Shown here: one piece after another, positions 1-20,256 of the stretch | Position numbering within the stretch: the first letter of the stretch is position 1 | How the letters are laid out: each line of letters starts with the position of its first letter | Source of the DNA: a virus | Taxonomy: Duplodnaviria > Heunggongvirae > Uroviricota > Caudoviricetes | Length of the DNA stretch: 20,256 nucleotides | Virus record (IMG/VR): IMGVR_UViG_2671180606_000002 | Direction: 5' to 3' (one strand) | Position numbers and translations under genes: made by a program | The notes under the pieces: model-generated | What the model was told of the DNA's origin: nothing | The model's database searches: none | The model's input: only the letters and a program-made list of their open reading frames with translations

Positions 1-543
1 ATGTACTCAATAAAAAAAGTAACCATGCTCTTGGGGTGCCTCGCCCTCACCTGCTCGATCGCATTTCAGGCGAGTGCAACTGAAAAATTCAAGGTCATTA
101 CAACATTTACCATCATCGCAGATATGGCCAAAAACGTGGCTGGAGATGCTGCAGAAGTCTCATCCATAACCAAGCCCGGTGCAGAAATTCATGAGTATCA
201 GCCTACCCCTGGCGATATTAAACGTGCGCAGGGGGCACAACTGATTCTCGCCAATGGTATGAATCTGGAATTGTGGTTCCAACGCTTTTACCAGCATCTT
301 AATGGGGTTCCAGAAGTAATTGTCTCTTCGGGTGTGACGCCAGTAGGGATCACTGAAGGCCCCTATGAGGGCAAACCTAACCCCCATGCCTGGATGTCGC
401 CAGATAATGCTCTGATTTACGTCGATAATATTCGTGATGCGTTGATAAAATACGATCCGGCAAATGCACAAACCTACCAACGTAATGCCGATACTTATAA
501 AGCCAAGATTGCCGTGTCTTATCTTCATCATCAACAACGATAA
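1..543 (+). pseudogene. sitA: 5-prime fragment of sitA (periplasmic Mn/Fe ABC transporter substrate-binding protein); SitA-like sequence ends near 510, then a 10-codon unrelated tail
   Basis: Translation shows signal peptide MYSIKKVTMLLGCLALTCSIAFQASA and SitA/TroA-type N-terminal block KFKVITTF..ADMAKNVAGD..ITKPGAEIHEYQPTPGDIKRAQGAQLILANG; only about 170 of an expected ~300 residues present before the frame enters prophage DNA and stops. Confidence 0.7.
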
Positions 544-635
544 AAATTTTCCCGGTATAGCCAGCACGACGCAACGTCCGGTAAGTCAGAACTTTGTCCG
601 GTCGCCCGTGAGTCAGAATAAAGGCGCAAAAATCA

Positions 636-1427
636 TCACGCATATTCCTCCTCCTCACCACCATGCATGATCTCCACCATGCGCTGCGTCATCCGGACAA
701 ATCCATTTTCAATAGCCTGCTGATAATCAATGATCACCAGCGCCGACTCCTCGAAAAAACACTGAATTTCAGAGGGGGCGTGAGCGTAATAGTCCGCAAT
801 TCTGCTGAAATTAAACACCGTGTGACGTTCTGCCGCACACAGGAGGAATTTCTCAATATCAGGCTCAAGGGACGCCGAACGTATCCGGCTGATCAGCTCC
901 TGAGTTTTCGTATCGTCGTACAGTTCACTGATATCCGGTTTACCGCCCGACGGCTCATAAACAGGCGTATCAATTTTCGTCGTATACGGCTCCTCCTCAT
1001 TTCCTGTACCGGGCAAAACATCCGTCAACAGTTCATCAATTTCTGTCGGGATGAAGCCTGTCAGGGAGACATCAAAATCAGCATTGATTAGGTCCGACAG
1101 CTCCATCCGCAACAGATCTTCATCCCAGCCAGCATTCATCGGCAGGCGATTATCTGCCAGGCGGTACGCCTTTTTCTGCTCATCCGTCAGGCCAGACAGA
1201 ACAATGACCGGAACAGAATCCATTTTGAGCATTTCAGCCGCCATAACACGACCGTGACCCGCAATAATTTCGCCCTTTTCGTCAATCAGCACCGGATTAG
1301 TCCAGCCGAATTGCTTAATACTTTCTACCAGTTGTGCCACCTGCTCAGTACTGTGCGTCCTGGCGTTGTGCGCATACGGTGACAATTCTTGTAATGGGCG
1401 ATAGACTATCTTTAATTTCTCGCTCAT
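636..1427 (-). CDS. ParB-like nuclease domain protein (full-length relative of Rac YnaK fragment)
   Basis: 263-aa ORF, ATG at 1427 with AAGG 7 nt upstream; N-terminal ParB/Srx-like block (ELSPYAHNARTHS..GWTNPVLID..IIAGHGR); sits directly downstream of trkG as ynaK does in Rac. Confidence 0.8.
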   Translation of the reverse strand: MSEKLKIVYRPLQELSPYAHNARTHSTEQVAQLVESIKQFGWTNPVLIDEKGEIIAGHGRVMAAEMLKMDSVPVIVLSGLTDEQKKAYRLADNRLPMNAGWDEDLLRMELSDLINADFDVSLTGFIPTEIDELLTDVLPGTGNEEEPYTTKIDTPVYEPSGGKPDISELYDDTKTQELISRIRSASLEPDIEKFLLCAAERHTVFNFSRIADYYAHAPSEIQCFFEESALVIIDYQQAIENGFVRMTQRMVEIMHGGEEEEYA

Positions 1428-1443
1428 ACAGCCTTGCTTTATG

Positions 1444-1478
1444 AATAAAACGCACCCCAGCAGCCAGTGCTACTGGGG
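1444..1478 (-). terminator. Rho-independent terminator candidate downstream of trkG
   Basis: Plus-strand CCCCAGCAG-CCAGTG-CTACTGGGG hairpin (1455..1478); on the minus strand it is followed by GCGTTTTATTCAT. Confidence 0.4.
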
Positions 1479-1564
1479 ACGGAGGTGTTGCTGGTAAAGT
1501 TAGGTATTGGATCAATGAGTGAGTCAACATAATATTAAACTCACAATTATAAATCAGCCATATA

Positions 1565-3022
1565 TTAGGAGCGCCAAAAAAAACCTGAAAACAATATAAT
1601 AACAGGATAAATTTCAAGGCGACCAAGAATCATAGCTATGCACATTAAGCATTTTGCAATGTCATTAAGCACTCCGAATGACGATGCAGTAGCCCCAAAA
1701 CCTAATCCCATATTATTAATACATGCAGCCACTGTTGCAAATGATGTAAGAAAATCATATCCCATACCATTTAACACCAGTATAAAAAACACCGTGAAGA
1801 GAGTATAAAGAAAAAAGAAACTCCATACAGACCTCATTACACGATCTGTAACTATCTTCCCTCCTACATTTACACTCAACAACGCTCTGGGATGAGAAAG
1901 CTGATTTATCTCGTGTTTGCTTTGTTTGAAAAGTATAAGAAATCGAAGTGACTTAATTCCACCACAAGTTGAACCTATACATCCCCCAAAGAAACTTGAC
2001 AACAGCAAAAACACTATCGTGTGCGTGGGCCAACTTGCATAATCCTGCGTAGCTAAACCATTATCAGTGAGCATGGAGCTGGCAAGAAAAAACGAATGAA
2101 TAAAACTTCCATGCAAGTCATACATACCTATATGCCAGACCTGGAAAGAGGTAACAATGATCACCCCTAAGGCTATTAACAGAAAGAAACGAAGTTCAAT
2201 ATCTCTGATTAAAGGTTTTATCGTTTTCCTGCTAATAACAATATACCAAAGAGTGAAGTTGAAAGCCGATAGCAGGGAAAAAGAACCAGCCACCAGCTCA
2301 ACCAAATAGTTATTAAAATATCCGATACTCTCGCTATGAGTTGAGAAACCACCAAGCGAAACTGTGGAAATCCCGTGACAAATAGCATCAAACAAAGGCA
2401 TTCCTGCAAGTCTATAACAGACAATACAAGCAATACCTAATAAAGAATAAGTTATCCACAGTGTCCGTGACGTATCGGCCAGGCGGGGAGTGAGTTTGTC
2501 ATCCTTAAATGGCCCCGGCATTTCTGACTGATAAAGCTTTGCACCACCAATACCCAATAATGGCAATACAGCAACCGCCAGAACAATAACTCCTAAACCA
2601 CCTATAAAATTTAACTGTGACCGATAGTACAAATATGCCCGAGGTAATGAACTAACATCATCAATTACAGTTGCTCCTGTTGTTGTTATTCCAGAAACCC
2701 CTTCAAACAGAGCATCAATGAACGTTAAATTAAGTTCTGAGTCAATCCATAAAGGGAATGCACTAATAACAGAAAACAAAATCCAAAACATTACAATTAT
2801 AATAAACCCATCACGGGTACGTAATTGAATGCCAGATTTCTTAGTTGTATACCACGCTCCGCCACCAATGCAAAAAAATATAACGAAAGTTATAAAGAAA
2901 ACAAACAGGCTTTTTTCTTTATAAAACAATGCTACAACCATTGGTGGCAACATTGAAAGACTATAGAGCCAAACCAGGAACCCACACATATGAGTAACAA
3001 CTCTTACATGAGATGTATTCAT
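1565..3022 (-). CDS. trkG: Trk-system potassium uptake protein TrkG (TrkH family)
   Basis: Multi-pass membrane protein with TrkH-type GxG pore motifs; translation from ATG at 3022 (MNTSHVRVVTHMCGFLVW...) gives 485 aa as for Rac TrkG; the six-frame ORF extends 6 codons further to a TTG at 3040; low GC relative to flanks. Confidence 0.9.
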   Translation of the reverse strand: MNTSHVRVVTHMCGFLVWLYSLSMLPPMVVALFYKEKSLFVFFITFVIFFCIGGGAWYTTKKSGIQLRTRDGFIIIVMFWILFSVISAFPLWIDSELNLTFIDALFEGVSGITTTGATVIDDVSSLPRAYLYYRSQLNFIGGLGVIVLAVAVLPLLGIGGAKLYQSEMPGPFKDDKLTPRLADTSRTLWITYSLLGIACIVCYRLAGMPLFDAICHGISTVSLGGFSTHSESIGYFNNYLVELVAGSFSLLSAFNFTLWYIVISRKTIKPLIRDIELRFFLLIALGVIIVTSFQVWHIGMYDLHGSFIHSFFLASSMLTDNGLATQDYASWPTHTIVFLLLSSFFGGCIGSTCGGIKSLRFLILFKQSKHEINQLSHPRALLSVNVGGKIVTDRVMRSVWSFFFLYTLFTVFFILVLNGMGYDFLTSFATVAACINNMGLGFGATASSFGVLNDIAKCLMCIAMILGRLEIYPVIILFSGFFWRS

Positions 3023-3159
3023 ATCTAAATATTCTTTCAATTATAACCACCTTGCTGCAATATTATGATTATACTGTATAAAATTTAACTCCTCTTAGAT
3101 CTTACTTCACTGTTCCTTATGAAACAATCATCAAAATGAATCATATTGTAGTTAAGATT

Positions 3160-3624
3160 TTACTTTAAACACTGCTCGGTTATGTATTGCTGAGCACCTT
3201 CAAGTTGGGCCTGCATCATTACCAGTCGTTCCCGGAGGGTGAAATAATCCCGTTCAGCGGTGTCTGCCAGTCGGGGGGAGGCTGCATTATCCACGCCGGA
3301 GGCGGTGGTGGCTTCACGCACTGACTGACAGACTGCTTTGATGTGCAACCGACGACGACCAGCGGCAACATCATCACGCAGAGCATCATTTTCAGCTTTC
3401 GCATCAGCTAACTCCTTCGTGTATTTTGCATCGAGCGCAGCAACATCACGCTGACGCATCTGCATCTCAGTAATTGCCGCGTTCGCCAGCTTCAGTTCTC
3501 TGGCATTTTTGTCGCGCTGTTCTTTGTAGGCGATGGCGTTATCACGGTAATGATTAACACCCCATGACAGGCAGACGACGATGCAGATAACCAGAGCGGA
3601 GATAATCGCGGTTACTCTGCTCAT
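3160..3624 (-). CDS. Spanin inner-membrane subunit Rz (i-spanin)
   Basis: 154-aa ORF nearly identical in pattern to lambda Rz ([36 protein letters not shown]); start overlaps endolysin stop (ATGA at 3621..3624). Confidence 0.9.
3219..3404 (-). CDS. Spanin outer-membrane lipoprotein Rz1 (o-spanin), embedded in Rz in the +1 frame
   Basis: 61-aa ORF with lipobox LVVVGC and proline-rich body ([29 protein letters not shown]) as in lambda Rz1; ATG at 3404; nested wholly inside Rz. Confidence 0.85.
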
Positions 3625-4097
3625 ACCTCAATCTCTCTGACCGTTCCGCCAGCTTCTTTGAATTTTGCAATCAGACTGTCAGCCTTATGCTCGAACTGAC
3701 CATAACCAGCGCCCGGCAGTGAAGCCCATATATTGCTGCAACGGTCGATAGCCTGACGGATATCACCGCGATCAATCATCGGCAAAGCGCCACGCTCTTT
3801 AATCTGCTGCAGCGCTACAGCATCCTGACTTTCTGGAGAAAAATCTTTCAGGCCAAGTTGCTTGCGGTAGGCATCCCACCAGCGTGAAAGAAGCTGGTAA
3901 CGTCCAGCGGCTGTTGATTTGAGTTTCGGATTTAGCGTGACAAGTTTGCGGGGGTGATCGGAGTAATCAGTGAACAGTTCGCCACCGACAATAACATCAT
4001 AACCGTGATTTCTGGTTTTCTGCCGTCCGTTATCTGTTCCTTCTGACCATGCCACCATATCAAGGAAAGCTTTACGCTGGGAATTAAGTGTCTGCAT
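3621..4097 (-). CDS. Endolysin, lambda R-type lytic transglycosylase
   Basis: 158-aa ORF with strong resemblance to lambda R ([47 protein letters not shown]...); ATG at 4097, 4 nt after holin stop. Confidence 0.9.
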
Positions 4098-4100
4098 TAA

Positions 4101-4442
4101 TTACTCCTTATGGGCACCGAACTTGTTACCGATGACCCTCATTGCCGCACCACGAATAGCATCAACACCAATCAGCCCCACCCCACCACCAATGGCAACA
4201 GAAAGTGATTTAGGCCATCCGACATACTCAAGCGCGGATGCAAAGGTCAGCGTCAGAGCACCACAAAGCAGAATCTCAAGCGTTTTTCGTTTCCAGCCGC
4301 CGCCACCGCCAAAATAGGCAATGCGCAAACCAGCCATAATAATTGACATAACCACTGCACCCAGCGGCGTATCTCCACGCCACCAACTTTGTAAGAGTTC
4401 CAGTAAGTCAGGCCAGGAATGAGGGGCATTGTGCATTTTCAT
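4101..4442 (-). CDS. Class I holin with dual-start (M-K-M) motif
   Basis: Three hydrophobic segments; immediately upstream of endolysin; ATG codons at 4442 and 4436 encode MKM as in lambda S107/S105; GGAGGTGA Shine-Dalgarno upstream; six-frame ORF extends to a GTG at 4451. Confidence 0.8.
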   Translation of the reverse strand: MKMHNAPHSWPDLLELLQSWWRGDTPLGAVVMSIIMAGLRIAYFGGGGGWKRKTLEILLCGALTLTFASALEYVGWPKSLSVAIGGGVGLIGVDAIRGAAMRVIGNKFGAHKE

Positions 4443-4535
4443 AAGCCTCACCTCCGAGAGTTCGGATGGTGCTAAGTGTAAGATTCAGGCTCTCAGGCTT
4501 GCTAACAAGAAGTCGAGGATGTTTCCGGAGCCTAA

Positions 4536-4564
4536 CAACGAAAAAGCCCCGGGACATGCCGGGG
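4536..4564 (-). terminator. Rho-independent terminator between the moron gene and the holin gene
   Basis: GC hairpin CCCCGG-GACATG-CCGGGG (4547..4564); on the minus strand it is followed by CTTTTTCGTTGTT. Confidence 0.5.
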
Positions 4565-4659
4565 TCAGATGGAGTGCCAGATTAAGCTTCTGGCGGTATA
4601 TACTCGTGTTTGATATCGTTAAATCGCCAAAAGTAACAATTCAAACAAAGAGGATTTTT

Positions 4660-4821
4660 ATGTCTGAAAAAAACAAGCCACAAGATGAAAATAAACCTCA
4701 GCAACCCGTGGCACCAAAACCAACTCCAACACAAAGTACTACAGACTTTGCTACACGTCGTGTTTTTGTTGGAGATTCTGCCGACTCAGTCATTGAACAT
4801 ATAAAAAAACAGCCGAGATAA
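4660..4821 (+). CDS. Hypothetical small protein (53 aa, Pro/Gln-rich N-terminus), convergent with and overlapping the 3-prime end of the moron gene
   Basis: ATG at 4660 preceded by AAAGAGGA at good spacing; hydrophilic low-complexity product MSEKNKPQDENKPQQPVAPKPTPTQS...; no homology recognised, could be spurious. Confidence 0.3.
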   Translation: MSEKNKPQDENKPQQPVAPKPTPTQSTTDFATRRVFVGDSADSVIEHIKKQPR

Positions 4822-5359
4822 ACATCGCCGCTACCGGAGCAAGGATGGTATACATCCTTGCTTTATCGAGACTCGTGCGGATTTTCTCATTTTCCAACAG
4901 TAACTCTCTTGCTGTATCACTCAAGTCAACAAGGCGATACCTTCGTATAAGCGGCAATAACTTATCAGGTCCTAAATATCCTGCATCAGCGAATATTTTA
5001 AAGCTCGAGGGCTCCATATCCTTATATTTTTCATGATATAGATGATCAGGAGGGGCATTGATCAGGCCCCTAACCTTCACAGATAAACCAGTACATACCA
5101 AGTAAATGGCGCACCATGTCCATAGTAATGTAAATGTGGTAATTCCGGCGGTGAGAAAATCGAAATTAGTTTTCTGTGTCAGCAATAAAAAAGATGAACC
5201 AATTCCAACAATCTGAATGTTCAGAAGTTTGTATCCATTCTCAACATTGGTTTTGTTAGAAAGATGAATCTCTCGTATCGTCTCTTCCCCTTGTTTTTCA
5301 AGATAATCGACGAGCTCATCATCTACTCCTAAAAAATAATCTTTAGGTAGTTCTCTCAT
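4790..5359 (-). CDS. Membrane protein of unknown function in the Q-to-holin moron slot
   Basis: 189-aa ORF, ATG at 5359 with GGAGGTGA Shine-Dalgarno; at least two central transmembrane segments plus a hydrophobic C-terminus; low GC; bracketed by terminator hairpins at 5465..5497 and 4536..4564. Confidence 0.75.
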   Translation of the reverse strand: MRELPKDYFLGVDDELVDYLEKQGEETIREIHLSNKTNVENGYKLLNIQIVGIGSSFLLLTQKTNFDFLTAGITTFTLLWTWCAIYLVCTGLSVKVRGLINAPPDHLYHEKYKDMEPSSFKIFADAGYLGPDKLLPLIRRYRLVDLSDTARELLLENEKIRTSLDKARMYTILAPVAAMFISAVFLYVQ

Positions 5360-5380
5360 CTCACCTCCACATCCTGTACT

Positions 5381-5400
5381 GAAAACAATTTTACCAGAAT
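5381..5400 (-). promoter_or_regulatory. Candidate extended -10 promoter (TGGTAAAAT) for the moron gene
   Basis: Minus-strand TGGTAAAAT at 5396..5388, about 30 nt upstream of the ATG at 5359 and downstream of the tR-prime-like terminator; no good -35, so weak call. Confidence 0.3.
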
Positions 5401-5464
5401 GTCTCGATTCTAGGTATTCCGCCAGGAATCGCGCTCCAGAAATGAAACATCAGGTTCGCCAGTA

Positions 5465-5497
5465 CCAGAAACAACAAAACCCGCTCAATGGCGGGTT
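5465..5497 (-). terminator. Rho-independent terminator downstream of the Q-like gene (tR-prime-like position)
   Basis: Minus-strand ACCCGC-CATTGA-GCGGGT hairpin followed by TTTGTTGTTT; lies between the Q-like gene and the lysis region as lambda tR-prime does. Confidence 0.55.
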
Positions 5498-5580
5498 CTG
5501 GTAAAGTTCATGCGCTTGGTTCGCCTCGCGATACAGCTTTGCGAAGCATACCGGAATTGAAGCAGTTTATGCGTAAAAAA

Positions 5581-6123
5581 TCAAGCTATTTTTTGAGCAA
5601 ATGATTCTCGCATGGGAATATATAGGGCATACTCAGCAACAGCCAACCAATTAGCAATTCGCTTTTCGCATGTGCTAAAACACCACTCAGGATGTGCATC
5701 ATTTAGCAATTCAGCCATTTTGCGCTTAGTCATCCCCCGTCCTTCATACCGTTGCCGGAGGACACTAATCAATCCAGGATGCTCTGCCAGCACCTCACTT
5801 ATGACTCTATCAATACATAACGCCTCTGCATCAGTACAATGCGCCAGCCAGGTCTTTTGCTTGCCATTGATCATCTCTCGCAAAAACGCTTCCAGCTCAG
5901 GTTTCTCTATTCCCGCTTTTTTCATCCTGCGCAGGGCTTCATTGACGGCTGTTTTCGTCAATTTTTTGGATGCCAGCAACTGGTTAAACATATTTCCCGT
6001 CTTACCGCCGCCAATATACGACCAGCGCCCCCACATGCGCAGTTTTCCCTGAATCCAGACACTTTCCAGCGTGGTGAGACGAAGGTGTTCCCCGCTTTTG
6101 CCTGTATTTGTTGGGTAAATCAT
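5581..6123 (-). CDS. Putative late-gene antiterminator (Q-like), assigned mainly by position
   Basis: 180-aa product from ATG at 6123 (MIYPTNTGKSGEHL...), GAAAGGAAGG Shine-Dalgarno, start overlaps upstream stop (ATGA); Cys/His-containing C-terminus; last gene before the terminator and lysis cassette; family not confirmed. Confidence 0.55.
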   Translation of the reverse strand: MIYPTNTGKSGEHLRLTTLESVWIQGKLRMWGRWSYIGGGKTGNMFNQLLASKKLTKTAVNEALRRMKKAGIEKPELEAFLREMINGKQKTWLAHCTDAEALCIDRVISEVLAEHPGLISVLRQRYEGRGMTKRKMAELLNDAHPEWCFSTCEKRIANWLAVAEYALYIPMRESFAQKIA

Positions 6124-6410
6124 AAATAACCTTCCTTTCTCCAGATTTCTTGTGTGCGAAAAACACCTTCTGCATGCATCAGGCGTAATTCTTCTTTGGT
6201 GTAATCGCTGGTTTTTACCCGCCCGTCGATTAAATCGTGGCATGAGCTACAGGCAATCGCTGCCTGCATATCGTGTGGTTTTGTCGCTGTTCCGCACGTC
6301 CCCGCCAGCCTGTAATGCGCCAGCACAGAGGTTTCGGGATTGTGATTGCAGTAGCCAGGGATTCTGATCTGGCACATCTGGCCTTTAGCCGCTTTACGTA
6401 AATTCACCAT
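6120..6410 (-). CDS. YbcO-like phage protein (DUF1364, putative nuclease)
   Basis: 96-aa ORF with Cys-rich pattern LRKAAKGQMCQIRIPGYCNHNPETSVLAHYRL..GTATKPHD..ACSSCHD resembling DLP12 YbcO; translationally coupled on both sides. Confidence 0.8.
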   Translation of the reverse strand: MVNLRKAAKGQMCQIRIPGYCNHNPETSVLAHYRLAGTCGTATKPHDMQAAIACSSCHDLIDGRVKTSDYTKEELRLMHAEGVFRTQEIWRKEGYL

Positions 6411-7009
6411 TACGCAAACTCCAGTAGTTGTGCGGCCACATTTTCAACTTCCTCCTGAGAGGAGAATTTACGGAACAGAATCCAGTTCCACAGCACATTC
6501 AGAACAGATTTATAAACCTGCTGAAACTCGGTTTCGTCCATATTCGCAAACGCGATGGATTTCGCCCTGCGCCCACGGCTACCGTCCGGATAAATATGCT
6601 CGGTGTAAAATCCGGCCTGAATGGTTACCCACTCGCGGAAAGCCTCAAACGACTTTAGCAATGCCGTATCCCGAGTTCTGCGTGTCGCAACTGTATTTAG
6701 ATATTGCTCTGCGGCATCACTCAGGGCTGGTGTGTGTTCCCGACCAACTGATTCGCACAAGTAATCCACGAAACCAGACAGCAGTTCTCGTTCGCGAGGT
6801 GTGATCGCCCCACCGACCGGAGTCCAGTAATCGAATCCCAGTTGCAGGAGTTTGAAAAAACGCTTGTGGAATGCGTAGTTACGCACACGCTTAAAGTCTG
6901 CGTGTATCCACTCACCTATTTTGATTTGATGCAGAAAATCGCAACTCTCCGGCGTCGCCGGGAGAAGTAAACCAGAAGAGGTTTGTTTGACCAGTTGTAT
7001 ATGCGCCAT
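6410..7009 (-). CDS. Phage nin-region protein, DUF1367-like
   Basis: 199-aa ORF with ATG at 7009; one-nucleotide start/stop overlap with the YbcO-like gene; family assignment from memory of the conserved N-terminal LVKxxSGLLLPATPE block. Confidence 0.65.
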   Translation of the reverse strand: MAHIQLVKQTSSGLLLPATPESCDFLHQIKIGEWIHADFKRVRNYAFHKRFFKLLQLGFDYWTPVGGAITPRERELLSGFVDYLCESVGREHTPALSDAAEQYLNTVATRRTRDTALLKSFEAFREWVTIQAGFYTEHIYPDGSRGRRAKSIAFANMDETEFQQVYKSVLNVLWNWILFRKFSSQEEVENVAAQLLEFA

Positions 7010-7289
7010 TTCTCAATCTCTCGATGGCGCAGCGCAGCAGATGCCAGTTGTTCAGGCTGACGAATAAAGTATAAATAAACTGGCTATGGTGTAAAGCCCC
7101 ACATAGCATGAACAAACACTACATATCAAATAGCTGGTACAAGGATAGAAATACGACATTTATTATTAAAAACGATTAGATAAATTACATTTTAATGTTA
7201 TGCAAAAGTTCTTTTTTATCATAACATTTCAATAAAAGCATTACAGATGCAATCATCCCGTCATCATCAATTATTTAAGGTGGTTAAAC

Positions 7290-7376
7290 ATGGAAAATAA
7301 CAAGTTCGCACATCTCGCTCCTTTTTTATCCGTAATCCTTTTCGCTTGTTGTTTTATATGGGCATTATTTTTATAA
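7290..7376 (+). CDS. Candidate small hydrophobic peptide (28 aa) in the AT-rich spacer
   Basis: ATG at 7290 preceded by AAGGTGG; product MENNKFAHLAPFLSVILFACCFIWALFL has a charged N-terminus and one predicted transmembrane helix, the shape of small membrane proteins or type I toxins; no homology recognised. Confidence 0.3.
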   Translation: MENNKFAHLAPFLSVILFACCFIWALFL

Positions 7377-7450
7377 AGTAGCCACATGATAAGTTGCTGG
7401 AATCATATTTCCCACTCAAGTCATTAACATTTGATAAGATATATCTAAAA

Positions 7451-7509
7451 GGACACCTTTACATTATTTATGTGTATATAATTTATTTATATACACAGTA
7501 AAGGTATCC
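7451..7509. repeat. Long imperfect palindrome with a perfect 10-bp core inverted repeat (TGTGTATATA-N7-TATATACACA)
   Basis: Core arms at 7471..7480 and 7488..7497 are exact reverse complements; outer arms GGACACCTTTAC (7451..7462) and GTAAAGGTATCC (7498..7509) pair with one mismatch. Confidence 0.6.
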
Positions 7510-7776
7510 TGGGAAAATATTTATCGTTAAAAAATACATCATAAATAATTAAGCTGAAATTTCAGAACACAACTAATACACACAATAAGGTTCAGTAACA
7601 ATAATCTATGTGGACTACATCGAGATTTTTTGATTAAACTTTAATAACTTATTCCTAACACACAGAATGCATAAACTAAAAGTAAAACAAATAGTTATAC
7701 GAAAAACAACCATATTTATTATATCTTCTCCTCTAATCAACATATCAATTATGTGTTTCATAACAGCTTGACATAA

Positions 7777-7815
7777 CCCTCAAAAACACGCATTTATAAT
7801 GCATGTTTTTGAGGG
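7777..7815. promoter_or_regulatory. NsrR-box-like palindrome over the -10 and ribosome-binding region of the yeaR-like gene
   Basis: 17-bp inverted arms CCCTCAAAAACACGCAT / ATGCATGTTTTTGAGGG (one mismatch) around TTATA; core AACACGCATTT-A-TAATGCATGTT (7785..7807) matches my recalled 11-1-11 NsrR consensus with about 2 mismatches; TATAAT at 7795..7800; TTGACA at 7768..7773 is 21 bp upstream. Confidence 0.45.
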
Positions 7816-7822
7816 GGTGGTT

Positions 7823-8161
7823 ATGACACACAAGAGAATTCCTAAAGATTGGGTAATCAAACGCTCAACTCCGTTCTTCACAAAAGAGAACGTACCTTCA
7901 GCGTTATTAACACATCATAATACAGCAGCAGGTGTTTTTGGGCAGTTGTGCGTAATGGAAGGCACTGTAACATATTATGGTTTTACTGATGAGAATGCTA
8001 CTGAACCGGAGATAAAAGTAGTCATTAATGCTGGCGCTTTTGCAACAAGCCCACCACAATACTGGCACCGTGTTGAACTAAGCGATGATGCTCAGTTTAA
8101 TATTAACTTTTGGGTCGCTCCAGACTTCTCGGGCGAAAAAGTCTATAGCACCAAAAAATAG
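7823..8161 (+). CDS. YeaR-like protein (DUF1971, TehB N-terminal-like domain)
   Basis: 112-aa product from ATG at 7823 (GAGGGGGTGG Shine-Dalgarno); conserved blocks RSTPFF..P......H.T..G....L.V..G.V.Y.G..DE...EP.......AG.FA..PP..WH.......D..FNI.F.VAP align by eye to E. coli YeaR. Confidence 0.8.
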   Translation: MTHKRIPKDWVIKRSTPFFTKENVPSALLTHHNTAAGVFGQLCVMEGTVTYYGFTDENATEPEIKVVINAGAFATSPPQYWHRVELSDDAQFNINFWVAPDFSGEKVYSTKK

Positions 8162-8190
8162 ATGATCATATTAAAAATGCTTTAACAGTC

Positions 8191-8228
8191 AGACCCGGCA
8201 GGGCTATCCCCGACGGGTCTCATTTTTG
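8191..8228 (+). terminator. Rho-independent terminator after the yeaR-like gene
   Basis: AGACCCG...CGGGTCT hairpin (8191..8220) followed by CATTTTTG, 30 nt after the stop codon. Confidence 0.55.
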
Positions 8229-8923
8229 TAAATATATTGGTTCTACATTGACAGGAGACTTCAACCATAAGAAGTAATCTGAATACTTGAGCAATAAATT
8301 TACTTAAGATTAATGAGCGCACCTTGCCGGACAAAGATAAACCAAGGTAACACCTTTTTTCTAGCCAGTATGTAATCAATCAGAAAGCCGCTCCATAAGA
8401 ACAACAGCAAGACAATAAATTGCCATTACAGCCGCAATAGCCAGCGCACATTTGAGAACCAGCACGACAACCCCCTGTATTAGACGCACACCAGTCCTGA
8501 TAAATATGAGGCTGTCTCGTCAGTGATTCAATACAACTATTGGGTATAGTTTCTGTGATTTTATTCTGTAGAAATGGAACACAACAACCAGTCACCACCA
8601 GCACTTCTTTAAATACGCCAAGTCCGACGCAAGCTAACCTTCTAGTCCGCTTTGAGCGAAAAGCGGACAGGAACATTCTGGTTAATAGATATCAATGCTA
8701 ACAAAAAAGCTCCCGATGGAGATTTTGAAACCGCTTCCACATAATGAAATAAAAGGATTTATTTCTGGTCATGCCCACACATTGACCACGTCGAAGTAAG
8801 TAGCTCCGCTTCGCGGAGTTACTTAAGATAATTTCTATGTAGTTCCATGCTATGATTTAATTTTCAAGTTACAAAATCTAAATCTACAAATGTCCATTTG
8901 GGTGTAAAATTACACAATCCTAT

Positions 8924-11297
<2,374 letters not shown>

Positions 11298-11369
11298 AGG
11301 ATTAATCCAAAATAAAGACCTTGTTGACTAAACCCTCATGTACAAAATGCACACTTACTCAAAAGGATC

Positions 11370-11390
11370 TGGAGGCAATCTCGACCTCCA
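11370..11390. promoter_or_regulatory. Perfect inverted repeat TGGAGG-N9-CCTCCA in the divergent intergenic region between the deaminase gene and the TetR-like gene
   Basis: Exact 6-bp arms with 9-bp spacer; positioned like an operator in a divergent regulator/operon arrangement; function not established. Confidence 0.3.
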
Positions 11391-11550
11391 TGATTTAGTT
11401 CCTAGGGATAAGCAGAAATCTAGCACTGGATTAAAATTTAAAAATAATAATCAATAGGTTATAATGGTTTTTATTCGCATCCATGGGATCTGCTGCTGCC
11501 CGCATGATGTTGGATGCGACGGCGCTGGCACGACCTCACCCGGTGAAACG

Positions 11551-11996
11551 ATGAAACGCGAAAGGGTTGTTCTTCGGGAAGGTGCAGTTGGACTTTCAAT
11601 CGATGACGTTGCAAAAGAGGCTGGCGTCAGTAAGGCAACGGTAATGTACGATCATAAGTCAAAGCAAGATTTGCTCAGCGATCTCATCAGTCGCCTTATG
11701 CCAGTAGAGGAGGAACGTGTTCAGCAAGCGATAGCGGAAAGTAATAATACCCCCACATCCCGCACTCTATGGGCGAATTATTTCAGCCAGTAATGCTCTC
11801 AGTCATACTGAGAGAGCAGTAGTGCTGGCGGTCAGCGAATCGTTAACTAACGATACGAATATCAGGGACACCATGCGTTCCTGCACAAACAAAGATTTGG
11901 ATGAGATAAAAAGAGGACCAAAACCAGACGTTGCCGTCCTGGTATATTTGGCGTTATCTGGTATCTACTGCCAAGAATTTTTTGATTTTTACAAAT
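11551..11996 (+). pseudogene. TetR-family transcriptional regulator, disrupted by frameshift (N-terminal HTH 11551..11793; C-terminal remainder continues in +1 frame to about 11996)
   Basis: N-terminal frame has a TetR-type HTH (LSIDDVAKEAGVSKATVMYDHKSKQDLL) and stops after 80 aa; the next frame continues ALSHTERAVVLAVSESLTNDT...LVYLALSGIYCQEFFDFYK without its own start; TATAAT at 11460..11465 upstream. Confidence 0.55.
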
Positions 11997-12271
11997 GATC
12001 TCCTGGCGAGCGAGATAAAATTATCGAAGGCATTCGCTGTTTGTATGAATCATACCCTTACAAGTCTGAATAAATAATGTCTCCGGGAATGACATTTCAT
12101 GTGCGACTAATTCGCGATATTCCTATACGTAAAGGTCCGCTTTTGGCACAAAGTGGACAACCACGCTAGCTCTACCCTGTGCCACAAAATGTCAATTTGC
12201 ATCTGAACTAATGCACTTTAATCTCGTCACTTCAATAAATACCGAACATCCCCCTGATAAAACGACAATAT

Positions 12272-12649
12272 TCACTGCATAACTTCACTCTTCAGGCACT
12301 CGCGACAGATTATGTTCAGACGCCTGTCGTAACGGCGTATTTCTCCGTCTGGTAATGACCAGATAAGGTCAGGATCAACCACAACCGGTTTCTTCACCTT
12401 TGTCCTTGATAGTTTTTTGCGGGCGTTTTGCCAGTCTTTACGCGCCTGCTCAGACGGGAATAATCCGTAGCCTGAATTGTAAACATCACCACTGGCGACT
12501 AGTTCTCTGGCGAGAGTGCTTATGTAATACCTTGATGCACCGGTTTTAGCCTCCAGAGCCCGTAACGTCTCGCGACCGCTCAGAGGTACAAGTTCAACAA
12601 CCTGTCCTTTAATTTTTTCTCGCTCTTCTGGTGTAAATACTTTTGCCAT
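12272..12649 (-). CDS. Hypothetical phage protein (125 aa)
   Basis: ATG at 12649 with GGAGG 7 nt upstream (MAKVFTPEEREK...); six-frame ORF extends to a TTG at 12664; basic C-terminal part; no family recognised. Confidence 0.6.
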   Translation of the reverse strand: MAKVFTPEEREKIKGQVVELVPLSGRETLRALEAKTGASRYYISTLARELVASGDVYNSGYGLFPSEQARKDWQNARKKLSRTKVKKPVVVDPDLIWSLPDGEIRRYDRRLNIICRECLKSEVMQ

Positions 12650-12664
12650 AGGTGCCTCCGGCAA

Positions 12665-13426
12665 TCACTTTTCCGATGCAACATGGCGGGAAGAATCAGT
12701 AATCTGTCGTACAATATCCCTGTGCTTGTTCAACTCACGCAGCGCGGCGCAGACACGCTCCCACTTCTGGACATGATTTTTCGCCCGACGCAGTTCGCGG
12801 TTTGCCATATGCAGTGATGGTAAAACCAGGTCATCCGCTCGCGTTTCAGTAAACGATGGCAGCGACTGCACAATGTCCGCCACAGTTTCTGTTTTAATAT
12901 CTTCCTGTGTTGCAGCCTCCTGTACTGGTAACGCAACACCTGCGGTCTGAGGAAAGGCCTTACCATCAGTTTCCGCTACCGATGCTGCTTTCGGCTCTGC
13001 TGGTAAATTATCGCCCGGTATGCAGTAACGAAATTTACCGCCCTGATTTACGCGAATCAGACGACCTTTGCTGATTGCCATTGCCAGCGTTGAAGCCACT
13101 TTGCGTGATGTGGTACCAAACAATGTAGCCAGCTCATCAGCCGTTTGTGGTCCTCGTTGTTCAATCGTCGCGGTTAAATCGCACTCTGAGATTTTCGCTA
13201 CTGTTGCTGTGGTGATTTCTTCCGGCAGTTCTGCCTGCGCTGGCTGTTCCTGCTGAACATTGTTATCAGCCACACGCCAGGTGTACGCGCTTTTATCAAC
13301 AAAACCAGCCTTTTTCAGTTCCCATAGTTCGTTCAGCACTTCTTCACGACTGATATCAAGTCGCGCAGCAAGTTCTATGGATGTGGCTTTTCCCATTGCT
13401 TTCAGTGCGTCAAAAACAGTCTCCAT
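12665..13426 (-). CDS. Phage protein with N-terminal winged-helix-like domain (possibly the full-length counterpart of Rac pseudogene YdaW)
   Basis: Start chosen at ATG 13426 ([43 protein letters not shown]...) with GGGAGA upstream; the longer ORF to 13477 would overlap the DnaC-like gene by 29 nt; acidic/Ala-Thr-rich linker. Confidence 0.65.
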
Positions 13427-13448
13427 TAAATTTTTCTCCCGGTAAAAA

Positions 13449-14195
13449 TTACTTCGCAATTCCTGGCTGGACGACATTCGGACGCCAGCTCTCCCAGTTA
13501 AAATTCACCCATCGCCCGCCGTTCATGGTCATGCGATCCATAATCCGCTCGCCGAGCAATGTTTTCATGGCCTCATAGTTCAGGTTTGTCAGCATCCCCA
13601 CGCTGCGCATCGACGCTGTCCGGCGATCAACAATCTGGTGCAGTACCACCTGCTCGTTTTTCGTCTCGCGCTGAATGCCAATTTCATCAAGAACCAGCAG
13701 ATCCACTTCGCACAGTTCCCGCAAAAATTTTTCGCCTGACTGCCCATCGTCATAGCTGGCGTGCAGGGCACTCATAACATCAGCCACGGTAACCACAATC
13801 ACTGTCTGACCGTCTTTCAGCAGGCGATTCCCGATAGCTGCCGCTAAGTGGTTCTTCCCGGTACCAGGTTTTCCGCTGAACGCAAAATTTGTACACCCGG
13901 TCATCAGTTCATCAGCGATGGATTTCGCCTGACTCAACGCGTATCGCTGCCCTTCGTTCTGCACCTGGTAATTCGAAAACGAGCATTTGCGGTGCAATGG
14001 CTGGATGCCAGAGCGATTCAGAATTTTTTCCACCCGCAACTGACGATTCTGACGGTTGATCTCCTCACAACGTTTCTGGCCTTCGGAAAGTTGCCACTCG
14101 CGCCACTCCGCTACCGTCTTGAATGGCGCGGTTACATGTGACGGGGCCAGTCTGCGGATACGTTCAAGAACATCGCCTGTCGCAATATTTTTCAT
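13449..14195 (-). CDS. ydaV: DnaC/IstB-like AAA+ helicase-loader (replication protein, YdaV-like)
   Basis: 248-aa ORF with Walker [16 protein letters not shown] and Walker [10 protein letters not shown]; ATG at 14195; follows the initiator-like gene as in lambdoid O-P modules. Confidence 0.9.
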
Positions 14196-14201
14196 GGTCA
14201 G

Positions 14202-15059
14202 TTACCCCCTGAAGCCTGGCGGGATCGCACTATCCGGTAACGAGACGGTGTTAACCTGTCGGAGTAACGTCTCAGGTCGAACACCTTTCGGCGCGAACAA
14301 GCCCTGGTATTCATTGGCGATGCTGTGTCGAATCACCTGCTCAGGTGAAAAACCCTGCTGGCGGAATTTTTCCAGCTCCCGTATCGCCCCGTTAGCGCCC
14401 TGCTCCGTTCGAATCGGTTTTCGCAATGCCTGGCGAAATTCAACCCACTCACGCCAAAGCGAGACAGAAATCCAGTTCGGCAAAGTAATATCCAGAGGGT
14501 CAAACTTTTTGACACCTCGATTCCCCCGGGGGGGATTTAGGGGGGGATCTGTTTTTAGATCTTTATCTGTATCTTTATTAGTTGCCTTTGTGTTGACATC
14601 ATGTTCAAACACCACTTCAACATCTGTTTGAACACCTGTTAAATTTCTCTCTTGTTTTGTTTGAACATCTGCTTCCTTTCTGCTTCTTCTGGCCTGAACA
14701 GATGCTTTTCCTGCGGCTGATTTTTTGGTTAATTTTTCCCTGACTGATGCCAGATCTTCCTCAATCCGAAGATGCACCCATTCCTCGCCGTTATCGCAAA
14801 AAAACTCCTGCAAGGATGGTTCAACATCAGCCCATCGCTCGTTAGTCAGACGGGCAATTTTTGCCAGCCTGTTTTTAGGTATTGGCTTTCCTGTTTGCCA
14901 GTAATTGAACATCAGCAACAAATACGCACCATGCTCCTCTGCTGACAAATGCATGGTGTCAGCCAGGTAATCAGCTATGTACAGTTGCATGTATGGTAAT
15001 GCGGCCATAATTGCCCCGTATGATGCTGCCCGGTGGCTTAGAATAAGCACAAACAGCAT
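14202..15059 (-). CDS. ydaU: Phage replication initiation/organiser protein (YdaU-like, DUF1376)
   Basis: 285-aa ORF, same length as recalled Rac YdaU; N-terminal YLADTMHLSAEEHGAYLLLMFNYW block; central charged KDTDKDLK repeat region encoded by iteron-like DNA. Confidence 0.8.
   Translation of the reverse strand: MLFVLILSHRAASYGAIMAALPYMQLYIADYLADTMHLSAEEHGAYLLLMFNYWQTGKPIPKNRLAKIARLTNERWADVEPSLQEFFCDNGEEWVHLRIEEDLASVREKLTKKSAAGKASVQARRSRKEADVQTKQERNLTGVQTDVEVVFEHDVNTKATNKDTDKDLKTDPPLNPPRGNRGVKKFDPLDITLPNWISVSLWREWVEFRQALRKPIRTEQGANGAIRELEKFRQQGFSPEQVIRHSIANEYQGLFAPKGVRPETLLRQVNTVSLPDSAIPPGFRG
14595..14709. repeat. Cluster of four iteron-like elements (core TGTT[C/T][A/G]AACA / CATCTG) inside the ydaU-like gene; candidate replication origin
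   Basis: ACATCATGTTCAAACACC, AACATCTGTTTGAACACC, TGTTTGAACATCTGC and CTGAACAGATGC within about 115 bp, next to AT-rich sequence; analogous to the lambda ori iterons inside gene O. Confidence 0.4.
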
Positions 15060-15071
15060 GGAAACTTTTGC

Positions 15072-15377
15072 TTAATGAACAATGACAGAATCGTCGGAAG
15101 AACCGCCGCCGCTGAAATGCGCTTTCCGGTAAACGGCTTGGACTGCATCATCATGCGCATCAATTGCCGTACTTAACGCTTCCTGCGCCGCCAGTAATGC
15201 ACGGCGTTCCAGGGTATCGAAGATGCAGAGTCGGTGACGCAGCTCGCGCGGAAGGATTGCCAGAATTGCTGGGATCAGCTTCTGAATTTTTTCTCTTTGC
15301 GTTTTCGTTTCACCTTTCAACCAACGGTGATAGATATTCTGCTGATTGTTCCAGTCCTTGCCTGGAACCAGGGGCAA
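15072..15377 (-). pseudogene. YdaT-like C-terminal fragment lacking an ATG start (only TTG at 15377)
   Basis: 101-aa frame with no internal Met, predicted helical C-terminus; sits immediately upstream of ydaU-like where Rac has ydaT (recalled as 140 aa); the expected upstream Cro-like and repressor genes are absent. Confidence 0.4.
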
Positions 15378-15480
15378 TTCGCCGCCCCCCTGGCGCAGAT
15401 ATTCTTCAGTAATTGCATTGGCTACCCATGCCTGCCCTTTTTCGGCTGCTAGGGCACCCGGCGTTAAGGGGAGAGATAAG

Positions 15481-15615
15481 ATGGTGCATTACGAAGTAGT
15501 TCAGTATTTGATGGATTGTTGCGGTATCACTTACAACCAGGCTGTGCAGGCTTTACGCAGCAACGACTGGGATCTCTGGCAGGCAGAAGTCGCTATACGT
15601 AGCAACAAGATGTGA
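15481..15615 (+). CDS. ydaG: Small Rac-type early-left protein (YdaG-like, 44 aa)
   Basis: ATG at 15481 with AAGGGGAGAG Shine-Dalgarno; product MVHYEVVQYLMDCCGITYNQAVQALRSNDWDLWQAEVAIRSNKM; size and position match Rac ydaG. Confidence 0.6.
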   Translation: MVHYEVVQYLMDCCGITYNQAVQALRSNDWDLWQAEVAIRSNKM

Positions 15616-15625
15616 GATTCGCAAA

Positions 15626-15781
15626 ATGCAAAAAATCGACCTCGGCAACAACGAATCCCTGGTGTGCGGCGTGTTCCCCAACCAGGATGGAACGTTCACT
15701 GCCATGACGTATACCAAAAGCAAAACATTTAAAACCGAAACTGGTGCGCGCCGATGGTTGGAGAAGCACACAGTAAGCTAA
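15626..15781 (+). CDS. ydaF: Small Rac-type early-left protein (YdaF/YdfA-like, 51 aa)
   Basis: ATG at 15626, 51-aa product MQKIDLGNNESLVCGVFPNQDGTFTAMTYTKSKTF...; 3-prime end overlaps sieB stop convergently by 4 nt; size and position match Rac ydaF. Confidence 0.6.
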   Translation: MQKIDLGNNESLVCGVFPNQDGTFTAMTYTKSKTFKTETGARRWLEKHTVS

Positions 15782-16266
15782 CGATTAAAACGTCTACTCC
15801 TGCTGTTCCAGAATAACTTCATAAAATGGGAGTATTTTTCGGTGACGAGATAATAAGAACAGTTTGCGCTATCACTCTGATGTTGAATGATGCCCTTCCG
15901 TTCTAATTTTTTCATAACCGGGTTACGGCAAGGAGAAGTGATAATAAGATTTCCTGTTTTAAGGAAATCTTTAAATACAGCGATTTCTTTCTCAGATAAA
16001 CGAAGCAATACTCGTTGCTCTGGTAGTAATGAATAATGCTTTTGAATATGTGCTCGCAATCTTGAGAAGGAAATGGCGACCACGAAAGAAAAGGCAAAAA
16101 CGATAATCTGAAAGAGCCAAGGTATTTCAGTATAAGCATTGAATGCGACAGTAAACTCTTTCGGTATCAGCCAGAGAGTGAGACCAAAAATGATAATCGT
16201 ATACATAAGTCTTTCGAGTGGCTCGTTAGCAAAAAGTTTCAACAATGGAGTAAATACATCCAACAT
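15778..16266 (-). CDS. sieB: Superinfection exclusion protein B
   Basis: 162-aa membrane protein from ATG at 16266 (MLDVFTPLLKLFANEPLERLMYTIIIFGLTLWLIPKEF...); opposite orientation to neighbours as in Rac and lambda; the six-frame ORF has a 41-codon upstream extension lacking support. Confidence 0.85.
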   Translation of the reverse strand: MLDVFTPLLKLFANEPLERLMYTIIIFGLTLWLIPKEFTVAFNAYTEIPWLFQIIVFAFSFVVAISFSRLRAHIQKHYSLLPEQRVLLRLSEKEIAVFKDFLKTGNLIITSPCRNPVMKKLERKGIIQHQSDSANCSYYLVTEKYSHFMKLFWNSRSRRFNR

Positions 16267-16484
16267 ATCAATAACTCTCAACTGTAAGGGTATTGAAATG
16301 TTAACACAAGCTCTCGCTGTAGGGGTATAGCCGAGACCACCGAAGCCCGGAGGTGGTGAAATAAAACCGGGCACAACACGAAGGCGCATTTCCGATATCC
16401 ATAAAGAGTCGGTCTTGTCTGTTAAATTTAAATGGTGGGAGTGCGCCTCCGGTTGTAAATAACGACATTGCTGTGTGTAGTCCT

Positions 16485-16532
16485 GGCGGCATCAGTTTTT
16501 TTCTTGAAGTTCGGCTGATGTCCGCCCTTTTT
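16485..16532 (+). terminator. Intrinsic-terminator-like hairpin upstream of kilR (early-left operon, tL-like)
   Basis: GGCGGCATCAG ... CTGATGTCCGCC imperfect inverted repeat followed by CTTTTTAAAG on the plus strand. Confidence 0.4.
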
Positions 16533-16707
16533 AAAGTGAATTTTGTGATGCGGTGAATGCGGCTAAGCGCACGTGGCACAGTTAAAAGTCATGTTAGTCC
16601 TTATTGGTTTGGGTGGGAAAGCCGACTGTAATTGTTAACTGGTTGCAGTCACCTGGAGGCACCAGACACCGCATCAACAAAGTTCATTTGTAAAAATGGA
16701 GATAATT

Positions 16708-16929
16708 ATGATTGCACATCACTTCGGAACTGATGAAATACCACGTCAGTGTGTGACTCCTGGCGATTATGTTCTTCATGAAGGCCGGACATATATTGCC
16801 TCGGCAAACAATATTAAAAAGCGAAAACTATATATTCGTAACCTGACCACAAAAACATTCATTACTGACCGCATGATTAAAGTCTTCCTCGGTCGTGATG
16901 GTTTACCTGTAAAGGCGGAGTCATGGTGA
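16708..16929 (+). CDS. kilR: Cell-division inhibitor KilR (FtsZ inhibitor)
   Basis: 73-aa product [32 protein letters not shown]... from ATG at 16708 with GGAG upstream; matches Rac KilR in length and sequence as recalled. Confidence 0.85.
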
Positions 16930-17099
16930 TGACTAAGAAAATAAAATGTGCTTACCACCTTTGCAAAAAAGACGTTGAAGAAAGCAAAGCTATTGAAAGA
17001 ATGCTTCACTTCATGCACGGGATTTTATCAAAAGACGAACCGAGAAAATATTGCAGTGAAGCTTGTGCCGAAAAAGACCAGATGGCACATGAACTTTAA
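16929..17099 (+). CDS. ydaE: Rac prophage small Cys-rich protein YdaE
   Basis: 56-aa product [56 protein letters not shown]; ATG overlaps kilR stop (TGATG); not in the six-frame track because under 60 aa. Confidence 0.7.
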   Translation: MTKKIKCAYHLCKKDVEESKAIERMLHFMHGILSKDEPRKYCSEACAEKDQMAHEL

Positions 17100-17173
17100 T
17101 TAATTGACTATTCGAAACTGAATTTATGCCAGAAATGGCAGGTATTCGCTCAACCTTAATTAAGGAGAAAAAC

Positions 17174-17449
17174 ATGATTACCAATTATGAAGCCACTGTT
17201 GTAACTACCGATGACATTGTTCACGAGGTGAATCTGGAAGGAAAGCGCATTGGCTACGTAATTAAAACAGAAAATAAAGAAACCCCATTCACTGTGGTTG
17301 ATATCGATGGTCCATCAGGCAACGTAAAAACACTTGATGAAGGTGTCAAAAAAATGTGCCTGGTGCATATCGGAAAGAATCTGCCCGCAGAAAAAAAAGC
17401 CGAATTTCTGGCAACTCTAATTGCAATGAAATTAAAAGGTGAAATCTGA
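17174..17449 (+). CDS. racC: Rac prophage protein RacC
   Basis: 91-aa product from ATG at 17174 with AAGGAG Shine-Dalgarno (MITNYEATVVTTDDIVHEVNLEGKR...). Confidence 0.8.
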   Translation: MITNYEATVVTTDDIVHEVNLEGKRIGYVIKTENKETPFTVVDIDGPSGNVKTLDEGVKKMCLVHIGKNLPAEKKAEFLATLIAMKLKGEI

Positions 17450-17550
17450 AAGAAATAGCCTGCGTATGGCGCAGGCTATGAACAGTGTGTATCCGGCAAG
17501 ATCATTCACTGAACAAAACGAATTTTAATCTGAGTTGAGGTTAAAAAACA

Positions 17551-18000
17551 ATGAGCACAAAACCACTCTTCCTGTTACGGAAAGCGAAAAAATCATCCGG
17601 TGAACCTGACGTCGTCCTGTGGGCAAGCAACGATTTTGAATCGACCTGTGCCACTCTGGACTACCTGATCGTTAAGTCAGGTAAAAAACTGAGCAGCTAT
17701 TTTAAAGCTGTTGCCACGAATTTTCCTGTCGTTAATGACCTGCCCGCTGAAGGTGAGATCGATTTTACCTGGAGTGAACGCTATCAACTCAGCAAAGACT
17801 CCATGACATGGGAACTAAAACCGGGAGCAGCACCAGACAACGCTCACTATCAAGGCAATACCAACGTCAACGGCGAAGACATGACTGAGATTGAGGAGAA
17901 TATGCTACTCCCAATTTCTGGCCAGGAACTGCCCATTCGTTGGCTTGCTCAACACGGCAGCGAAAAACCGGTACCCACGTCTATGCTGTCGCAAGACTGA
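17551..18000 (+). pseudogene. recE: recE (exonuclease VIII) N-terminal remnant, about 141 native codons then out-of-frame tail
   Basis: Translation begins [46 protein letters not shown], the RecE N-terminus as recalled, and ends after [10 protein letters not shown]; RecE should be over 800 aa. Confidence 0.85.
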
Positions 18001-18272
18001 AAGACGGAGGTACTCAGTTTGAAGTTATGACGCGCAAACAGATTGAGCTGGTGCGCAGCCTGAGTAAAGCTGGTAATAACGGGCCGTGGGTAACTCACTG
18101 GGAAGAAATGGCAAAGAAAACGGCTATTCGTCGCCTGTTCAAATATCTGCCCGTATCAATTGAGATCCAGCGTGCAGTATCAATGGATGAAAAGGAACCA
18201 CTGACAATCGATCCTGCAGATTCCTCTGTATTAACCGGGGAATACAGTGTAATCGATAATTCAGAGGAATAA
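17974..18272 (+). pseudogene. recT: recT C-terminal remnant (about 98 codons) fused out of frame to the recE fragment
   Basis: +1 frame reads [66 protein letters not shown]...VIDNSEE, the RecT C-terminus as recalled; no RecT N-terminal 170 residues anywhere in window. Confidence 0.85.
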
Positions 18273-18328
18273 TTCAGCCTGGCGGTGTAATGCACCGCCA
18301 ACTTGAAATATTTTTTATGAGAAAAATT

Positions 18329-18523
18329 ATGAGATATGACAATGTTAAACCATGTCCATTTTGTGGTTGTCCATCAGTAACGGTGAAAGCCATTTCAGGA
18401 TATTACCGAGCGAAGTGTAACGGATGCGAATCCCGAACCGGTTATGGTGGAAGTGAAAAAGAAGCACTCGAAAGATGGAATAAACGAACCACTGGAAATA
18501 ATAATGGAGGTGTTCATGTATAA
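18329..18523 (+). CDS. ralR: Restriction alleviation protein RalR (Lar-like)
   Basis: 64-aa Cys-rich product MRYDNVKPCPFCGCPSVTVKAISGYYRAKCNGCESRTGYGG...; start chosen at ATG 18329 to match RalR length. Confidence 0.8.
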   Translation: MRYDNVKPCPFCGCPSVTVKAISGYYRAKCNGCESRTGYGGSEKEALERWNKRTTGNNNGGVHV

Positions 18524-18725
18524 AATTACCGCCACTATTGAAAAGGAAGGTGGCACTCCTACTAACTGGACAAGATATTCAAAATCTAAACTAACGAAAT
18601 CAGAATGCGAAAAAATGCTCTCAGGTAAAAAAGAAGCAGGCGTTTCCAGAGAGCAGAAAGTAAAACTGATAAATTTTAATTGCGAGAAACTTCAGTCCTC
18701 GAGAATTGCATTGTATTCAAATTAA
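18516..18725 (+). CDS. ydaC: Rac prophage protein YdaC
   Basis: 69-aa product from ATG at 18516 with GGAGGTG Shine-Dalgarno (MYKITATIEKEGGTPTNWTRYSK...); overlaps ralR stop. Confidence 0.75.
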   Translation: MYKITATIEKEGGTPTNWTRYSKSKLTKSECEKMLSGKKEAGVSREQKVKLINFNCEKLQSSRIALYSN

Positions 18726-18803
18726 AACTTCATAGCTGATTATTAATAATCAACATCGGGCGTCAATTTCAGTCTAACATTGGCGCCTGCCAGAGGTGAT
18801 GCG

Positions 18804-19019
18804 ATGGCACAAGTAATCTTTAATGAAGAGTGGATGGTTGAATACGGCCTGATGCTTCGCACTGGTCTGGGGGCCAGACAAATTGAAGCATACCGCCAGA
18901 ACTGTTGGGTGGAGGGCTTCCACTTCAAACGAGTATCTCCTTTAGGTAAGCCAGACAGCAAACGAGGGATTATCTGGTACAACTATCCAAAGATAAATCA
19001 GTTTATCAAAGACTCATGA
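18804..19019 (+). CDS. xisR: Excisionase (Xis)
   Basis: 71-aa product from ATG at 18804 with GAGGTGA Shine-Dalgarno ([32 protein letters not shown]...); immediately upstream of int. Confidence 0.8.
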
Positions 19020-19020
19020 T

Positions 19021-20256
19021 ATGTCTAAATTACCAACAGGTGTCGAGATTAGAGGTAGATACATTCGCATCTGGTTCATGTTTCGAGGAAAACGATGTCG
19101 GGAAACATTAAAAGGCTGGGAGATTACAAACAGTAATATTAAAAAGGCCGGAAATTTAAGAGCGCTGATAGTTCATGAAATAAACTCCGGTGAATTTGAG
19201 TATTTAAGACGTTTTCCCCAGTCCAGCACTGGGGCAAAAATGGTGACAACGAGAGTCATAAAAACGTTCGGAGAGCTTTGTGATATCTGGACAAAAATTA
19301 AAGAGACAGAGTTAACAACAAACACAATGAAGAAAACGAAATCACAATTAAAAACACTCAGAATAATAATTTGTGAAAGTACCCCGATATCACATATTCG
19401 TTATAGCGATATCTTAAACTACCGGAATGAACTGCTGCATGGAGAAACGCTTTACCTGGATAATCCAAGATCCAACAAAAAAGGAAGAACCGTGCGCACA
19501 GTTGATAACTATATCGCCCTGCTCTGTTCGCTGTTGCGTTTTGCGTATCAGTCGGGATTTATATCAACCAAACCATTTGAAGGAGTAAAAAAATTACAGC
19601 GAAACAGAATAAAGCCTGATCCGTTATCTAAAACAGAATTCAATGCATTAATGGAAAGTGAAAAAGGACAGAGCCAGAACTTGTGGAAATTTGCCGTTTA
19701 CTCAGGACTTCGTCACGGGGAACTGGCAGCTCTGGCGTGGGAGGATGTGGATCTCGAAAAGGGAATAGTGAATGTCAGAAGAAACCTGACGATACTTGAT
19801 ATGTTCGGTCCCCCAAAAACAAATGCCGGGATCCGAACAGTAACACTACTGCAGCCTGCTCTTGAAGCACTGAAGGAGCAATACAAACTGACCGGGCATC
19901 ATCGCAAAAGCGAAATCACCTTTTATCATCGGGAGTACGGCAGAACCGAAAAGCAAAAACTGCATTTTGTTTTCATGCCCAGGGTGTGTAACGGAAAACA
20001 AAAACCTTATTACTCGGTAAGCAGTTTGGGGGCAAGGTGGAATGCAGCAGTAAAACGTGCTGGTATTCGCCGCCGTAATCCGTACCATACGCGGCATACT
20101 TTTGCCTGCTGGCTGTTGACGGCAGGAGCGAACCCGGCATTTATAGCCAGCCAAATGGGGCATGAAACTGCGCAGATGGTGTATGAAATTTACGGTATGT
20201 GGATTGATGACATGAACGACGAACAGATAGCCATGTTGAATGCGCGGTTATCGTAG
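19021..20256 (+). CDS. intR: Tyrosine site-specific integrase
   Basis: 411-aa ORF; C-terminal catalytic region with conserved R (LRHGELAALAW), HxxR (HTRHTFACWLL) and catalytic Tyr region (VYEIYGMW); stop codon is the last triplet of the window. Confidence 0.95.
   Translation: MSKLPTGVEIRGRYIRIWFMFRGKRCRETLKGWEITNSNIKKAGNLRALIVHEINSGEFEYLRRFPQSSTGAKMVTTRVIKTFGELCDIWTKIKETELTTNTMKKTKSQLKTLRIIICESTPISHIRYSDILNYRNELLHGETLYLDNPRSNKKGRTVRTVDNYIALLCSLLRFAYQSGFISTKPFEGVKKLQRNRIKPDPLSKTEFNALMESEKGQSQNLWKFAVYSGLRHGELAALAWEDVDLEKGIVNVRRNLTILDMFGPPKTNAGIRTVTLLQPALEALKEQYKLTGHHRKSEITFYHREYGRTEKQKLHFVFMPRVCNGKQKPYYSVSSLGARWNAAVKRAGIRRRNPYHTRHTFACWLLTAGANPAFIASQMGHETAQMVYEIYGMWIDDMNDEQIAMLNARLS

Follow-up and report, generated by a model that had tools for sequence, protein, structure and literature searches.

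The 20,256-nt stretch of phage DNA analysed here (the window) very probably carries, at position 510/511, a genuine deletion scar of about 28.7 kb that lies inside a Rac-type lambdoid prophage and joins the 5' part of sitA to the start of a phage gene, as judged from sequence comparison. The deletion is routine prophage decay parallel to that of the Rac prophage of Escherichia coli K-12, an ordinary and well-understood event that is precisely mapped here, and its significance beyond annotation is small. For annotation, the locus should be scored as a defective prophage, a Rac-like cryptic remnant, with sitA as a pseudogene and the sit Mn/Fe uptake operon as absent from the locus.

Position of the junction and the truncated genes

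The junction between sitA and phage DNA was fixed to one base by a base-by-base comparison with E. coli MS15047, whose sitA shows no mismatch to the window up to the junction; on the phage side, the sole mismatch within positions 510-3000 is position 1670. The two registers lie in MS15047 in the same orientation, colinear and 28,708 bp apart. In a three-line alignment of the window against both reference registers, T510 is the only base at which the parental sequences overlap at the break (1 bp). No homology beyond this base was found at the breakpoints, the 40 bp on each side of each parental breakpoint matching one another at chance level. A GAT shared at the breakpoints was considered as homology and rejected, as it is one base out of register and unable to give the observed AAGATTGCC. 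In a megablast search of positions 1-1500 against 5,426 complete E. coli genomes, the sitA matches stop at 510-513 and the phage matches begin at 507-510; the sitA and ynaK parts stand side by side in a single one of these genomes (E. coli E300010). The overlap of 1 bp and the chance-level match around the breakpoints therefore argue for a deletion that was independent of homology.

In MS15047, the gene order is trkG, ynaK, a 933-bp gene, a small ORF, the genes for the small and large terminase subunits, portal, head and tail genes, J, lom, stfR, tfaR, sitD, sitC, sitB, sitA, uspF, ompN, and nifJ. Measured against this order, the deletion took away sitBCD completely, together with 23 annotated genes for virion proteins and terminase; of the genes at its ends, sitA lost 405 nt at its 3' side, and the 933-bp gene, which codes for a TET-associated glycosyltransferase (TAGT), lost 800 nt. 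The genes at both breakpoints are cut in comparison with their full-length homologues (SitA 170 of 304 amino acids, TAGT 44 of 310). The features at and near the junction are listed in Table 1.

The first-pass annotation, which was made from the window sequence alone, had placed a deletion junction in this region because a SitA-like match stopped at about 510. This assignment holds: the match ends exactly at 510, where the phage match starts, and the junction is explained by one colinear deletion of 28,708 bp in comparison with MS15047, which is identical to the window on each side. The predicted loss of the 3' part of sitA, of sitBCD, and of all structural genes beyond the ParB-like gene agrees with the gene order of MS15047. 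The alignment that had been proposed, with an intact sitABCD locus and a Rac-type prophage, mapped both breakpoints in MS15047, and the microhomology that was to be sought there amounts to 1 bp only. Two descriptions have to be amended. The distance from the junction to the stop codon of the ParB-like gene, given as 95 bp, is actually 125 bp (511-635), the figure of 95 fitting the distance from the stop codon of the chimeric ORF. The DNA in between, described as unrelated, is a coding remnant, namely the 5'-terminal 133 nt of TAGT.

Table 1 Features at and near the deletion junction (window coordinates unless stated otherwise)
Feature	Coordinates	Strand	Basis or remark
sitA, 5' 510 nt (170 codons)	1..510	+	0 mismatches vs MS15047 sitA; ZnuA profile 1-142/263
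Chimeric ORF, 180 aa	1..543	+	ORF list; SitA 1-170 plus 10 foreign residues, TAA 541-543
Deletion junction	510..511		Alignment vs both MS15047 registers; 28,708 bp deleted
TAGT remnant, first 44 codons plus 1 nt (133 nt)	511..643	-	Residues 1-44 of WP_001204028.1, then divergence at junction
14-bp repeat, copy 1, CCGGTAAGTCAGAA	578..591	+	Minus strand encodes VLTYR of TAGT; unchanged in intact reference
14-bp repeat, copy 2, CCCGTGAGTCAGAA	605..618	+	Minus strand encodes ILTHG of TAGT; unchanged in intact reference
ynaK-type ParB/Srx N-terminal-domain gene, intact, 263 aa	636..1427	-	ORF; Pfam ParB_N; identical to MS15047 WP_001291105.1 region
trkG, K+ transporter cargo gene	1565..3040	-	ORF; trkG annotation in colinear references
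43-bp att-like repeat	L003 (MS15047) 32893-33430; L004 5588-5630		Between uspF and sitA

Of the periplasmic Mn/Fe-binding protein, the sitA remnant still encodes the signal peptide and the N-terminal lobe. The Pfam ZnuA domain is covered from position 1 to 142 of 263 in the 180-residue chimera versus 1 to 262 in the intact 304-residue SitA, which means that about half of the domain, at its C-terminal end, is missing. Cluster A-I binding proteins have four metal ligands, two of which would presumably fall in this missing half. The truncated gene (sitA') is predicted to be a non-functional pseudogene, and Sit-dependent uptake of Mn and Fe would have been lost from the locus. The ten residues that follow the SitA part of the chimera (AVSYLHHQQR) are an antisense reading of the TAGT remnant.

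The translation of this remnant, MRDDFCAFILTHGRPDKVLTYRTLRRAGYTGKIFIVVDDEDKTR, is the same as that of the MS15047 protein up to the junction and diverges exactly there. Its ATG (643-641) overlaps by 8 nt the stop codon of ynaK, which is the complete phage gene nearest to the junction. The intact protein (310 amino acids, Pfam PF20691, E=3.4e-35) bears the RefSeq name 'GREB1-related' under WP_001204028.1. In the intact phage, in which the TAGT gene occupies L003 3337-4269, the overlapping pair of ynaK and TAGT is situated just upstream of the genes for terminase, and the pair could have a function in DNA modification or one linked to packaging. A TET/JBP gene was not noticed near TAGT. Beyond ynaK lies trkG, which is typical of Rac prophages and anchors the identification of the element; the lysis genes come next.

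The prophage and its sit cargo

Apart from positions 1-509, the window is about 100% identical to the ttcA-integrated Rac-type prophage of MS15047, and positions 510-20256 are colinear with it save for two deletions, at 99.9-100% identity. Hallmarks of the Rac type are present, with intR-xisR at the ttcA side, an early region composed of recE/recT-racC-kilR-sieB, and trkG-ynaK after the lysis genes. The ttcA gene itself is located just beyond the edge of the window, and the gene of the immunity repressor RacR is absent from it. The intact element would have consisted, in this order, of an att site, sitABCD, tail fibre and tail genes, head genes, terminase genes, TAGT, ynaK, trkG, lysis genes, early genes, xisR-intR, and the second att site at ttcA.

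The limits of the element are indicated by a 43-bp att-like repeat, the two copies of which are 93% identical in MS15047. One is situated next to intR/ttcA and the other between uspF and sitA, about 370-413 bp upstream of the sitA start codon; the uspF-side copy is unchanged upstream of sitA' in public contigs that bear the junction. The position between uspF and sitA places sitABCD inside the prophage, as terminal cargo far from the integrase gene, and the deletion is thus wholly internal to the element. A fusion of host and phage DNA, as which the junction had first been interpreted, is ruled out by the same repeat. No att core was found at the 510 junction, which does not correspond to the product of an att x att excision. 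Because sitABCD is a cargo of the Rac-type prophage in this E. coli lineage, the sit genes and the phage late genes were lost together. As predicted from its gene content, the remnant may still excise, both att copies and the int/xis genes being kept, and it would never be able to form particles.

A sitABCD island is also known as 'PAI sit' from Shigella flexneri and E. coli. In a review, it is described as unstable, with many rearrangements and deletions that arise mainly by homologous recombination, and as occurring at the other insertion sites aspS and yecN (PMC7545054, citing Fisher et al. 2009). In the window element, which has the same sitABCD cargo, the island is instead the distal arm of a Rac-type prophage inserted at ttcA, and the deletion appears independent of homology.

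Origin of the scar

The exact 180-residue chimeric protein is encoded on at least five Logan contigs from at least three runs (ERR14748845, ERR11813479, and ERR14748738), whose DNA agrees with the window without a difference for as many as 3,268 bases, counted from the sitA start codon. All junction-bearing Logan contigs have nifJ-ompN-uspF upstream. An artefact of assembly, in which a chimeric or mis-joined contig would have created the junction, had been named at the outset as a possible explanation, and it might seem to be favoured by the fact that the identical scar is absent from the 5,426 complete E. coli genomes, the GTDB species representatives, and the JGI metagenome contigs. However, the occurrence of the same junction in independently assembled contigs from separate runs, in the correct chromosomal context, argues against it, and the joined sequences share no repeat able to mislead an assembler. 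We therefore regard an artefact as extremely improbable.

Every junction-carrying short-read contig breaks within the Rz/lysis genes (window about 3270-3590), presumably because this cassette is repeated among the lambdoid prophages of the same genomes. As a consequence, no single public short-read contig links the junction to the two other deletions of this prophage copy, which are described below.

Codon 170 of sitA is joined to codon 45 of TAGT, in convergent orientation, very probably by a homology-independent ('illegitimate') deletion inside a Rac-type lambdoid prophage at ttcA. In view of the overlap of only 1 bp, the route may have been replication slippage or, following a double-strand break, end joining with little microhomology. 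Recombination functions of the phage may have contributed, as the prophage encodes recE/recT, which are damaged here by another deletion. The two 14-bp direct repeats noted near the junction in the first-pass annotation exist as described, but the role in the deletion that had been suspected for them does not stand. They are identical at 12 of 14 positions (CCGGTAAGTCAGAA and CCCGTGAGTCAGAA) and are 27 bp apart. Pairs with at least 12 of 14 matches and a spacing of 14-60 bp are rarer in shuffled sequence, the window containing 10 versus 2.2 in mononucleotide shuffles, and about 0.07 pairs of such quality are expected per 135 bp of window sequence; a figure of none in 100 shuffles is circular, since the pattern had been derived from both copies themselves. 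A deletion driven by such repeats, through slipped-strand or short-homology recombination, requires one parental copy at each breakpoint and leaves a single copy, whereas neither copy is missing here. The repeats are found on the phage side of the scar, at distances of 68 and 95 bp, and their spacing is that of the undeleted phage, since the window matches the reference from 510 onward. Moreover, alignment revealed no similar sequence at the sitA-side breakpoint, and the repeats represent codons within one gene. The pair is mildly unusual but not compelling, a mild coincidence of coding sequence, and we give almost no credence to its having mediated the deletion.

The comparison with the reference suggests that the scar probably arose in a single step. 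Two or more successive deletions, or insertion of an IS element followed by an adjacent deletion and loss of the IS, would be conceivable since nested deletions leave an identical scar, since the same prophage copy has two further private deletions, and since two separate deletions in the late region of the K-12 Rac prophage demonstrate that serial deletion does occur in this element. This course of events is nevertheless unlikely. Neither an IS element nor a terminal inverted repeat was found at the junction, which contains no foreign bases, every base of positions 1-3000 being assigned to either the sitA or the phage reference; and as one reference agrees fully with both flanks in order and in sequence, a single event is the most economical explanation.

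A different matter is a two-part reading that we consider very unlikely: that loss of the block was selected rather than neutral, and that the sitA promoter could drive Fe/Mn-dependent antisense transcription of prophage genes. The first part is based on the loss of nearly the same 28.4-28.7 kb in two independent lineages (the window and E300010), both of which kept trkG and the lysis genes, and on the additional loss of racR-ydaS-ydaT' and recE-recT from the window copy, which has about five point differences from the intact phage. As for the second part, the fusion aims the metal-regulated sitA promoter convergently into ynaK-trkG, and no terminator-like site was found on the + strand between 510 and 1158. 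A promoter and terminator scan of positions 1-1700 gave consensus-level matches only, at or near the expectation from shuffled sequence, and supports no functional claim.

Related deletion derivatives and further changes in this copy

The Rac prophage of K-12 belongs to the same phage type, is integrated at the same site (ttcA), and shares about 99.9% identity with MS15047 in the common parts. Like the window element, it is a deletion derivative without head and terminase genes; a breakpoint within its ynaK is 664 bp away from the window junction. Its gene order is intR ... recET ... racR ... trkG-ynaK-ydaY-tmpR-lomR-stfR-tfaR. Whereas the window lost a single 28,708-bp block from TAGT to sitA and has an intact ynaK, K-12 lost 11,560 bp between the interior of ynaK and the 5' end of ydaY, as well as about 8.45 kb between the tape measure gene and lom, kept the tail-fibre genes, and is without an adjacent sit operon.

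In E. coli E300010 (NZ_CM128601.1), nearly the same block was lost independently through a deletion of 28,389 bp, which led to the order uspF-sitA-ynaK'-trkG. The breakpoints differ, however, being located at codon 17 of sitB and 1-2 nt before the start codon of TAGT (L001 8966-8972), with the result that sitA is intact and the stop codon of ynaK is lost. The flanks in E300010 are about 98% identical to MS15047, which points to a separate lineage and a separate event. The deletions of K-12 Rac and E300010 show the usual decay route of this phage type. In other genomes covered by the megablast search of the 5,426 sequences, the ynaK matches end at window positions 892, 1197, or 1432; the query was conditioned on sitA and ynaK, so that these end points are no measure of a hot spot at the ynaK-TAGT boundary.

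Over 19.7 kb, the window differs from MS15047 by about five substitutions, one 1-nt indel, and two further deletions. The deletion at 15455/15456 comprises 1,241 bp, has a 2-bp overlap, and removed ydaS and racR entirely, along with the first 38 nt of ydaT. In K-12, loss of racR is reported to be tolerated only if the ydaS/ydaT toxins are lost as well, which fits this deletion. The deletion at 17972/17973 comprises 2,681 bp, has an exact 2-bp overlap within an imperfect direct repeat (12 of 14 positions; CCGGTAACGCACGT and CCGGTTACCCACGT), and joins codon 141 of recE to the interior of recT, giving an ORF at 17551-18000. Neither junction was present in any of the complete E. coli genomes; a 137-kb Logan contig from SRR11849210 carries the two together. 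With three deletions versus about five substitutions relative to an intact relative, the element is a clean example of rapid prophage decay.

A near-coincident yet different recE-recT deletion was observed in E. coli PSS-07 (H68). At window position 11750, an extra C relative to MS15047 is located within the ORF of a TetR/AcrR-type regulator (11464-11793, + strand), which comprises 109 amino acids versus 148 in MS15047. The regulator gene adjoins a cluster of adenosine deaminase, NTP pyrophosphatase, and SIR2-family genes (8924-11297, minus strand), which resembles a defence or cargo module.

Follow-up and report, generated by a model that had tools for sequence, protein, structure and literature searches.

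Introduction

Phage exclusion genes such as rexAB, sieB and HK97 gp15 are found in repressor-adjacent and moron slots. HK97 gp15 is an inner-membrane exclusion protein encoded in a tail-gene slot, and RexB is a multi-pass inner-membrane protein. Among type I toxin-antitoxin systems, hok/sok excludes T4, and the txpA/RatA and bsrG/SR4 systems of Bacillus prophages have 3'-overlapping convergent transcripts. Small membrane effectors of the PycTM and CBASS 2TM kind are believed to act in abortive infection by disrupting the membrane (PMC11224242).

In this study, we analysed a stretch of DNA of 20,256 nt (hereafter, the window), which is a complete, Rac-like prophage of Escherichia coli. It carries a gene for a 189-aa protein predicted to reside in the inner membrane, which an earlier sequence-only reading described as an autonomous moron. 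We found that this gene is very probably one half of a conserved, self-contained cassette of two convergent genes, the second of which codes for a hydrophilic protein of 53 aa. Both proteins are annotated merely as hypothetical.

Results

Upstream of the cassette, and outside it, lies the late antiterminator gene Q of the DUF1133 type (5581..6123, minus strand). Its product matches Pfam DUF1133 (5e-109), Pfam Phage_antitermQ (4.5e-6) and PHROG 753 (anti-termination Q-like), in agreement with the RefSeq annotation. Downstream, the backbone resumes with the lambda-family holin gene S (4101..4442, minus strand; Pfam Phage_holin_3_1, 2e-27, and RefSeq), followed by the lysozyme gene (3621-4097), Rz/Rz1 (3160-3624) and then trkG. 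The location between Q and the holin gene proposed in the sequence-only reading is thus correct. The top sigma-70-like match of a consensus scan, TTGGCT-18-TATATT, falls in the 3' end of Q (5617..5646, minus strand) and, judging from the organisation of lambdoid genomes, is a candidate for the late promoter pR'. The same prophage also encodes RalR/RalA. In the sibling Rac-like phage vB_EcoS-683R6, the same Q is followed by tRNA-Thr/tRNA-Gly and a different holin gene, and the cassette is absent.

The ORF of the membrane protein spans 4790..5359 on the minus strand, with its ATG at 5359. It is a real low-GC gene, as had been noticed earlier, with a GC content of 0.38-0.41 against 0.47-0.51 in the flanking Q and holin/lysozyme genes. 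The protein matches PHROG 11870 (6e-108), a group whose function entry reads "unknown". Its homologues (n=104) are nearly all 189 aa long, their alignment contains 28 invariant columns, and the protein is under purifying selection among the Enterobacterales homologues. An AlphaFold2 model (pLDDT 82) shows long helices at residues 14-62, 68-92 and 134-188. In the hydropathy profile, windows 76-94 and 167-189 exceed the threshold and segment 45-62 is less hydrophobic. Three membrane helices plus two long cytoplasmic helices are predicted, and both the N terminus and the 93-168 loop are placed in the cytoplasm by hydropathy and charge distribution. The sequence-only reading had called the product a membrane protein and proposed a topology check, and the three helices predicted by AlphaFold2 and hydropathy agree with it. 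Truncated copies of the gene are common in databases (P0033, P0084 and P0095-P0104; loci L008-L010).

The expression signals read earlier from this region were also recovered. The extended -10-like element TGGTAAAAT (5388..5396, minus strand) lies upstream of a strong ribosome-binding site, the Shine-Dalgarno sequence GGAGG (5364..5368, minus strand), which ends 4 nt before the ATG. The -10 element has no -35 and scores below the pass mark of the consensus scan; its support is comparative, as about 38 of 45 distinct homologous upstream regions, spanning three genomic slots, have TAAAAT 34-42 nt ahead of the ATG. A terminator precedes this element in the homologous loci compared. Two loci (L016 and L017) are located just behind a terminator and have no -10 element, so that the gene would be expressible there only by late, antiterminated read-through.

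A hairpin scan located an intrinsic terminator on each side of the gene, both of which had been reported before. The upstream one, a hairpin with a T tract (5475..5500, minus strand), had been taken as part of the cargo. However, this stretch is common to phages with the same Q and other cargo, so the hairpin is most simply explained as a tR'-type terminator, and it probably belongs to the Q-dependent late leader. The homology of the window with phage pPE4 stops near 5441. The 189-aa transcription unit ends at the downstream terminator (4539..4564, minus strand), where the scan located the hairpin at 4547..4564. This terminator is situated past the entire 53-aa gene, an arrangement that had been missed. 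In most loci, a comparable hairpin, rich in G+C and with an A/T tract, occupies this position. By number alone, the terminator-like hairpins in the region (four, against 2.5 +/- 1.7 expected) do not exceed chance; the support for the flanking terminators comes from their conservation in homologous loci.

The second gene of the cassette (4660..4821, plus strand) encodes a 53-aa hydrophilic protein rich in Pro, Lys and Gln, which matches PHROG 14506 (2.4e-31). It has been annotated independently by RefSeq (CDS WP_224729395, in a longer form of 71 aa starting at 4606) and in one phage record, and it is preceded by the Shine-Dalgarno sequence AAGAGGA (4648-4654, plus strand). It runs convergent to the 189-aa gene, and the two share 32 nt at their 3' ends. 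The two ORFs overlap by 9-35 nt in all loci, and by 20-35 nt among the viral variants. The small ORF is present, always convergent, in 40 of 40 distinct viral-contig variants, in which the identity of the large protein falls to 50%, and in 12 of 13 other loci of the first round. It also accompanies distant homologues of the large protein (29-35% identity) in other slots, and perhaps a family member from a soil metagenome. With such an almost obligate convergent partner, the cassette is not the single autonomous gene of the sequence-only reading, which had overlooked both the 53-aa overlapping gene and the hairpin described below. Nevertheless, the small gene is missing from a widespread Salmonella variant, hence carriage does not strictly depend on the partner. 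Differences at the three codon positions of the small ORF (600/514/943) show an excess at the third position, and dN/dS ranges from 0.08 to 0.54. This pattern of substitutions indicates that the ORF is under purifying selection as a protein.

Upstream of the small gene lies a highly conserved non-coding block, TTTGATATCGTTAAATCGCCAAAAGTAAC (4609..4637, plus strand), which is kept in most loci though the reading frames across it vary. The identity between the window and locus L089 ends within this block. From its position and conservation, the block is a candidate promoter or operator of the small gene, and also a candidate recombination junction. No sigma-70 promoter of the small gene within the block passes the scan; TTGATA-18-TAACAA and TTAAAT were considered and rejected as poor matches. 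Between the terminator and the block there is an inverted repeat, GCCAGA-N7-TCTGGC (4576..4594, plus strand), also found in other loci with the variant arms GCCGCC/GGCGGC. Its 3' arm corresponds to one copy of the 11-mer CTGGCGGWATA, which is found a single time upstream of each gene (4590-4600, plus strand; 5415-5425, minus strand). We rejected this 11-mer as a general shared operator, since upstream of the large gene it is not conserved in other loci.

The region of codons 165-176 or so of the 189-aa gene also encodes an RNA hairpin, read on the strand of the small gene (4836..4864, plus strand) and beginning 15 nt after its stop codon. This hairpin was recovered in every locus folded. Its mean dG is -19.1 on the small-gene strand, compared with -13.9 on the other strand and -9.6 in synonymous recodings. 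Pairing is maintained in 86.6% of cells, against 41-46% in slid controls. Moreover, compensatory changes occur in 6 of the 14 pairs, and G-U pairs are frequent. In the alignments, both covariation and selection at synonymous sites support the hairpin, and in the Salmonella variant it is gone together with the small ORF. The hairpin is a candidate 3' end or stabiliser of the transcript, or an antisense recognition stem-loop; its role as a terminator is uncertain because it has no canonical U tract.

The cassette is found in temperate phages of both Enterobacterales and Pasteurellaceae. At least 223 of 5,426 complete E. coli genomes (about 4%) contain it together with its flanks, and the membrane protein has homologues in Klebsiella, Citrobacter, Serratia, Yersinia, Salmonella, the Proteus group and Pasteurellaceae. 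Typing of the viral-locus neighbours, done solely against Q, holin and lysin references, revealed at least three Q types and at least five holin/endolysin types around the cassette. Holin/endolysin genes follow immediately after the cassette in at least 30 of the 40 distinct variants. In locus L073, the cassette is inside the tail-gene cluster, and in L012-14, L103 and L104/105 it adjoins cI-type or P2-type repressors; the distant members L012-14 and L104/105 are on the repressor strand, just downstream of the cI-type gene. As judged from these loci, the gene pair moves as a unit among at least three phage slots, namely Q-holin, repressor-adjacent and tail cluster. The earlier claim that the Q-holin slot holds moron-like cargo is therefore sustained by the distinct composition, the conserved -10 element, the flanking terminators, the tRNAs in the slot of the sibling phage and the use of other slots elsewhere.

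Similarity searches placed the membrane protein in no characterised family. The 189-aa protein has no match in Pfam, NCBIfam or PADLOC (2023 library), and the small protein has no entry in the PADLOC 2023 defence-system library. No similarity to SieA, SieB, Imm or gp15 was found in Pfam or in the PHROG functional families. Fold searches against BFVD and PDB gave no significant specific match and returned only generic long-helix bundles, and a profile search of the family against PDB sequences yielded nothing significant. Weak matches to Pfam 8xMP, YLATT and Holin_BhlA were all below threshold and were discarded as identities. Since the protein matches no holin or antiholin family (Pfam, PHROG) and the canonical lambda-family holin follows it, we do not class it as either. 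No Rfam family matches the intergenic block or the hairpins. Our literature search (protein accession, Q-holin cargo, defence genes of Rac-like prophages) found nothing on this family.

A putative link to PycTM runs through one distant member only, P0130, which belongs to the family (E = 1.6e-21 to the family profile) and aligns along its whole length with the PADLOC models of PycTM (PDLC02364, 1.5e-8) and of the CBASS 2TM effector (4e-5). Against Pfam PycTM (PF18967), P0130 scores 16.1, below the curated cut-off of 27.2. Its closest relatives show no PycTM match, and the protein of the window fails both the Pfam and the PADLOC PycTM models. In the loci whose genes were listed, neither the called nor the annotated genes include a nucleotide cyclase (PycC).

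Discussion

The architecture of the cassette suggests how its genes might be coupled. The transcript of the large gene would cross the whole small gene and its control region in antisense before reaching its terminator, and the transcript of the small gene would enter in antisense the last 25 or so codons of the large gene, where the conserved hairpin is encoded. In the lysogen, the weak promoter of the large gene and the promoter of the small gene would both be active, and the small gene would hold the large one back as antisense RNA, as protein or as both, in the fashion of an antitoxin and its toxin. This balance could be upset when a superinfecting phage shuts off host transcription or translation or, alternatively, when Q-driven late transcription through the cassette silences the small gene. 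The membrane protein would then build up and perturb the inner membrane, either by depolarisation or by a block of DNA entry, and the outcome would be exclusion or abortive infection.

A role in abortive infection or superinfection exclusion is plausible. That the cassette is a defence module of this kind, resembling a toxin-antitoxin system in which the small gene restrains a membrane effector, is the reading we prefer, although we hold it tentatively and consider its chance to be a little less than even. A more specific version of it is possible but rather unlikely. According to this version, a prophage immunity module would use a dual-function antisense gene, active as a structured RNA and as a proline-rich protein of 45-53 aa, to restrain a three-helix membrane effector distantly like PycTM. 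It would fire when an incoming phage disturbs transcription or translation, or once late transcription of the prophage itself runs over the antisense gene. Such a module would combine type I and type II toxin-antitoxin logic in a portable moron, and would represent an unrecognised, widespread class.

Another explanation is that the membrane protein excludes superinfecting phages without being toxic, blocking the entry of phage DNA like P22 SieA, T4 Imm or HK97 gp15, and that the small gene is no antitoxin and only tunes the level of the membrane protein. The predicted inner-membrane location of the 189-aa protein fits this explanation, as do the moron slots, among them one in the tail cluster comparable to the slot of HK97 gp15, and the repressor-adjacent slots. 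In addition, the survival of the Salmonella variant without the small gene speaks against strong toxicity. However, the pairing of the two genes is nearly universal, and the elaborate overlap and the embedded hairpin are conserved, whereas to our knowledge exclusion proteins of the SieA, Imm and gp15 kind need no partner. Given also that the protein shows no Pfam similarity to any Sie or Imm family, we consider this explanation unlikely.

Membrane depolarisation triggers holins, and the cassette might be an accessory of lysis timing. The membrane protein would be mainly a late product, made when Q-modified polymerase reads through from pR', that modulates holin triggering, as an antiholin-like or depolarising helper, and the small gene would silence it until late transcription overrides this effect. 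The frequent position directly upstream of holin/endolysin genes is consistent with such a role, as are the two promoterless copies (L016 and L017) behind a terminator, which antiterminated read-through alone would express. On the other side, the cassette is also found next to repressors, in early regions and in the tail cluster, distant from lysis genes; related phages lyse without it, and no holin or antiholin family matches. This explanation appears quite improbable.

To a similarly small degree, we would credit selfish addiction, in which a toxin-antitoxin pair resembling type I would serve to stabilise the prophage or to propagate itself and would have no anti-phage role. The 3'-overlapping convergent layout with an antisense partner recalls txpA/RatA and bsrG/SR4, databases contain many truncated copies of the large gene, and RalR/RalA is encoded in the same prophage. 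Yet 189 aa is unusually large for a toxin, the supposed antitoxin RNA encodes a conserved protein, and placement in classical exclusion slots suggests that the lysogen benefits. A module may, in any case, serve both addiction and defence. Finally, a single autonomous membrane-protein moron with the opposite-strand ORF as a non-functional by-product, which was the earlier view, would account for the -10 element, the Shine-Dalgarno sequence and the flanking terminators of the large gene, but it is highly improbable given that protein-level conservation of the small ORF, with its third-position excess, extends to loci where the large protein is only 50% identical, that its upstream block and hairpin are conserved, and that RefSeq and a phage record annotate it.

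If the preferred reading of an exclusion or abortive-infection module is true, the known prophage defences would gain a compact (about 0.9 kb) and easily cloned system, and the cassette would offer a clean case of sense/antisense gene coupling, with selection for RNA structure written into the codons of a membrane protein. Whatever the function, our results illustrate that reading a moron as a single gene can overlook a small partner on the opposite strand.

Comparison with known systems

Like the lambdoid morons in the sense of Juhala and Hendrix, such as HK97 gp15, lambda bor and lom, or stx in the Q-S slot, the cassette is extra DNA between backbone genes. Its deviating GC content, promoter-like element and terminator, its absence from siblings and its several alternative slots are all moron-like. 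In contrast to these examples, it consists of a fixed pair of convergent, overlapping genes with a hairpin embedded in coding sequence, and it has no sequence similarity to characterised moron products. With the PycTM and 2TM effectors, the membrane protein shares a small size (about 160-190 aa) and a membrane-helix hairpin plus flanking helices. Unlike in those systems, the partner is a 45-53-aa protein or antisense gene instead of a signalling enzyme.

The resemblance to type I systems lies in the convergent units, in RNAs whose complementarity would cover the 3' end of the mRNA for the membrane protein, in a structured antisense partner and in the location in a prophage. However, the cassette is not a small hydrophobic toxin with a non-coding RNA antitoxin, as the putative toxin has 189 aa instead of fewer than 60 and purifying selection acts on the protein that the antisense gene encodes. 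Lastly, the distant members L012-14 and L104/105 take the rex/sie position after a cI-type gene, like lambda rexAB and the sieB genes of P22 and lambda. The cassette differs from these in that it is unrelated to them in sequence and lacks a RexA-like sensor, and in that most Enterobacterales phages carry it in the Q-holin slot.

Results

The window is a complete E. coli prophage of the Rac type, and its Rac identity is confirmed by a minus-strand match (18522-18700; Rfam RF02694, 225 bits) to RalA, the antitoxin sRNA of the Rac RalR/RalA type I toxin-antitoxin system. A sequence-only reading had proposed an autonomous membrane-protein gene as cargo between the late antiterminator gene Q and the holin gene. 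Our comparisons confirm this observation and show that it concerns a convergent cassette of two genes in which an RNA structure is embedded. The placement is correct, because the minus-strand gene order is DUF1367, DUF1364, Q (DUF1133 type, 5581-6123), the cassette, a lambda-family holin (4101-4442), GH24 lysozyme, Rz/Rz1 and trkG. Several E. coli chromosomes match the 1.3 kb surrounding the cassette at 100% identity, and induced phages such as vB_EcoS-666R9 match it at 99.6%; of 5,426 complete genomes, 223 contain 80% or more of this stretch. The cassette itself is unannotated and absent from the PADLOC (2023) defence-system library.

The large gene of the pair (4790-5359, minus strand) is a real 189-aa ORF. 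Its protein has 104 homologues, nearly all of exactly 189 aa, in Escherichia, Klebsiella, Citrobacter, Serratia, Yersinia, Salmonella, Morganella, Providencia, Proteus and Pantoea, and their alignment contains 28 invariant columns. The low GC content (0.38-0.41, against ~0.50 on either side) and the strong ribosome-binding site (GGAGG at 5368-5364, with the ATG at 5359) were found as described. When 1.8 billion cluster representatives were searched exhaustively with a profile, only 100 related clusters emerged, all of ~160-200 aa; the family is small and compact. The protein is assigned to PHROG 11870 (unknown function) and to no family in Pfam, NCBIfam or PADLOC. Its designation as a membrane protein also held when topology was predicted. 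The AlphaFold2 model (pLDDT 82) shows three long helices (14-62, 68-92 and 134-188), and three membrane segments (~45-62, 68-92 and 169-188), the first being the least hydrophobic, fit the hydropathy and charge distribution. The N terminus and the K/R-rich loop 93-168 would be cytoplasmic according to this prediction.

A second, convergent gene had been missed. This small gene runs from an ATG at 4660 to 4821 on the plus strand (PHROG 14506, 2.4e-31), is preceded by a good Shine-Dalgarno sequence (AAGAGGA, 4648-4654) and overlaps the final 32 nt of the large gene. RefSeq annotates it in a longer, 71-aa form, and a counterpart was annotated independently in an unrelated phage record. Substitutions between loci are in excess at the third codon position (600/514/943 by position) and pairwise dN/dS is 0.08-0.54, so the small gene is protein-coding and no by-product. 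The common pattern of its proteins is MS..NKP..E.KPQ.P...KP.P....F...R..VGDSA(D/E)...KK.K. When a small ORF was sought beside every retrievable homologue of the large gene, it was found in 12 of 13 loci from genomes and phages and in all 40 distinct variants from 80 viral contigs, at large-protein identities down to 50%; throughout these viral variants it is convergent, with an overlap of 20-35 nt. Distant relatives of the large protein (29-35% identity) from a metagenomic lambdoid phage and from Pasteurellaceae are likewise accompanied by the small gene, and a very remote soil member has a proline-rich convergent ORF at the corresponding place. Only a Salmonella variant, 192 aa long and with an altered C terminus, clearly departs from this by lacking the small gene.

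Runs of 3-5 prolines occur in the small ORFs of four loci, L079, L017, L092 and L101 (APPPPPRDF, STPPPVPQP, QPPPPPRIPP). Because ribosomes need EF-P to translate such runs, production of the small protein may respond unusually strongly to the condition of the translation machinery. In the metagenomic lambdoid phage locus L012 (6700-6840 and 6838-7005, minus strand), which carries the distant large-protein homologue P0130, two direct repeats (TTATAAGTTGTGGTTACAAC / TTATAAGTTGTGGTAACAAG) precede the small gene, and a ribbon-helix-helix gene lies on the small-gene strand; this arrangement points to a repressor devoted to the small gene in the lineage concerned. Copies of the large gene that carry a frameshift or truncation are fairly common (loci L008, L009 and L010; homologues P0033, P0084 and P0095-P0104). 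In Leclercia L008, the large gene is broken and the small gene is intact, at 90% identity. The broken copies would fit either selection acting against the large protein or the ordinary decay of prophages.

The large gene had also been credited with a weak promoter of its own lacking a -35, and the absence of a -35 was upheld. The promoter-like element TGGTAAAAT (5396-5388, minus strand), read from the sequence, has real comparative support: TAAAAT, preceded by ..TTCAGG/TTCTGG, lies 34-42 nt ahead of the start codon in ~38 of 45 distinct upstream regions, other genomic slots included, and a terminator hairpin always precedes it. At loci L016 and L017 this element is missing, and the large gene would therefore be expressed there by read-through only. 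Terminators proposed on both sides were detected by a terminator scan (5500-5475 and 4564-4547, minus strand), although the count of terminator-like sites in the region is not above shuffled expectation. The upstream hairpin is most simply read as a tR'-type terminator of the late leader and not as part of the cargo, since it lies within a stretch common to phages with the same Q and other cargo, and homology of the window with phage pPE4 (53%-identical cassette allele) stops near 5441. Upstream of each cassette gene stands exactly one copy of the 11-mer CTGGCGGWATA (4590-4600, plus strand; 5415-5425, minus strand), in the same orientation relative to its own gene. Three further copies, each with one mismatch, lie elsewhere and bring the window to 5, against 0.42 expected. 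The motif recalls lambda operator half-sites; other loci do not conserve the copy that precedes the large gene.

The downstream terminator lies beyond the small gene, and the large-gene transcription unit is therefore antisense across the entire small gene and its control region. This terminator, conserved in position in most loci, precedes an inverted repeat (GCCAGA-N7-TCTGGC, 4576-4594), which is followed by the 29-nt block TTTGATATCGTTAAATCGCCAAAAGTAAC (4609-4637) upstream of the small gene. The block is more conserved than both coding sequences and is non-coding, because reading frames across it differ between loci; no convincing sigma-70 promoter for the small gene was found within it. 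When the window is compared with L089, a locus with the same holin and a 58%-identical cassette, identity breaks off within the block. The block is therefore also a recombination junction, and it appears to be a linker for the exchange of cassette alleles.

An RNA hairpin of 10-14 bp (4836-4847 / 4853-4864, plus strand) begins 15 nt past the small-gene stop codon. It is encoded by large-gene codons ~165-176 (peptide ..RARMYTILAP..) and is found at identical register in every locus. On average it folds at -19.1 kcal/mol on the strand of the small gene and at -13.9 on the complementary strand, whereas random synonymous recodings that leave the peptides unchanged give -9.6; for 29 of the 45 distinct loci, 1% or fewer of the recodings are as stable as the native hairpin. 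Across 31 distinct sequences aligned without gaps, 86.6% of hairpin cells pair, compared with 41-46% after the partner has been shifted by 1-3 columns. Compensatory double changes affect 6 of 14 pairs (54 cells), and the covariation score was reached by none of 500 shuffles. G-U pairs are frequent and would become A-C mismatches on the opposite strand. In the Salmonella variant without the small gene, the hairpin is also gone. The hairpin therefore belongs to the RNA of the small gene. It has no canonical U tract, and may act as a 3'-end or stability element, a weak terminator, or the stem-loop of first sense-antisense contact.

At least 30 of the 40 viral variants lie directly upstream of holin or endolysin genes. 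Their upstream flanks matched three reference Q types, and their downstream flanks several different holin and endolysin references. One group of loci lies in a tail-gene cluster, after tail terminator, tail tube, DUF6246 and Rha genes. Among distant members, L012-14 and L104/105 adjoin a cI-type repressor on the same strand, L103 adjoins a P2-type C repressor, and another belongs to an early/replication region in a Pasteurellaceae prophage. In the Q-holin slot, tRNA-Thr and tRNA-Gly take the place of the cassette in a Rac-like sibling phage with the same Q. The cassette thus behaves as a moron, and the earlier moron reading was largely right, but what moves is the gene pair.

The prophage carries other probable cargo. 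A three-gene low-GC (0.32-0.36) operon in its nin-like region (8924-11297, minus strand) encodes a SIR2 protein (PADLOC ThsA-type SIR2, 9e-32), a Ham1/RdgB-type XTP/dITP diphosphatase and an adenosine deaminase that matches the deaminase part of CARF_ADA at 7e-36, beside a divergent TetR-like gene (11464-11793). As a whole it looks like a candidate defence island that targets nucleotides, and no complete known PADLOC system corresponds to it. Between the DUF1367 gene and this operon, 7000-8161 is a probable further insertion, with a very AT-rich stretch (GC 0.26-0.35 at 7200-7800) followed by a DUF1971/TehB-N-like gene (7799-8161, plus strand).

Discussion

The comparison of homologous loci shows a membrane-protein gene and a small-protein gene locked in convergent 3' overlap, each with conserved cis elements. 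As judged from the same loci, the pair moves together between slots where temperate phages keep lysogen-expressed cargo. We infer that the small gene restrains the large one, through RNA complementarity, transcriptional interference, the small protein itself, or a combination; over its entire length, the small-gene transcript would be complementary to the 3' portion of the large-gene mRNA. Once freed of this restraint, the large protein would target the inner membrane. Release would follow when a superinfecting phage shuts off host gene expression, or when Q-driven late transcription through the cassette overrides the small gene.

Three other readings stay alive, namely that the large protein is a non-toxic entry blocker, that the cassette is a lysis-timing accessory, or that it is a selfish addiction module. 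The partner-less Salmonella variant and the predominance of the lysis-proximal slot help to sustain them jointly. Compared with a simple exclusion protein, the toxin-antitoxin-like reading is favoured by the near-universal pairing.

No model matches the large protein of the window, and fold searches were uninformative. One of 48 distant family members, P0130 (full-length match to the family profile, 1.6e-21), aligns along its entire length with the PADLOC PycTM model (1.5e-8) and also matches a CBASS 2TM effector model (4e-5). Its Pfam PycTM score is under the curated cut-off, and none of its eight nearest relatives gives a hit. PycTM has been described as a membrane-disrupting effector of abortive infection (PMC11224242). 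The P0130 phage locus has a small convergent gene alongside and no cyclase. We regard the PycTM link as a lead and not as a classification. Release of the toxin-antitoxin-like pair by host shut-off would follow the same logic as hok/sok-type exclusion. The cassette resembles both a moron and a toxin-antitoxin-like exclusion module.

What the first reader, a model, noticed from the sequence alone, without database searches (positions are those of the whole stretch)
7280..7380. Small hydrophobic ORF with strong Shine-Dalgarno in otherwise non-coding AT-rich spacer
A 28-codon ORF (MENNKFAHLAPFLSVILFACCFIWALFL) has a near-ideal AAGGTGG ribosome-binding site and encodes a single predicted transmembrane helix with a polar N-terminus. 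This is the architecture of small membrane proteins and type I toxins, which prophages often carry and which annotation pipelines usually miss. No antisense RNA can be identified by eye.
Basis: seen in the sequence. Interest (0 to 1): 0.4.

Follow-up and report, generated by a model that had tools for sequence, protein, structure and literature searches.

The report
Conserved unannotated prophage membrane-peptide gene
The 28-codon reading frame is a real, evolutionarily maintained gene for a tiny membrane peptide, carried by Rac-type/lambdoid prophages in about a fifth of complete E. coli genomes and missed by annotation; whether it is a toxin is still open.

Summary
The ORF (7290-7376, +; MENNKFAHLAPFLSVILFACCFIWALFL) and its AAGGTGG ribosome-binding site are present as described, in an 811-bp unannotated AT-rich spacer of a Rac-type prophage. 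ORF length alone is unremarkable here; the comparative evidence is what counts. Related DNA occurs in 1175 of 5426 complete E. coli genomes. In 163 copies (17 DNA haplotypes, 13 peptides) the frame is always intact and always 28 codons. dN/dS is 0.17 in this frame and 0.8-1.5 in the others, apart from the wobble-sharing antisense frame (0.22, which contains stops). Variation is concentrated at third codon positions, and the ORF has no indels while its flanks do. With a near-invariant 48-nt upstream motif it forms a compact cassette of about 220 bp. The cassette recurs in an unrelated prophage context, and homology ends just after the stop codon. Beyond that point lies a variable slot holding hok/sok, IetAS, AbiL-like or SIR2 cargo. 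The peptide is predicted to be a single transmembrane helix. It matches no known protein or RNA family. I found no convincing antisense RNA or RBS-sequestering structure, so the "small membrane protein" reading is supported and the "type I toxin" reading is untested. I class it as a new family of a known kind, of moderate interest.

The parts
7290..7376 (+). 28-codon ORF plus TAA stop; peptide MENNKFAHLAPFLSVILFACCFIWALFL. It has a polar head (MENNK.(A/V)H) and a 20-residue hydrophobic tail that runs to the C-terminus. A Cys-Cys doublet and a Trp are present in all variants.
   Evidence: Intact and 28 codons in 163/163 copies. dN/dS is 0.17 in this frame only, and variable sites by codon position are 4/9/17. 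P(no disruption | neutral) <= 0.028 and the ORF has no indels. Hydropathy.
7277..7283 (+). Shine-Dalgarno AAGGTGG, 6 nt upstream of the ATG.
   Evidence: Duplex with the anti-SD is -8.4 kcal/mol. Other haplotypes have weaker sites (AAGGTGA -5.2, AAAGTGA -4.4, AAGGTAG -5.8, AAGGTAA -3.9) at the same position.
7158..7206 (.). Near-invariant ~48-nt AT-rich motif (TTATTATTAAAA.CG.TTAGATAAATTA.ATTTTAATGTTATGCAA), 85-130 nt upstream of the ATG. It is presumed to be the promoter/operator or the 5' end of the sORF transcript. It is more conserved than the ORF itself.
   Evidence: Diversity profile. Alignments A1 and A2. It is the only upstream segment retained in the foreign context L079. A scan for 19 nt of the motif returned loci that all carry the ORF, apart from one chance hit and two loci cut by contig ends. 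No consensus sigma-70 promoter could be assigned.
7194..7228 (+). Hairpin with arms AATGTTATG (7194-7202) and CATAACATT (7220-7228) and a 17-nt variable loop, inferred to lie in the 5' leader of the sORF mRNA.
   Evidence: Inverted repeat I5. It is recovered as the consensus helix by RNAalifold. In the 042-type and L079 sequences the arm changes give G.U or U.G pairs on the + strand but mismatches on the - strand (sequences). This rests on only two such changes, so the evidence is weak.
7207..7276 (+). Poorly conserved leader/spacer between the motif and the SD, with indels among haplotypes.
7377..7380 (.). Right-hand homology breakpoint. Similarity between different genomic contexts stops within a few bases of the stop codon, and the variable cargo slot starts here.
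   Evidence: blastn matches to diverged copies end at query position 148, which is window position 7377. Alignments. Seven different right-flank classes against three left-flank classes.
7364..7392 (-). Weak promoter-like site (TTATCA-17-AATAAT, 9/12) pointing antisense into the ORF. It is the only candidate start for a cis-antisense RNA and is not established.
   Evidence: A TTATC(T/A)-17-AATAAT match recurs at the same place in most haplotypes. The -10 lies in constrained codons, the count of such sites is no higher than in shuffled sequence, and no terminator follows.

Best explanation
Window 7158-7376 is a compact, self-contained gene cassette of Rac-type/lambdoid prophages of E. coli and Shigella, of the kind called a moron. 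It consists of a conserved AT-rich control motif, a variable leader of about 85 nt with a small hairpin, a Shine-Dalgarno site and a 28-codon ORF. The ORF is translated into a 28-residue peptide. Its short polar N-terminus (MENNK.(A/V)H) is inferred to stay in the cytoplasm, and its 20 hydrophobic C-terminal residues (with a conserved Cys-Cys doublet and a Trp) are inferred to span the inner membrane as a single helix. The gene points opposite to the phage early-right operon (replication genes, then ninB and Q). It is therefore most likely expressed from the resident prophage, and antisense read-through would silence it during lytic growth. It marks the fixed edge of a variable slot that carries TA and anti-phage cargo. 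I think it most likely acts inside the membrane as a small modulator or perturbing peptide that benefits the lysogen, for example by exclusion of incoming phage or modulation of a membrane protein, without a dedicated RNA antitoxin. What is shown: the ORF exists, it is under selection as a protein, its peptide is strongly hydrophobic, its cassette moves between contexts, and it has no known relatives. What is inferred: translation, membrane topology, timing of expression and the activity of the peptide.
For: Distribution: matches in 1175 of 5426 complete E. coli genomes. Diverged copies (~80% nt identity) match from the RBS to the stop codon.
Integrity: 163/163 copies are intact and 28 codons long, with 17 DNA haplotypes and 13 peptides. 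Loci retrieved through the upstream motif alone also all carry the ORF.
Selection: pS 0.43 against pN 0.10, ratio 0.17, in the ORF frame. The other frames give 0.78-1.50. The wobble-sharing antisense frame gives 0.22 but contains stops. Fisher p ranges from 2e-3 to 8e-6 for three pairs. Variable sites by codon position are 4/9/17.
No damage: a tenth of possible point changes would disrupt the ORF, yet none is seen across at least 34 substitution events (P <= 0.028). Only one alignment column across SD+ORF has a gap (at the boundary, just past the stop), against 21 upstream and 8 downstream.
Diversity trough: diversity falls over SD+ORF, to 0.03-0.13 against 0.19-0.33 in the flanks.
Mobility: in L079 (next to tail-fibre genes; its surroundings are only ~78-80% identical to any E. 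coli genome) only the 48-nt motif, the SD and the ORF are conserved. The ORF there carries many synonymous changes but the peptide is nearly unchanged.
Terminator: in other contexts a GC hairpin follows the stop by ~20 nt and is scored terminator-like on the + strand in the M18 type.
Membrane propensity: KD 2.3-2.5 over residues 9-28 and a negative summed insertion energy in all variants.
Antisense ORFs fall in different frames in different haplotypes, so they are not the conserved feature.
Against: No expression data of any kind were available. No consensus sigma-70 promoter reads into the ORF in the window type; the best candidate (TTGCTG-16-TATTAT, 8/12) exists only in the majority type. 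The window type has no obvious terminator after the ORF. The SD is weaker in the commonest haplotype (AAAGTGA). The diversity sampled is shallow: it is mostly E. coli prophages, the haplotypes are related and recombining, and pairwise tests are not independent. Two more degenerate scans found no relatives outside this narrow group, and the phage and plasmid collections gave only E. coli hits. The proposed activity (modulator or exclusion factor rather than toxin) rests on the absence of evidence for an antitoxin, not on positive evidence.
Confidence: 0.6

Rival explanations
1. It is the toxin of a new type I toxin-antitoxin module. On this reading the peptide depolarises or permeabilises the inner membrane. 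Its translation would normally be held down by an antisense RNA, either a cis-antisense transcript starting at the promoter-like site just past the stop codon (7392-7364, -) or one starting at the site overlapping the start codon and running through the leader.
For: The size, hydrophobicity and single TM segment fit the general definition of membrane-associated type I toxins (PMC8309996). The polar head with a hydrophobic tail reaching the C-terminus resembles IbsC and ShoB, which also lack C-terminal cationic residues (PMC8309996). Cysteines are noted in several toxins as possible oligomerisation sites. Promoter-like matches recur on the minus strand at two fixed positions across diverged haplotypes: TTATC(T/A)-17-AATAAT, and TTTCCA-16-TATGAT or CATAAT. 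A 5-bp stem in the 48-nt motif keeps pairing on the minus strand through changes on both sides in L079 and the window type (sequences). In most genomes the ORF sits next to hok/sok and in a slot rich in TA and defence genes.
Against: The promoter-like sites score 8-9/12 in 27-29% G+C DNA and are no more numerous than in shuffles. Their hexamers overlap the start codon, the SD-proximal bases or constrained codons, so their conservation has another explanation. The only terminator-like element for such an RNA is the 5-bp stem, which has no U-tail in L079. There is no Rfam hit. Neither strand folds significantly (z -0.5 and -0.1) and the consensus structures are weak. The SD is not clearly sequestered (P unpaired 0.33-0.59) and is strong in the window type, which is unlike typical toxin mRNAs. 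There is no sequence similarity to Hok, Ldr, Ibs, TisB, ShoB or other families in Pfam, NCBIfam or PHROGs. The cassette is not tandemly duplicated (median 1 and at most 2 places per genome).
Confidence: 0.25
2. The ORF is not translated. On this reading the conservation reflects a cis-acting DNA or RNA element at the start of the nin region, such as a promoter/operator, a terminator or a small RNA, and the open frame is incidental.
For: The whole ~370 bp from ninB to the stop codon is alignable between contexts. Two non-coding blocks are at least as conserved as the ORF: the 48-nt motif, and a TTTACA-16-TATACT promoter-like site next to ninB. No expression evidence exists.
Against: Frame-specific excess of synonymous change and third-position bias. 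No stops or indels across all copies while the flanks carry indels. In L079 the ORF keeps its peptide despite many silent changes, while the surrounding leader has diverged. There is no significant RNA structure and no Rfam match.
Confidence: 0.1
3. It is a leader peptide or upstream ORF that controls a downstream gene, here the TehB-family gene at 7823, by attenuation or translational coupling.
For: It is a short ORF upstream of a same-strand gene. There is a sub-threshold resemblance to a Phe leader in one relative (E 0.69).
Against: Homology ends at the stop codon, and the downstream neighbour differs between genomes and is usually convergent: hokD, iteS, AbiL-like genes, an IS element. The TehB-family gene lies 447 nt away and has its own promoter-like elements and palindrome. 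The ORF contains no run of regulatory codons.
Confidence: 0.02
4. It is a lipoprotein signal peptide (lipobox LFA|C) that yields a tiny lipopeptide, or it is the remnant of a lipoprotein gene.
For: There are weak hits to lipoprotein or o-spanin signal regions (NCBIfam Lp6.6 E 0.03; PHROG Rz-like spanin E 0.24). The window variant reads L-F-A-C.
Against: These hits are far below the family thresholds. Most variants read V-L-C-C or V-F-C-C, with Leu or Phe at position -1, which does not fit the lipobox. The mature product would be only 8-9 hydrophobic residues. The ORF has a fixed 28-codon length and a conserved stop, so it is not a truncated gene.
Confidence: 0.03

Closest known systems
IbsC / ShoB (E. 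coli type I toxins of the ibs-sib and shoB-ohsC modules)
   Same: They are very short (19 and 26 aa) hydrophobic peptides with a short polar N-terminus and a hydrophobic stretch that runs to the C-terminus without C-terminal cationic residues (PMC8309996). They are encoded in intergenic regions and are routinely missed by gene callers.
   Different: There is no sequence similarity. No Sib- or OhsC-like RNA was detectable. The ORF is not in tandem repeats, it sits on a prophage rather than in the core genome, it has a strong exposed SD in the window type, and toxicity is untested.
hokD/sok and hokW/sokW of lambdoid prophages
   Same: They occupy the same neighbourhood: in most carriers hokD lies about 100 nt beyond the sORF stop, convergently oriented. 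Both encode small membrane peptides carried by prophages.
   Different: Hok is ~50 aa and has the mok/sok/fbi mRNA architecture and an Rfam-recognisable sok. The sORF is independent of hok: it is present without hok in the window, in the M18 type, and in L150, L128 and L079. It has none of those RNA features.
Small inner-membrane regulatory proteins of E. coli (for example MgrB, AcrZ, MgtS, CydX; recalled from my own knowledge)
   Same: They are single TM helices of about 30-50 aa or fewer, found only by dedicated searches, that act by binding larger membrane proteins. The sORF has the same general architecture and the same annotation blind spot.
   Different: Those are core-genome genes with known partners. 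This one is prophage-borne, is absent from K-12, and has no known partner and no homology to them.
Lambdoid 'morons' (autonomous extra genes with their own promoter and terminator inserted between phage genes; concept recalled from my own knowledge)
   Same: It is a compact unit oriented against the flanking operon. It is bounded by sharp homology breaks, it occurs in two unrelated phage positions (upstream of the nin region, and near tail-fibre genes in L079), it is AT-rich, and it is followed by a hairpin in most contexts.
   Different: The promoter is not identified and the window type lacks a clear terminator. At ~220 bp it is far smaller than typical morons.

Membership tests
Membrane-associated type I toxin (type I TA system) | Peptide under 60 aa, hydrophobic, with a putative alpha-helical TM domain (PMC8309996) | tested here: met
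   28 aa; KD 2.3-2.5 over residues 9-28; negative summed insertion energy in all six variants tested.
Membrane-associated type I toxin (type I TA system) | A cis- or trans-encoded antisense RNA antitoxin that pairs with the toxin mRNA | tested here: inconclusive
   There are only 8-9/12 promoter-like sites on the minus strand, at chance frequency. No convincing terminator, no Rfam hit, and no significant or conserved fold. A real test needs strand-specific RNA data.
Membrane-associated type I toxin (type I TA system) | mRNA elements that sequester the RBS or make the primary transcript translationally inert | tested here: inconclusive
   The TSS is unknown. With assumed 5' ends the SD is 33-59% unpaired and no sequestering helix is shared by the three types. 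Fold z-score is -0.5.
Membrane-associated type I toxin (type I TA system) | Growth arrest or membrane damage on overexpression, relieved by the RNA | not testable with these tools
   This requires an experiment.
Known toxin families (Hok/Gef, Ldr, Ibs, TisB, ShoB, DinQ, ZorO and others) and any other Pfam/NCBIfam/PHROG family | Significant match to the family profile | tested here: not met
   No hit reached any curated cut-off. The best were E 0.03 to a Borrelia lipoprotein signal region and E 0.1-0.2 to unrelated models.
Bacterial lipoprotein (Lsp-processed signal peptide) | Conserved lipobox [LVI][ASTVI][GAS]C | tested here: not met
   The window variant LFAC fits loosely. The majority variants VLCC, VFCC and VSCC mostly have a disallowed residue at -1.
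Leader peptide / attenuator | Constant linkage to a regulated downstream gene | tested here: not met
   Seven unrelated right-flank classes, and homology ends at the stop codon.
Phage moron (autonomous inserted transcription unit) | Same unit found in different phage positions with sharp homology boundaries | tested here: met
   The window, 042 and M18 types lie upstream of the nin region; L079 lies next to tail-fibre genes and retains only the motif, SD and ORF.
Phage moron (autonomous inserted transcription unit) | Own promoter and terminator | tested here: inconclusive
   A terminator-like hairpin is present after the ORF in the M18 type and a GC hairpin in the hokD types, but none in the window. 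No promoter could be assigned.

The most novel reading that the evidence does not exclude
The cassette encodes a previously unrecognised family of prophage membrane effectors. It would be either the toxin of a new type I TA family or a minimal 28-residue superinfection-exclusion or abortive-infection peptide. It would be a fixed component of the nin-proximal defence hotspot of Rac-type/lambdoid prophages and would be controlled through the near-invariant 48-nt motif.
Probability: 0.3. Interest if true: 0.65.

Novelty: new member of a known kind. Interest (0 to 1): 0.45.

Why it matters
This is a protein-coding gene present in about 22% of complete E. coli genomes. It is absent from RefSeq annotation, from a 15-billion-protein collection and from Pfam, NCBIfam and PHROGs. 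The K-12 and BL21 prophage regions I checked lack it (Qin and DLP12 of K-12, Rac of BL21), which may explain why K-12-centred small-protein work has not reported it. It lies exactly at the fixed border of a prophage slot that swaps hok/sok, IetAS, AbiL-like and SIR2-type cargo. That makes it a practical landmark for mining this hotspot, and a candidate participant in lysogen protection or prophage maintenance. If it proves toxic, it adds a new E. coli type I toxin family. If it does not, it adds a new prophage small membrane protein whose partner could be sought.

Tried and rejected
The structure-prediction and representative-search tools also need at least 30 aa, so I did not use them.
- Exact look-up of four variants in the protein collection found none.
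- Pfam, NCBIfam and PHROGs gave nothing above noise.
- Rfam at gathering and at permissive thresholds found nothing at the locus. It found only RalA elsewhere in the window and sok next door in a relative.
- tblastn of the peptide against phage and plasmid collections returned only E. coli records, all unannotated at the site.
- The species-representative genome scan returned only one Shigella flexneri hit.
- Two degenerate scans built to exclude the known haplotypes found no credible distant relatives. L177 is a chance hit, and L178 is a 23-aa hydrophobic ORF whose similarity was forced by the pattern.
- I looked for the ORF in strains with abundant public expression data. The K-12 Qin region has rem in its place, K-12 DLP12 has only the co-oriented ylcH, BL21(DE3) Rac lacks the ninB-Q segment, and Sakai Sp5 lacks both the ORF and the motif.
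- Literature searches by peptide string and by topic found no description.
- Antisense ORFs overlapping the sORF (38 aa in the window, 57-58 aa in relatives) were rejected as the conserved feature, because they are in different frames in different haplotypes and are interrupted in others.
- Direct repeats that could mark a trans-acting RNA pairing site were found only as a 10-nt repeat specific to the window type.

Full report
**Observation**

The window carries an ATG at 7290 and a TAA at 7374-7376. The 28 codons between them translate to MENNKFAHLAPFLSVILFACCFIWALFL. AAGGTGG lies at 7277-7283, 6 nt before the ATG. The nearest in-frame upstream stop is at 7233, and no alternative start lies between it and the ATG. 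The ORF sits in an 811-bp stretch (7010-7822) of 27-29% G+C.

ORF length alone is unremarkable. The same spacer contains about ten ORFs of 20-48 codons on the two strands, and T-rich DNA tends to encode hydrophobic residues.

**Setting**

The window is a Rac-type lambdoid prophage of E. coli:
- Rfam finds the RalA antitoxin RNA at 18522-18700.
- Identical RefSeq genomes annotate trkG, lysis genes, a DUF1133 Q-like protein, DUF1364 and a DUF1367 NinB-like gene (window 6410-7009, minus strand).
- The unannotated spacer follows.
- After it come a TehB-family gene (7823, plus strand), a SIR2 / ITPase-like / amidohydrolase operon (minus strand), a TetR gene, ydaF, sieB and kil, next to ttcA.

The replication genes, ninB and Q all read on the minus strand, so the small ORF points against the early-right operon. 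No record annotates anything at the ORF. This holds for RefSeq genomes and for deposited phage genomes. The exact peptide, and three of its variants, are absent from a 15-billion-protein collection.

**Conservation**

A sensitive blastn with 191 nt around the ORF matches 1175 of 5426 complete E. coli genomes. In the diverged copies (~80% identity) the matched segment runs from just before the RBS to query position 148, one base past the stop codon.

Three such copies were read in full: E. coli 042, APEC O1 and M18. They encode MENNKSAHYAPFLSVILFVLCCAWALFL and close variants, each 28 residues long.

Scans of IMG/VR were run with a pattern from the ORF's N-terminus and, independently, with 19 nt of an upstream motif. 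Together with the E. coli loci they gave 163 copies. Every copy has an intact 28-codon frame. There are 17 DNA haplotypes and 13 peptides. Loci recovered through the upstream motif alone, which carries no bias toward an open frame, all have the ORF. The exceptions are one chance hit (L171) and two loci cut by contig ends.

**Evidence that it is coding**

| Test | Result |
|---|---|
| Substitution pattern in the ORF frame (five representative haplotypes) | pS 0.43, pN 0.10, ratio 0.17 |
| Same in the other frames | 0.78-1.50 |
| Same in the antisense frame that shares wobble positions | 0.22, but this frame contains stops |
| Variable sites by codon position 1/2/3 | 4 / 9 / 17 |
| Fisher tests on three divergent pairs | p = 2e-3, 2e-4 and 8e-6 (pairs not independent) |
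| Share of possible point changes that would destroy the start, the stop or the frame | about one tenth |
| Disruptions seen across at least 34 substitution events | none (P <= 0.028 under neutrality) |
| Alignment columns with a gap | 1 across SD+ORF; 21 upstream; 8 downstream |
| Pairwise diversity per site | 0.03-0.13 over SD+ORF; 0.19-0.33 either side |

The antisense ORFs that overlap the sORF fall in different frames in different haplotypes, so they are not what is being preserved. I conclude that the amino-acid sequence is under purifying selection.

**The unit**

Alignments show three conserved islands between ninB and the stop codon:
- a ninB-proximal block containing TTTACA-16-TATACT on the minus strand, present in 74 of 75 haplotypes;
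- a near-invariant ~48-nt AT-rich motif (window 7158-7206);
- the SD plus ORF.

One IMG/VR contig, L079, is decisive. There the ORF lies beside tail-fibre genes, in DNA that is only ~78-80% identical to any E. coli genome. Only the 48-nt motif, the SD and the ORF are retained. The leader between them has diverged, and homology stops immediately left of the motif and right of the stop codon. The L079 ORF carries many silent changes, yet its peptide is MENNKSAHYAPFLSIILFVCCFIWALFL.

So the motif, leader, SD and ORF (about 220 bp in the window) behave as one mobile cassette.

A 9-bp hairpin (7194-7202 / 7220-7228) in the leader is recovered as a consensus helix. Its arm changes in other types give G.U pairs only on the plus strand, which hints that the transcript starts within or left of the motif. 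This rests on two changes only.

No consensus sigma-70 promoter could be assigned in the window type. The best candidate, TTGCTG-16-TATTAT, scores 8/12 and exists only in the majority type.

In most other contexts a GC hairpin (AAACCCGC-N4-GCGGGTTT) follows the stop by ~20 nt. It scores as a plus-strand terminator in the M18 type and as a minus-strand terminator after hokD. The window type has none.

**The neighbourhood**

To the left there are three flank classes; to the right there are seven. The cargo immediately after the stop codon is:
- hokD with sok;
- IetAS, annotated iteA/iteS;
- an AbiL-like pair, in L150;
- a restriction-like protein, in L128;
- an IS element, in L130;
- in the window, the TehB-family gene and the SIR2 / ITPase-like / deaminase-like operon.

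The sORF therefore marks the fixed edge of a TA and defence hotspot that lies between the replication genes and the nin region.

**The peptide**

Residues 9-28 have mean hydropathy 2.3-2.5 and a negative summed insertion energy in all six variants tested. The head MENNK, together with H8, P11, L13, S14, I16, L17, F18, C21, W24, A25, F27 and L28, is invariant in the sample (F12 changes in a single copy). A Cys-Cys doublet is always present but shifts by one position between types. The peptide is very likely a single membrane-spanning helix.

**Is it a type I toxin?**

The general features fit: it is small, hydrophobic, has one TM segment, and like IbsC and ShoB has no C-terminal cationic residues (PMC8309996). 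None of the features specific to a type I module could be shown:
- The minus-strand promoter-like sites score 8-9/12 in very AT-rich DNA and are as frequent as in shuffles. They overlap bases that are constrained for other reasons.
- No credible terminator for an antisense RNA exists.
- No Rfam family matches.
- Neither strand folds better than shuffled sequence, with z of -0.5 and -0.1.
- Consensus structures are weak.
- With assumed 5' ends, the SD is 33-59% unpaired and no shared sequestering helix appears.
- No toxin family profile matches.

A 5-bp stem inside the 48-nt motif keeps its pairing on the minus strand through changes on both sides. I could not explain this, and I record it as weak evidence for a minus-strand RNA element. 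The toxin reading stays open at about one in four.

**Other readings**

- A leader peptide is excluded by the variable, mostly convergent downstream genes.
- A lipoprotein signal is excluded because the lipobox is not conserved.
- A purely non-coding element is unlikely given the frame-specific substitution pattern.

**Distribution and prior knowledge**

The cassette was not found outside Escherichia and Shigella, apart from L079, whose host is not known. It is absent from the prophage regions I checked in K-12 (Qin, DLP12), BL21(DE3) (Rac) and Sakai (Sp5). Literature searches by sequence and by topic found no description.

**Verdict**

This is a real, unannotated small-protein gene. It is a new family of a known kind: a prophage-borne small membrane peptide with moron-like organisation. 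Interest is moderate. Small membrane proteins are a recognised class, but this one is common in E. coli genomes, under selection, anchors a defence hotspot, and can be tested directly.

Noticed in passing
window 8924-11297 (-): A three-gene operon. It encodes an amidohydrolase whose C-terminal part matches the adenosine-deaminase domain of CARF-ADA defence proteins (E 7e-36) but has no CARF part. It also encodes an ITPase-like non-canonical purine NTP pyrophosphatase with no PADLOC hit, and a 264-aa SIR2 protein that matches the ThsA SIR2 domain (E 9e-32) and has no SLOG domain. The operon sits in the same prophage slot that holds IetAS, AbiL-like or hok/sok cargo elsewhere, so it is a candidate anti-phage island of unclear type.
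   Followed up: partly
window 7768-7822: An 18+18-nt palindrome, 94% complementary (7777-7794 / 7798-7815, 3-nt loop). It overlaps TTGACA (7768) - 21 nt - TATAAT (7795) and the GAGGGGG ribosome-binding site of the TehB-family gene at 7823. It looks like an operator or translational hairpin. The overlong 21-nt spacer recalls MerR-type promoters, and a TetR-family gene lies at about 11464.
   Followed up: no
window 7068-7095 (-): A strong promoter-like site, TTTACA-16-TATACT (10/12), about 50 nt upstream of the NinB-like DUF1367 gene. It is conserved in 74 of 75 haplotypes but absent from the L079 cassette. An internal promoter feeding the ninB-Q operon would be unexpected for a lambdoid phage.
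   Followed up: partly
slot immediately right of the sORF stop: L002/L003 ~4130-4450; L004 4167-7560; L150 454-2185; L128 7930-8829; L130: A variable cargo slot between the replication genes and the nin region of Rac-type/lambdoid prophages. It holds hokD/sok, IetAS (iteA/iteS), an AbiLi/AbiLii-like pair, a restriction-like protein or an IS element. This is a prophage defence/TA hotspot with the sORF as its fixed border.
   Followed up: partly
L004 4126-4159; L003 4131-4144: A GC hairpin (AAACCCGC-N4-GCGGGTTT) about 20 nt after the sORF stop in non-window contexts. It scores as a terminator on the plus strand in the M18 type and on the minus strand after hokD, so it is probably a bidirectional terminator between convergent genes. 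It is missing in the window type.
   Followed up: partly
window 7165-7182 and homologous positions in L002-L004 and L079: Inside the near-invariant 48-nt motif, a 5-bp stem reads CGCTT/AAGCG in most types, CACTT/AAGTG in L079, and CGTTT/AAATG (minus-strand reading) in the window. It keeps its pairing through changes on both sides, with a G.U pair possible only on the minus strand. The tool calls it terminator-like on the minus strand in L003 and L004. Its meaning is unexplained.
   Followed up: partly
window 18444-18725: The RalR/RalA type I toxin-antitoxin locus of Rac is present. RalA scores 225 bits at 18522-18700 on the minus strand.
   Followed up: no
L178 3021-3092 (+): A 23-codon hydrophobic ORF (MQILNEIFTSILFVAIILWAVFL) in an unrelated IMG/VR contig has the same C-terminal ...W-A-V-F-L-stop. 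It was found with a pattern that forced this similarity, so it is probably coincidental.
   Followed up: no

What the first reader, a model, noticed from the sequence alone, without database searches (positions are those of the whole stretch)
7766..8228. yeaR-like cargo gene with an NsrR-type operator overlapping its promoter
The DUF1971 protein aligns by eye with E. coli YeaR, a recalled member of the nitric-oxide-responsive NsrR regulon. Its promoter region contains a 39-bp palindrome whose core AACACGCATTT-A-TAATGCATGTT closely matches the 11-1-11 NsrR box as I remember it, centred on the TATAAT at 7795..7800 and extending into the Shine-Dalgarno region. A clean hairpin-plus-T-run terminator follows the gene. 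Together this suggests a self-contained, NO-inducible prophage cargo gene.
Basis: partly seen in the sequence, partly recalled or inferred. Interest (0 to 1): 0.55.

Follow-up and report, generated by a model that had tools for sequence, protein, structure and literature searches.

The report
NO-repressor box on prophage DUF1971 gene
A Rac-like E. coli prophage carries a small stand-alone stress gene (the counterpart of Salmonella STM1808) that keeps a binding site for the host's nitric-oxide sensor NsrR over its promoter; this is a new prophage-borne case of a regulatory circuit that is already known.

Summary
Bases 7823..8161 (+) encode a 112-aa DUF1971 protein. A 39-bp palindrome (7777..7815) has a 23-bp core, 7785..7807 AACACGCATTT-A-TAATGCATGTT. 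That core scores 20 bits (P=8e-8) on an NsrR matrix I built from 26 published E. coli CFT073 sites. It is the best hit in the window and would rank about 9th of 27 known sites.

The strongest support is comparative. Orthologues in about 50 Enterobacteriaceae species all carry an 18-31-bit NsrR box (nearly all 24-31 bits) centred 27-39 bp before the start codon, as here.

Three corrections:
- The protein is the orthologue of Salmonella STM1808 and PDB 3DL3 (about 80% identity). It is only a paralogue of YeaR (43%).
The -10 position shared with orthologues is CATTTA (7791..7796), 17 bp away.
- The window's box is a weakened allele. Sister alleles score 26-29 bits.

The gene is accessory: 457 of 5426 complete E. 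coli genomes have it, always ≥95% identical, and the six loci I inspected are all Rac-like prophage DNA.

NsrR control of this family was predicted in 2005 and is reported for STM1808, so this is a new member of a known kind. One point stays open: the palindrome extends beyond the NsrR core and is the most variable stretch of the module.

The parts
7768..7773 (+). -35 hexamer TTGACA
   Evidence: Read from the sequence. Invariant in all 14 promoter alleles. Same relative position as TTTACA/TTGAC in orthologues.
7791..7796 (+). Most likely -10 (CATTTA), 17 bp after the -35. Positionally equivalent to TATTTT/CATATT/TATATT of orthologues. Weak match to consensus (2 of 6).
   Evidence: Sister alleles have CATTTT here and lose the TATAAT. 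Inferred; no transcription start site data.
7795..7800 (+). Alternative -10.
   Evidence: Becomes TTTAAT in alleles L083/L085/L118.
7785..7807 (.). NsrR-type 11-1-11 operator core AACACGCATTT-A-TAATGCATGTT, centred 27 bp before the ATG
   Evidence: 20 bits, P=8e-8, best in window. 19 of 23 positions carry the matrix's top base; C7789 costs 5.7 bits and T7797 1.1 bits. Orthologues carry 18-31-bit boxes (nearly all 24-31 bits) at -27..-39.
7777..7815 (.). 39-bp palindrome that extends the operator core by 8 bp on each side
   Evidence: Allele-specific and the most variable stretch of the module. Function of the extension unknown.
7811..7820 (+). Shine-Dalgarno stretch GAGGGGGTGG
   Evidence: Aligns with GGAGGT of orthologues 5-8 nt before the ATG.
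7823..8161 (+). DUF1971 gene, 112 aa, orthologue of Salmonella STM1808 and PDB 3DL3
   Evidence: Pfam E=2.3e-26. 3DL3 E=3.5e-59 and YeaR 3BB6 E=1.6e-24. 73-80% identity to 12 orthologues in the alignment, up to 82% among fetched loci.
8191..8228 (+). Intrinsic terminator: bulged GC-rich hairpin plus CATTTTTGT
   Evidence: Fold -19.4 kcal/mol. Compensatory change in L086/L087, and a different but analogous hairpin plus T-run in L002/L084.

Best explanation
This is a self-contained accessory gene (a 'moron') of a Rac-like temperate phage of E. coli. It encodes the E. coli counterpart of Salmonella STM1808, a small DUF1971 protein.

Proposed mechanism:
- Its sigma-70 promoter is TTGACA, a 17-bp spacer, then CATTTA. 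The perfect TATAAT 4 bp further on is an alternative -10.
- The promoter is covered from about -18 to +5 by an 11-1-11 inverted repeat of the type recognised by NsrR, the host's [4Fe-4S] Rrf2-family repressor.
- Without nitrosative stress, holo-NsrR sits on the -10/+1 region and blocks RNA polymerase.
- NO nitrosylates the cluster, NsrR leaves, and a short-leader mRNA (about 16-20 nt) is made. It ends at the hairpin/T-run at 8191..8228.

The gene brought a pre-existing host-regulon operator with it, so the lysogen gains a third NO-inducible DUF1971 paralogue alongside yeaR and tehB. E. coli otherwise lacks this paralogue.

Shown here: the sequence features, the PWM score, the orthology, the positional conservation of the box, and the prophage context. 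Inferred: NsrR binding in vivo, NO induction, the transcription start and any fitness benefit.
For: - PWM: 20 bits, P=8e-8, best hit in the window, mid-range among 27 published sites. 8 of 2000 shuffles of the local AT-rich region reach it.
- Orthologues: 51 distinct orthologous promoters from Kluyvera, Leclercia, Enterobacter, Pantoea, Citrobacter, Klebsiella, Raoultella, Salmonella, Yokenella, Phytobacter and Photobacterium carry an 18-31-bit box (nearly all 24-31 bits). All but one are centred -27..-39 from the ATG. Elsewhere in the enterobacterial loci the best score is at most 14.2 bits.
- Spacing: classical NsrR operators sit at the same distance from their start codons. ytfE -38, hcp -26, hmp -39, ygbA -29, tehA -38.
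- Sister alleles of the same prophage gene have near-consensus boxes of 26-29 bits.
- The box is kept whatever lies next to the gene (ADA-HAM1-SIR2, Hok/KilA-N, QueH, IS1, three hypotheticals), so it does not belong to a neighbouring regulator.
- Literature: a 'tehB homolog' was predicted in the enterobacterial and Photobacterium NsrR regulons (PMC1274295). STM1808 is cited as NsrR-regulated with a role in virulence (PMC7527575 citing Karlinsey 2012). The Salmonella orthologue lies directly after nhaB-dsbB, which is the STM1808 position by my memory of LT2 numbering.
Against: - There is no experimental datum for this locus.
- The window's allele has C at 7789, a base never seen at that position in the 26 training sites (-5.7 bits). 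NsrR affinity may be reduced, or in the worst case lost.
- The -10 assignment is ambiguous. CATTTA matches only 2 of 6 consensus positions and the perfect TATAAT is 21 bp from the -35.
- The palindrome is longer than any NsrR site needs.
- Vibrionaceae orthologues mostly lack a nearby box, so the link is lineage-specific.
- I could not read Karlinsey 2012. The STM1808 evidence is therefore second-hand.
Confidence: 0.8

Rival explanations
1. The NsrR box is a decaying relic in this allele. The gene came with an NsrR operator, but the T-to-C change at 7789 (with C7787 and T7797) has weakened binding enough that this copy is expressed constitutively or only leakily repressed. The central TATAAT may add to this.
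For: The window core scores 20 bits against 26-29 bits for sister alleles. C7789 costs 5.7 bits and is absent from all 26 training sites. About half of the 44 sampled copies carry this core, so it is a stable, common variant.
Against: 20 bits still exceeds functional sites such as hmp (17-18 bits) and passes the published ln P threshold of -14.28 with ln P -16.3. Both half-sites keep the GCATTT/AATGCA core.
Confidence: 0.12
2. The 39-bp palindrome works mainly as a nucleic-acid structure, or as the site of a different symmetric protein, and the NsrR resemblance is secondary. Candidate structures are a DNA cruciform at the promoter, or an RNA hairpin in read-through or antisense phage transcripts that would hide the ribosome-binding site.
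For: Complementarity runs to +-19, beyond the +-11 NsrR core. As RNA it would fold at -26 kcal/mol, z=-6. Mirror positions 7779/7813, 7780/7812, 7782/7810 and 7787/7805 change together in some alleles. Citrobacter, Yokenella and R. planticola orthologues also have 37-47-bp palindromes with compensatory arm changes. Six classical NsrR operators have no such extension.
Against: The left arm lies between the -35 and the -10, so the gene's own mRNA cannot contain both arms. Many alleles and most genera (Kluyvera, Leclercia, Klebsiella) lack the extension yet keep the core. Covariation support is only moderate: 7 of 500 shuffles reach the score and 21% of cells are unpaired. No Rfam family matches here. 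Only the 23-bp core is conserved across genera.
Confidence: 0.05
3. The palindrome is a chance AT-rich inverted repeat at a constitutive promoter and has no regulatory role.
For: The region is AT-rich (36% GC), and 0.4% of shuffles of the region reach the same score.
Against: The same motif sits at the same distance from the start codon in about 50 species whose flanking DNA cannot otherwise be aligned.
Confidence: 0.03

Closest known systems
Salmonella enterica STM1808 (DUF1971 protein, NsrR regulon) and its chromosomal orthologues in Citrobacter, Klebsiella, Kluyvera and others; PDB 3DL3
   Same: About 79-82% amino-acid identity over the full length. NsrR box centred 27-39 bp before the ATG and overlapping the -10. 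Monocistronic, with a short leader.
   Different: Here the gene sits in a Rac-like prophage rather than after nhaB-dsbB. It lacks the Fur-box-like site that Kluyvera/Leclercia-type orthologues carry at about -75. The box is weaker and embedded in a longer palindrome.
E. coli yeaR-yoaG operon (NsrR-repressed, NarL-activated)
   Same: Same Pfam family; 43% identity. An NsrR 11-1-11 box lies in the promoter region.
   Different: Paralogue, not orthologue. No yoaG follows. The yeaR box is 78 bp before the ATG with a long leader. No NarL, FNR, Fur or CRP consensus sites were found at 7600..7830.
Classical NsrR operators (ytfE, hcp, hmp, ygbA, tehA)
   Same: 23-bp 11-1-11 inverted repeat, 26-39 bp before the start codon.
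   Different: None of them is symmetric beyond +-11 (1-4 of 9 outer positions complementary). The window allele has 8 of 8.
Phage morons (autonomous promoter-gene-terminator cassettes in temperate phages, for example lambda lom/bor)
   Same: Own promoter and terminator, orientation opposite to the surrounding phage genes, placed between functional modules, present in only some related prophages.
   Different: Expression is apparently wired to a host stress repressor through an operator imported with the gene. Only 3 of 50,697 phage records carry any DUF1971 homologue.

Membership tests
Pfam DUF1971 (PF09313) | Match to the family HMM above the gathering score | tested here: met
   92 bits against a cut-off of 23.1, E=2.3e-26, profile positions 1-80 of 80.
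STM1808 / 3DL3 subfamily of DUF1971 | Full-length, high-identity orthology (stand-alone protein of about 112 aa, N-terminus M-S/T-H-x-R-I-P, invariant H31 H32 C43 E46 H82) | tested here: met
   73-80% identity to 12 orthologues from 9 genera, with 57 invariant columns. 3DL3 matches at E=3.5e-59 over residues 1-111.
STM1808 / 3DL3 subfamily of DUF1971 | Chromosomal synteny (after nhaB-dsbB in Salmonella) | tested here: not met
   The Salmonella locus L033 has nhaB-dsbB upstream. The window copy lies between prophage genes. This is horizontal transfer of the gene, not a different family.
YeaR orthologue (yeaR-yoaG operon) | Close identity to YeaR and a downstream yoaG | tested here: not met
   43% identity. 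A terminator and then an oppositely oriented SIR2 gene follow. It is a paralogue.
TehB (SAM-dependent tellurite methyltransferase) | Methyltransferase domain; NCBIfam equivalog score | tested here: not met
   49 bits against a cut-off of 303. Only positions 11-106 of the 289-position profile (the N-terminal DUF1971 part) match. The RefSeq name 'TehB family protein' is loose.
NsrR operator / NsrR regulon | 11-1-11 inverted repeat that scores above threshold on a matrix from ChIP-verified sites | tested here: met
   20 bits, ln P -16.3, against the published cut-off of -14.28 (their matrix differs slightly from mine).
NsrR operator / NsrR regulon | Site overlaps the promoter or transcription start of the regulated gene | tested here: inconclusive
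   It overlaps both candidate -10 hexamers and lies 27 bp before the ATG, like ytfE, hcp, hmp and ygbA. No transcription start has been mapped.
NsrR operator / NsrR regulon | Site conserved upstream of orthologues (phylogenetic footprint) | tested here: met
   51 distinct orthologous promoters carry a box of at least 18 bits, nearly all 24-31 bits, at the same place.
NsrR operator / NsrR regulon | NsrR binding in vivo or in vitro, and derepression by NO or in an nsrR mutant | not testable with these tools
   Needs ChIP, gel shift, or a reporter or RT-qPCR assay in a carrier strain.
Phage moron | Autonomous promoter and terminator, not needed for the phage cycle, variable presence among related phages | tested here: met
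   Promoter and terminator as in the parts list. Present in 457 of 5426 E. coli genomes. The Rac-like prophages inspected keep it while neighbouring cargo varies. Dispensability is inferred.
Intrinsic (Rho-independent) terminator | GC-rich hairpin directly followed by a T-run, with the stem kept by compensatory change | tested here: met
   The stem is bulged and the T-run starts 2-3 nt after it, so the simple scan did not list it.

The most novel reading that the evidence does not exclude
The operator is more than an inherited NsrR box: it may be a fast-evolving palindrome that changes symmetrically. Across copies whose coding sequence is almost identical, it has produced a natural series of alleles from 17.6 to 29 bits, with or without an 8-bp arm extension. 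That would let different lysogens set different basal levels and NO thresholds for the same cargo gene. The driver could be selection, or quasi-palindrome template-switch mutagenesis. If so, palindromic operators on mobile elements would be mutational hot spots that rewire host-regulon control.
Probability: 0.15. Interest if true: 0.55.

Novelty: new member of a known kind. Interest (0 to 1): 0.35.

Why it matters
If NsrR does control this gene, a temperate phage is moving a ready-wired, NO-inducible stress gene between E. coli strains. The gene is the one reported to contribute to Salmonella virulence, and E. coli lacks it on its core chromosome. It would add to the nitrosative-stress regulon of about 8% of sequenced E. 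coli, which matters for survival in inflamed gut or in macrophages. It is also a clear example of a prophage gene that plugs into a host regulon through an imported operator. The natural alleles (20 versus 26-29 bits, with identical proteins) are a ready-made set for measuring how NsrR box sequence sets repression strength. The circuit itself is not new.

Tried and rejected
- Read the start codon as 7824 at first (wrong frame). The correct start is 7823.
- The simple promoter/terminator scan found neither the promoter nor the terminator on the + strand. Reasons: a 21-bp spacing or a weak -10 for the promoter, and a bulged stem for the terminator.
- Searched 7600..7830 for Fur, FNR, NarL (7-2-7 and single heptamer) and CRP consensus sites. 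None found, so there is no evidence for yeaR-like NarL co-activation or for the Fur box seen in Kluyvera-type orthologues.
- Considered a MerR-type long-spacer promoter because of the 21-bp spacing. Rejected, because the palindrome is centred on the -10, not in the spacer.
- Considered an RNA hairpin or riboswitch. There is no Rfam match, and the left arm lies upstream of any start from this promoter.
- Considered that the neighbouring TetR might use the palindrome. Rejected, because prophages without that TetR keep the box.
- Tried to read Karlinsey et al. 2012 by PubMed id and by PMC id. It is not held.
- Literature searches for NsrR+DUF1971 found nothing, and the two DUF1971 papers were irrelevant.
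- Vibrionaceae orthologues gave no nearby NsrR box. Only Neptunomonas and Parendozoicomonas loci have strong boxes, 0.6-1 kb away, and I did not pursue these.

Full report
**What is in the sequence.**
The finding's interval holds one gene and its control signals.
- The gene is 7823..8161 on the + strand and encodes 112 aa. The longest ORF starts at 7799, but twelve orthologues start M-S/T-H-x-R-I-P, which fits ATG 7823.
- Upstream lie TTGACA (7768..7773), a 39-bp palindrome (7777..7815; 19+1+19 with two mismatched pairs) and a G-rich ribosome-binding stretch (about 7811..7820).
- Downstream lies a bulged GC-rich hairpin (8191..8220) followed by CATTTTTG. It folds at -19.4 kcal/mol, z=-2.05.
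- The hairpin is supported by a compensatory GGG/CCC to GAG/CTC change in two alleles. A different but analogous hairpin plus T-run follows the gene in a third allele class.

**The protein.**
- Pfam assigns it to DUF1971 (E=2.3e-26).
- It matches only the N-terminal part of the NCBIfam TehB model, far below that model's cut-off (49 against 303 bits). It is therefore not a TehB methyltransferase.
- Against solved structures, the best match is 3DL3 ('tellurite resistance protein B', 119 aa; E=3.5e-59, about 80% identical).
- E. coli YeaR (3BB6) is much more distant (E=1.6e-24; 43% identity).
- A database search found a tight family at 73-82% identity in Salmonella, Klebsiella, Raoultella, Citrobacter, Kluyvera, Vibrio, Aliivibrio, Photobacterium and Shewanella.
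- The Salmonella member lies directly after nhaB and dsbB. By my memory of LT2 locus numbering that is the position of STM1808.
The gene is the orthologue of STM1808/3DL3 and a paralogue of yeaR.

**Is the palindrome an NsrR site?**
I built a symmetric position weight matrix from the 26 distinct 11-1-11 sites in Table 4 of the CFT073 NsrR ChIP-seq study (PMC5320621).
- The core 7785..7807, AACACGCATTT-A-TAATGCATGTT, scores 20.0-20.2 bits. P=8e-8 (ln P -16.3), against the paper's own threshold of -14.28.
- It is the best hit in the 20-kb window. It would rank about 9th of 27 known sites scored leave-one-out, above hmp.
- 19 of 23 positions carry the matrix's top-scoring base. The costly departures are C at 7789 (-5.7 bits; never seen at that position in the training set) and T at 7797 (-1.1 bits).
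- In 2000 dinucleotide shuffles of the AT-rich stretch 7010..8923, eight reach this score. In 458 kb of unrelated control DNA, five positions reach 20 bits.

**Comparative evidence.**
I fetched 80 loci that encode orthologues and scanned the 300 bp before each start codon.
- Every enterobacterial locus has an NsrR box centred 27-39 bp before the ATG, and all but one score 20 bits or more. This covers Kluyvera, Pantoea, Enterobacter, Leclercia, Pseudescherichia, Silvania, Buttiauxella, Citrobacter, Klebsiella, Raoultella, Salmonella, Yokenella and Phytobacter. Two Photobacterium loci have one as well.
- That gives 51 distinct promoters with a box of at least 18 bits, nearly all 24-31 bits.
- Elsewhere in the enterobacterial loci the best score is at most 14.2 bits.
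- The surrounding DNA cannot be aligned between genera, so the box is a genuine phylogenetic footprint.
- The classical operators of ytfE, hcp, hmp, ygbA and tehA lie at the same distance from their start codons (-26 to -39). The window's box is at -27.
- Most Vibrionaceae orthologues have no nearby box.

**Promoter geometry.**
That hexamer is 21 bp from TTGACA, and the consensus scan (16-18 bp spacers) lists no promoter here.
- In orthologues the layout is clear: TTTACA-17-TATTTT in Kluyvera and Leclercia, TTGACG-17-CATATT in Klebsiella, and an 18-bp spacer then TATATT in Citrobacter. In each case the -10 is the inner end of the left half-site.
- The equivalent hexamer in the window is CATTTA at 7791..7796, 17 bp from TTGACA.
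- Sister E. coli alleles have CATTTT there and TTTAAT in place of TATAAT.
- I therefore favour TTGACA-17-CATTTA. I keep TATAAT as an alternative because CATTTA is weak.
- Either way the box covers the -10 and the start point. The simplest mechanism is occlusion of RNA polymerase by holo-NsrR, relieved when NO destroys its Fe-S cluster. That property of NsrR is established knowledge and was not tested here.
- No Fur, FNR, NarL or CRP consensus was found at 7600..7830.

**Context.**
- The window is a Rac-like prophage integrated at ttcA. It carries intR, xisR, recET, ralR, ydaU/V, then cargo, then DUF1367/DUF1364/DUF1133 (nin/Q-like) genes, lysis genes and trkG. The RalA sRNA is at 18522..18700.
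- The DUF1971 gene points against the flanking phage genes.
- The 701-bp module occurs in 466 of 5426 complete E. coli genomes.
- The coding sequence occurs in 457 genomes, always at ≥95% identity. No diverged chromosomal copy is detectable at blastn sensitivity.
- It also occurs in three deposited phage genomes and in 35 IMG/VR contigs.
- No other phage among 50,697 records encodes any DUF1971 homologue.
- In six further E. coli loci the gene stays next to the DUF1367 gene or is flanked by IS elements. The slot on its other side holds ADA-HAM1-SIR2, three hypotheticals, Hok/Gef plus KilA-N, QueH or IS1.
- It is therefore a stable moron beside a variable cargo slot, and its box cannot belong to a neighbouring regulator.

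**What is already known.**
- Rodionov et al. (PMC1274295) predicted a 'tehB homolog' in the NsrR regulons of enterobacteria and Photobacterium.
- Later papers list STM1808 as NsrR-regulated with a role in virulence, citing Karlinsey et al. 2012 (PMC7527575). I could not obtain that paper.
- yeaR is an accepted NsrR target.
- The circuit is therefore known. What is new is its carriage by a temperate phage into E. coli, which lacks the chromosomal orthologue.

**The unexplained part.**
- The palindrome is 16 bp longer than the NsrR core. Six classical operators show no symmetry beyond +-11.
- The palindrome is also the most variable stretch of the module. Allele L085 differs from the window at 9 of 42 palindrome positions, against 4 of 377 upstream and 1 of 339 coding positions.
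- Among 44 copies there are 14 promoter alleles. About half share the window's 20-bit core, and the rest score 26-29 bits apart from one at 17.6.
- Some changes are mirror-symmetric: 7779/7813, 7780/7812, 7782/7810 and 7787/7805.
- A formal count gives only moderate support. Four pairs have double changes, 7 of 500 shuffles reach the covariation score, and 79% of cells are paired.
- Citrobacter, Yokenella and Raoultella planticola orthologues also have 37-47-bp palindromes with compensatory arm changes. Kluyvera, Leclercia and Klebsiella do not.
- The left arm lies between the -35 and the -10, so the gene's own mRNA cannot form the hairpin.
- Quasi-palindrome template-switch mutation is a documented process in E. 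coli (my knowledge, not tested). It is the most economical explanation. Extra protein contacts or a cruciform cannot be excluded.

**Verdict.**
It is a new, prophage-borne member of a known regulatory kind. Confidence that NsrR regulates this promoter is about 0.8, and interest is modest.

Noticed in passing
window 8924..11249 (- strand): A three-gene operon beside a divergent TetR gene. It encodes an adenosine deaminase (PADLOC CARF_ADA deaminase part, E=6.5e-36), a HAM1/ITPase-like NTP pyrophosphatase (no PADLOC hit) and a short SIR2 protein (ThsA SIR2 domain, E=8.9e-32). It occupies a slot that holds quite different cargo in sister prophages, so it looks like an anti-phage defence candidate.
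   Followed up: partly
window 11241..11263: Second-best NsrR matrix hit of the window (17.4-17.7 bits, P about 5e-7). It overlaps the annotated start codon (11249, - strand) of the adenosine deaminase gene. One good half-site (AAGATCCATTT) and one poor one. It may be chance.
   Followed up: no
window 7777..7815 compared with L083, L085, L002, L086 and IMG/VR loci L095-L129: The operator palindrome is a divergence hot spot. Up to 11 differences fall in 42 bp, while the 339-bp coding sequence differs at 0-13 positions. There are 14 promoter alleles among 44 copies, and several changes are mirror-symmetric.
   Followed up: partly
L004-L025 (Kluyvera, Leclercia, Pantoea, Enterobacter, Buttiauxella, Silvania, Pseudescherichia), L056 and L076 (Photobacterium), about 75-91 bp before the ATG: A Fur-box-like sequence (GATAATGAGATTcATTATC; 2-5 mismatches to the 19-bp consensus) sits at a fixed position just upstream of the -35 in these orthologues. 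In 2107 control chunks, none has 4 or fewer mismatches and 18 have 5 or fewer. This suggests dual Fur and NsrR control. The window copy has no such site (best match 7 mismatches).
   Followed up: partly
L026-L051 (Citrobacter), L060 (Yokenella), L073 (Raoultella planticola): The NsrR boxes of these chromosomal orthologues are embedded in 37-47-bp near-perfect palindromes. The outer arms differ between species but stay complementary (catTtat/ataAatg, catCtat/ataGatg, caCCtat/ataGGtg).
   Followed up: partly
window 18522..18700 (- strand): RalA antitoxin sRNA of the Rac ralR/ralA toxin-antitoxin pair (Rfam RF02694, 225 bits). This confirms the Rac-type identity of the prophage.
   Followed up: no
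L067, L077 (Neptunomonas), L070 (Parendozoicomonas): Strong NsrR-type boxes (21.6-23.9 bits, some paired about 25-35 bp apart) lie 0.65-1.08 kb from the DUF1971 gene in these marine gammaproteobacteria. They presumably belong to neighbouring genes.
   Followed up: no
PMC2884951 compared with PMC1274295: Rodionov 2005 predicted a 'tehB homolog' as an NsrR target. Gilberthorpe 2007 then tested Salmonella tehA and tehB proper and found no regulation (1.1-fold). The predicted gene may have been the DUF1971 paralogue (STM1808 type) rather than tehB itself.
   Followed up: no

What the first reader, a model, noticed from the sequence alone, without database searches (positions are those of the whole stretch)
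11298..11996. Frameshifted TetR-like regulator divergent from the defence operon, with a perfect inverted repeat between them
A TetR-type HTH ORF (11551..11793) stops after 80 aa and the C-terminal remainder continues in the +1 frame, so the regulator is likely inactive. It is divergently oriented to the deaminase-HAM1-SIR2 operon, separated by a control region containing TGGAGG-N9-CCTCCA (11370..11390) and a TATAAT at 11460..11465. If this TetR-like protein once repressed the operon, its decay could leave the defence genes constitutively expressed; alternatively it is an unrelated decayed cargo gene.
Basis: partly seen in the sequence, partly recalled or inferred. Interest (0 to 1): 0.5.

Follow-up and report, generated by a model that had tools for sequence, protein, structure and literature searches.

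The report
Decayed TetR relic beside Kongming operon
The frameshifted TetR-like gene is real, but it is a dead gene fragment that travels next to the already characterised Kongming anti-phage operon in a Rac prophage, and nothing indicates that it ever controlled that operon.

Summary
The 80-aa HTH ORF (11551..11793), its continuation in the +1 frame, the TGGAGG-N9-CCTCCA repeat and the TATAAT are all present. The frameshift is one extra C in a C-run (C5 at 11750..11754; C4 in every sampled E. coli genome). The same allele occurs in four independent assemblies, so it is a real mutation.

The "intact" allele was already a relic. Its conserved N-terminus is replaced by the antisense of a P2-type ogr remnant (11478..11567). 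TGA at 11996 replaces a conserved Trp and removes helix alpha9. dN/dS is about 1, against 0.07-0.28 for the neighbouring genes. Other lineages carry other disruptions.

The operon is the published Kongming system (KomABC). It is activated post-translationally by dITP, and was shown active from a construct described only as KomABC with its native promoter. A 97%-identical Citrobacter copy lacks the TetR fragment, as do 11 more distant KomABC operons. Native relatives of this TetR sit beside efflux pumps. The inverted repeat is no better than chance and looks at most like a weak terminator after ogr.

Verdict: an ordinary hitchhiking pseudogene.

Seen in passing: the cassette is bounded by two 25-nt palindromes that also flank other defence cargo in many prophages.

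The parts
8645..8669 (.). Left border palindrome of the cassette: GTCCGCTTT-GAGCGA-AAAGCGGACA.
   Evidence: Direct/inverted repeat with 12135-12159 (D2 and I1). Homology to the copies in Providencia, Enterobacter and Citrobacter starts here.
8924..9718 (-). komC, the SIR2-like NADase effector of Kongming (264 aa).
   Evidence: PF13289, E = 1.5e-26. H146 is present. The near-identical locus L035 is annotated WP_000436711.1, the KomC of the published system.
9718..10272 (-). komB, the catalytically dead HAM1-like dITP sensor (184 aa).
   Evidence: PF01725, E = 2e-39. N9, K12, E15 and the defensive-clade H65 are present. WP_001026099.1.
10269..11249 (-). komA, adenosine deaminase (326 aa from ATG 11249). 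The 342-aa ORF that runs to 11297 is a longer upstream extension.
   Evidence: PF00962, E = 1.4e-45. H15 and H17 fit the published numbering only with the 326-aa start. Differs from WP_023277476.1 by V30G.
11250..11477 (.). Region upstream of komA. It travels with the operon in all five genomic contexts and presumably holds the native komABC promoter, which was not located.
   Evidence: 95-97% identical in L009, L010, L011, L038 and L039. A consensus scan finds no convincing minus-strand sigma-70 site.
11370..11390 (-). Inverted repeat TGGAGG-N9-CCTCCA. At most a weak terminator-like hairpin 88 bp downstream of the ogr remnant.
   Evidence: Flagged as terminator-like on the minus strand: TGGAGGTCGAGATTGCCTCCA followed by GATCCTTTTG. 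The frequency of such repeats is at chance level. The arms are kept in all copies, but the whole region is 95-97% identical anyway.
11437..11465 (+). Promoter-like TTTAAA-N17-TATAAT pointing towards the TetR fragment.
   Evidence: 10 of 12 matches, but the number of such sites is within the shuffle expectation. The hexamer is TACAAT in Providencia, with an indel upstream.
11478..11567 (-). Remnant of a P2-type ogr gene: the last 30 codons only, without the zinc finger.
   Evidence: tblastn against Ogr of an E. coli P2-like prophage gives 24/30 identical, E = 2e-16. DNA matches H68-H70. The longer copy in Providencia hits PF04606 Ogr_Delta.
11544..11559 (+). 8-bp tandem duplication (TGAAACGA TGAAACGC) at the ogr/TetR junction. 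It creates the ATG at 11551.
   Evidence: Absent from L010; present in the E. coli and Enterobacter copies.
11551..11793 (+). Frameshifted 5' part of the TetR relic. It encodes 80 aa: the HTH and helix alpha4, then 13 out-of-frame residues.
   Evidence: RefSeq annotates the unshifted allele as a TetR/AcrR regulator, starting either at 11464 (177 aa) or at 11551 (148 aa).
11750..11754 (+). C5 run, the site of the +1 insertion (codon 87 in the numbering of P0003).
   Evidence: C4 in EC5, MS15047 and L010; TCCCC in Providencia. The C5 allele occurs in four independent assemblies.
11755..11998 (+). Remainder of the TetR ligand-binding domain (helices alpha5-alpha8) in the +1 frame, ending at TGA 11996-11998. 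That TGA replaces the conserved Trp169.
   Evidence: TGG in L010 and Enterobacter, TGC in Providencia, TGA in all E. coli copies. Trp is at least 90% conserved in the family.
11999..12073 (+). Orphaned coding remnant for helix alpha9 (SPGERDKIIEGIRCLYESYPYKSE) with the ancestral stop TAA at 12071-12073.
   Evidence: alignments A2 and A6. The AlphaFold2 model of P0003 places alpha9 at residues 171-187.
12135..12159 (.). Right border palindrome of the cassette: GTCCGCTTT-TGGCAC-AAAGTGGACA.
   Evidence: Homology to the other cassette copies ends at 12150-12158. Other Rac-like prophages share the flank from exactly 12160 onwards.

Best explanation
The feature is a pseudogene: a relic of a TetR/AcrR-family efflux-type regulator. 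It is passenger DNA inside a 3.5-kb mobile cassette (window 8645-12159), and the cassette's working cargo is the Kongming anti-phage system KomABC.

The cassette has this order on the map: left palindrome, komC, komB, komA, the komA upstream region, a 5'-truncated ogr gene from a P2-like phage, a 5'-truncated TetR gene, right palindrome. It sits in the cargo slot of a Rac prophage, between the replication genes and the ninB-like genes.

The TetR relic has accumulated lesions stepwise:
1. Loss of its own promoter, operator and first 16-20 codons at the junction with ogr.
2. An 8-bp duplication at that junction.
3. TGG to TGA at codon 169 in the E. coli lineage, which removes helix alpha9.
4. 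In the sub-lineage of this window, a +1 C at codon 87, which removes helices alpha5-alpha9.

The relic does not regulate komABC. Kongming is expressed from its own upstream region and is kept silent post-translationally until a phage nucleotide kinase together with KomA produces dITP.

Shown here: the lesions, the mosaic junction, neutral evolution, the cassette's distribution and the identity of the operon. Inferred: the order of the lesions, and that the relic never regulated the operon.
For: - Frameshift. One C insertion is the only difference from EC5 over 974 bp. It is the only indel against MS15047 over 19.7 kb apart from two large deletions and their junctions. The same allele is in four independent assemblies.
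- N-terminus. Window 11478-11567 encodes the C-terminal 30 aa of Ogr on the opposite strand. The family's N-terminus MGRxRK..DDILDAA, at least 90% conserved in 39 members, is missing.
- C-terminus. TGA replaces Trp169. The AlphaFold2 model has nine helices, with alpha9 at residues 171-187 and block-mean pLDDT of 85-94 over residues 131-190. The reading frame for alpha9 is still visible after the stop.
- Neutral evolution. dN/dS of the TetR fragment is 0.83-1.4, against 0.07-0.28 for komA, komB and komC in the same cassette copies. Fisher test of non-synonymous against synonymous changes: p = 0.0018.
- Independent decay elsewhere. An A-run frameshift (P0002, P0007), another frameshift (P0009), N-terminally truncated ORFs (P0006; P0010 in Enterobacter), and a Cys codon plus a different junction in Providencia.
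- Linkage. The TetR fragment travels with the cassette in the E. coli Rac prophage, an Enterobacter lambdoid prophage and two Providencia genomes, P. rettgeri and P. sneebia. The 97%-identical Citrobacter copy ends at 11531 and has no TetR.
- More distant loci. 11 more distant complete KomABC operons have no TetR of this family within 6 kb. Their upstream neighbours are unrelated: a YgjP-like peptidase, S24 peptidases, a SIR2 protein, Mrr, a methylase.
- Native context. Full-length relatives (more than 680 proteins of 183-196 aa, largely Rhizobiales) lie beside RND or MFS efflux genes. They share an upstream CGAACG-N2-CGTTCG(GATAT) motif, which is absent from the window's control region.
- Composition. 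GC is 0.45-0.46 for the TetR fragment against 0.33-0.36 for the operon.
- Identity of the operon. KomABC residues H15/H17, N9/K12/E15/H65 and H146 are present. The RefSeq accessions in the near-identical locus equal those of the characterised system. That system was synthesised as "KomABC with its native promoter", protected MG1655, and is triggered by dITP (bioRxiv 10.1101/2024.12.20.629578). The paper mentions no TetR or other regulator.
Against: - The unshifted allele keeps an open frame of 148-177 aa with an HTH above the Pfam threshold, and RefSeq annotates it as intact. A residual DNA-binding activity cannot be excluded by sequence alone.
- The fragment is retained in four of five contexts of the near-identical cassette.
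- The dN/dS estimates rest on only 10-23 substitutions per comparison.
- The paper does not state how much upstream sequence its construct contained, so absence of the TetR fragment from that construct is assumed, not shown.
- The komABC promoter was not located.
Confidence: 0.86

Rival explanations
1. The C4 allele is a working repressor of komABC. It binds the TGGAGG-N9-CCTCCA repeat, and the frameshift in this lineage derepresses the defence operon.
For: The arrangement is divergent, and the repeat lies between the genes. The HTH is above the Pfam cut-off. The fragment is linked to the operon in four contexts.
Against: - An ogr remnant separates the two genes, and the TetR gene has lost its own 5' end and upstream region.
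- Helix alpha9 is missing even in the C4 allele.
- dN/dS is about 1.
- The Citrobacter copy and 11 more distant KomABC operons lack the TetR fragment.
- The repeat is at chance level, with 6-bp arms and a 9-nt spacer. It is unlike the candidate operator of the native clade.
- Kongming is controlled post-translationally by dITP.
Confidence: 0.05
2. The frameshift is a sequencing or assembly error in a homopolymer, and the gene in the source strain is the same as in the other E. coli genomes.
For: It is a single-base change in a homopolymer. None of the complete E. coli genomes sampled carries it.
Against: The identical C5 allele is present in three Logan assemblies of separate sequencing runs and in an NCBI draft assembly. 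The window has no other single-base indel against MS15047 outside the two deletion junctions over 19.7 kb.
Confidence: 0.03
3. The C-run is a phase-variable or programmed-frameshift site that switches the regulator on and off.
For: The change is a length change in a mononucleotide run. A second allele is shifted at an A-run.
Against: Runs of 4-5 bases are far below the lengths that give useful slippage rates (established knowledge of contingency loci). Every listed complete genome has C4, and the C5 copies are otherwise identical to one another, which fits a clonal lineage. The product being switched is already truncated and evolving neutrally.
Confidence: 0.02
4. The inverted repeat is a functional intrinsic terminator. 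It ends transcription coming from ogr (the end of the late operon of the ancestral P2-like phage) and insulates komABC.
For: On the minus strand it is a G+C-rich 6-7-bp stem followed by GATCCTTTTG, 88 bp downstream of the ogr remnant. Its arms are unchanged in all five contexts, while the loop carries one substitution in Citrobacter.
Against: The stem is short, the loop is long (7-9 nt) and there are only four T residues. The scan found 2 such sites against 0.9 +/- 1.0 expected. Conservation is uninformative at 95-97% overall identity. No homology to the region downstream of ogr was found in phage records.
Confidence: 0.3

Closest known systems
Kongming defence system KomABC of E. coli NCTC13216 (Zeng et al., bioRxiv 10.1101/2024.12.20.629578; structure paper PMC13454610)
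   Same: The neighbouring operon is this system. It has the same gene order and protein lengths (326, 184 and 264 aa) and the same functional residues. The same RefSeq protein accessions appear in the closest complete genome.
   Different: The window's KomA carries V30G. The publications do not mention the ogr and TetR remnants or the palindromic borders.
TetR/AcrR-family repressors of efflux pumps: the TetR_N + TetR_C_28 clade of 183-196 aa, mostly Rhizobiales, e.g. P0013 of Agrobacterium tumefaciens
   Same: 46-55% identity over helix alpha1 (second half) to helix alpha8. The HTH motif GLSIDAVAxEAGVSKxTVxYDHKSK and most core residues are the same.
   Different: The window's copy lacks the conserved N-terminal arm and the first half of alpha1. 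It lacks alpha9, is frameshifted at codon 87, has no efflux gene next to it and no candidate operator, and evolves neutrally.
Pseudogenes and gene remnants carried as passengers in prophage cargo ("moron") regions
   Same: Mosaic junctions, mixed GC content, truncated genes of unrelated origin side by side, and lineage-specific further decay.
   Different: Nothing essential. This is a typical example.
Ogr/Delta zinc-finger late-gene activators of P2-like phages (PF04606)
   Same: The 30 C-terminal codons are 80% identical to Ogr of an E. coli P2-like prophage.
   Different: Only a fragment remains: no zinc finger and no start codon. It is a fossil that marks an earlier P2-like location of the Kongming operon downstream of ogr (inference).

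Membership tests
Functional TetR/AcrR-family regulator | N-terminal three-helix DNA-binding domain with an HTH (Pfam TetR_N) | tested here: inconclusive
   TetR_N scores 30.2 bits (cut-off 24), but only profile positions 11-45 of 47 are matched. The first half of helix alpha1 and the conserved arm MGRxRK..DDILDAA are replaced by unrelated residues from the ogr antisense strand.
Functional TetR/AcrR-family regulator | Contiguous C-terminal ligand-binding and dimerisation domain (helices alpha4-alpha9) in the same reading frame | tested here: not met
   The +1 C at 11750-11754 shifts the frame after codon 87. Even the unshifted allele stops at codon 169 and so loses alpha9, residues 171-187 in the model. 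That alpha8 and alpha9 form the dimer interface of nine-helix TetR proteins is established knowledge, not tested here.
Functional TetR/AcrR-family regulator | Purifying selection on the protein | tested here: not met
   dN/dS is 0.83-1.4 between cassette copies, against 0.07-0.28 for komA, komB and komC. Fisher p = 0.0018.
Functional TetR/AcrR-family regulator | Palindromic operator in its own or the divergent promoter, conserved with the regulator | tested here: not met
   The motif shared upstream of native relatives, CGAACG-N2-CGTTCG(GATAT), has no match in 11275-11560. The window's few matches (the nearest at 11264-11274) are no more than chance. The 6-bp inverted repeat at 11370-11390 is itself at chance level. 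Binding was not tested.
Dedicated regulator of the Kongming operon | Conserved linkage with komABC across independent, divergent loci | tested here: not met
   Present only in near-identical copies of one cassette. Absent from the 97%-identical Citrobacter copy and from 11 more distant complete KomABC operons.
Kongming (KomABC) defence system, for the neighbouring operon | Gene order adenosine deaminase (PF00962), HAM1-like (PF01725), SIR2-like (PF13289) | tested here: met
   coordinates 10269-11249, 9718-10272 and 8924-9718.
Kongming (KomABC) defence system, for the neighbouring operon | KomA H15/H17; KomB N9/K12/E15 with His65 in place of the catalytic Asp; KomC H146 | tested here: met
   All are present. 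The residues are those defined in the paper.
Kongming (KomABC) defence system, for the neighbouring operon | dITP-triggered NAD+ depletion and protection against phage | not testable with these tools
   Shown experimentally for proteins WP_023277476.1, WP_001026099.1 and WP_000436711.1. The same accessions are annotated in the closest genome. The window's KomA differs by V30G.
Intrinsic (Rho-independent) terminator, for the inverted repeat | G+C-rich stem-loop directly followed by a U-tract | tested here: inconclusive
   A stem of 6-7 pairs, a loop of 7-9 nt and the tail GATCCTTTTG on the minus strand pass the simple scan, but the scan found 2 sites against 0.9 +/- 1.0 expected.

The most novel reading that the evidence does not exclude
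The TetR relic marks the right end of a discrete cassette whose borders are two heterospecific 25-nt palindromes with 9-nt arms and a 6-nt spacer: GAGCGA on the left, TGGCAC on the right.

- Homology between cassette copies in unrelated contexts breaks inside these sites. The outer arm goes with the context; the spacer and inner arm go with the cargo.
- The same pair of sites brackets at least 25 different cargoes in prophage contigs, including PD-T7-1, an AbiH-like protein, PDC-S51, a pVip-like radical-SAM protein and transporters.

The most novel reading not excluded is that these are core sites of a dedicated site-specific recombination system. Such a system would swap defence cargo between lambdoid prophages and genomic islands, a natural analogue of recombinase-mediated cassette exchange. 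The alternative is that they are merely conserved hairpins or terminators at which homologous recombination happens to occur.
Probability: 0.25. Interest if true: 0.6.

Novelty: already known. Interest (0 to 1): 0.12.

Why it matters
For the finding itself, little.

- It removes a tempting but unsupported story, that a broken repressor makes a defence system constitutive.
- It shows that the "TetR/AcrR family transcriptional regulator" annotated as intact in about 80 complete E. coli genomes is a doubly truncated relic.
- It identifies the neighbouring operon as the type example of Kongming. Anyone using these strains should not expect TetR-dependent control.
- The ogr and TetR fossils record that this Kongming cassette once sat downstream of ogr in a P2-like phage, before spreading to Rac-like and lambdoid prophages and to Providencia and Citrobacter islands.

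The palindromic cassette borders, seen in passing, could matter more. They may explain how defence cargo is exchanged at this prophage hotspot.

Tried and rejected
- Phage records. A search of 50,697 phage records with 11250-11575 in distant mode found no match. The region between komA and ogr could therefore not be traced to a known phage.
- Exact C5 39-mer in IMG/VR gave 0 hits. The allele was found instead by exact-protein look-up.
- Consensus promoter scans for komA on the minus strand found nothing convincing. The promoter remains unlocated.
- A P2 late-promoter dyad (TGT-N12-ACA) upstream of komA was looked for by eye. Only TGT-N9-ACA is present, so an Ogr-dependent promoter was not pursued.
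- The candidate native operator motif is absent from the control region at any level above chance.
- The PDB sequence search gave only generic N-terminal TetR matches, E of about 1e-5. The helix map was taken from an AlphaFold2 model instead.
- PADLOC has no model for KomA or KomB as a system. KomA hits only a CARF-ADA model and KomC hits ThsA-type SIR2 models. The identification as Kongming came from the literature.
- The paper and its supplement do not say how much upstream DNA the "native promoter" construct contained.
- A full-text search for the border palindromes found only unrelated primer matches.
- Programmed frameshifting and phase variation were considered and rejected: the run is short, and the C5 copies form an otherwise identical (clonal) group.
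Full report
**1. What is in the sequence**

The window is a Rac prophage of E. coli. The closest complete genome, MS15047, has intR, xisR, recET, racC, kilR, sieB, racR, ydaSTUV and trkG next to ttcA. It matches the window at 99.9-100% apart from two deletions.

On the minus strand lie an adenosine deaminase, a HAM1-like protein and a SIR2-like protein. On the plus strand, ATG 11551 opens an 80-aa ORF with a TetR-type HTH that stops at 11791-11793. The rest of a TetR ligand-binding domain continues in the +1 frame. TGGAGG-N9-CCTCCA (11370-11390) and TATAAT (11460-11465) are present.

**2. The frameshift**

- Over 974 bp the window differs from E. coli EC5 only by one extra C, giving C5 at 11750-11754 against C4 (run coordinates checked).
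- Of 5,426 complete E. coli genomes, 80 carry the whole region. None is identical to the window, and every listed row is one base shorter.
- The mutation is nevertheless real. The exact 109-aa and 80-aa shifted products and the C5 39-mer are found in Logan assemblies of three separate runs and in NCBI GCA_001575615.1.
- Against MS15047 the window shows only 5-6 substitutions, this one indel and two deletion junctions over 19.7 kb. It is not an error-rich assembly.

**3. The "intact" allele is already a relic**

RefSeq annotates the C4 allele as a TetR/AcrR regulator of 177 aa (start 11464) or 148 aa (start 11551). Comparison with relatives shows otherwise. The clade has more than 680 members of 183-196 aa, mostly Rhizobiales. 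Two segments are at least 90% conserved: the N-terminus MGRxRK..DDILDAAERVV, and the C-terminal residues W169, L178, R182 and Y185.

- *N-terminus.* In the E. coli gene everything upstream of about ERVV/LREG is unrelated. Window 11478-11567 encodes, on the opposite strand, the last 30 residues of a P2-type Ogr protein (24/30 identical; DNA matches). In Providencia rettgeri the same remnant is longer and hits Pfam Ogr_Delta.
- *Junction.* An 8-bp duplication at the junction (11544-11559) creates the ATG at 11551. It is absent from metagenome copy L010.
- *C-terminus.* TGA 11996-11998 replaces the conserved Trp. The codon is TGG in L010 and Enterobacter and TGC in Providencia. The frame behind it still spells SPGERDKIIEGIRCLYESYPYKSE before the ancestral stop at 12071-12073.
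- *Structure.* An AlphaFold2 model of the most complete copy (P0003; mean pLDDT 77, with block means of 85-94 over residues 131-190) has nine helices, with alpha9 at 171-187. The E. coli allele therefore lacks alpha9. The window's allele lacks alpha5-alpha9.

**4. Neutral evolution and repeated decay**

Between cassette copies, dN/dS of the TetR fragment is 0.83-1.4. For komA, komB and komC in the same copies it is 0.07-0.28. The excess of non-synonymous changes is significant (Fisher p = 0.0018). The fragment's nucleotide identity to Providencia is also lower than the operon's, 95.6% against 97.5%.

Other lineages carry other disruptions: a frameshift at an A-run (P0002, P0007), a further frameshift (P0009), and ORFs that have lost the N-terminal part (P0006; P0010 in Enterobacter).

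**5. Is it linked to the operon?**

- Within E. coli, the fragment and the operon co-occur one to one (81 and 81 genomes). All copies are at least 99% identical, so this is one clonal cassette and not independent evidence.
- The same cassette, window 8645-12159, is found at 95-97% identity in four other places. These are an Enterobacter bugandensis lambdoid prophage, a Providencia rettgeri island, Providencia sneebia, and a metagenome contig.
- In Citrobacter sp. JGM124 the 97%-identical operon and its upstream region end at 11531, inside the ogr remnant, next to an integrase gene. There is no TetR.
- 11 more distant complete KomABC operons (46-57% KomA identity) have no TetR of this family within 6 kb. 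Their upstream neighbours are unrelated to one another.
- Native full-length relatives lie beside MFS or RND efflux genes. They share an upstream CGAACG-N2-CGTTCG(GATAT) motif, which the window's control region does not contain.
- GC content also separates the fragment (0.45-0.46) from the operon (0.33-0.36).

**6. The operon is Kongming**

A literature search identified the three-gene system as Kongming (KomABC).

- The functional residues are all present: KomA H15/H17, KomB N9/K12/E15 with His65, and KomC H146. The numbering shows that KomA starts at 11249, giving 326 aa.
- The proteins annotated in MS15047 carry the very accessions listed for the characterised system of E. coli NCTC13216. 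The window's KomA differs by V30G.
- According to the paper, a synthesised "KomABC with its native promoter" protects MG1655. Activation comes from dITP, made when a phage nucleotide kinase acts together with KomA. No regulator is mentioned.

A transcriptional repressor is therefore not needed to explain how the system is kept silent. The extent of upstream DNA in that construct is not stated, which is a caveat.

**7. The inverted repeat and the TATAAT**

- Perfect 6-bp inverted repeats with loops of 3-20 occur in 83% of dinucleotide shuffles of the intergenic region (mean 2.4), and at 2.1 per 226 bp across the window.
- The arms are unchanged in all copies, but the whole region is 95-97% identical, so this says nothing.
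- On the minus strand the repeat is followed by GATCCTTTTG and passes a simple terminator scan. It lies 88 bp downstream of the ogr remnant. If it has any function, a weak terminator inherited with ogr is the most likely one.
- The TTTAAA-N17-TATAAT site is within the chance expectation and is degraded in Providencia.
- No convincing komA promoter was found by consensus.

**8. Conclusion on the finding**

The best explanation (confidence 0.86) is an ordinary pseudogene carried as passenger DNA in the Kongming cassette. The frameshift is the latest of several lesions and has no expected regulatory consequence. The repressor hypothesis is not supported, with a residual probability of about 0.05. 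Sequencing error (0.03) and phase variation (0.02) are unlikely.

**9. Seen in passing: cassette borders**

- The cassette ends in two 25-nt palindromes in direct orientation: GTCCGCTTT-GAGCGA-AAAGCGGACA (8645-8669) and GTCCGCTTT-TGGCAC-AAAGTGGACA (12135-12159).
- Homology between cassette copies in different contexts breaks inside them. The outer arm varies with the context, while the spacer and inner arm stay with the cargo.
- Other Rac-like prophages carry other cargo between the same two sites.
- In IMG/VR contigs I found 47 ordered left-right pairs, with at least 25 cargo size classes from 448 to 6,739 bp. Most have low GC. They include PD-T7-1, an AbiH-like protein, PDC-S51 and a pVip-like radical-SAM protein.
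- No description of these sites was found in the held literature.

They could be recombinase core sites for cargo exchange. Alternatively they could be conserved hairpins at the position of lambda tR2, with exchange by homologous recombination. I could not decide between the two.

Noticed in passing
window 8645-8669 and 12135-12159; also L009, L011, L038, L040-L042 and IMG/VR loci L047-L276: Two 25-nt palindromes (9-nt arms; 6-nt spacers GAGCGA and TGGCAC) bound the Kongming cassette exactly where homology to other contexts breaks. The same ordered pair brackets at least 25 different cargoes in prophage contigs, many of them defence genes (PD-T7-1, AbiH-like, PDC-S51, pVip-like). This suggests a cargo-exchange hotspot with defined recombination sites. 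No recombinase was identified, and no literature was found.
   Followed up: partly
window about 15455 (junction), compared with L035 15947-17185: The window lacks 1.24 kb that in MS15047 holds the 5' end of ydaT, all of ydaS and racR. This is the repressor/toxin module whose repressor is reported as essential in K-12 (abstract of PMC5700373, listed). Toxin and repressor appear to have been lost together.
   Followed up: no
window about 17968-17980 (junction), compared with L035 19713-22378: A 2.67-kb deletion removes most of recE and the 5' two-thirds of recT relative to MS15047. This is further decay of this Rac copy.
   Followed up: no
window 11161 (komA codon 30): A substitution inside a C-run (GGCCCCCCC against GGACCCCCC) changes KomA Val30 to Gly relative to the experimentally characterised protein WP_023277476.1. 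Other E. coli genomes share the window's allele: 100% operon matches such as ET210. The effect on activity is unknown.
   Followed up: partly
window 10269-11297 against 10269-11249: The longest komA ORF (342 aa, start 11297) is 16 codons longer than the published and RefSeq KomA (326 aa, start 11249). Only the shorter start fits the H15/H17 numbering.
   Followed up: yes
window 7799-8161 and 8380-8676: A DUF1971 (TehB-like) gene lies in the left flank of the cassette slot and is shared with other Rac-like prophages. A 98-aa minus-strand ORF with no family match overlaps the left border palindrome. Neither is part of the cassette.
   Followed up: no
L009 1710-1734 (Providencia rettgeri island): A further palindrome with the GAGCGA spacer (GTCAGATTTGAGCGAGAAGCAGACA) lies 3.2 kb from the cassette's left border, in an island that also holds a HEPN/Toprim gene, an HNH gene, a type I restriction-modification system and an integrase. 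The sites are therefore not confined to lambdoid prophages.
   Followed up: no

What the first reader, a model, noticed from the sequence alone, without database searches (positions are those of the whole stretch)
14595..14709. Iteron-like repeat cluster inside the replication initiator gene: candidate prophage origin
Four copies of a motif built on TGTT(C/T)(A/G)AACA with flanking CATCTG, in both orientations, lie within about 115 bp in the middle of the ydaU-like gene, next to an AT-rich stretch. Lambdoid origins are typically iterons embedded in the initiator gene and bound by its product.
Basis: partly seen in the sequence, partly recalled or inferred. Interest (0 to 1): 0.4.

Follow-up and report, generated by a model that had tools for sequence, protein, structure and literature searches.

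The report
Rac prophage replication origin inside ydaU
A cluster of short, helically phased palindromic repeats plus an A-rich tract in the middle of the Rac prophage gene ydaU is very probably the prophage's replication origin, built like the phage lambda origin but around an unrelated initiator domain; it is a well-supported but fairly ordinary find.

Summary
TGTTYRAACA occurs three times in the 20-kb window (0.23 expected), all within 66 bp of ydaU. A weaker fourth copy and two more degenerate copies lie beside them, spaced 33, 33, 12, 11 and 12 bp apart. A 42-bp A-rich tract (26% GC) follows.

- The repeats travel with the N-terminal DUF1376 domain in mosaic relatives. Genes with another N-domain but the same C-domain carry different repeats (GTTAC).
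- In 42 of 78 diverse DUF1376 loci, the densest repeat cluster of the ~4.3-kb locus sits just after the domain (6% expected).
- Repeat spacings are multiples of 11 bp, not of 3.
- Codon use shows a DNA-level constraint. The word YGTTCAACG is fixed (Ser = TCA in 37 of 40 cases against 11% elsewhere). A (GATACA)n tract is encoded by ACA and GAT only, in hosts of 41-67% GC.
- The N-domain models as a winged helix. ydaV downstream is DnaC-like.
- The layout matches lambda O/ori almost base for base, without sequence homology.

Rac is known to hold an origin, oriJ; I found no base-level map of it.

Verdict: new member of a known kind, modest interest.

The parts
14202..15059 (-). ydaU, 285 aa: the candidate replication initiator that contains the origin
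   Evidence: ORF. 100% identical to MG1655 ydaU. Pfam DUF1376 at aa 22-104. Matches PHROG 'primosomal protein' families, and aa 112-259 match phrog_678 'replication initiation O-like'.
14748..14996 (-). Coding region of the DUF1376 N-terminal domain (aa 22-104), predicted winged helix: the inferred iteron-binding domain
14589..14704 (.). Iteron cluster: six copies or half-copies of CAnnTGTT(C/T)(A/G)AACA, five in one orientation and one inverted
   Evidence: Second-highest repeat density of the 20-kb window.
14691..14704 (-). c1, weak copy (CATCTGTTCAGGCC)
   Evidence: In Rac-SA53 it reads TGTTCAAGCC, closer to the consensus.
14658..14671 (-). c2 (CAGATGTTCAAACA); specific to the E. coli lineage and polymorphic
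   Evidence: It reads TGTTCAAAAA or TATTCAAAAA in some alleles and is absent from relatives about 80% identical.
14625..14638 (-). c3 (CAGGTGTTCAAACA), a core palindrome
   Evidence: The arms YGTT..AACR are kept in 46 of 47 alleles.
14615..14626 (-). c4 (CAGATGTTGAAG), a half-site between the two core palindromes
14597..14613 (+). c5, the inverted core palindrome (TGTTCAAACA on the + strand, TGTTTGAACA on the coding strand)
   Evidence: The arms are invariant while the centre varies (TG, CG, TA, GC) and the amino acids change.
14589..14600 (-). c6, degenerate copy (GATGTCAACACA)
14547..14588 (.). A-rich tract (on the coding strand), a degenerate GATACA-type hexamer array: the inferred DNA unwinding element
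   Evidence: 26% GC, 25 T and 7 A on the + strand. Least stable part of ydaU. Strongest AT skew of the region profiled, 13400-15800. Homologous position to the perfect (GATACA)n tracts of relatives.
14523..14546 (.). C/G tract CCCCCCCTAAATCCCCCCCGGGGG (coding strand; peptide PPLNPPRG). It lies at the junction between the N-terminal/origin module and the C-terminal module
   Evidence: Partial matches in other genomes break at window positions ~14553-14575. The 12-bp unit is expanded in O145:NM.
14202..14522 (-). Coding region of the C-terminal domain, shared with initiators that have other N-domains: the inferred helicase-loader recruitment module
   Evidence: 87-97% DNA identity to genes with an unrelated N-terminus. 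Hit to phrog_678 'O-like'.
13449..14195 (-). ydaV, a DnaC-like helicase loader, the next gene in the operon
   Evidence: Pfam IstB_IS21 and Bac_DnaA. NCBIfam PRK12377 at 507 bits and DnaC PRK07952 at 309 bits.
14817..14831 (.). Possible outlying copy (GCTGATGTTGAACCA on the coding strand) inside the domain-coding part; status uncertain
   Evidence: Third member of repeat family D1. The Pseudomonas phage homologue has two GTTGAACG words at the equivalent place.

Best explanation
The segment 14547-14704 is the replication origin of this Rac-type prophage, most likely the genetically defined oriJ. It is embedded in its own initiator gene, ydaU.

Inferred mechanism:
1. Dimers of the YdaU N-terminal winged-helix (DUF1376) domain bind the palindromic sites (arms YGTT/AACR).
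2. The sites are spaced at about 11-bp multiples, so the bound proteins sit on one face of the helix and form a nucleoprotein complex.
3. That complex strains and opens the adjacent A-rich GATACA-type tract (14547-14588).
4. The YdaU C-terminal module then recruits YdaV (DnaC-like) with host DnaB to the opened DNA.
5. Transcription through the gene from the RacR-controlled ydaS promoter probably helps, as it does in lambda.

What is shown: the repeats, their phasing, their DNA-level conservation, their linkage to the N-domain, the fold prediction, and the gene order. What is inferred: binding, unwinding, helicase loading and origin firing.
For: (1) The cluster is statistically real.

(3) In 42 of 78 non-identical DUF1376 loci from gamma-, beta- and alpha-proteobacteria, the densest repeat window of the ~4.3-kb locus lies 280-520 nt after the gene start. 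6.4% is expected; binomial p ~1e-29.

(4) Repeat spacings in that segment are 11 bp in 41 of 76 loci, 22 bp in 25 and 33 bp in 15. Multiples of 11 account for 108 of 395 distances against 36 expected. The control coding DNA downstream shows the codon period instead: 163 of 313 distances are multiples of 3.

(5) Codon use points to a DNA-level constraint. In [R/C]ST tripeptides of the linker, Ser is TCA in 37 of 40 cases against 80 of 738 elsewhere. Arg is CGT in 25 of 31 against 166 of 1079. The DNA word YGTTCAACG is therefore kept even in hosts of 58-67% GC. (TD)n tracts are encoded only by ACA (86 of 86) and GAT (89 of 89), in 23 loci of 41-67% GC.

(6) Among 47 Rac-like alleles, the arms of the two core palindromes are invariant while centres, flanks and amino acids vary.

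(7) The N-domain model is a winged helix resembling initiator winged-helix domains. The C-terminus matches an 'O-like' PHROG. ydaV is DnaC-like.

(8) The layout matches lambda. Lambda O has its DNA-binding domain at aa 22-115, iterons at gene nt 349-433, then an A-rich tract. ydaU has its domain at aa 22-104, repeats at nt 356-471, then the A-rich tract at nt 472-513.

(9) Rac is reported to have an active origin, oriJ (PMC3945230). That paper's 'oriJ' primers lie in ydaV, 0.7 kb away.

(10) Sequenced phages carry this gene (vB_EcoS-683R6, 99.7% identical over the whole gene) or its N-domain-plus-repeat half (Rac-SA53, 96% identical over that half).
Against: - No binding or replication data exist for this segment.
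- c2 is polymorphic and c1 is only a half-site, so 'four iterons' overstates the conserved core.
- The A-rich tract is the least stable part of ydaU but only the 90th-96th percentile of the window. A less stable stretch lies at ~15937 in the same module.
- The match to the oriC 13-mer and the DnaA-box counts are at chance level.
- The family statistics treat related sequences as independent.
- The only published 'oriJ' amplicon I could locate lies in ydaV, not ydaU. That stretch shows nothing origin-like.
- In this particular window the racR-ydaS promoter region is deleted and no sigma-70-like promoter is found in 14100-15900. The origin is probably silent here.
Confidence: 0.8

Rival explanations
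1. The repeats are YdaU (or YdaS/YdaT/RacR/host factor) operator sites. They would regulate transcription or translation of ydaU-ydaV, for example by autorepression or a roadblock, and would not be an origin.
For: Palindromic, helically phased sites are also typical of operators. No replication data exist. The published 'oriJ' amplicon lies in ydaV.
Against: - The motif occurs nowhere else in the window, including what remains of the immunity region.
- The sites are coupled in relatives from many bacterial groups to an A-rich or (GATACA)n tract (23 of 76 loci carry the perfect form) and to an initiator plus helicase-loader gene pair.
- The position equals that of the lambda iterons.
- No promoter-like site lies nearby.
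Confidence: 0.1
2. The DNA repeats are only the shadow of a repetitive or low-complexity peptide linker (xVQT and KDTD motifs) and have no function at the DNA level.
For: c1, c2 and c3 are in the same reading frame (33-bp spacing) and encode SVQA, DVQT and GVQT. TD repeats are common in relatives.
Against: - c5 is inverted and in another frame.
- In relatives the copies are 11 bp apart, so out of frame.
- Codon choice is essentially fixed, against host bias.
- Amino acids change (FE, FK, LQ) while the DNA arms stay.
Confidence: 0.05
3. The inverted copies form a conserved mRNA or single-stranded DNA hairpin, for example to control translation or RNA stability.
For: The RNA fold of 14540-14720 (minus strand) pairs c2 with c5. 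The energy is -34.1 kcal/mol with z = -2.0.
Against: - The z-score is weak.
- c2 is missing or mutated in close relatives.
- c3 (9 nt in relatives) and c5 (10 nt) are not strictly complementary there.
- 11-bp phasing is a property of duplex DNA.
Confidence: 0.03
4. Chance clustering of a short palindrome in an AT-rich stretch.
For: The motif is short, and 1 of 100 shuffles reached 3 matches somewhere in the window.
Against: All three exact matches fall within 66 bp. The same architecture recurs at the same gene position in dozens of distant homologues.
Confidence: 0.02

Closest known systems
Phage lambda ori (four iterons plus an AT-rich region inside gene O, bound by the O N-terminal domain; O C-terminus binds P, which delivers DnaB)
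   Same: - A repeat array with dyad symmetry lies immediately 3' of the part of the initiator gene that encodes the DNA-binding domain. In lambda this is gene nt 349-433; in ydaU nt 356-471.
- An A-rich, strand-asymmetric tract follows on the same side.
- The next gene is the helicase-loading partner.
- The operon is under the immunity repressor.
- The repeats travel with the N-terminal domain in mosaic relatives.
- The YdaU C-terminal part matches the PHROG 'replication initiation O-like'.
   Different: - There is no sequence similarity between YdaU and lambda O (BLASTP E 0.77).
- The N-domain is DUF1376, not Phage_rep_O PF04492.
- The sites are shorter: a ~10-bp palindrome core against 18-19 bp.
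- Orientation is mixed and spacing is 11/12/33 bp rather than ~20-24 bp.
- The partner is DnaC-like (AAA+), not a lambda P type.
oriJ, the autonomously replicating origin of the Rac prophage. Cloned by Diaz and Pritchard in 1978-79 (from my own knowledge) and studied by Potrykus et al. 2000, PMID 10964622 (known to me only as a reference-list entry; the paper is not held)
   Same: Same prophage and same replication module. PMC3945230 states that Rac has an active origin, oriJ, and used primers in ydaV as its marker.
   Different: - I found no base-level definition of oriJ in the papers I could search.
- The MG1655 RefSeq record has no origin feature in Rac.
- The published amplicon (window 13784-13938) is 0.7 kb from the repeats and shows no origin-like features.
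- The identity of this cluster with oriJ is therefore inferred.
Iteron origins of plasmids with winged-helix initiators (RepA/pPS10, pi/R6K, TrfA/RK2, RepA_N of staphylococcal plasmids)
   Same: - The sites are phased on the helical repeat.
- An AT-rich unwinding region lies next to them.
   Different: - Plasmid iterons are usually 17-22-bp direct repeats outside the rep gene. Here the sites are short palindromes inside the gene.
- No DnaA-box cluster is present.
DnaA-trio elements of bacterial chromosomal origins (periodic GAT motifs next to initiator boxes; from my own knowledge)
   Same: A strictly periodic GAT-containing repeat, (GATACA)n, lies directly beside the initiator-binding sites in many DUF1376 genes. 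It is degenerate in this window.
   Different: The period is 6 nt, not 3. The initiator is different. No evidence of single-strand binding exists. This is an analogy only.

Membership tests
Lambdoid-type phage origin (iterons inside the initiator gene) | Three or more repeated sites with dyad symmetry, clustered within ~100-150 bp | tested here: met
   Three exact palindromes plus three degenerate copies in 116 bp. Repeat density is comparable to the lambda ori control.
Lambdoid-type phage origin (iterons inside the initiator gene) | The sites lie inside the initiator gene, just 3' of the part that encodes the DNA-binding domain | tested here: met
   DUF1376 at aa 22-104; repeats at aa 119-157. 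Lambda: domain at aa 22-115, iterons at aa 117-145.
Lambdoid-type phage origin (iterons inside the initiator gene) | An adjacent AT-rich, strand-asymmetric region that can serve as the unwinding element | tested here: met
   14547-14588 is 26% GC with T:A = 25:7 on the + strand and is the least stable part of ydaU. Actual unwinding was not tested.
Lambdoid-type phage origin (iterons inside the initiator gene) | Repeat sequence co-varies or co-inherits with the initiator's N-terminal domain in mosaic relatives | tested here: met
   [not shown]
Lambdoid-type phage origin (iterons inside the initiator gene) | Conservation at the DNA level beyond the needs of the encoded protein | tested here: met
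   Codon fixation. Invariant arms with variable amino acids. 11-bp rather than 3-bp spacing.
Lambdoid-type phage origin (iterons inside the initiator gene) | The initiator protein binds the repeats | not testable with these tools
   Only a predicted winged-helix fold is available.
Lambdoid-type phage origin (iterons inside the initiator gene) | The segment supports initiator-dependent autonomous replication | not testable with these tools
   Rac is reported to have an active origin, oriJ, but it is not mapped to these bases in any paper I could read.
Lambda O protein family (Pfam PF04492, Phage_rep_O) | N-terminal Phage_rep_O domain | tested here: not met
   YdaU matches only DUF1376. Lambda O matches PF04492. 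BLASTP of YdaU against lambda O gives E 0.77.
Lambda O protein family (Pfam PF04492, Phage_rep_O) | C-terminal module shared with O-like initiators | tested here: inconclusive
   phrog_678 'replication initiation O-like' matches aa 112-259 at E 2.5e-24. No direct similarity to lambda O itself was found.
oriC-type, DnaA-dependent origin | A cluster of DnaA boxes (TTWTNCACA) | tested here: not met
   52 matches with up to one mismatch against 53 expected. The only mismatch-free box in the window is at 2452-2460, and no box lies in the repeat cluster or A-rich tract.
oriC-type, DnaA-dependent origin | AT-rich 13-mers GATCTnTTnTTTT | tested here: inconclusive
   GATCTGTTTTTAG at 14546-14558 has two mismatches, but such matches are at chance level in the window (18 found, 13.9 expected).
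oriJ of Rac | Lies within the minimal self-replicating Rac fragment | not testable with these tools
   The primary papers are not held. The 'oriJ' primers of PMC3945230 map to ydaV at 13784-13938. There is no origin feature in NC_000913.3.
Plasmid iteron origins with winged-helix Rep proteins | Winged-helix initiator and 17-22-bp direct iterons outside the rep gene | tested here: inconclusive
   The winged-helix fold is met with moderate scores. The site length, the mixed orientation and the in-gene position differ.

The most novel reading that the evidence does not exclude
DUF1376 (YdaU-type) initiators define a widespread origin class across Proteobacteria that has hardly been studied experimentally. 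Two DNA elements are conserved as DNA inside the initiator gene: a ~9-bp palindromic iteron word (YGTTCAACG) repeated every 11 bp, and a perfect (GATACA)n hexamer array. Both are kept from enterobacteria to alpha-proteobacteria in hosts of 41-67% GC. The hexamer array could be a periodic element for single-strand binding or unwinding, analogous to DnaA-trios. It might be read by the DnaT-like C-terminal domains that many family members carry.
Probability: 0.4. Interest if true: 0.6.

Novelty: new member of a known kind. Interest (0 to 1): 0.38.

Why it matters
- It gives base-level coordinates for the long-known but poorly mapped Rac origin: MG1655 1,421,474-1,421,631.
- It assigns a function to ydaU, which RefSeq still labels 'DUF1376 domain-containing protein'.
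- It offers a simple rule for finding the origin in hundreds of prophages and phages that carry DUF1376 initiators.
- It shows that the lambda design, with the origin placed in the linker-coding part of the initiator gene, has been reached with an unrelated DNA-binding domain.
- The practical uses are modest: Rac-based replicons, reading copy-number changes after racR loss, and prophage annotation.

Tried and rejected
- **oriC-like features.** The 13-mer GATCTGTTTTTAG at 14546 looked attractive, but such matches are at chance level. DnaA boxes are also at chance level.
- **Helix stability.** The A-rich tract is the minimum within ydaU but not within the window or the module. I use it only as supporting evidence.
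- **Automatic 'best repeated 8-mer' per locus**, meant to correlate iteron word with recognition-helix sequence. The result was too noisy to claim covariation beyond the domain-swap cases.
- **Literature.** Searches for oriJ, ydaU, DUF1376 and 'Rac prophage' with iteron found no map of oriJ. Potrykus et al. 2000 is not held.
- **The published 'oriJ' primers** map inside ydaV, where I found nothing origin-like. I treat them as a nearby marker, not a definition.
- **RNA explanations.** There is no Rfam family in ydaU. The fold is only weakly better than shuffles.
- **NCBIfam** has no model that matches YdaU.
- **Not done.** I did not run a full-length structure prediction or a further deep protein search, because they would not bear on the DNA element.

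Full report
**What the window is.** The window is a Rac-type prophage of E. coli. The gene at 14202-15059 (minus strand, 285 aa) is 100% identical to ydaU of K-12 MG1655. It is followed on the same strand by ydaV (13449-14195) and a DUF1627 gene, and preceded by a truncated ydaT. The best-matching complete genome is strain MS15047. Relative to it and to MG1655, the window carries two deletions. One of them removes racR, ydaS and the start of ydaT.

**Check of the observation.** TGTTYRAACA matches exactly three times in 20,256 bp, at 14602, 14625 and 14658. Shuffles give 0.23 on average. The repeat finder reports the same units as direct and inverted repeats.

On the coding strand the copies are:
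- c1 CATCTGTTCAGGCC, 14691-14704
- c2 CAGATGTTCAAACA, 14658-14671
- c3 CAGGTGTTCAAACA, 14625-14638
- c4 CAGATGTTGAAG, 14615-14626
- c5 inverted, GGTGTTTGAACATGATG, 14597-14613
- c6 GATGTCAACACA, 14589-14600

Successive TGTT starts are 33, 33, 12, 11 and 12 bp apart, all close to multiples of the helical repeat.

Next comes a 42-bp tract (14547-14588) of 26% GC that is A-rich on the coding strand. It is the least stable part of ydaU and has the strongest AT skew of the region I profiled, 13400-15800. After it comes a C/G tract (14523-14546).

With a simple repeat-density score, the cluster ranks second among all 120-bp windows of the 20-kb window, at 615. The lambda origin, used as a positive control, is the top window of its locus at 667.

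**Mosaic relatives.** Matches to ydaU in 1,506 E. coli genomes and in phages break at window positions ~14553-14575.
- Rac-SA53 and O55/O157-type genes share the N-terminal half, the repeats and the A-rich tract at 96% identity. They continue into a different, DnaT-like C-terminus.

The repeats therefore belong to the N-terminal module. This is the pattern known from lambdoid O genes.

**Family-wide evidence.** I collected 80 loci encoding DUF1376 homologues from one genome per species. They share 41-100% identity with the YdaU N-domain and come from gamma-, beta- and alpha-proteobacteria and a few other groups.

- *Position.* In 42 of 78 non-identical loci, the densest repeat window of the whole ~4.3-kb locus lies 280-520 nt after the gene start. 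That is the segment just after the domain. 6.4% is expected; binomial p ~1e-29.
- *Motif by group.* The repeated word differs between groups: GTTCAAC in most gamma-proteobacteria, ATGCTCAGC in Bosea, AGCAATGCTTC, CTGCGGACGCA and others.
- *Spacing.* The spacing is 11 bp in 41 of 76 loci, 22 bp in 25 and 33 bp in 15. Multiples of 11 make up 108 of 395 distances against 36 expected. Control coding DNA downstream shows the 3-bp codon period instead.
- *Frame and orientation.* In 72 of 76 loci the direct copies are out of codon phase, and in 71 there are inverted copies.
- *Codon use in the iteron word.* In the [R/C]ST tripeptides of the linker, Ser is TCA in 37 of 40 cases against 11% elsewhere in the same genes. 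Arg is CGT in 25 of 31 against 15% elsewhere. What is conserved is the DNA word YGTTCAACG, even in hosts of 58-67% GC.
- *Codon use in the TD tract.* The TDTDTD peptide that follows in 23 loci is encoded only by ACA (86 of 86) and GAT (89 of 89). It is a perfect (GATACA)n array in hosts of 41-67% GC. The A-rich tract of this window is a degenerate version of it.
- *Allele variation.* Among 47 distinct Rac-like alleles, the arms YGTT..AACR of c3 and c5 are unchanged in 46. The centre bases vary (CA, C, TG, CG, TA, GC), as do the flanks and the encoded amino acids.

The counts do treat related sequences as independent.

**Comparison with lambda.** Lambda O has its Phage_rep_O domain at aa 22-115. 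Its four annotated iterons lie at gene nt 349-433 and are followed by an A-rich tract. ydaU has DUF1376 at aa 22-104, the repeats at nt 356-471 and the A-rich tract at nt 472-513. The two proteins share no detectable sequence similarity. It works like a lambda origin, but YdaU is not a member of the O family.

**Literature.** PMC3945230 states that Rac has an active origin, oriJ. Its 'oriJ' primers amplify window 13784-13938 inside ydaV, 0.7 kb from the repeats. I see nothing origin-like there. The MG1655 RefSeq record annotates no origin in Rac. The papers that cloned and studied oriJ are not available to me, so I cannot exclude that the repeats were already described.

**Most likely mechanism (inferred).**
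1. YdaU dimers bind the phased palindromes through the winged helix.
2. The resulting complex opens the adjacent A-rich GATACA-type tract.
3. The C-terminal module brings in YdaV with DnaB.
4. Transcription from the RacR-controlled promoter assists.

In this window that promoter region is deleted, and no promoter-like site is found in 14100-15900. The origin is probably silent here.

**Rivals.**
- Operator sites without origin function cannot be excluded. They do not explain the recurrent coupling to an unwinding-type tract and to a helicase-loader gene.
- A peptide-repeat origin for the DNA repeats is contradicted.
- An RNA hairpin is weakly supported (z -2.0) and is not conserved.
- Chance is excluded by the comparative data.

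**Weak points.**
- c1 and c2 are not conserved, so the core is c3-c4-c5.
- The unwinding element is assigned by analogy. The 13-mer and DnaA-box scans are at chance level.
- Fold similarity is moderate.

**Verdict.** This is a real feature and very probably the Rac origin. It is a new member of the known class of origins that lie inside the initiator gene, built on an unrelated initiator domain. The family-wide DNA-level conservation of YGTTCAACG and (GATACA)n is the most interesting by-product.

Noticed in passing
window 15455-15456 (junction): Relative to MG1655 and strain MS15047, 1,239 bp are missing here. The loss covers racR, ydaS and the first 38 nt of ydaT. The ydaT'-ydaU-ydaV operon has therefore lost its repressor and its native promoter. 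No sigma-70-like site is found in 14100-15900. None of 5,426 complete E. coli genomes matches the window in one piece.
   Followed up: partly
window ~17968-17980 (junction): A second deletion of 2,666 bp, relative to MG1655 and MS15047, removes most of recE and the 5' end of recT.
   Followed up: partly
window 8924-11249, minus strand: A three-gene cargo cassette sits inside the prophage. It holds a SIR2 protein (PADLOC ThsA-like, E 9e-32), a non-canonical purine NTP pyrophosphatase and an adenosine deaminase (PADLOC CARF_ADA-like, E 6.5e-36). A TetR regulator gene lies next to it. It looks like an anti-phage defence island and is absent from K-12 Rac.
   Followed up: partly
window 7463-7500: This AT-rich intergenic stretch has the highest repeat density of the whole window. 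It holds an inverted repeat: TGTGTATATAA, four spacer bases (TTTA), then TTTATATACACA, whose last 11 bases are the complement of the first arm. Its function is unknown.
   Followed up: no
window 14523-14546; L003 (O145:NM) ydaU: The 12-bp unit CCCCCCCTAAAT (peptide PLNP) at the module junction varies in copy number between strains. The O145:NM strain FWSEC0002 has two extra copies (882-bp gene).
   Followed up: no
L110, L113, L114, L116, L118 (genome-contig loci): Some DUF1376 initiators carry an inserted T5orf172-like domain after the N-domain. In L110, L113, L114 and L116 the DNA encoding the insert is full of CTACG/CGTAG words (for example CCGTAGTAGCTACG). This is a different repeat set in an unusual place.
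   Followed up: no
window 13784-13938 (inside ydaV): The primers called 'oriJ' in PMC3945230 amplify this stretch of ydaV, not ydaU. No repeats or AT-rich tract are present there.
   Followed up: yes
window 14817-14831: An extra GATGTTGAAC word lies inside the DUF1376-coding part. The Pseudomonas phage UFJF_PfDIW6 homologue has two GTTGAACG words at the equivalent position. It could be an outlying binding site or a coincidence of a conserved DVE peptide.
   Followed up: no
window 18522-18700, minus strand: The RalA antitoxin sRNA (Rfam RF02694, 225 bits) is present and intact.
   Followed up: no
L091, L092 (E. coli ECMA0423, Shigella flexneri SFBU1023): In these genomes ydaU is interrupted right after copy c5. 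Unrelated sequence follows GTGTTCGAACATGATG, so the gene is broken at the origin itself.
   Followed up: no

What the first reader, a model, noticed from the sequence alone, without database searches (positions are those of the whole stretch)
15072..15480. Immunity region appears deleted: no repressor or Cro-like gene between the replication module and ydaG
In Rac the order is ydaG - racR (repressor) - ydaS (Cro-like) - ydaT - ydaU. Here only about 100 bp separate the ydaG-like start from a start-less 101-aa YdaT-like frame, and no HTH-containing ORF exists in between on either strand. Established biology says racR is essential in K-12 only because it represses toxic ydaS/ydaT, so co-loss of racR with ydaS and the 5-prime part of ydaT would be the tolerated outcome. 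It leaves open what now represses the intact kilR (FtsZ inhibitor) early-left operon, perhaps a repressor of another resident prophage.
Basis: partly seen in the sequence, partly recalled or inferred. Interest (0 to 1): 0.55.

Follow-up and report, generated by a model that had tools for sequence, protein, structure and literature searches.

The report
Rac prophage immunity-switch deletion scar
This stretch is the scar of a 1,241-base deletion that removed the whole on/off switch of a Rac-type prophage in E. coli: the repressor, its Cro-like partner, and the promoters on both sides. This is an ordinary and already documented way for such a prophage to go silent, although the break lies at a site where several independent rearrangements also end.

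Summary
Outside three deletion junctions the window is about 100% identical to Rac of E. coli K-12 and strain MS15047. At window 15455/15456 (2-bp "CA" microhomology) exactly 1,241 bp are missing. The lost DNA holds ydaT codons 1-13, ydaS, the racR-ydaS control region, racR, and 284 bp of the racR-ydaG spacer. No RacR or YdaS homologue and no HTH ORF remains in the window.

Its open question, what now represses kilR, has a simpler likely answer. The deleted spacer carries an 11/12 sigma-70 promoter facing ydaG and kilR, bracketed by two matches to the published RacR operator consensus. The early-left operon has therefore probably lost its promoter, so no repressor is needed. This step is inferred from motifs, not measured.

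The exact junction is absent from 5,426 complete E. coli genomes but present in an independent read-archive assembly, so it is real. A second deletion disrupts recE and recT, fusing their remnants out of frame.

One unexpected result: in 163 ydaG-bearing loci, all five distinct rearrangement classes (four deletions and one IS1 junction) break at the same nucleotide, 24 nt before the ydaG ATG. This looks like a recombination hot spot with no established mechanism.

Verdict: ordinary prophage decay, low novelty.

The parts
14202..15059 (-). ydaU (DUF1376, replication-module gene), intact
   Evidence: Pfam PF07120, E=2.7e-26. 100% identical to K-12 ydaU.
15072..15456 (-). ydaT remnant: codons 14-140 plus the stop codon and one base of codon 13. 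It has no start codon, no ribosome-binding site and no promoter of its own.
   Evidence: tblastn with K-12 YdaT: residues 14-140 at 100% identity, window 15455-15075. Translations. Pfam PF06254.
15455..15456 (.). Deletion junction: 'CA' microhomology shared by both reference flanks. 1,241 bp of K-12/MS15047 sequence (L001 4458-5698) are missing here.
15457..15480 (+). Last 24 nt of the early-left leader, including the GGGGAGAG ribosome-binding site of ydaG. Its 5' edge is the recurrent breakpoint.
15481..15615 (+). ydaG (44 aa, annotated 'phage protein' WP_000233809.1), intact; first gene of the early-left operon
   Evidence: Weak UBA-like Pfam hit.
15626..15781 (+). ydaF (DUF1391), intact
   Evidence: Pfam PF07151, E=1.9e-28.
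15778..16389 (-). sieB (superinfection exclusion B), intact; the RefSeq start corresponds to window 16266
   Evidence: Pfam PF14163, E=3e-31.
16708..16929 (+). kilR (FtsZ inhibitor), intact and identical to K-12
   Evidence: no differences in this block before window 17974.
17968..17980 (+). Junction of a second deletion (2,679 bp). It joins recE codon ~141 to recT codon ~170 out of frame, across an imperfect 13-bp homology.
   Evidence: ORFs 17551-18000 and 17940-18272.

Best explanation
Window 15072-15480 is the scar of a spontaneous 1,241-bp illegitimate-recombination deletion, with 2-bp 'CA' microhomology, in a Rac-type lambdoid prophage. The deletion removed the complete immunity switch:
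- the repressor gene racR;
- the Cro-like gene ydaS;
- the divergent ydaST and racR promoters with operators O1-O3;
- the first 13 codons of the CII-like ydaT;
- inferred: the PL-like early-left promoter with two RacR operators, plus about 145 nt of its leader.

Both early operons are therefore left without their native promoters. The toxic ydaS/ydaT functions are gone. The ydaG-ydaF-kilR-ydaE-racC-recE' operon is expected to be silent for lack of a promoter, not because a repressor acts on it. The remnant is a locked, non-inducible cryptic prophage that needs no repressor.

Shown: the deletion, its exact limits, and the absence of racR and ydaS. Inferred: the promoter and operator assignment in the racR-ydaG spacer, and hence the silence of kilR.
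For: - Deletion limits: collinear blocks of 99.9-100% identity to K-12 and MS15047 flank a 1,241-bp gap. The lost features come from the RefSeq annotation.
- No RacR or YdaS homologue and no HTH ORF remains.
- The deleted spacer holds TTGACA-17-TATAGT (11/12) on the ydaG strand. It is flanked and overlapped by TTAGGCATAGCCTAT (0 mismatches) and TTAGGCATTACCTAT (1 mismatch) to the footprint-derived RacR operator consensus WTAGGC-n3-GCCTAW (PMC9638921). The only other matches in 10 kb of K-12 Rac are the three sites in the racR-ydaS control region.
- A heteroimmune Rac-like prophage (L004) has different sequence at this spot, with its own repeated AGTACATT motif. It becomes homologous to K-12 immediately downstream of the -10, as expected for an immunity-module boundary at PL.
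- RacR depletion raises ydaG, ydaF, kilR, ydaE and racC 40-70-fold (PMC6765115; PMC11014345; bioRxiv 2026.09.06.749655).
- The window has no operator match above chance and no + strand promoter-like site in 14900-16900.
- Co-loss of racR, the intergenic region and ydaS is the experimentally tolerated class and is seen in natural strains (PMC5700373).
- Both junctions occur exactly in an independent Logan assembly, SRR11849210 contig 19. The RecE' fusion ORF is on 3 contigs.
Against: - The PL/OL assignment rests on motif matches and comparative boundaries. The papers read here gave no transcription start site or RacR binding data for this spacer. PMC11014345 states that the RacR regulon is not characterised in detail.
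- The promoter scan is a strict consensus scan and would miss weak or non-sigma-70 promoters.
- Read-through into ydaG from antisense transcription of the replication genes, or an internal promoter before kilR, cannot be excluded.
- The K-12 racR-ydaS lab deletion was viable. If, as it seems, it left this promoter in place, removing PL is not strictly required for survival.
- Only one window of the genome is available, so a cross-acting repressor elsewhere cannot be ruled out.
Confidence: 0.82

Rival explanations
1. One reading: the early-left operon, including kilR, keeps a functional promoter and is held off by a cross-reacting repressor (RacR- or DicA-like) from another resident prophage.
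For: kilR and its neighbours are intact. E. coli genomes commonly carry several lambdoid prophages: the conserved leader sequence occurs at about 86% identity in roughly 2,000 genomes. The rest of this genome is not visible.
Against: The only near-consensus promoter facing ydaG, and both operator-consensus sites, lie inside the deleted DNA. Nothing operator-like or promoter-like remains upstream of ydaG or kilR. A foreign repressor would have no site to bind.
Confidence: 0.08
2. Artefact: the missing 1.24 kb is an assembly or sequencing error, or an engineered laboratory deletion, not a natural allele.
For: The junction is absent from all 5,426 complete E. coli genomes and from genome, viral and metagenome contig scans. 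A few single-base differences from MS15047 lie in C-runs.
Against: The same two junctions are found exactly in an independently built Logan assembly. The unique RecE' fusion ORF is on 3 contigs. There is no repeat that could collapse an assembly, only 2 bp of homology. There is no FRT or cassette scar, and the ends are not at gene boundaries. Similar natural deletions exist in S3, GF4, PSS-07 and AP027537.
Confidence: 0.04
3. The junction is not neutral. sieB-strand transcription now runs into ydaT'-ydaU-ydaV, or the TTG-initiated 101-aa YdaT fragment is made. Either would give the remnant a new low-level activity: replication-protein expression or a truncated regulator.
For: sieB (- strand) is now followed on the same strand by the ydaT remnant, ydaU and ydaV, with no terminator-like site in 14900-16900. 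A G-run precedes the TTG at 15377. The same 101-aa ORF is called by gene finders in many genomes.
Against: There is no evidence of such a transcript. The fragment lacks the N-terminal 39 residues, so part of the DNA-binding region is probably missing (the domain position is recalled from the abstract of PMC9986795, not read in detail). The ORF call in other genomes only reflects frameshifted ydaT alleles.
Confidence: 0.06

Closest known systems
Rac prophage immunity region of E. coli K-12 (racR / ydaS / ydaT; analogues of lambda cI / cro / cII)
   Same: The flanks are identical to K-12 and MS15047 Rac: ydaV-ydaU-ydaT' on one side and ydaG-ydaF-sieB-kilR-ydaE-racC-recE' on the other.
   Different: The switch itself is missing: racR, ydaS, operators O1-O3, both divergent promoters, the putative PL/OL, and ydaT codons 1-13.
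Tolerated racR-minus deletions described by Krishnamurthi et al. 2017 (PMC5700373)
   Same: racR is lost together with the racR-ydaS intergenic region and ydaS. A ydaT remnant persists without its promoter, and kilR is left intact. The paper reports both engineered deletions and 'a few strains' with this pattern.
   Different: This allele has its own breakpoints. It truncates ydaT and extends 284 bp beyond racR, through the putative early-left promoter. It is not present in 5,426 complete genomes.
Other natural Rac decay alleles: S3 (NZ_CP010228), GF4 (NZ_CP172217), SCU-172 (IS1 junction), PSS-07 (NZ_AP027673)
   Same: S3, GF4 and SCU-172 also lack racR and the spacer promoter, and share the same right breakpoint nucleotide. 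PSS-07 has a recE'-'recT deletion whose ends lie 7 and 27 bp from the window's.
   Different: The left ends differ: the DUF1627 gene (S3), a lysis gene (GF4), IS1 plus non-Rac DNA (SCU-172). PSS-07 keeps racR and instead deletes from ydaS' to ydaV'.
Lambda PL/OL organisation
   Same: In K-12 Rac, a strong promoter downstream of the repressor gene on the same strand is overlapped by repressor operators and drives the kil/recombination operon.
   Different: Only two clear operator matches were found. No N-like antiterminator is known here. In the window this element is entirely absent.

Membership tests
Rac-type prophage (E. coli, ttcA-side integration) | Synteny and near-identity with K-12/MS15047 Rac genes (trkG ... 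ydaV, ydaU, ydaG, ydaF, sieB, kilR, racC, recE, ralR, xisR, intR) | tested here: met
   About 100% identity over window 510-20256 in 3 blocks to MS15047.
Rac immunity module (racR-ydaS-ydaT) | racR repressor gene present | tested here: not met
   tblastn with RacR against the whole window: best E=0.69. The gene lies inside the 1,241-bp gap.
Rac immunity module (racR-ydaS-ydaT) | ydaS (Cro-like HTH) present, with the racR-ydaS intergenic operators O1-O3 | tested here: not met
   tblastn with YdaS: best E=0.78. The operator consensus gives no match above chance in the window, against 5 matches in K-12.
YdaT family (Pfam PF06254) | Significant match to the family profile | tested here: met
   E=6.1e-12, 46.3 bits against a cutoff of 21. 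100% identical to K-12 YdaT residues 14-140.
YdaT family (Pfam PF06254) | Complete, translatable gene (start codon, N-terminus, promoter) | tested here: not met
   Codons 1-13 are missing. There is no ATG, GTG or TTG between the upstream stop and the TTG at 15377. The ydaST promoter is deleted.
Lambdoid early-left promoter/operator (PL/OL analogue) | Sigma-70 promoter overlapped by repressor operators upstream of the kil/recombination operon | tested here: not met
   Present in K-12 at L001 5511-5553. Absent from the window. Function of the K-12 element was not tested experimentally.
Tolerated racR-loss class (PMC5700373) | Loss of racR accompanied by loss of ydaS and of the intergenic promoter that drives ydaS-ydaT | tested here: met
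   All three lie in the deleted interval L001 4458-5698.
Tolerated racR-loss class (PMC5700373) | The strain is viable and kilR is not expressed at toxic levels | not testable with these tools
   Needs growth and transcript data. Recovery of the allele in at least one independent assembly implies only viability.

The most novel reading that the evidence does not exclude
The right end of this deletion marks a discrete recombination hot spot in Rac-type prophages: K-12 ...TTCCGCCA|CCCGGCGTT..., 24 nt before the ydaG ATG.

In 163 ydaG-bearing loci, 153 keep the conserved motif GTTCCGC(N)ACCCGGCG. The other 10 fall into five distinct left-flank classes that look independent, and all break at this same nucleotide:
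- four deletions with left ends from 1.2 kb to more than 10 kb away, with 'CA' (in 3) or 'A' (in 1) at the junction;
- one IS1 whose end abuts CCCGGCGTT.

The site is the 3' base of a GC-rich hairpin (GGCGGGA-n24-TTCCGCC). It is also the inner edge of a 9-bp inverted repeat (AACGCCGGG...CCCGGCGTT).

A structure-induced replication stall followed by a template switch, or a site-specific break, could make this the preferred place where Rac-like prophages lose their immunity and replication modules during domestication.
Probability: 0.55. Interest if true: 0.45.

Novelty: already known. Interest (0 to 1): 0.25.

Why it matters
For the finding as stated, not much. It is one more natural example of the published rule that Rac can lose its repressor only together with the ydaS/ydaT functions that the repressor silences. 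It also shows that one small deletion can remove all three promoters of the switch and leave a prophage remnant that needs no repressor.

The practical value is for annotation. The 101-aa 'YdaT toxin' ORF here is a dead fragment. kilR, although intact, is probably not expressed. The prophage can no longer be induced by the RacR-depletion route described in K-12, which works through ydaS, or confer RacR-type immunity.

The by-product deserves a proper survey. Independent deletions and an IS1 insertion converge on one nucleotide in the early-left leader. If real, this would give a mechanistic handle on how lambdoid prophages are 'grounded'.

Tried and rejected
- Exact-junction scans (38-mer) of genome contigs, viral contigs and metagenome contigs found nothing. 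The junction was located only through the truncated-ORF look-ups.
- A context look-up for YdaG returned 10 places, all with intact immunity regions of several immunity types. It gave no further deletion alleles.
- I first took the fact that many genomes match the junction query only from position 200 as a sign of a mosaic boundary. I rejected this: it is an artefact of using the deleted window as the query. L004 is homologous to K-12 well upstream of the breakpoint.
- Rfam gave no family for the early-left leader. The RNA fold of the leader is not significantly more stable than shuffles (z=-1.8), nor is the DNA fold around the breakpoint (z=-0.8). The hairpin idea is therefore only a suggestion.
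- I considered one model for the shared right end: an ancestral IS1 insertion, then IS1-mediated adjacent deletion, then IS1 loss. I rejected it as the general explanation for three reasons. Three of the four IS-free junctions carry the 'CA' that matches the intact K-12 sequence. The C-run length at the junction (3 C) is that of the intact site, not IS1-end plus flank (5 C). And four exact IS1 excisions would be required.
- I considered that a replacement heteroimmune module sits in the interval. I rejected this because only 24 nt lie between the ydaT remnant and the ydaG ATG, and no ORF there has a family hit.

Full report
**1. What is in the sequence**

ORF listing and Pfam scans of window 12.5-18.5 kb show the Rac early region. 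On the - strand lie ydaV (IstB/DnaC-like), ydaU (DUF1376) and a YdaT-family frame. On the + strand lie a 44-aa gene (ydaG), ydaF (DUF1391), kilR and others, with sieB on the - strand between ydaF and kilR. Megablast of window 14000-17000 against 5,426 complete E. coli genomes gives 100% identity to K-12 strains. The match comes as two pieces that span 4,242 bp of the reference for 3,001 bp of query.

Direct BLAST against the K-12 locus (L001) and the closest complete genome, MS15047 (L002), fixes the difference. Window 12977-15456 equals L001 1978-4457, and window 15455-17980 equals L001 5697-8223. So 1,241 bp are missing, with a 2-bp overlap 'CA' at window 15455-15456.

The RefSeq annotation of both references places these features in the gap:
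- the first 38 nt of ydaT;
- ydaS;
- the 123-bp racR-ydaS intergenic region;
- racR;
- 284 of the 308 bp between racR and ydaG.

**2.

The YdaT-like frame is K-12 YdaT residues 14-140 at 100% identity. Upstream of the junction the frame runs 10 codons into former leader sequence and then meets a stop. No ATG, GTG or TTG occurs before the TTG at 15377, which is why the ORF finder reports 101 aa. Only 24 nt separate the remnant from the ydaG ATG at 15481.

None of the six ORFs scanned in 15038-15615 has an HTH or any other credible family hit at E<=1. tblastn with RacR and YdaS finds only noise anywhere in the 20-kb window. kilR is identical to K-12.

**3. Is the allele real, and how common is it?**

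A 400-bp query centred on the junction is not matched contiguously in any of the 5,426 complete genomes. The 38-mer junction is absent from the genome, viral and metagenome contig collections.

Two ORFs created or exposed by the deletions were then looked up: the 101-aa YdaT fragment and the 149-aa RecE' fusion. Both led to a Logan assembly of run SRR11849210 (contig 19, 137 kb), which contains both junctions exactly. The fusion ORF is recorded on three contigs.

This reproducibility argues against an assembly artefact. So do the absence of any repeat at the junction, the absence of a cassette scar, and the fact that the ends do not lie at gene boundaries. The allele is real but rare, and probably belongs to one lineage.

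**4. What the deletion removed besides the genes**

The published RacR operator consensus, derived from footprinting, is WTAGGC-n3-GCCTAW (PMC9638921). In 10 kb of K-12 Rac it matches five times (0.9 expected by chance). Three matches lie in the racR-ydaS control region. Two lie in the racR-ydaG spacer: TTAGGCATAGCCTAT at L001 5511-5525 and TTAGGCATTACCTAT at 5536-5550. Between and overlapping these two sites is TTGACA-17-TATAGT (11 of 12, L001 5525-5553) on the ydaG strand. This layout matches that of lambda PL/OL.

Two further observations support the assignment. A heteroimmune Rac-like prophage (strain 504838, L004) has a different repressor, a different Cro-like gene and different sequence at this spot, with its own repeated AGTACATT motif. 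It becomes homologous to K-12 immediately after the -10. Three studies also report that lowering RacR raises ydaG, ydaF, kilR, ydaE and racC by tens of fold.

All of this DNA lies inside the gap. The window has no operator match above chance and no + strand promoter-like site from ydaU to kilR. I therefore infer that the early-left operon lost its promoter with its repressor. The inference rests on motifs. The papers I read did not report a mapped start site or binding data for this spacer.

**5. Comparison with what is known**

Krishnamurthi et al. (PMC5700373) reported the following:
- racR cannot be deleted alone, even in a kilR deletion strain;
- the smallest viable deletion is racR plus the intergenic region plus ydaS;
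- a sieB-to-ydaU deletion leaves kilR intact without racR;
- among 154 genomes, ydaS never occurs without racR, while a few strains keep ydaT without racR and have then lost the intergenic region.

The window is a further example of that class. Jobling's letter and later work treat racR, ydaS and ydaT as analogues of cI, cro and cII. In those terms the window has lost its entire genetic switch. Expected consequences (inferred) are no induction or excision through YdaS, no RacR-type immunity, and silent kilR and int/xis. sieB may still be expressed from its own promoter.

**6. Other decay in the same prophage**

Relative to MS15047 the window carries two more differences:
- A 2,679-bp deletion joins recE codon ~141 to recT codon ~170 out of frame. 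It crosses an imperfect 13-bp homology at window 17968-17980.
- The 3' part of sitA abuts the prophage at about window 510, where MS15047 has terminase and other late genes.

Independent Rac alleles show that the same regions are hit repeatedly. PSS-07 deletes from ydaS' to ydaV' while keeping racR, and has a recE'-'recT deletion whose ends lie 7 and 27 bp from the window's. AP027537 joins recT' to ydaS'. Many genomes carry ydaT split by a frameshift.

**7. An unexpected regularity**

Strain S3 has a larger deletion, from the DUF1627 gene to upstream of ydaG. Its right end is the very same nucleotide as in the window. GF4 has a still larger one, starting in a lysis gene, with the same right end.

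I then collected loci carrying ydaG from IMG/VR and from earlier fetches, anchored inside ydaG so as not to bias the breakpoint. Of 163 loci with at least 330 nt upstream, 153 keep the conserved motif GTTCCGC(N)ACCCGGCG. The other 10 form five distinct left-flank classes, and every one breaks immediately 5' of CCCGGCGTTAAGG:
- window-type;
- S3-type;
- GF4-type;
- L099, another left end in the lysis region;
- an IS1 whose terminal ...GCATCACC abuts CCCGGCGTT.

Three complete genomes have the IS1 junction. In SCU-172 the IS1 separates sit-side DNA from ydaG, which is the pattern expected of an IS1-mediated adjacent deletion.

With about 170 nt of leader available, five independent events at one position cannot be chance. 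Selection cannot act at single-nucleotide resolution. The junctions carry 'CA' (three cases) or 'A' (one case), matching the intact ...GCCA|CCCGG. This favours direct microhomology joining over loss of an ancestral IS1.

The site is the 3' base of a hairpin (GGCGGGA-n24-TTCCGCC) and the inner edge of a 9-bp inverted repeat. However, the folds are not statistically unusual. I record this as an unexplained hot spot with a candidate mechanism. It is not a finding about function.

**8. Verdict**

The suggestion of a trans-acting foreign repressor is unnecessary, because the operon's promoter and operators most likely went with the deletion. The phenomenon is already described in kind, so novelty and interest are low. 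The recurrent breakpoint is the only element that might repay further work.

Noticed in passing
window 15456|15457 (K-12 L001 5698|5699); loci L003, L007, L073, L074, L083, L094, L099, L122, L174: Five distinct rearrangement classes that look independent (four deletions with different left ends, and one IS1 junction) all break at the same nucleotide, 24 nt before the ydaG ATG. None of 163 surveyed loci breaks elsewhere in the 330 nt upstream. This is a probable recombination or insertion hot spot at the base of a conserved GC-rich hairpin.
   Followed up: partly
window 17968-17980 (ORFs 17551-18000 and 17940-18272): A second deletion of 2,679 bp fuses recE codon ~141 to recT codon ~170 out of frame, across an imperfect 13-bp homology. 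Strain PSS-07 has an independent recE'-'recT deletion whose ends lie only 7 and 27 bp away.
   Followed up: partly
window 1-513: The window starts in the 3' part of sitA (iron/manganese transporter). sitA abuts the ParB-like prophage gene where MS15047 has terminase and other late genes, so the prophage's late region appears to be missing as well.
   Followed up: partly
window 16472-16527 (+) and 16529-16715 (+): Between sieB and kilR there is a DicF-like hairpin RNA match below Rfam's gathering score (39.1 bits against 48, E=2e-6), followed by a weak STnc100-like match. Both are identical in K-12 Rac.
   Followed up: no
window 8924-11297 (-) and 11464-11793 (+): A cargo cluster encodes a SIR2-domain protein (ThsA-like SIR2, PADLOC E=9e-32), a non-canonical NTP pyrophosphatase, and an adenosine deaminase (CARF-ADA-like deaminase domain, E=7e-36). 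This is a possible anti-phage defence module. The adjacent TetR/AcrR gene is truncated to 109 aa by an extra C in a C-run at window 11750 relative to MS15047. A 109-aa TetR ORF is also called in the Logan assembly.
   Followed up: partly
K-12 L001 5599-5714 (deleted in the window except for its last 16 nt): The early-left leader downstream of the putative PL is conserved at about 86% identity in roughly 2,000 other E. coli genomes, with no annotated feature and with homology ending at the ribosome-binding site of the first gene. It has no Rfam match. It could be a conserved regulatory RNA, for example an antitermination element of lambdoid prophages.
   Followed up: no
loci L020-L029 (e.g. CP010152.1, CP147423.1): Many assemblies (343 index blocks) carry ydaT split into 58-aa and 101-aa ORFs, apparently by a frameshift, usually with racR and ydaS still present. 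This seems to be a second common route to inactivating ydaT.
   Followed up: no
window 18522-18700 (-): The RalA antitoxin sRNA (Rfam RF02694, 225 bits) is present and intact opposite ralR. This is a known feature.
   Followed up: yes

Follow-up and report, generated by a model that had tools for sequence, protein, structure and literature searches.

A 2,681-bp deletion between recE and recT in a defective Rac prophage of Escherichia coli, probably guided by an imperfect short repeat

In the 20,256-nucleotide stretch of DNA analysed here (the window), the start of recE runs directly into the end of recT, which raises the question of how the two genes came to be joined and what the join has left of RecET recombination. 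The window comes from a defective, cryptic prophage of E. coli of the Rac type. It has the Rac gene order and the ttcA-side integration with intR and xisR; the operon order kilR-ydaE-racC-recE-recT-ralR-rcbA-xisR-intR is common to the window and to the two references used throughout, the Rac prophage of E. coli K-12 MG1655 (L001) and its closest intact relative, in the clinical isolate MS15047 (L003). A longer contig with the window sequence (L004) continues after intR into ttcA-dbpA.

Extent of the deletion and the genes that remain

BLAST alignment of the window to K-12 Rac and to MS15047 gave two collinear blocks, with window positions 15455-17980 corresponding to 17686-20212 of L003 and positions 17968-20256 to 22879-25168. 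Base-by-base extension showed that the exact match to recE (which starts at L003 19782) runs to window position 17973, equivalent to L003 20204 and the third base of codon 141, while the exact match to recT begins at 17972, equivalent to L003 22884. The deletion junction is thus the dinucleotide TA at 17972..17973, which could come from either parent gene; the blocks abut with this 2-nt overlap, and neither filler DNA nor an insertion sequence is present at the join. The missing interval, present in both K-12 and MS15047, measures 2,681 bp and comprises recE codons 142-866 together with recT codons 1-170. A preliminary description of this DNA had proposed an internal recE-recT deletion of roughly 2.5-3 kb, with a switch at 17968-17973 and about 141 recE and 98 recT codons left. 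The alignment to K-12 recE and recT that it suggested as a check places the breakpoints to the base (17973 and 17972) and agrees with each of these points, the exact figures being 141 and 99 codons; a full-length recE or recT, which would have contradicted it, is found nowhere within the window.

The recE remnant (recE') occupies 17551..17973 on the plus strand, encodes residues 1-141 of exodeoxyribonuclease VIII and is identical to recE of K-12 and of MS15047. Its reading frame continues out of frame into recT sequence at 17974..18000 (plus strand), where it gains the tail PTSMLSQD before a TGA codon at 17998-18000, so that the open reading frame 17551-18000 specifies 149 amino acids, 141 native and 8 foreign. 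The recT remnant ('recT) is the 3' end of K-12 recT, at 17973..18272 on the plus strand, with codons 171-269 at 17973-18269, a stop codon at 18270-18272 and no start codon in context. Relative to recE' its frame is -1 (= +2); the recE frame consequently reads recT in its +1 frame, the out-of-frame join described before. A single synonymous C/T difference at 18147, in recT, is all that separates the two remnants from K-12.

RecE' retains the N-terminal Exonuc_VIII region (PF06630; residues 2-141 against profile positions 1-166 of 203, E = 3.8e-79) and has no PDDEXK exonuclease domain. In K-12 RecE that domain (PF12684) spans residues 615-850 and the structure PDB 3h4r covers residues 605-866, and both regions fall wholly inside the deleted interval. 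'RecT keeps only positions 115-187 of the 198-position PF03837 profile, with 1-114 lost, and hence has neither a complete RecT domain nor a start codon of its own; PDB 7ub2 aligns to RecT residues 15-248. The deletion has therefore taken the RecE nuclease domain and the first two thirds of the RecT fold. Because both catalytic parts (the RecE PDDEXK domain and the greater part of the RecT annealase fold) are missing, the prophage can encode no RecET recombination activity, and the Pfam and PDB coverage of the lost domains bears out the earlier statement that no functional RecET remains.

The surroundings are preserved. Directly 5' of recE' lies racC (17174..17449), and 3' of 'recT lie ralR (18329..18523), rcbA (ydaC; 18516..18725), xisR (18804..19019) and intR (19021..20256), all on the plus strand and all intact, exact nucleotide copies of their K-12 counterparts, as had been expected for ralR, ydaC, xis and int. 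The antisense RNA antitoxin RalA is present at full length on the minus strand at 18522..18700 (Rfam RF02694; 225 bits, gathering score 170), and both parts of the RalR/RalA type I toxin-antitoxin system are accordingly in place. In total, ten genes match K-12 exactly in nucleotide sequence and follow the K-12 order: a 44-aa gene, ydaF, sieB, kilR, ydaE, racC, ralR, rcbA, xisR and intR. One nucleotide difference in the remnants and ten exact neighbours accord with a deletion of recent date, the operon being otherwise conserved.

Junction sequence and the origin of the deletion

The preliminary description had placed the switch on a shared CCGGTA and attributed the deletion to recombination across it. 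Pro-Val is indeed encoded at this point in both genes, and there is short similarity at the join; the identity of the six bases does not hold, as recE carries CCGGTA and recT CCGGTT, and in the register that was used the exact share is TA only. A crossover within the common CCGGT would yield CCGGTTACCCACGT and an in-frame fusion, whereas the window reads CCGGTACCCACGT, one base shorter. The similarity extends over an imperfect repeat of 15 nt with 12 matches, CCGGTAACGCACGTT in recE (L003 20199) and CCGGTTACCCACGTC in recT (L003 22879), which codes for Pro-Val-Thr-His-Val in the own frame of each gene (RecE residues 140-144, RecT residues 169-173). At 17968..17981 on the plus strand the window holds a 14-nt hybrid of these two parent copies, CCGGTACCCACGTC. 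An in-register crossover would remove 2,680 bp and produce an in-frame RecE(1-141)::RecT(171-269), while the actual join is shifted by one base (register -1) from the in-register alignment; the fusion is out of frame because CCGGTACCCACGTC is one base shorter than the in-register product.

Similarity of at least 12/15 is rare between the two genes, with 27 alignment windows (about 13 sites) among 2.06 million recE x recT position pairs. When 20,000 random recE x recT junctions were drawn, 16 (0.08%) fell on similarity as strong and within one base of register. The position of the join on the repeat is non-random, and it is through the 12/15 repeat that the similarity of the parental breakpoints exceeds chance. 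The exact TA overlap alone is not significant, as an overlap of this kind is expected in about 16% of random joins by our own calculation, with P(k) = (k+1)(1/4)^k(3/4)^2. Since the exact overlap is just 2 nt, guidance by homology rests on the imperfect repeat and requires a one-base bulge.

The window carries a genuine 2,681-bp deletion which abolished RecET, and we consider it quite probable that this arose in one event of illegitimate recombination guided by short homology. Candidate routes are a template switch or slipped mispairing while the DNA is replicated, or the annealing of resected ends. In such an event CCGGTAACGCACGTT of recE would pair with CCGGTTACCCACGTC of recT with one base bulged, giving CCGGTACCCACGTC, and the missing base would shift the recT frame to leave a 149-aa RecE' stub and a promoterless recT tail. 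For a template switch, a strand copying recT leftwards could pair over about 9-10 nt (ACGTG-GT-A), with a single mismatch and a single bulged base. The pathway is most likely slippage, or annealing with a bulge. Against guidance by homology stand the deletion at racR in the same prophage (described below) and the similar allele of strain PSS-07, neither of which has homology above chance, and the sitA junction with its 1-nt overlap; these deletions without extended homology imply that end joining with little or no homology also acts here.

In recE and recT alike the repeat is in frame, and an in-register event would leave a clean fusion, so the allele could have formed in two steps: an in-frame fusion by in-register crossover (2,680 bp) and a later loss of 1 bp (TAAC to TAC, or GTTA to GTA). 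That such fusions can persist is illustrated by the natural in-frame 632-aa RecE::RecT of strains TA8571, XD35 and W409. This route nevertheless needs two rare events at one spot, in remnants that, with their ten neighbours, show just one SNP relative to K-12, and no in-frame intermediate was present in 5,426 complete genomes or in metagenome, GTDB-representative or IMG/VR collections. At the join such an intermediate would read CCGGTAACCCACGT or CCGGTTACCCACGT, with the general form CCGGT[AT]ACCCACGT. As sequence words, the window junction reads GAAAAACCGGTACCCACGTCT and that of PSS-07 GGCAGCGAAAAGACGGAGG, and the two hypothetical in-frame intermediates would read GAAAAACCGGTAACCCACGTCT and GAAAAACCGGTTACCCACGTCT. 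A gapped pattern that matches both known junctions (window and PSS-07) as well as any intermediate whose anchors are no more than 41 nt apart, and that was validated on the window, the PSS-07 locus (L002) and L004, had zero matches in JGI metagenome contigs, GTDB species representatives and IMG/VR. An origin in two steps is less parsimonious than a single event, and we regard it as unlikely.

Homology might instead have played no part, the deletion being the outcome of random double-strand-break repair or end joining and its position on the repeat a coincidence. The exact overlap at the join is only 2 nt, and the junctions at racR (1,241 bp) and sitA and those of PSS-07, LR-03, BL21 and TA8571 all have overlaps of 1-3 nt and no extended similarity, as this explanation would have it; the chance of about 0.0008 that a random junction falls on similarity of at least 12/15 within one base of register weighs against it, and makes it in our judgement decidedly unlikely. 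An assembly or sequencing error, in a strain that has an intact recET or whose in-frame junction was miscalled by one base, is highly improbable even though the evidence is at assembly level and the NCBI and Logan assemblies may share one read set, given that two assembly pipelines are identical over 12.7 kb within 137- and 171-kb contigs, that assemblers do not join across a 2-nt overlap, that the junction is no homopolymer, and that alleles of this sort do occur, as the related but distinct junction in the complete genome of PSS-07 shows. Three contigs in the NCBI and Logan data encode the exact 149-aa RecE' product, and a Logan contig of SRR11849210 (137 kb) matches window positions 7551-20256 at 100% identity, the recE-recT and racR junctions included; this identical junction in an independent assembly speaks against the artefact that the preliminary description had allowed for.

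The allele of PSS-07 and other lesions of the prophage

The distribution of the single deletion event favoured above was surveyed by megablast of window positions 17400-18400 against 5,426 complete E. coli genomes. A match was found in 2,787 of them, and in nearly all of these only query bases 1-581 (racC and the start of recE) align in one piece. Both halves of the query are contiguous in one genome only, that of PSS-07 (NZ_AP027673), the sole member of the set with a recE-recT deletion this similar. The PSS-07 deletion spans 2,717 bp from recE codon 139 to recT codon 180 with the overlap AAA; it encloses the window deletion, reaching 6 bp further left and 30 bp further right, and the recE'-'recT pair is annotated by PGAP as pseudogenes. 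The two alleles share the same frame offset, and rightward of the deletion the prophage DNA is identical up to ttcA, a stretch in which K-12 differs from both by one common SNP only. In contrast, divergence in the chromosomal flank amounts to 0.7% (44 SNPs over 6.4 kb), six positions differ on the left side, and PSS-07 keeps racR and has its own ydaS-ydaV deletion, a distinct loss in the immunity region. The C at 18147, found in the window and PSS-07 where K-12 and MS15047 have T, was considered as a mark of common ancestry and set aside as uninformative, as it also occurs in no fewer than 60 complete genomes whose recT is intact. At 2695-3174 of L002, a remnant of a ydaS-like regulator is fused to a remnant of ydaV; the Rac immunity and replication region was hit independently in the window strain and in PSS-07.

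The PSS-07 allele may have arisen independently, or from a window-type allele by a secondary deletion of 36 bp. On the rough assumption of uniform endpoints, independent random events would lie so close with a frequency of about 3e-4 per allele pair. Endpoints this near are unlikely by chance and call either for shared ancestry with recombination into another background or for a local hotspot. We put forward only tentatively, and as a possibility that we think rather doubtful, that the PVTHV-coding repeat and its surroundings are a recurrent deletion hotspot and that the window and PSS-07 represent convergent RecET-null Rac prophages of separate origin in strains unrelated to each other; this reading derives from the spacing of the window and PSS-07 endpoints, 6 and 30 bp apart where those of other alleles are scattered over about 3 kb. 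If true, it might reflect selection against RecET in some lineages and not neutral decay, and the near-coincidence with PSS-07 is the only feature of the locus that might reward a look at the scale of populations.

Comparison with MS15047 over about 19.7 kb gave three deletions, one frameshift and five substitutions. The second deletion, of 1,241 bp, lies at window position 15455/15456 with the overlap CA and corresponds to 16447-17687 of L003 and to about 2817-4057 of K-12 L001. Lost with it are the complete ydaS and racR genes, the 5' part of ydaT and almost the whole intergenic region downstream of racR. Extended homology at its ends is not above chance, and its junction is absent from all 5,426 complete genomes. 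In K-12, racR is reported to be dispensable only when ydaS/ydaT are missing too, and in the window racR has gone together with ydaS and the 5' end of ydaT. The joint loss of racR and ydaS also fits the rule that ydaS is never found without racR (PMC5700373). The two best sigma-70-like promoters predicted for the region lie in the counterpart interval of K-12, TTGACA-17-TATAGT directed towards the 44-aa gene, kilR, racC and recE, and TTGACA-18-TAATAT towards ydaS; titration of RacR raises ydaS, kilR, ydaE, racC and others 40-70-fold (PMC11014345). Because racR and these predicted promoters lie inside the 1,241-bp deletion, the recE'-'recT operon is probably left with neither its repressor nor its promoter.

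The third deletion has its junction at window position 510 (within 1-543), with a 1-nt overlap, T. About 170 codons of sitA are fused there to prophage DNA beside a ParB/Srx gene, giving an open reading frame of 180 aa; relative to AMSCJX02 and MS15047, sitBCD and all late (structural) genes are missing, and no complete genome shares the junction. The frameshift, again relative to MS15047, is one additional C at position 11750 in a TetR/AcrR gene (about 11551-11997), whose open reading frame ends after about 80 native residues. This gene adjoins a cassette of three cargo genes on the minus strand at 8924-11297, which is also in MS15047 and not in K-12. The cassette encodes a SIR2-domain protein (ThsA-SIR2-like in PADLOC, 9e-32), a Ham1/ITPase-like NTP pyrophosphatase and an adenosine deaminase that resembles the deaminase part of CARF_ADA (7e-36); from these similarities it may be an anti-phage or nucleotide-depletion module. 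The cargo (SIR2, ITPase, adenosine deaminase and TetR) is not in K-12 Rac, and the nearest relative of the prophage is that of the clinical isolate MS15047; an origin in an engineered strain was rejected on these grounds.

Comparison with other recE/recT deletions and with lacI

The recE gene is among the best-conserved genes of Rac (PMC5700373), and it is intact in the great majority of genomes. A 2.5-kb query tolerating larger or smaller deletions detected some internal recE/recT deletion in 39 of 2,852 genomes. There are at least four natural recE/recT deletion alleles besides that of the window, which is one more of a recurrent class; we found no description of a natural recET deletion of such a kind among the publications consulted. 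In addition to PSS-07, BL21(DE3) and other B strains lack 1,501 bp from recE codon 90 to recE codon 590 (overlap AA; recT intact), LR-03 lacks 1,365 bp from recE codon 527 to recT codon 117 (overlap TAA), and TA8571, XD35 and W409 lack 1,504 bp from recE codon 410 to recT codon 47 (overlap CA; the in-frame fusion named above). None of the BL21, LR-03, TA8571 and PSS-07 junctions shows extended homology, that of PSS-07 having no more than expected by chance. The B-strain deletion shifts the reading frame of recE (L007, BL21(DE3), 1352-2451), and common B-strain expression hosts are thus also without full-length RecE. In TA8571 (L008 1352-3250), XD35 and W409 the RecE(1-410)::RecT(47-269) frame is annotated only as 'recombination protein RecT'.

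The recE-recT deletion of the window is ordinary cryptic-prophage decay by short-homology deletion, a new allele produced by a known kind of event, and we infer that the loss of RecET was neutral or mildly advantageous. It adds one precisely mapped case to the small collection of natural deletions in recE/recT, and the prophage as a whole is a compact example of the wider pattern of deletion-biased prophage decay, with its cargo genes spared. That the Rac prophage of this strain is unable to supply RecET is relevant only to sbcA-type activation or to recombineering with endogenous RecET there, and the import beyond annotation is little.

Set beside recE-recT of K-12 and MS15047, the locus belongs to the same prophage, with the same operon order and ttcA-side attachment, and the parts that are kept are identical but for one synonymous SNP; it differs in lacking 2,681 bp, and hence the nuclease domain and most of the RecT fold. 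With the BL21, LR-03 and TA8571 alleles it shares the character of an internal deletion in recE/recT with an overlap of 2-3 nt and perfectly conserved neighbouring genes, while their endpoints differ from those of the window and do not lie on an extended repeat. A further parallel is offered by lacI, where a hotspot of spontaneous deletion in E. coli reportedly lies at a 14/17 repeat: in both cases a kilobase-scale deletion has its endpoints on a short imperfect direct repeat, but the recE-recT product departs by one base from the register of its repeat.
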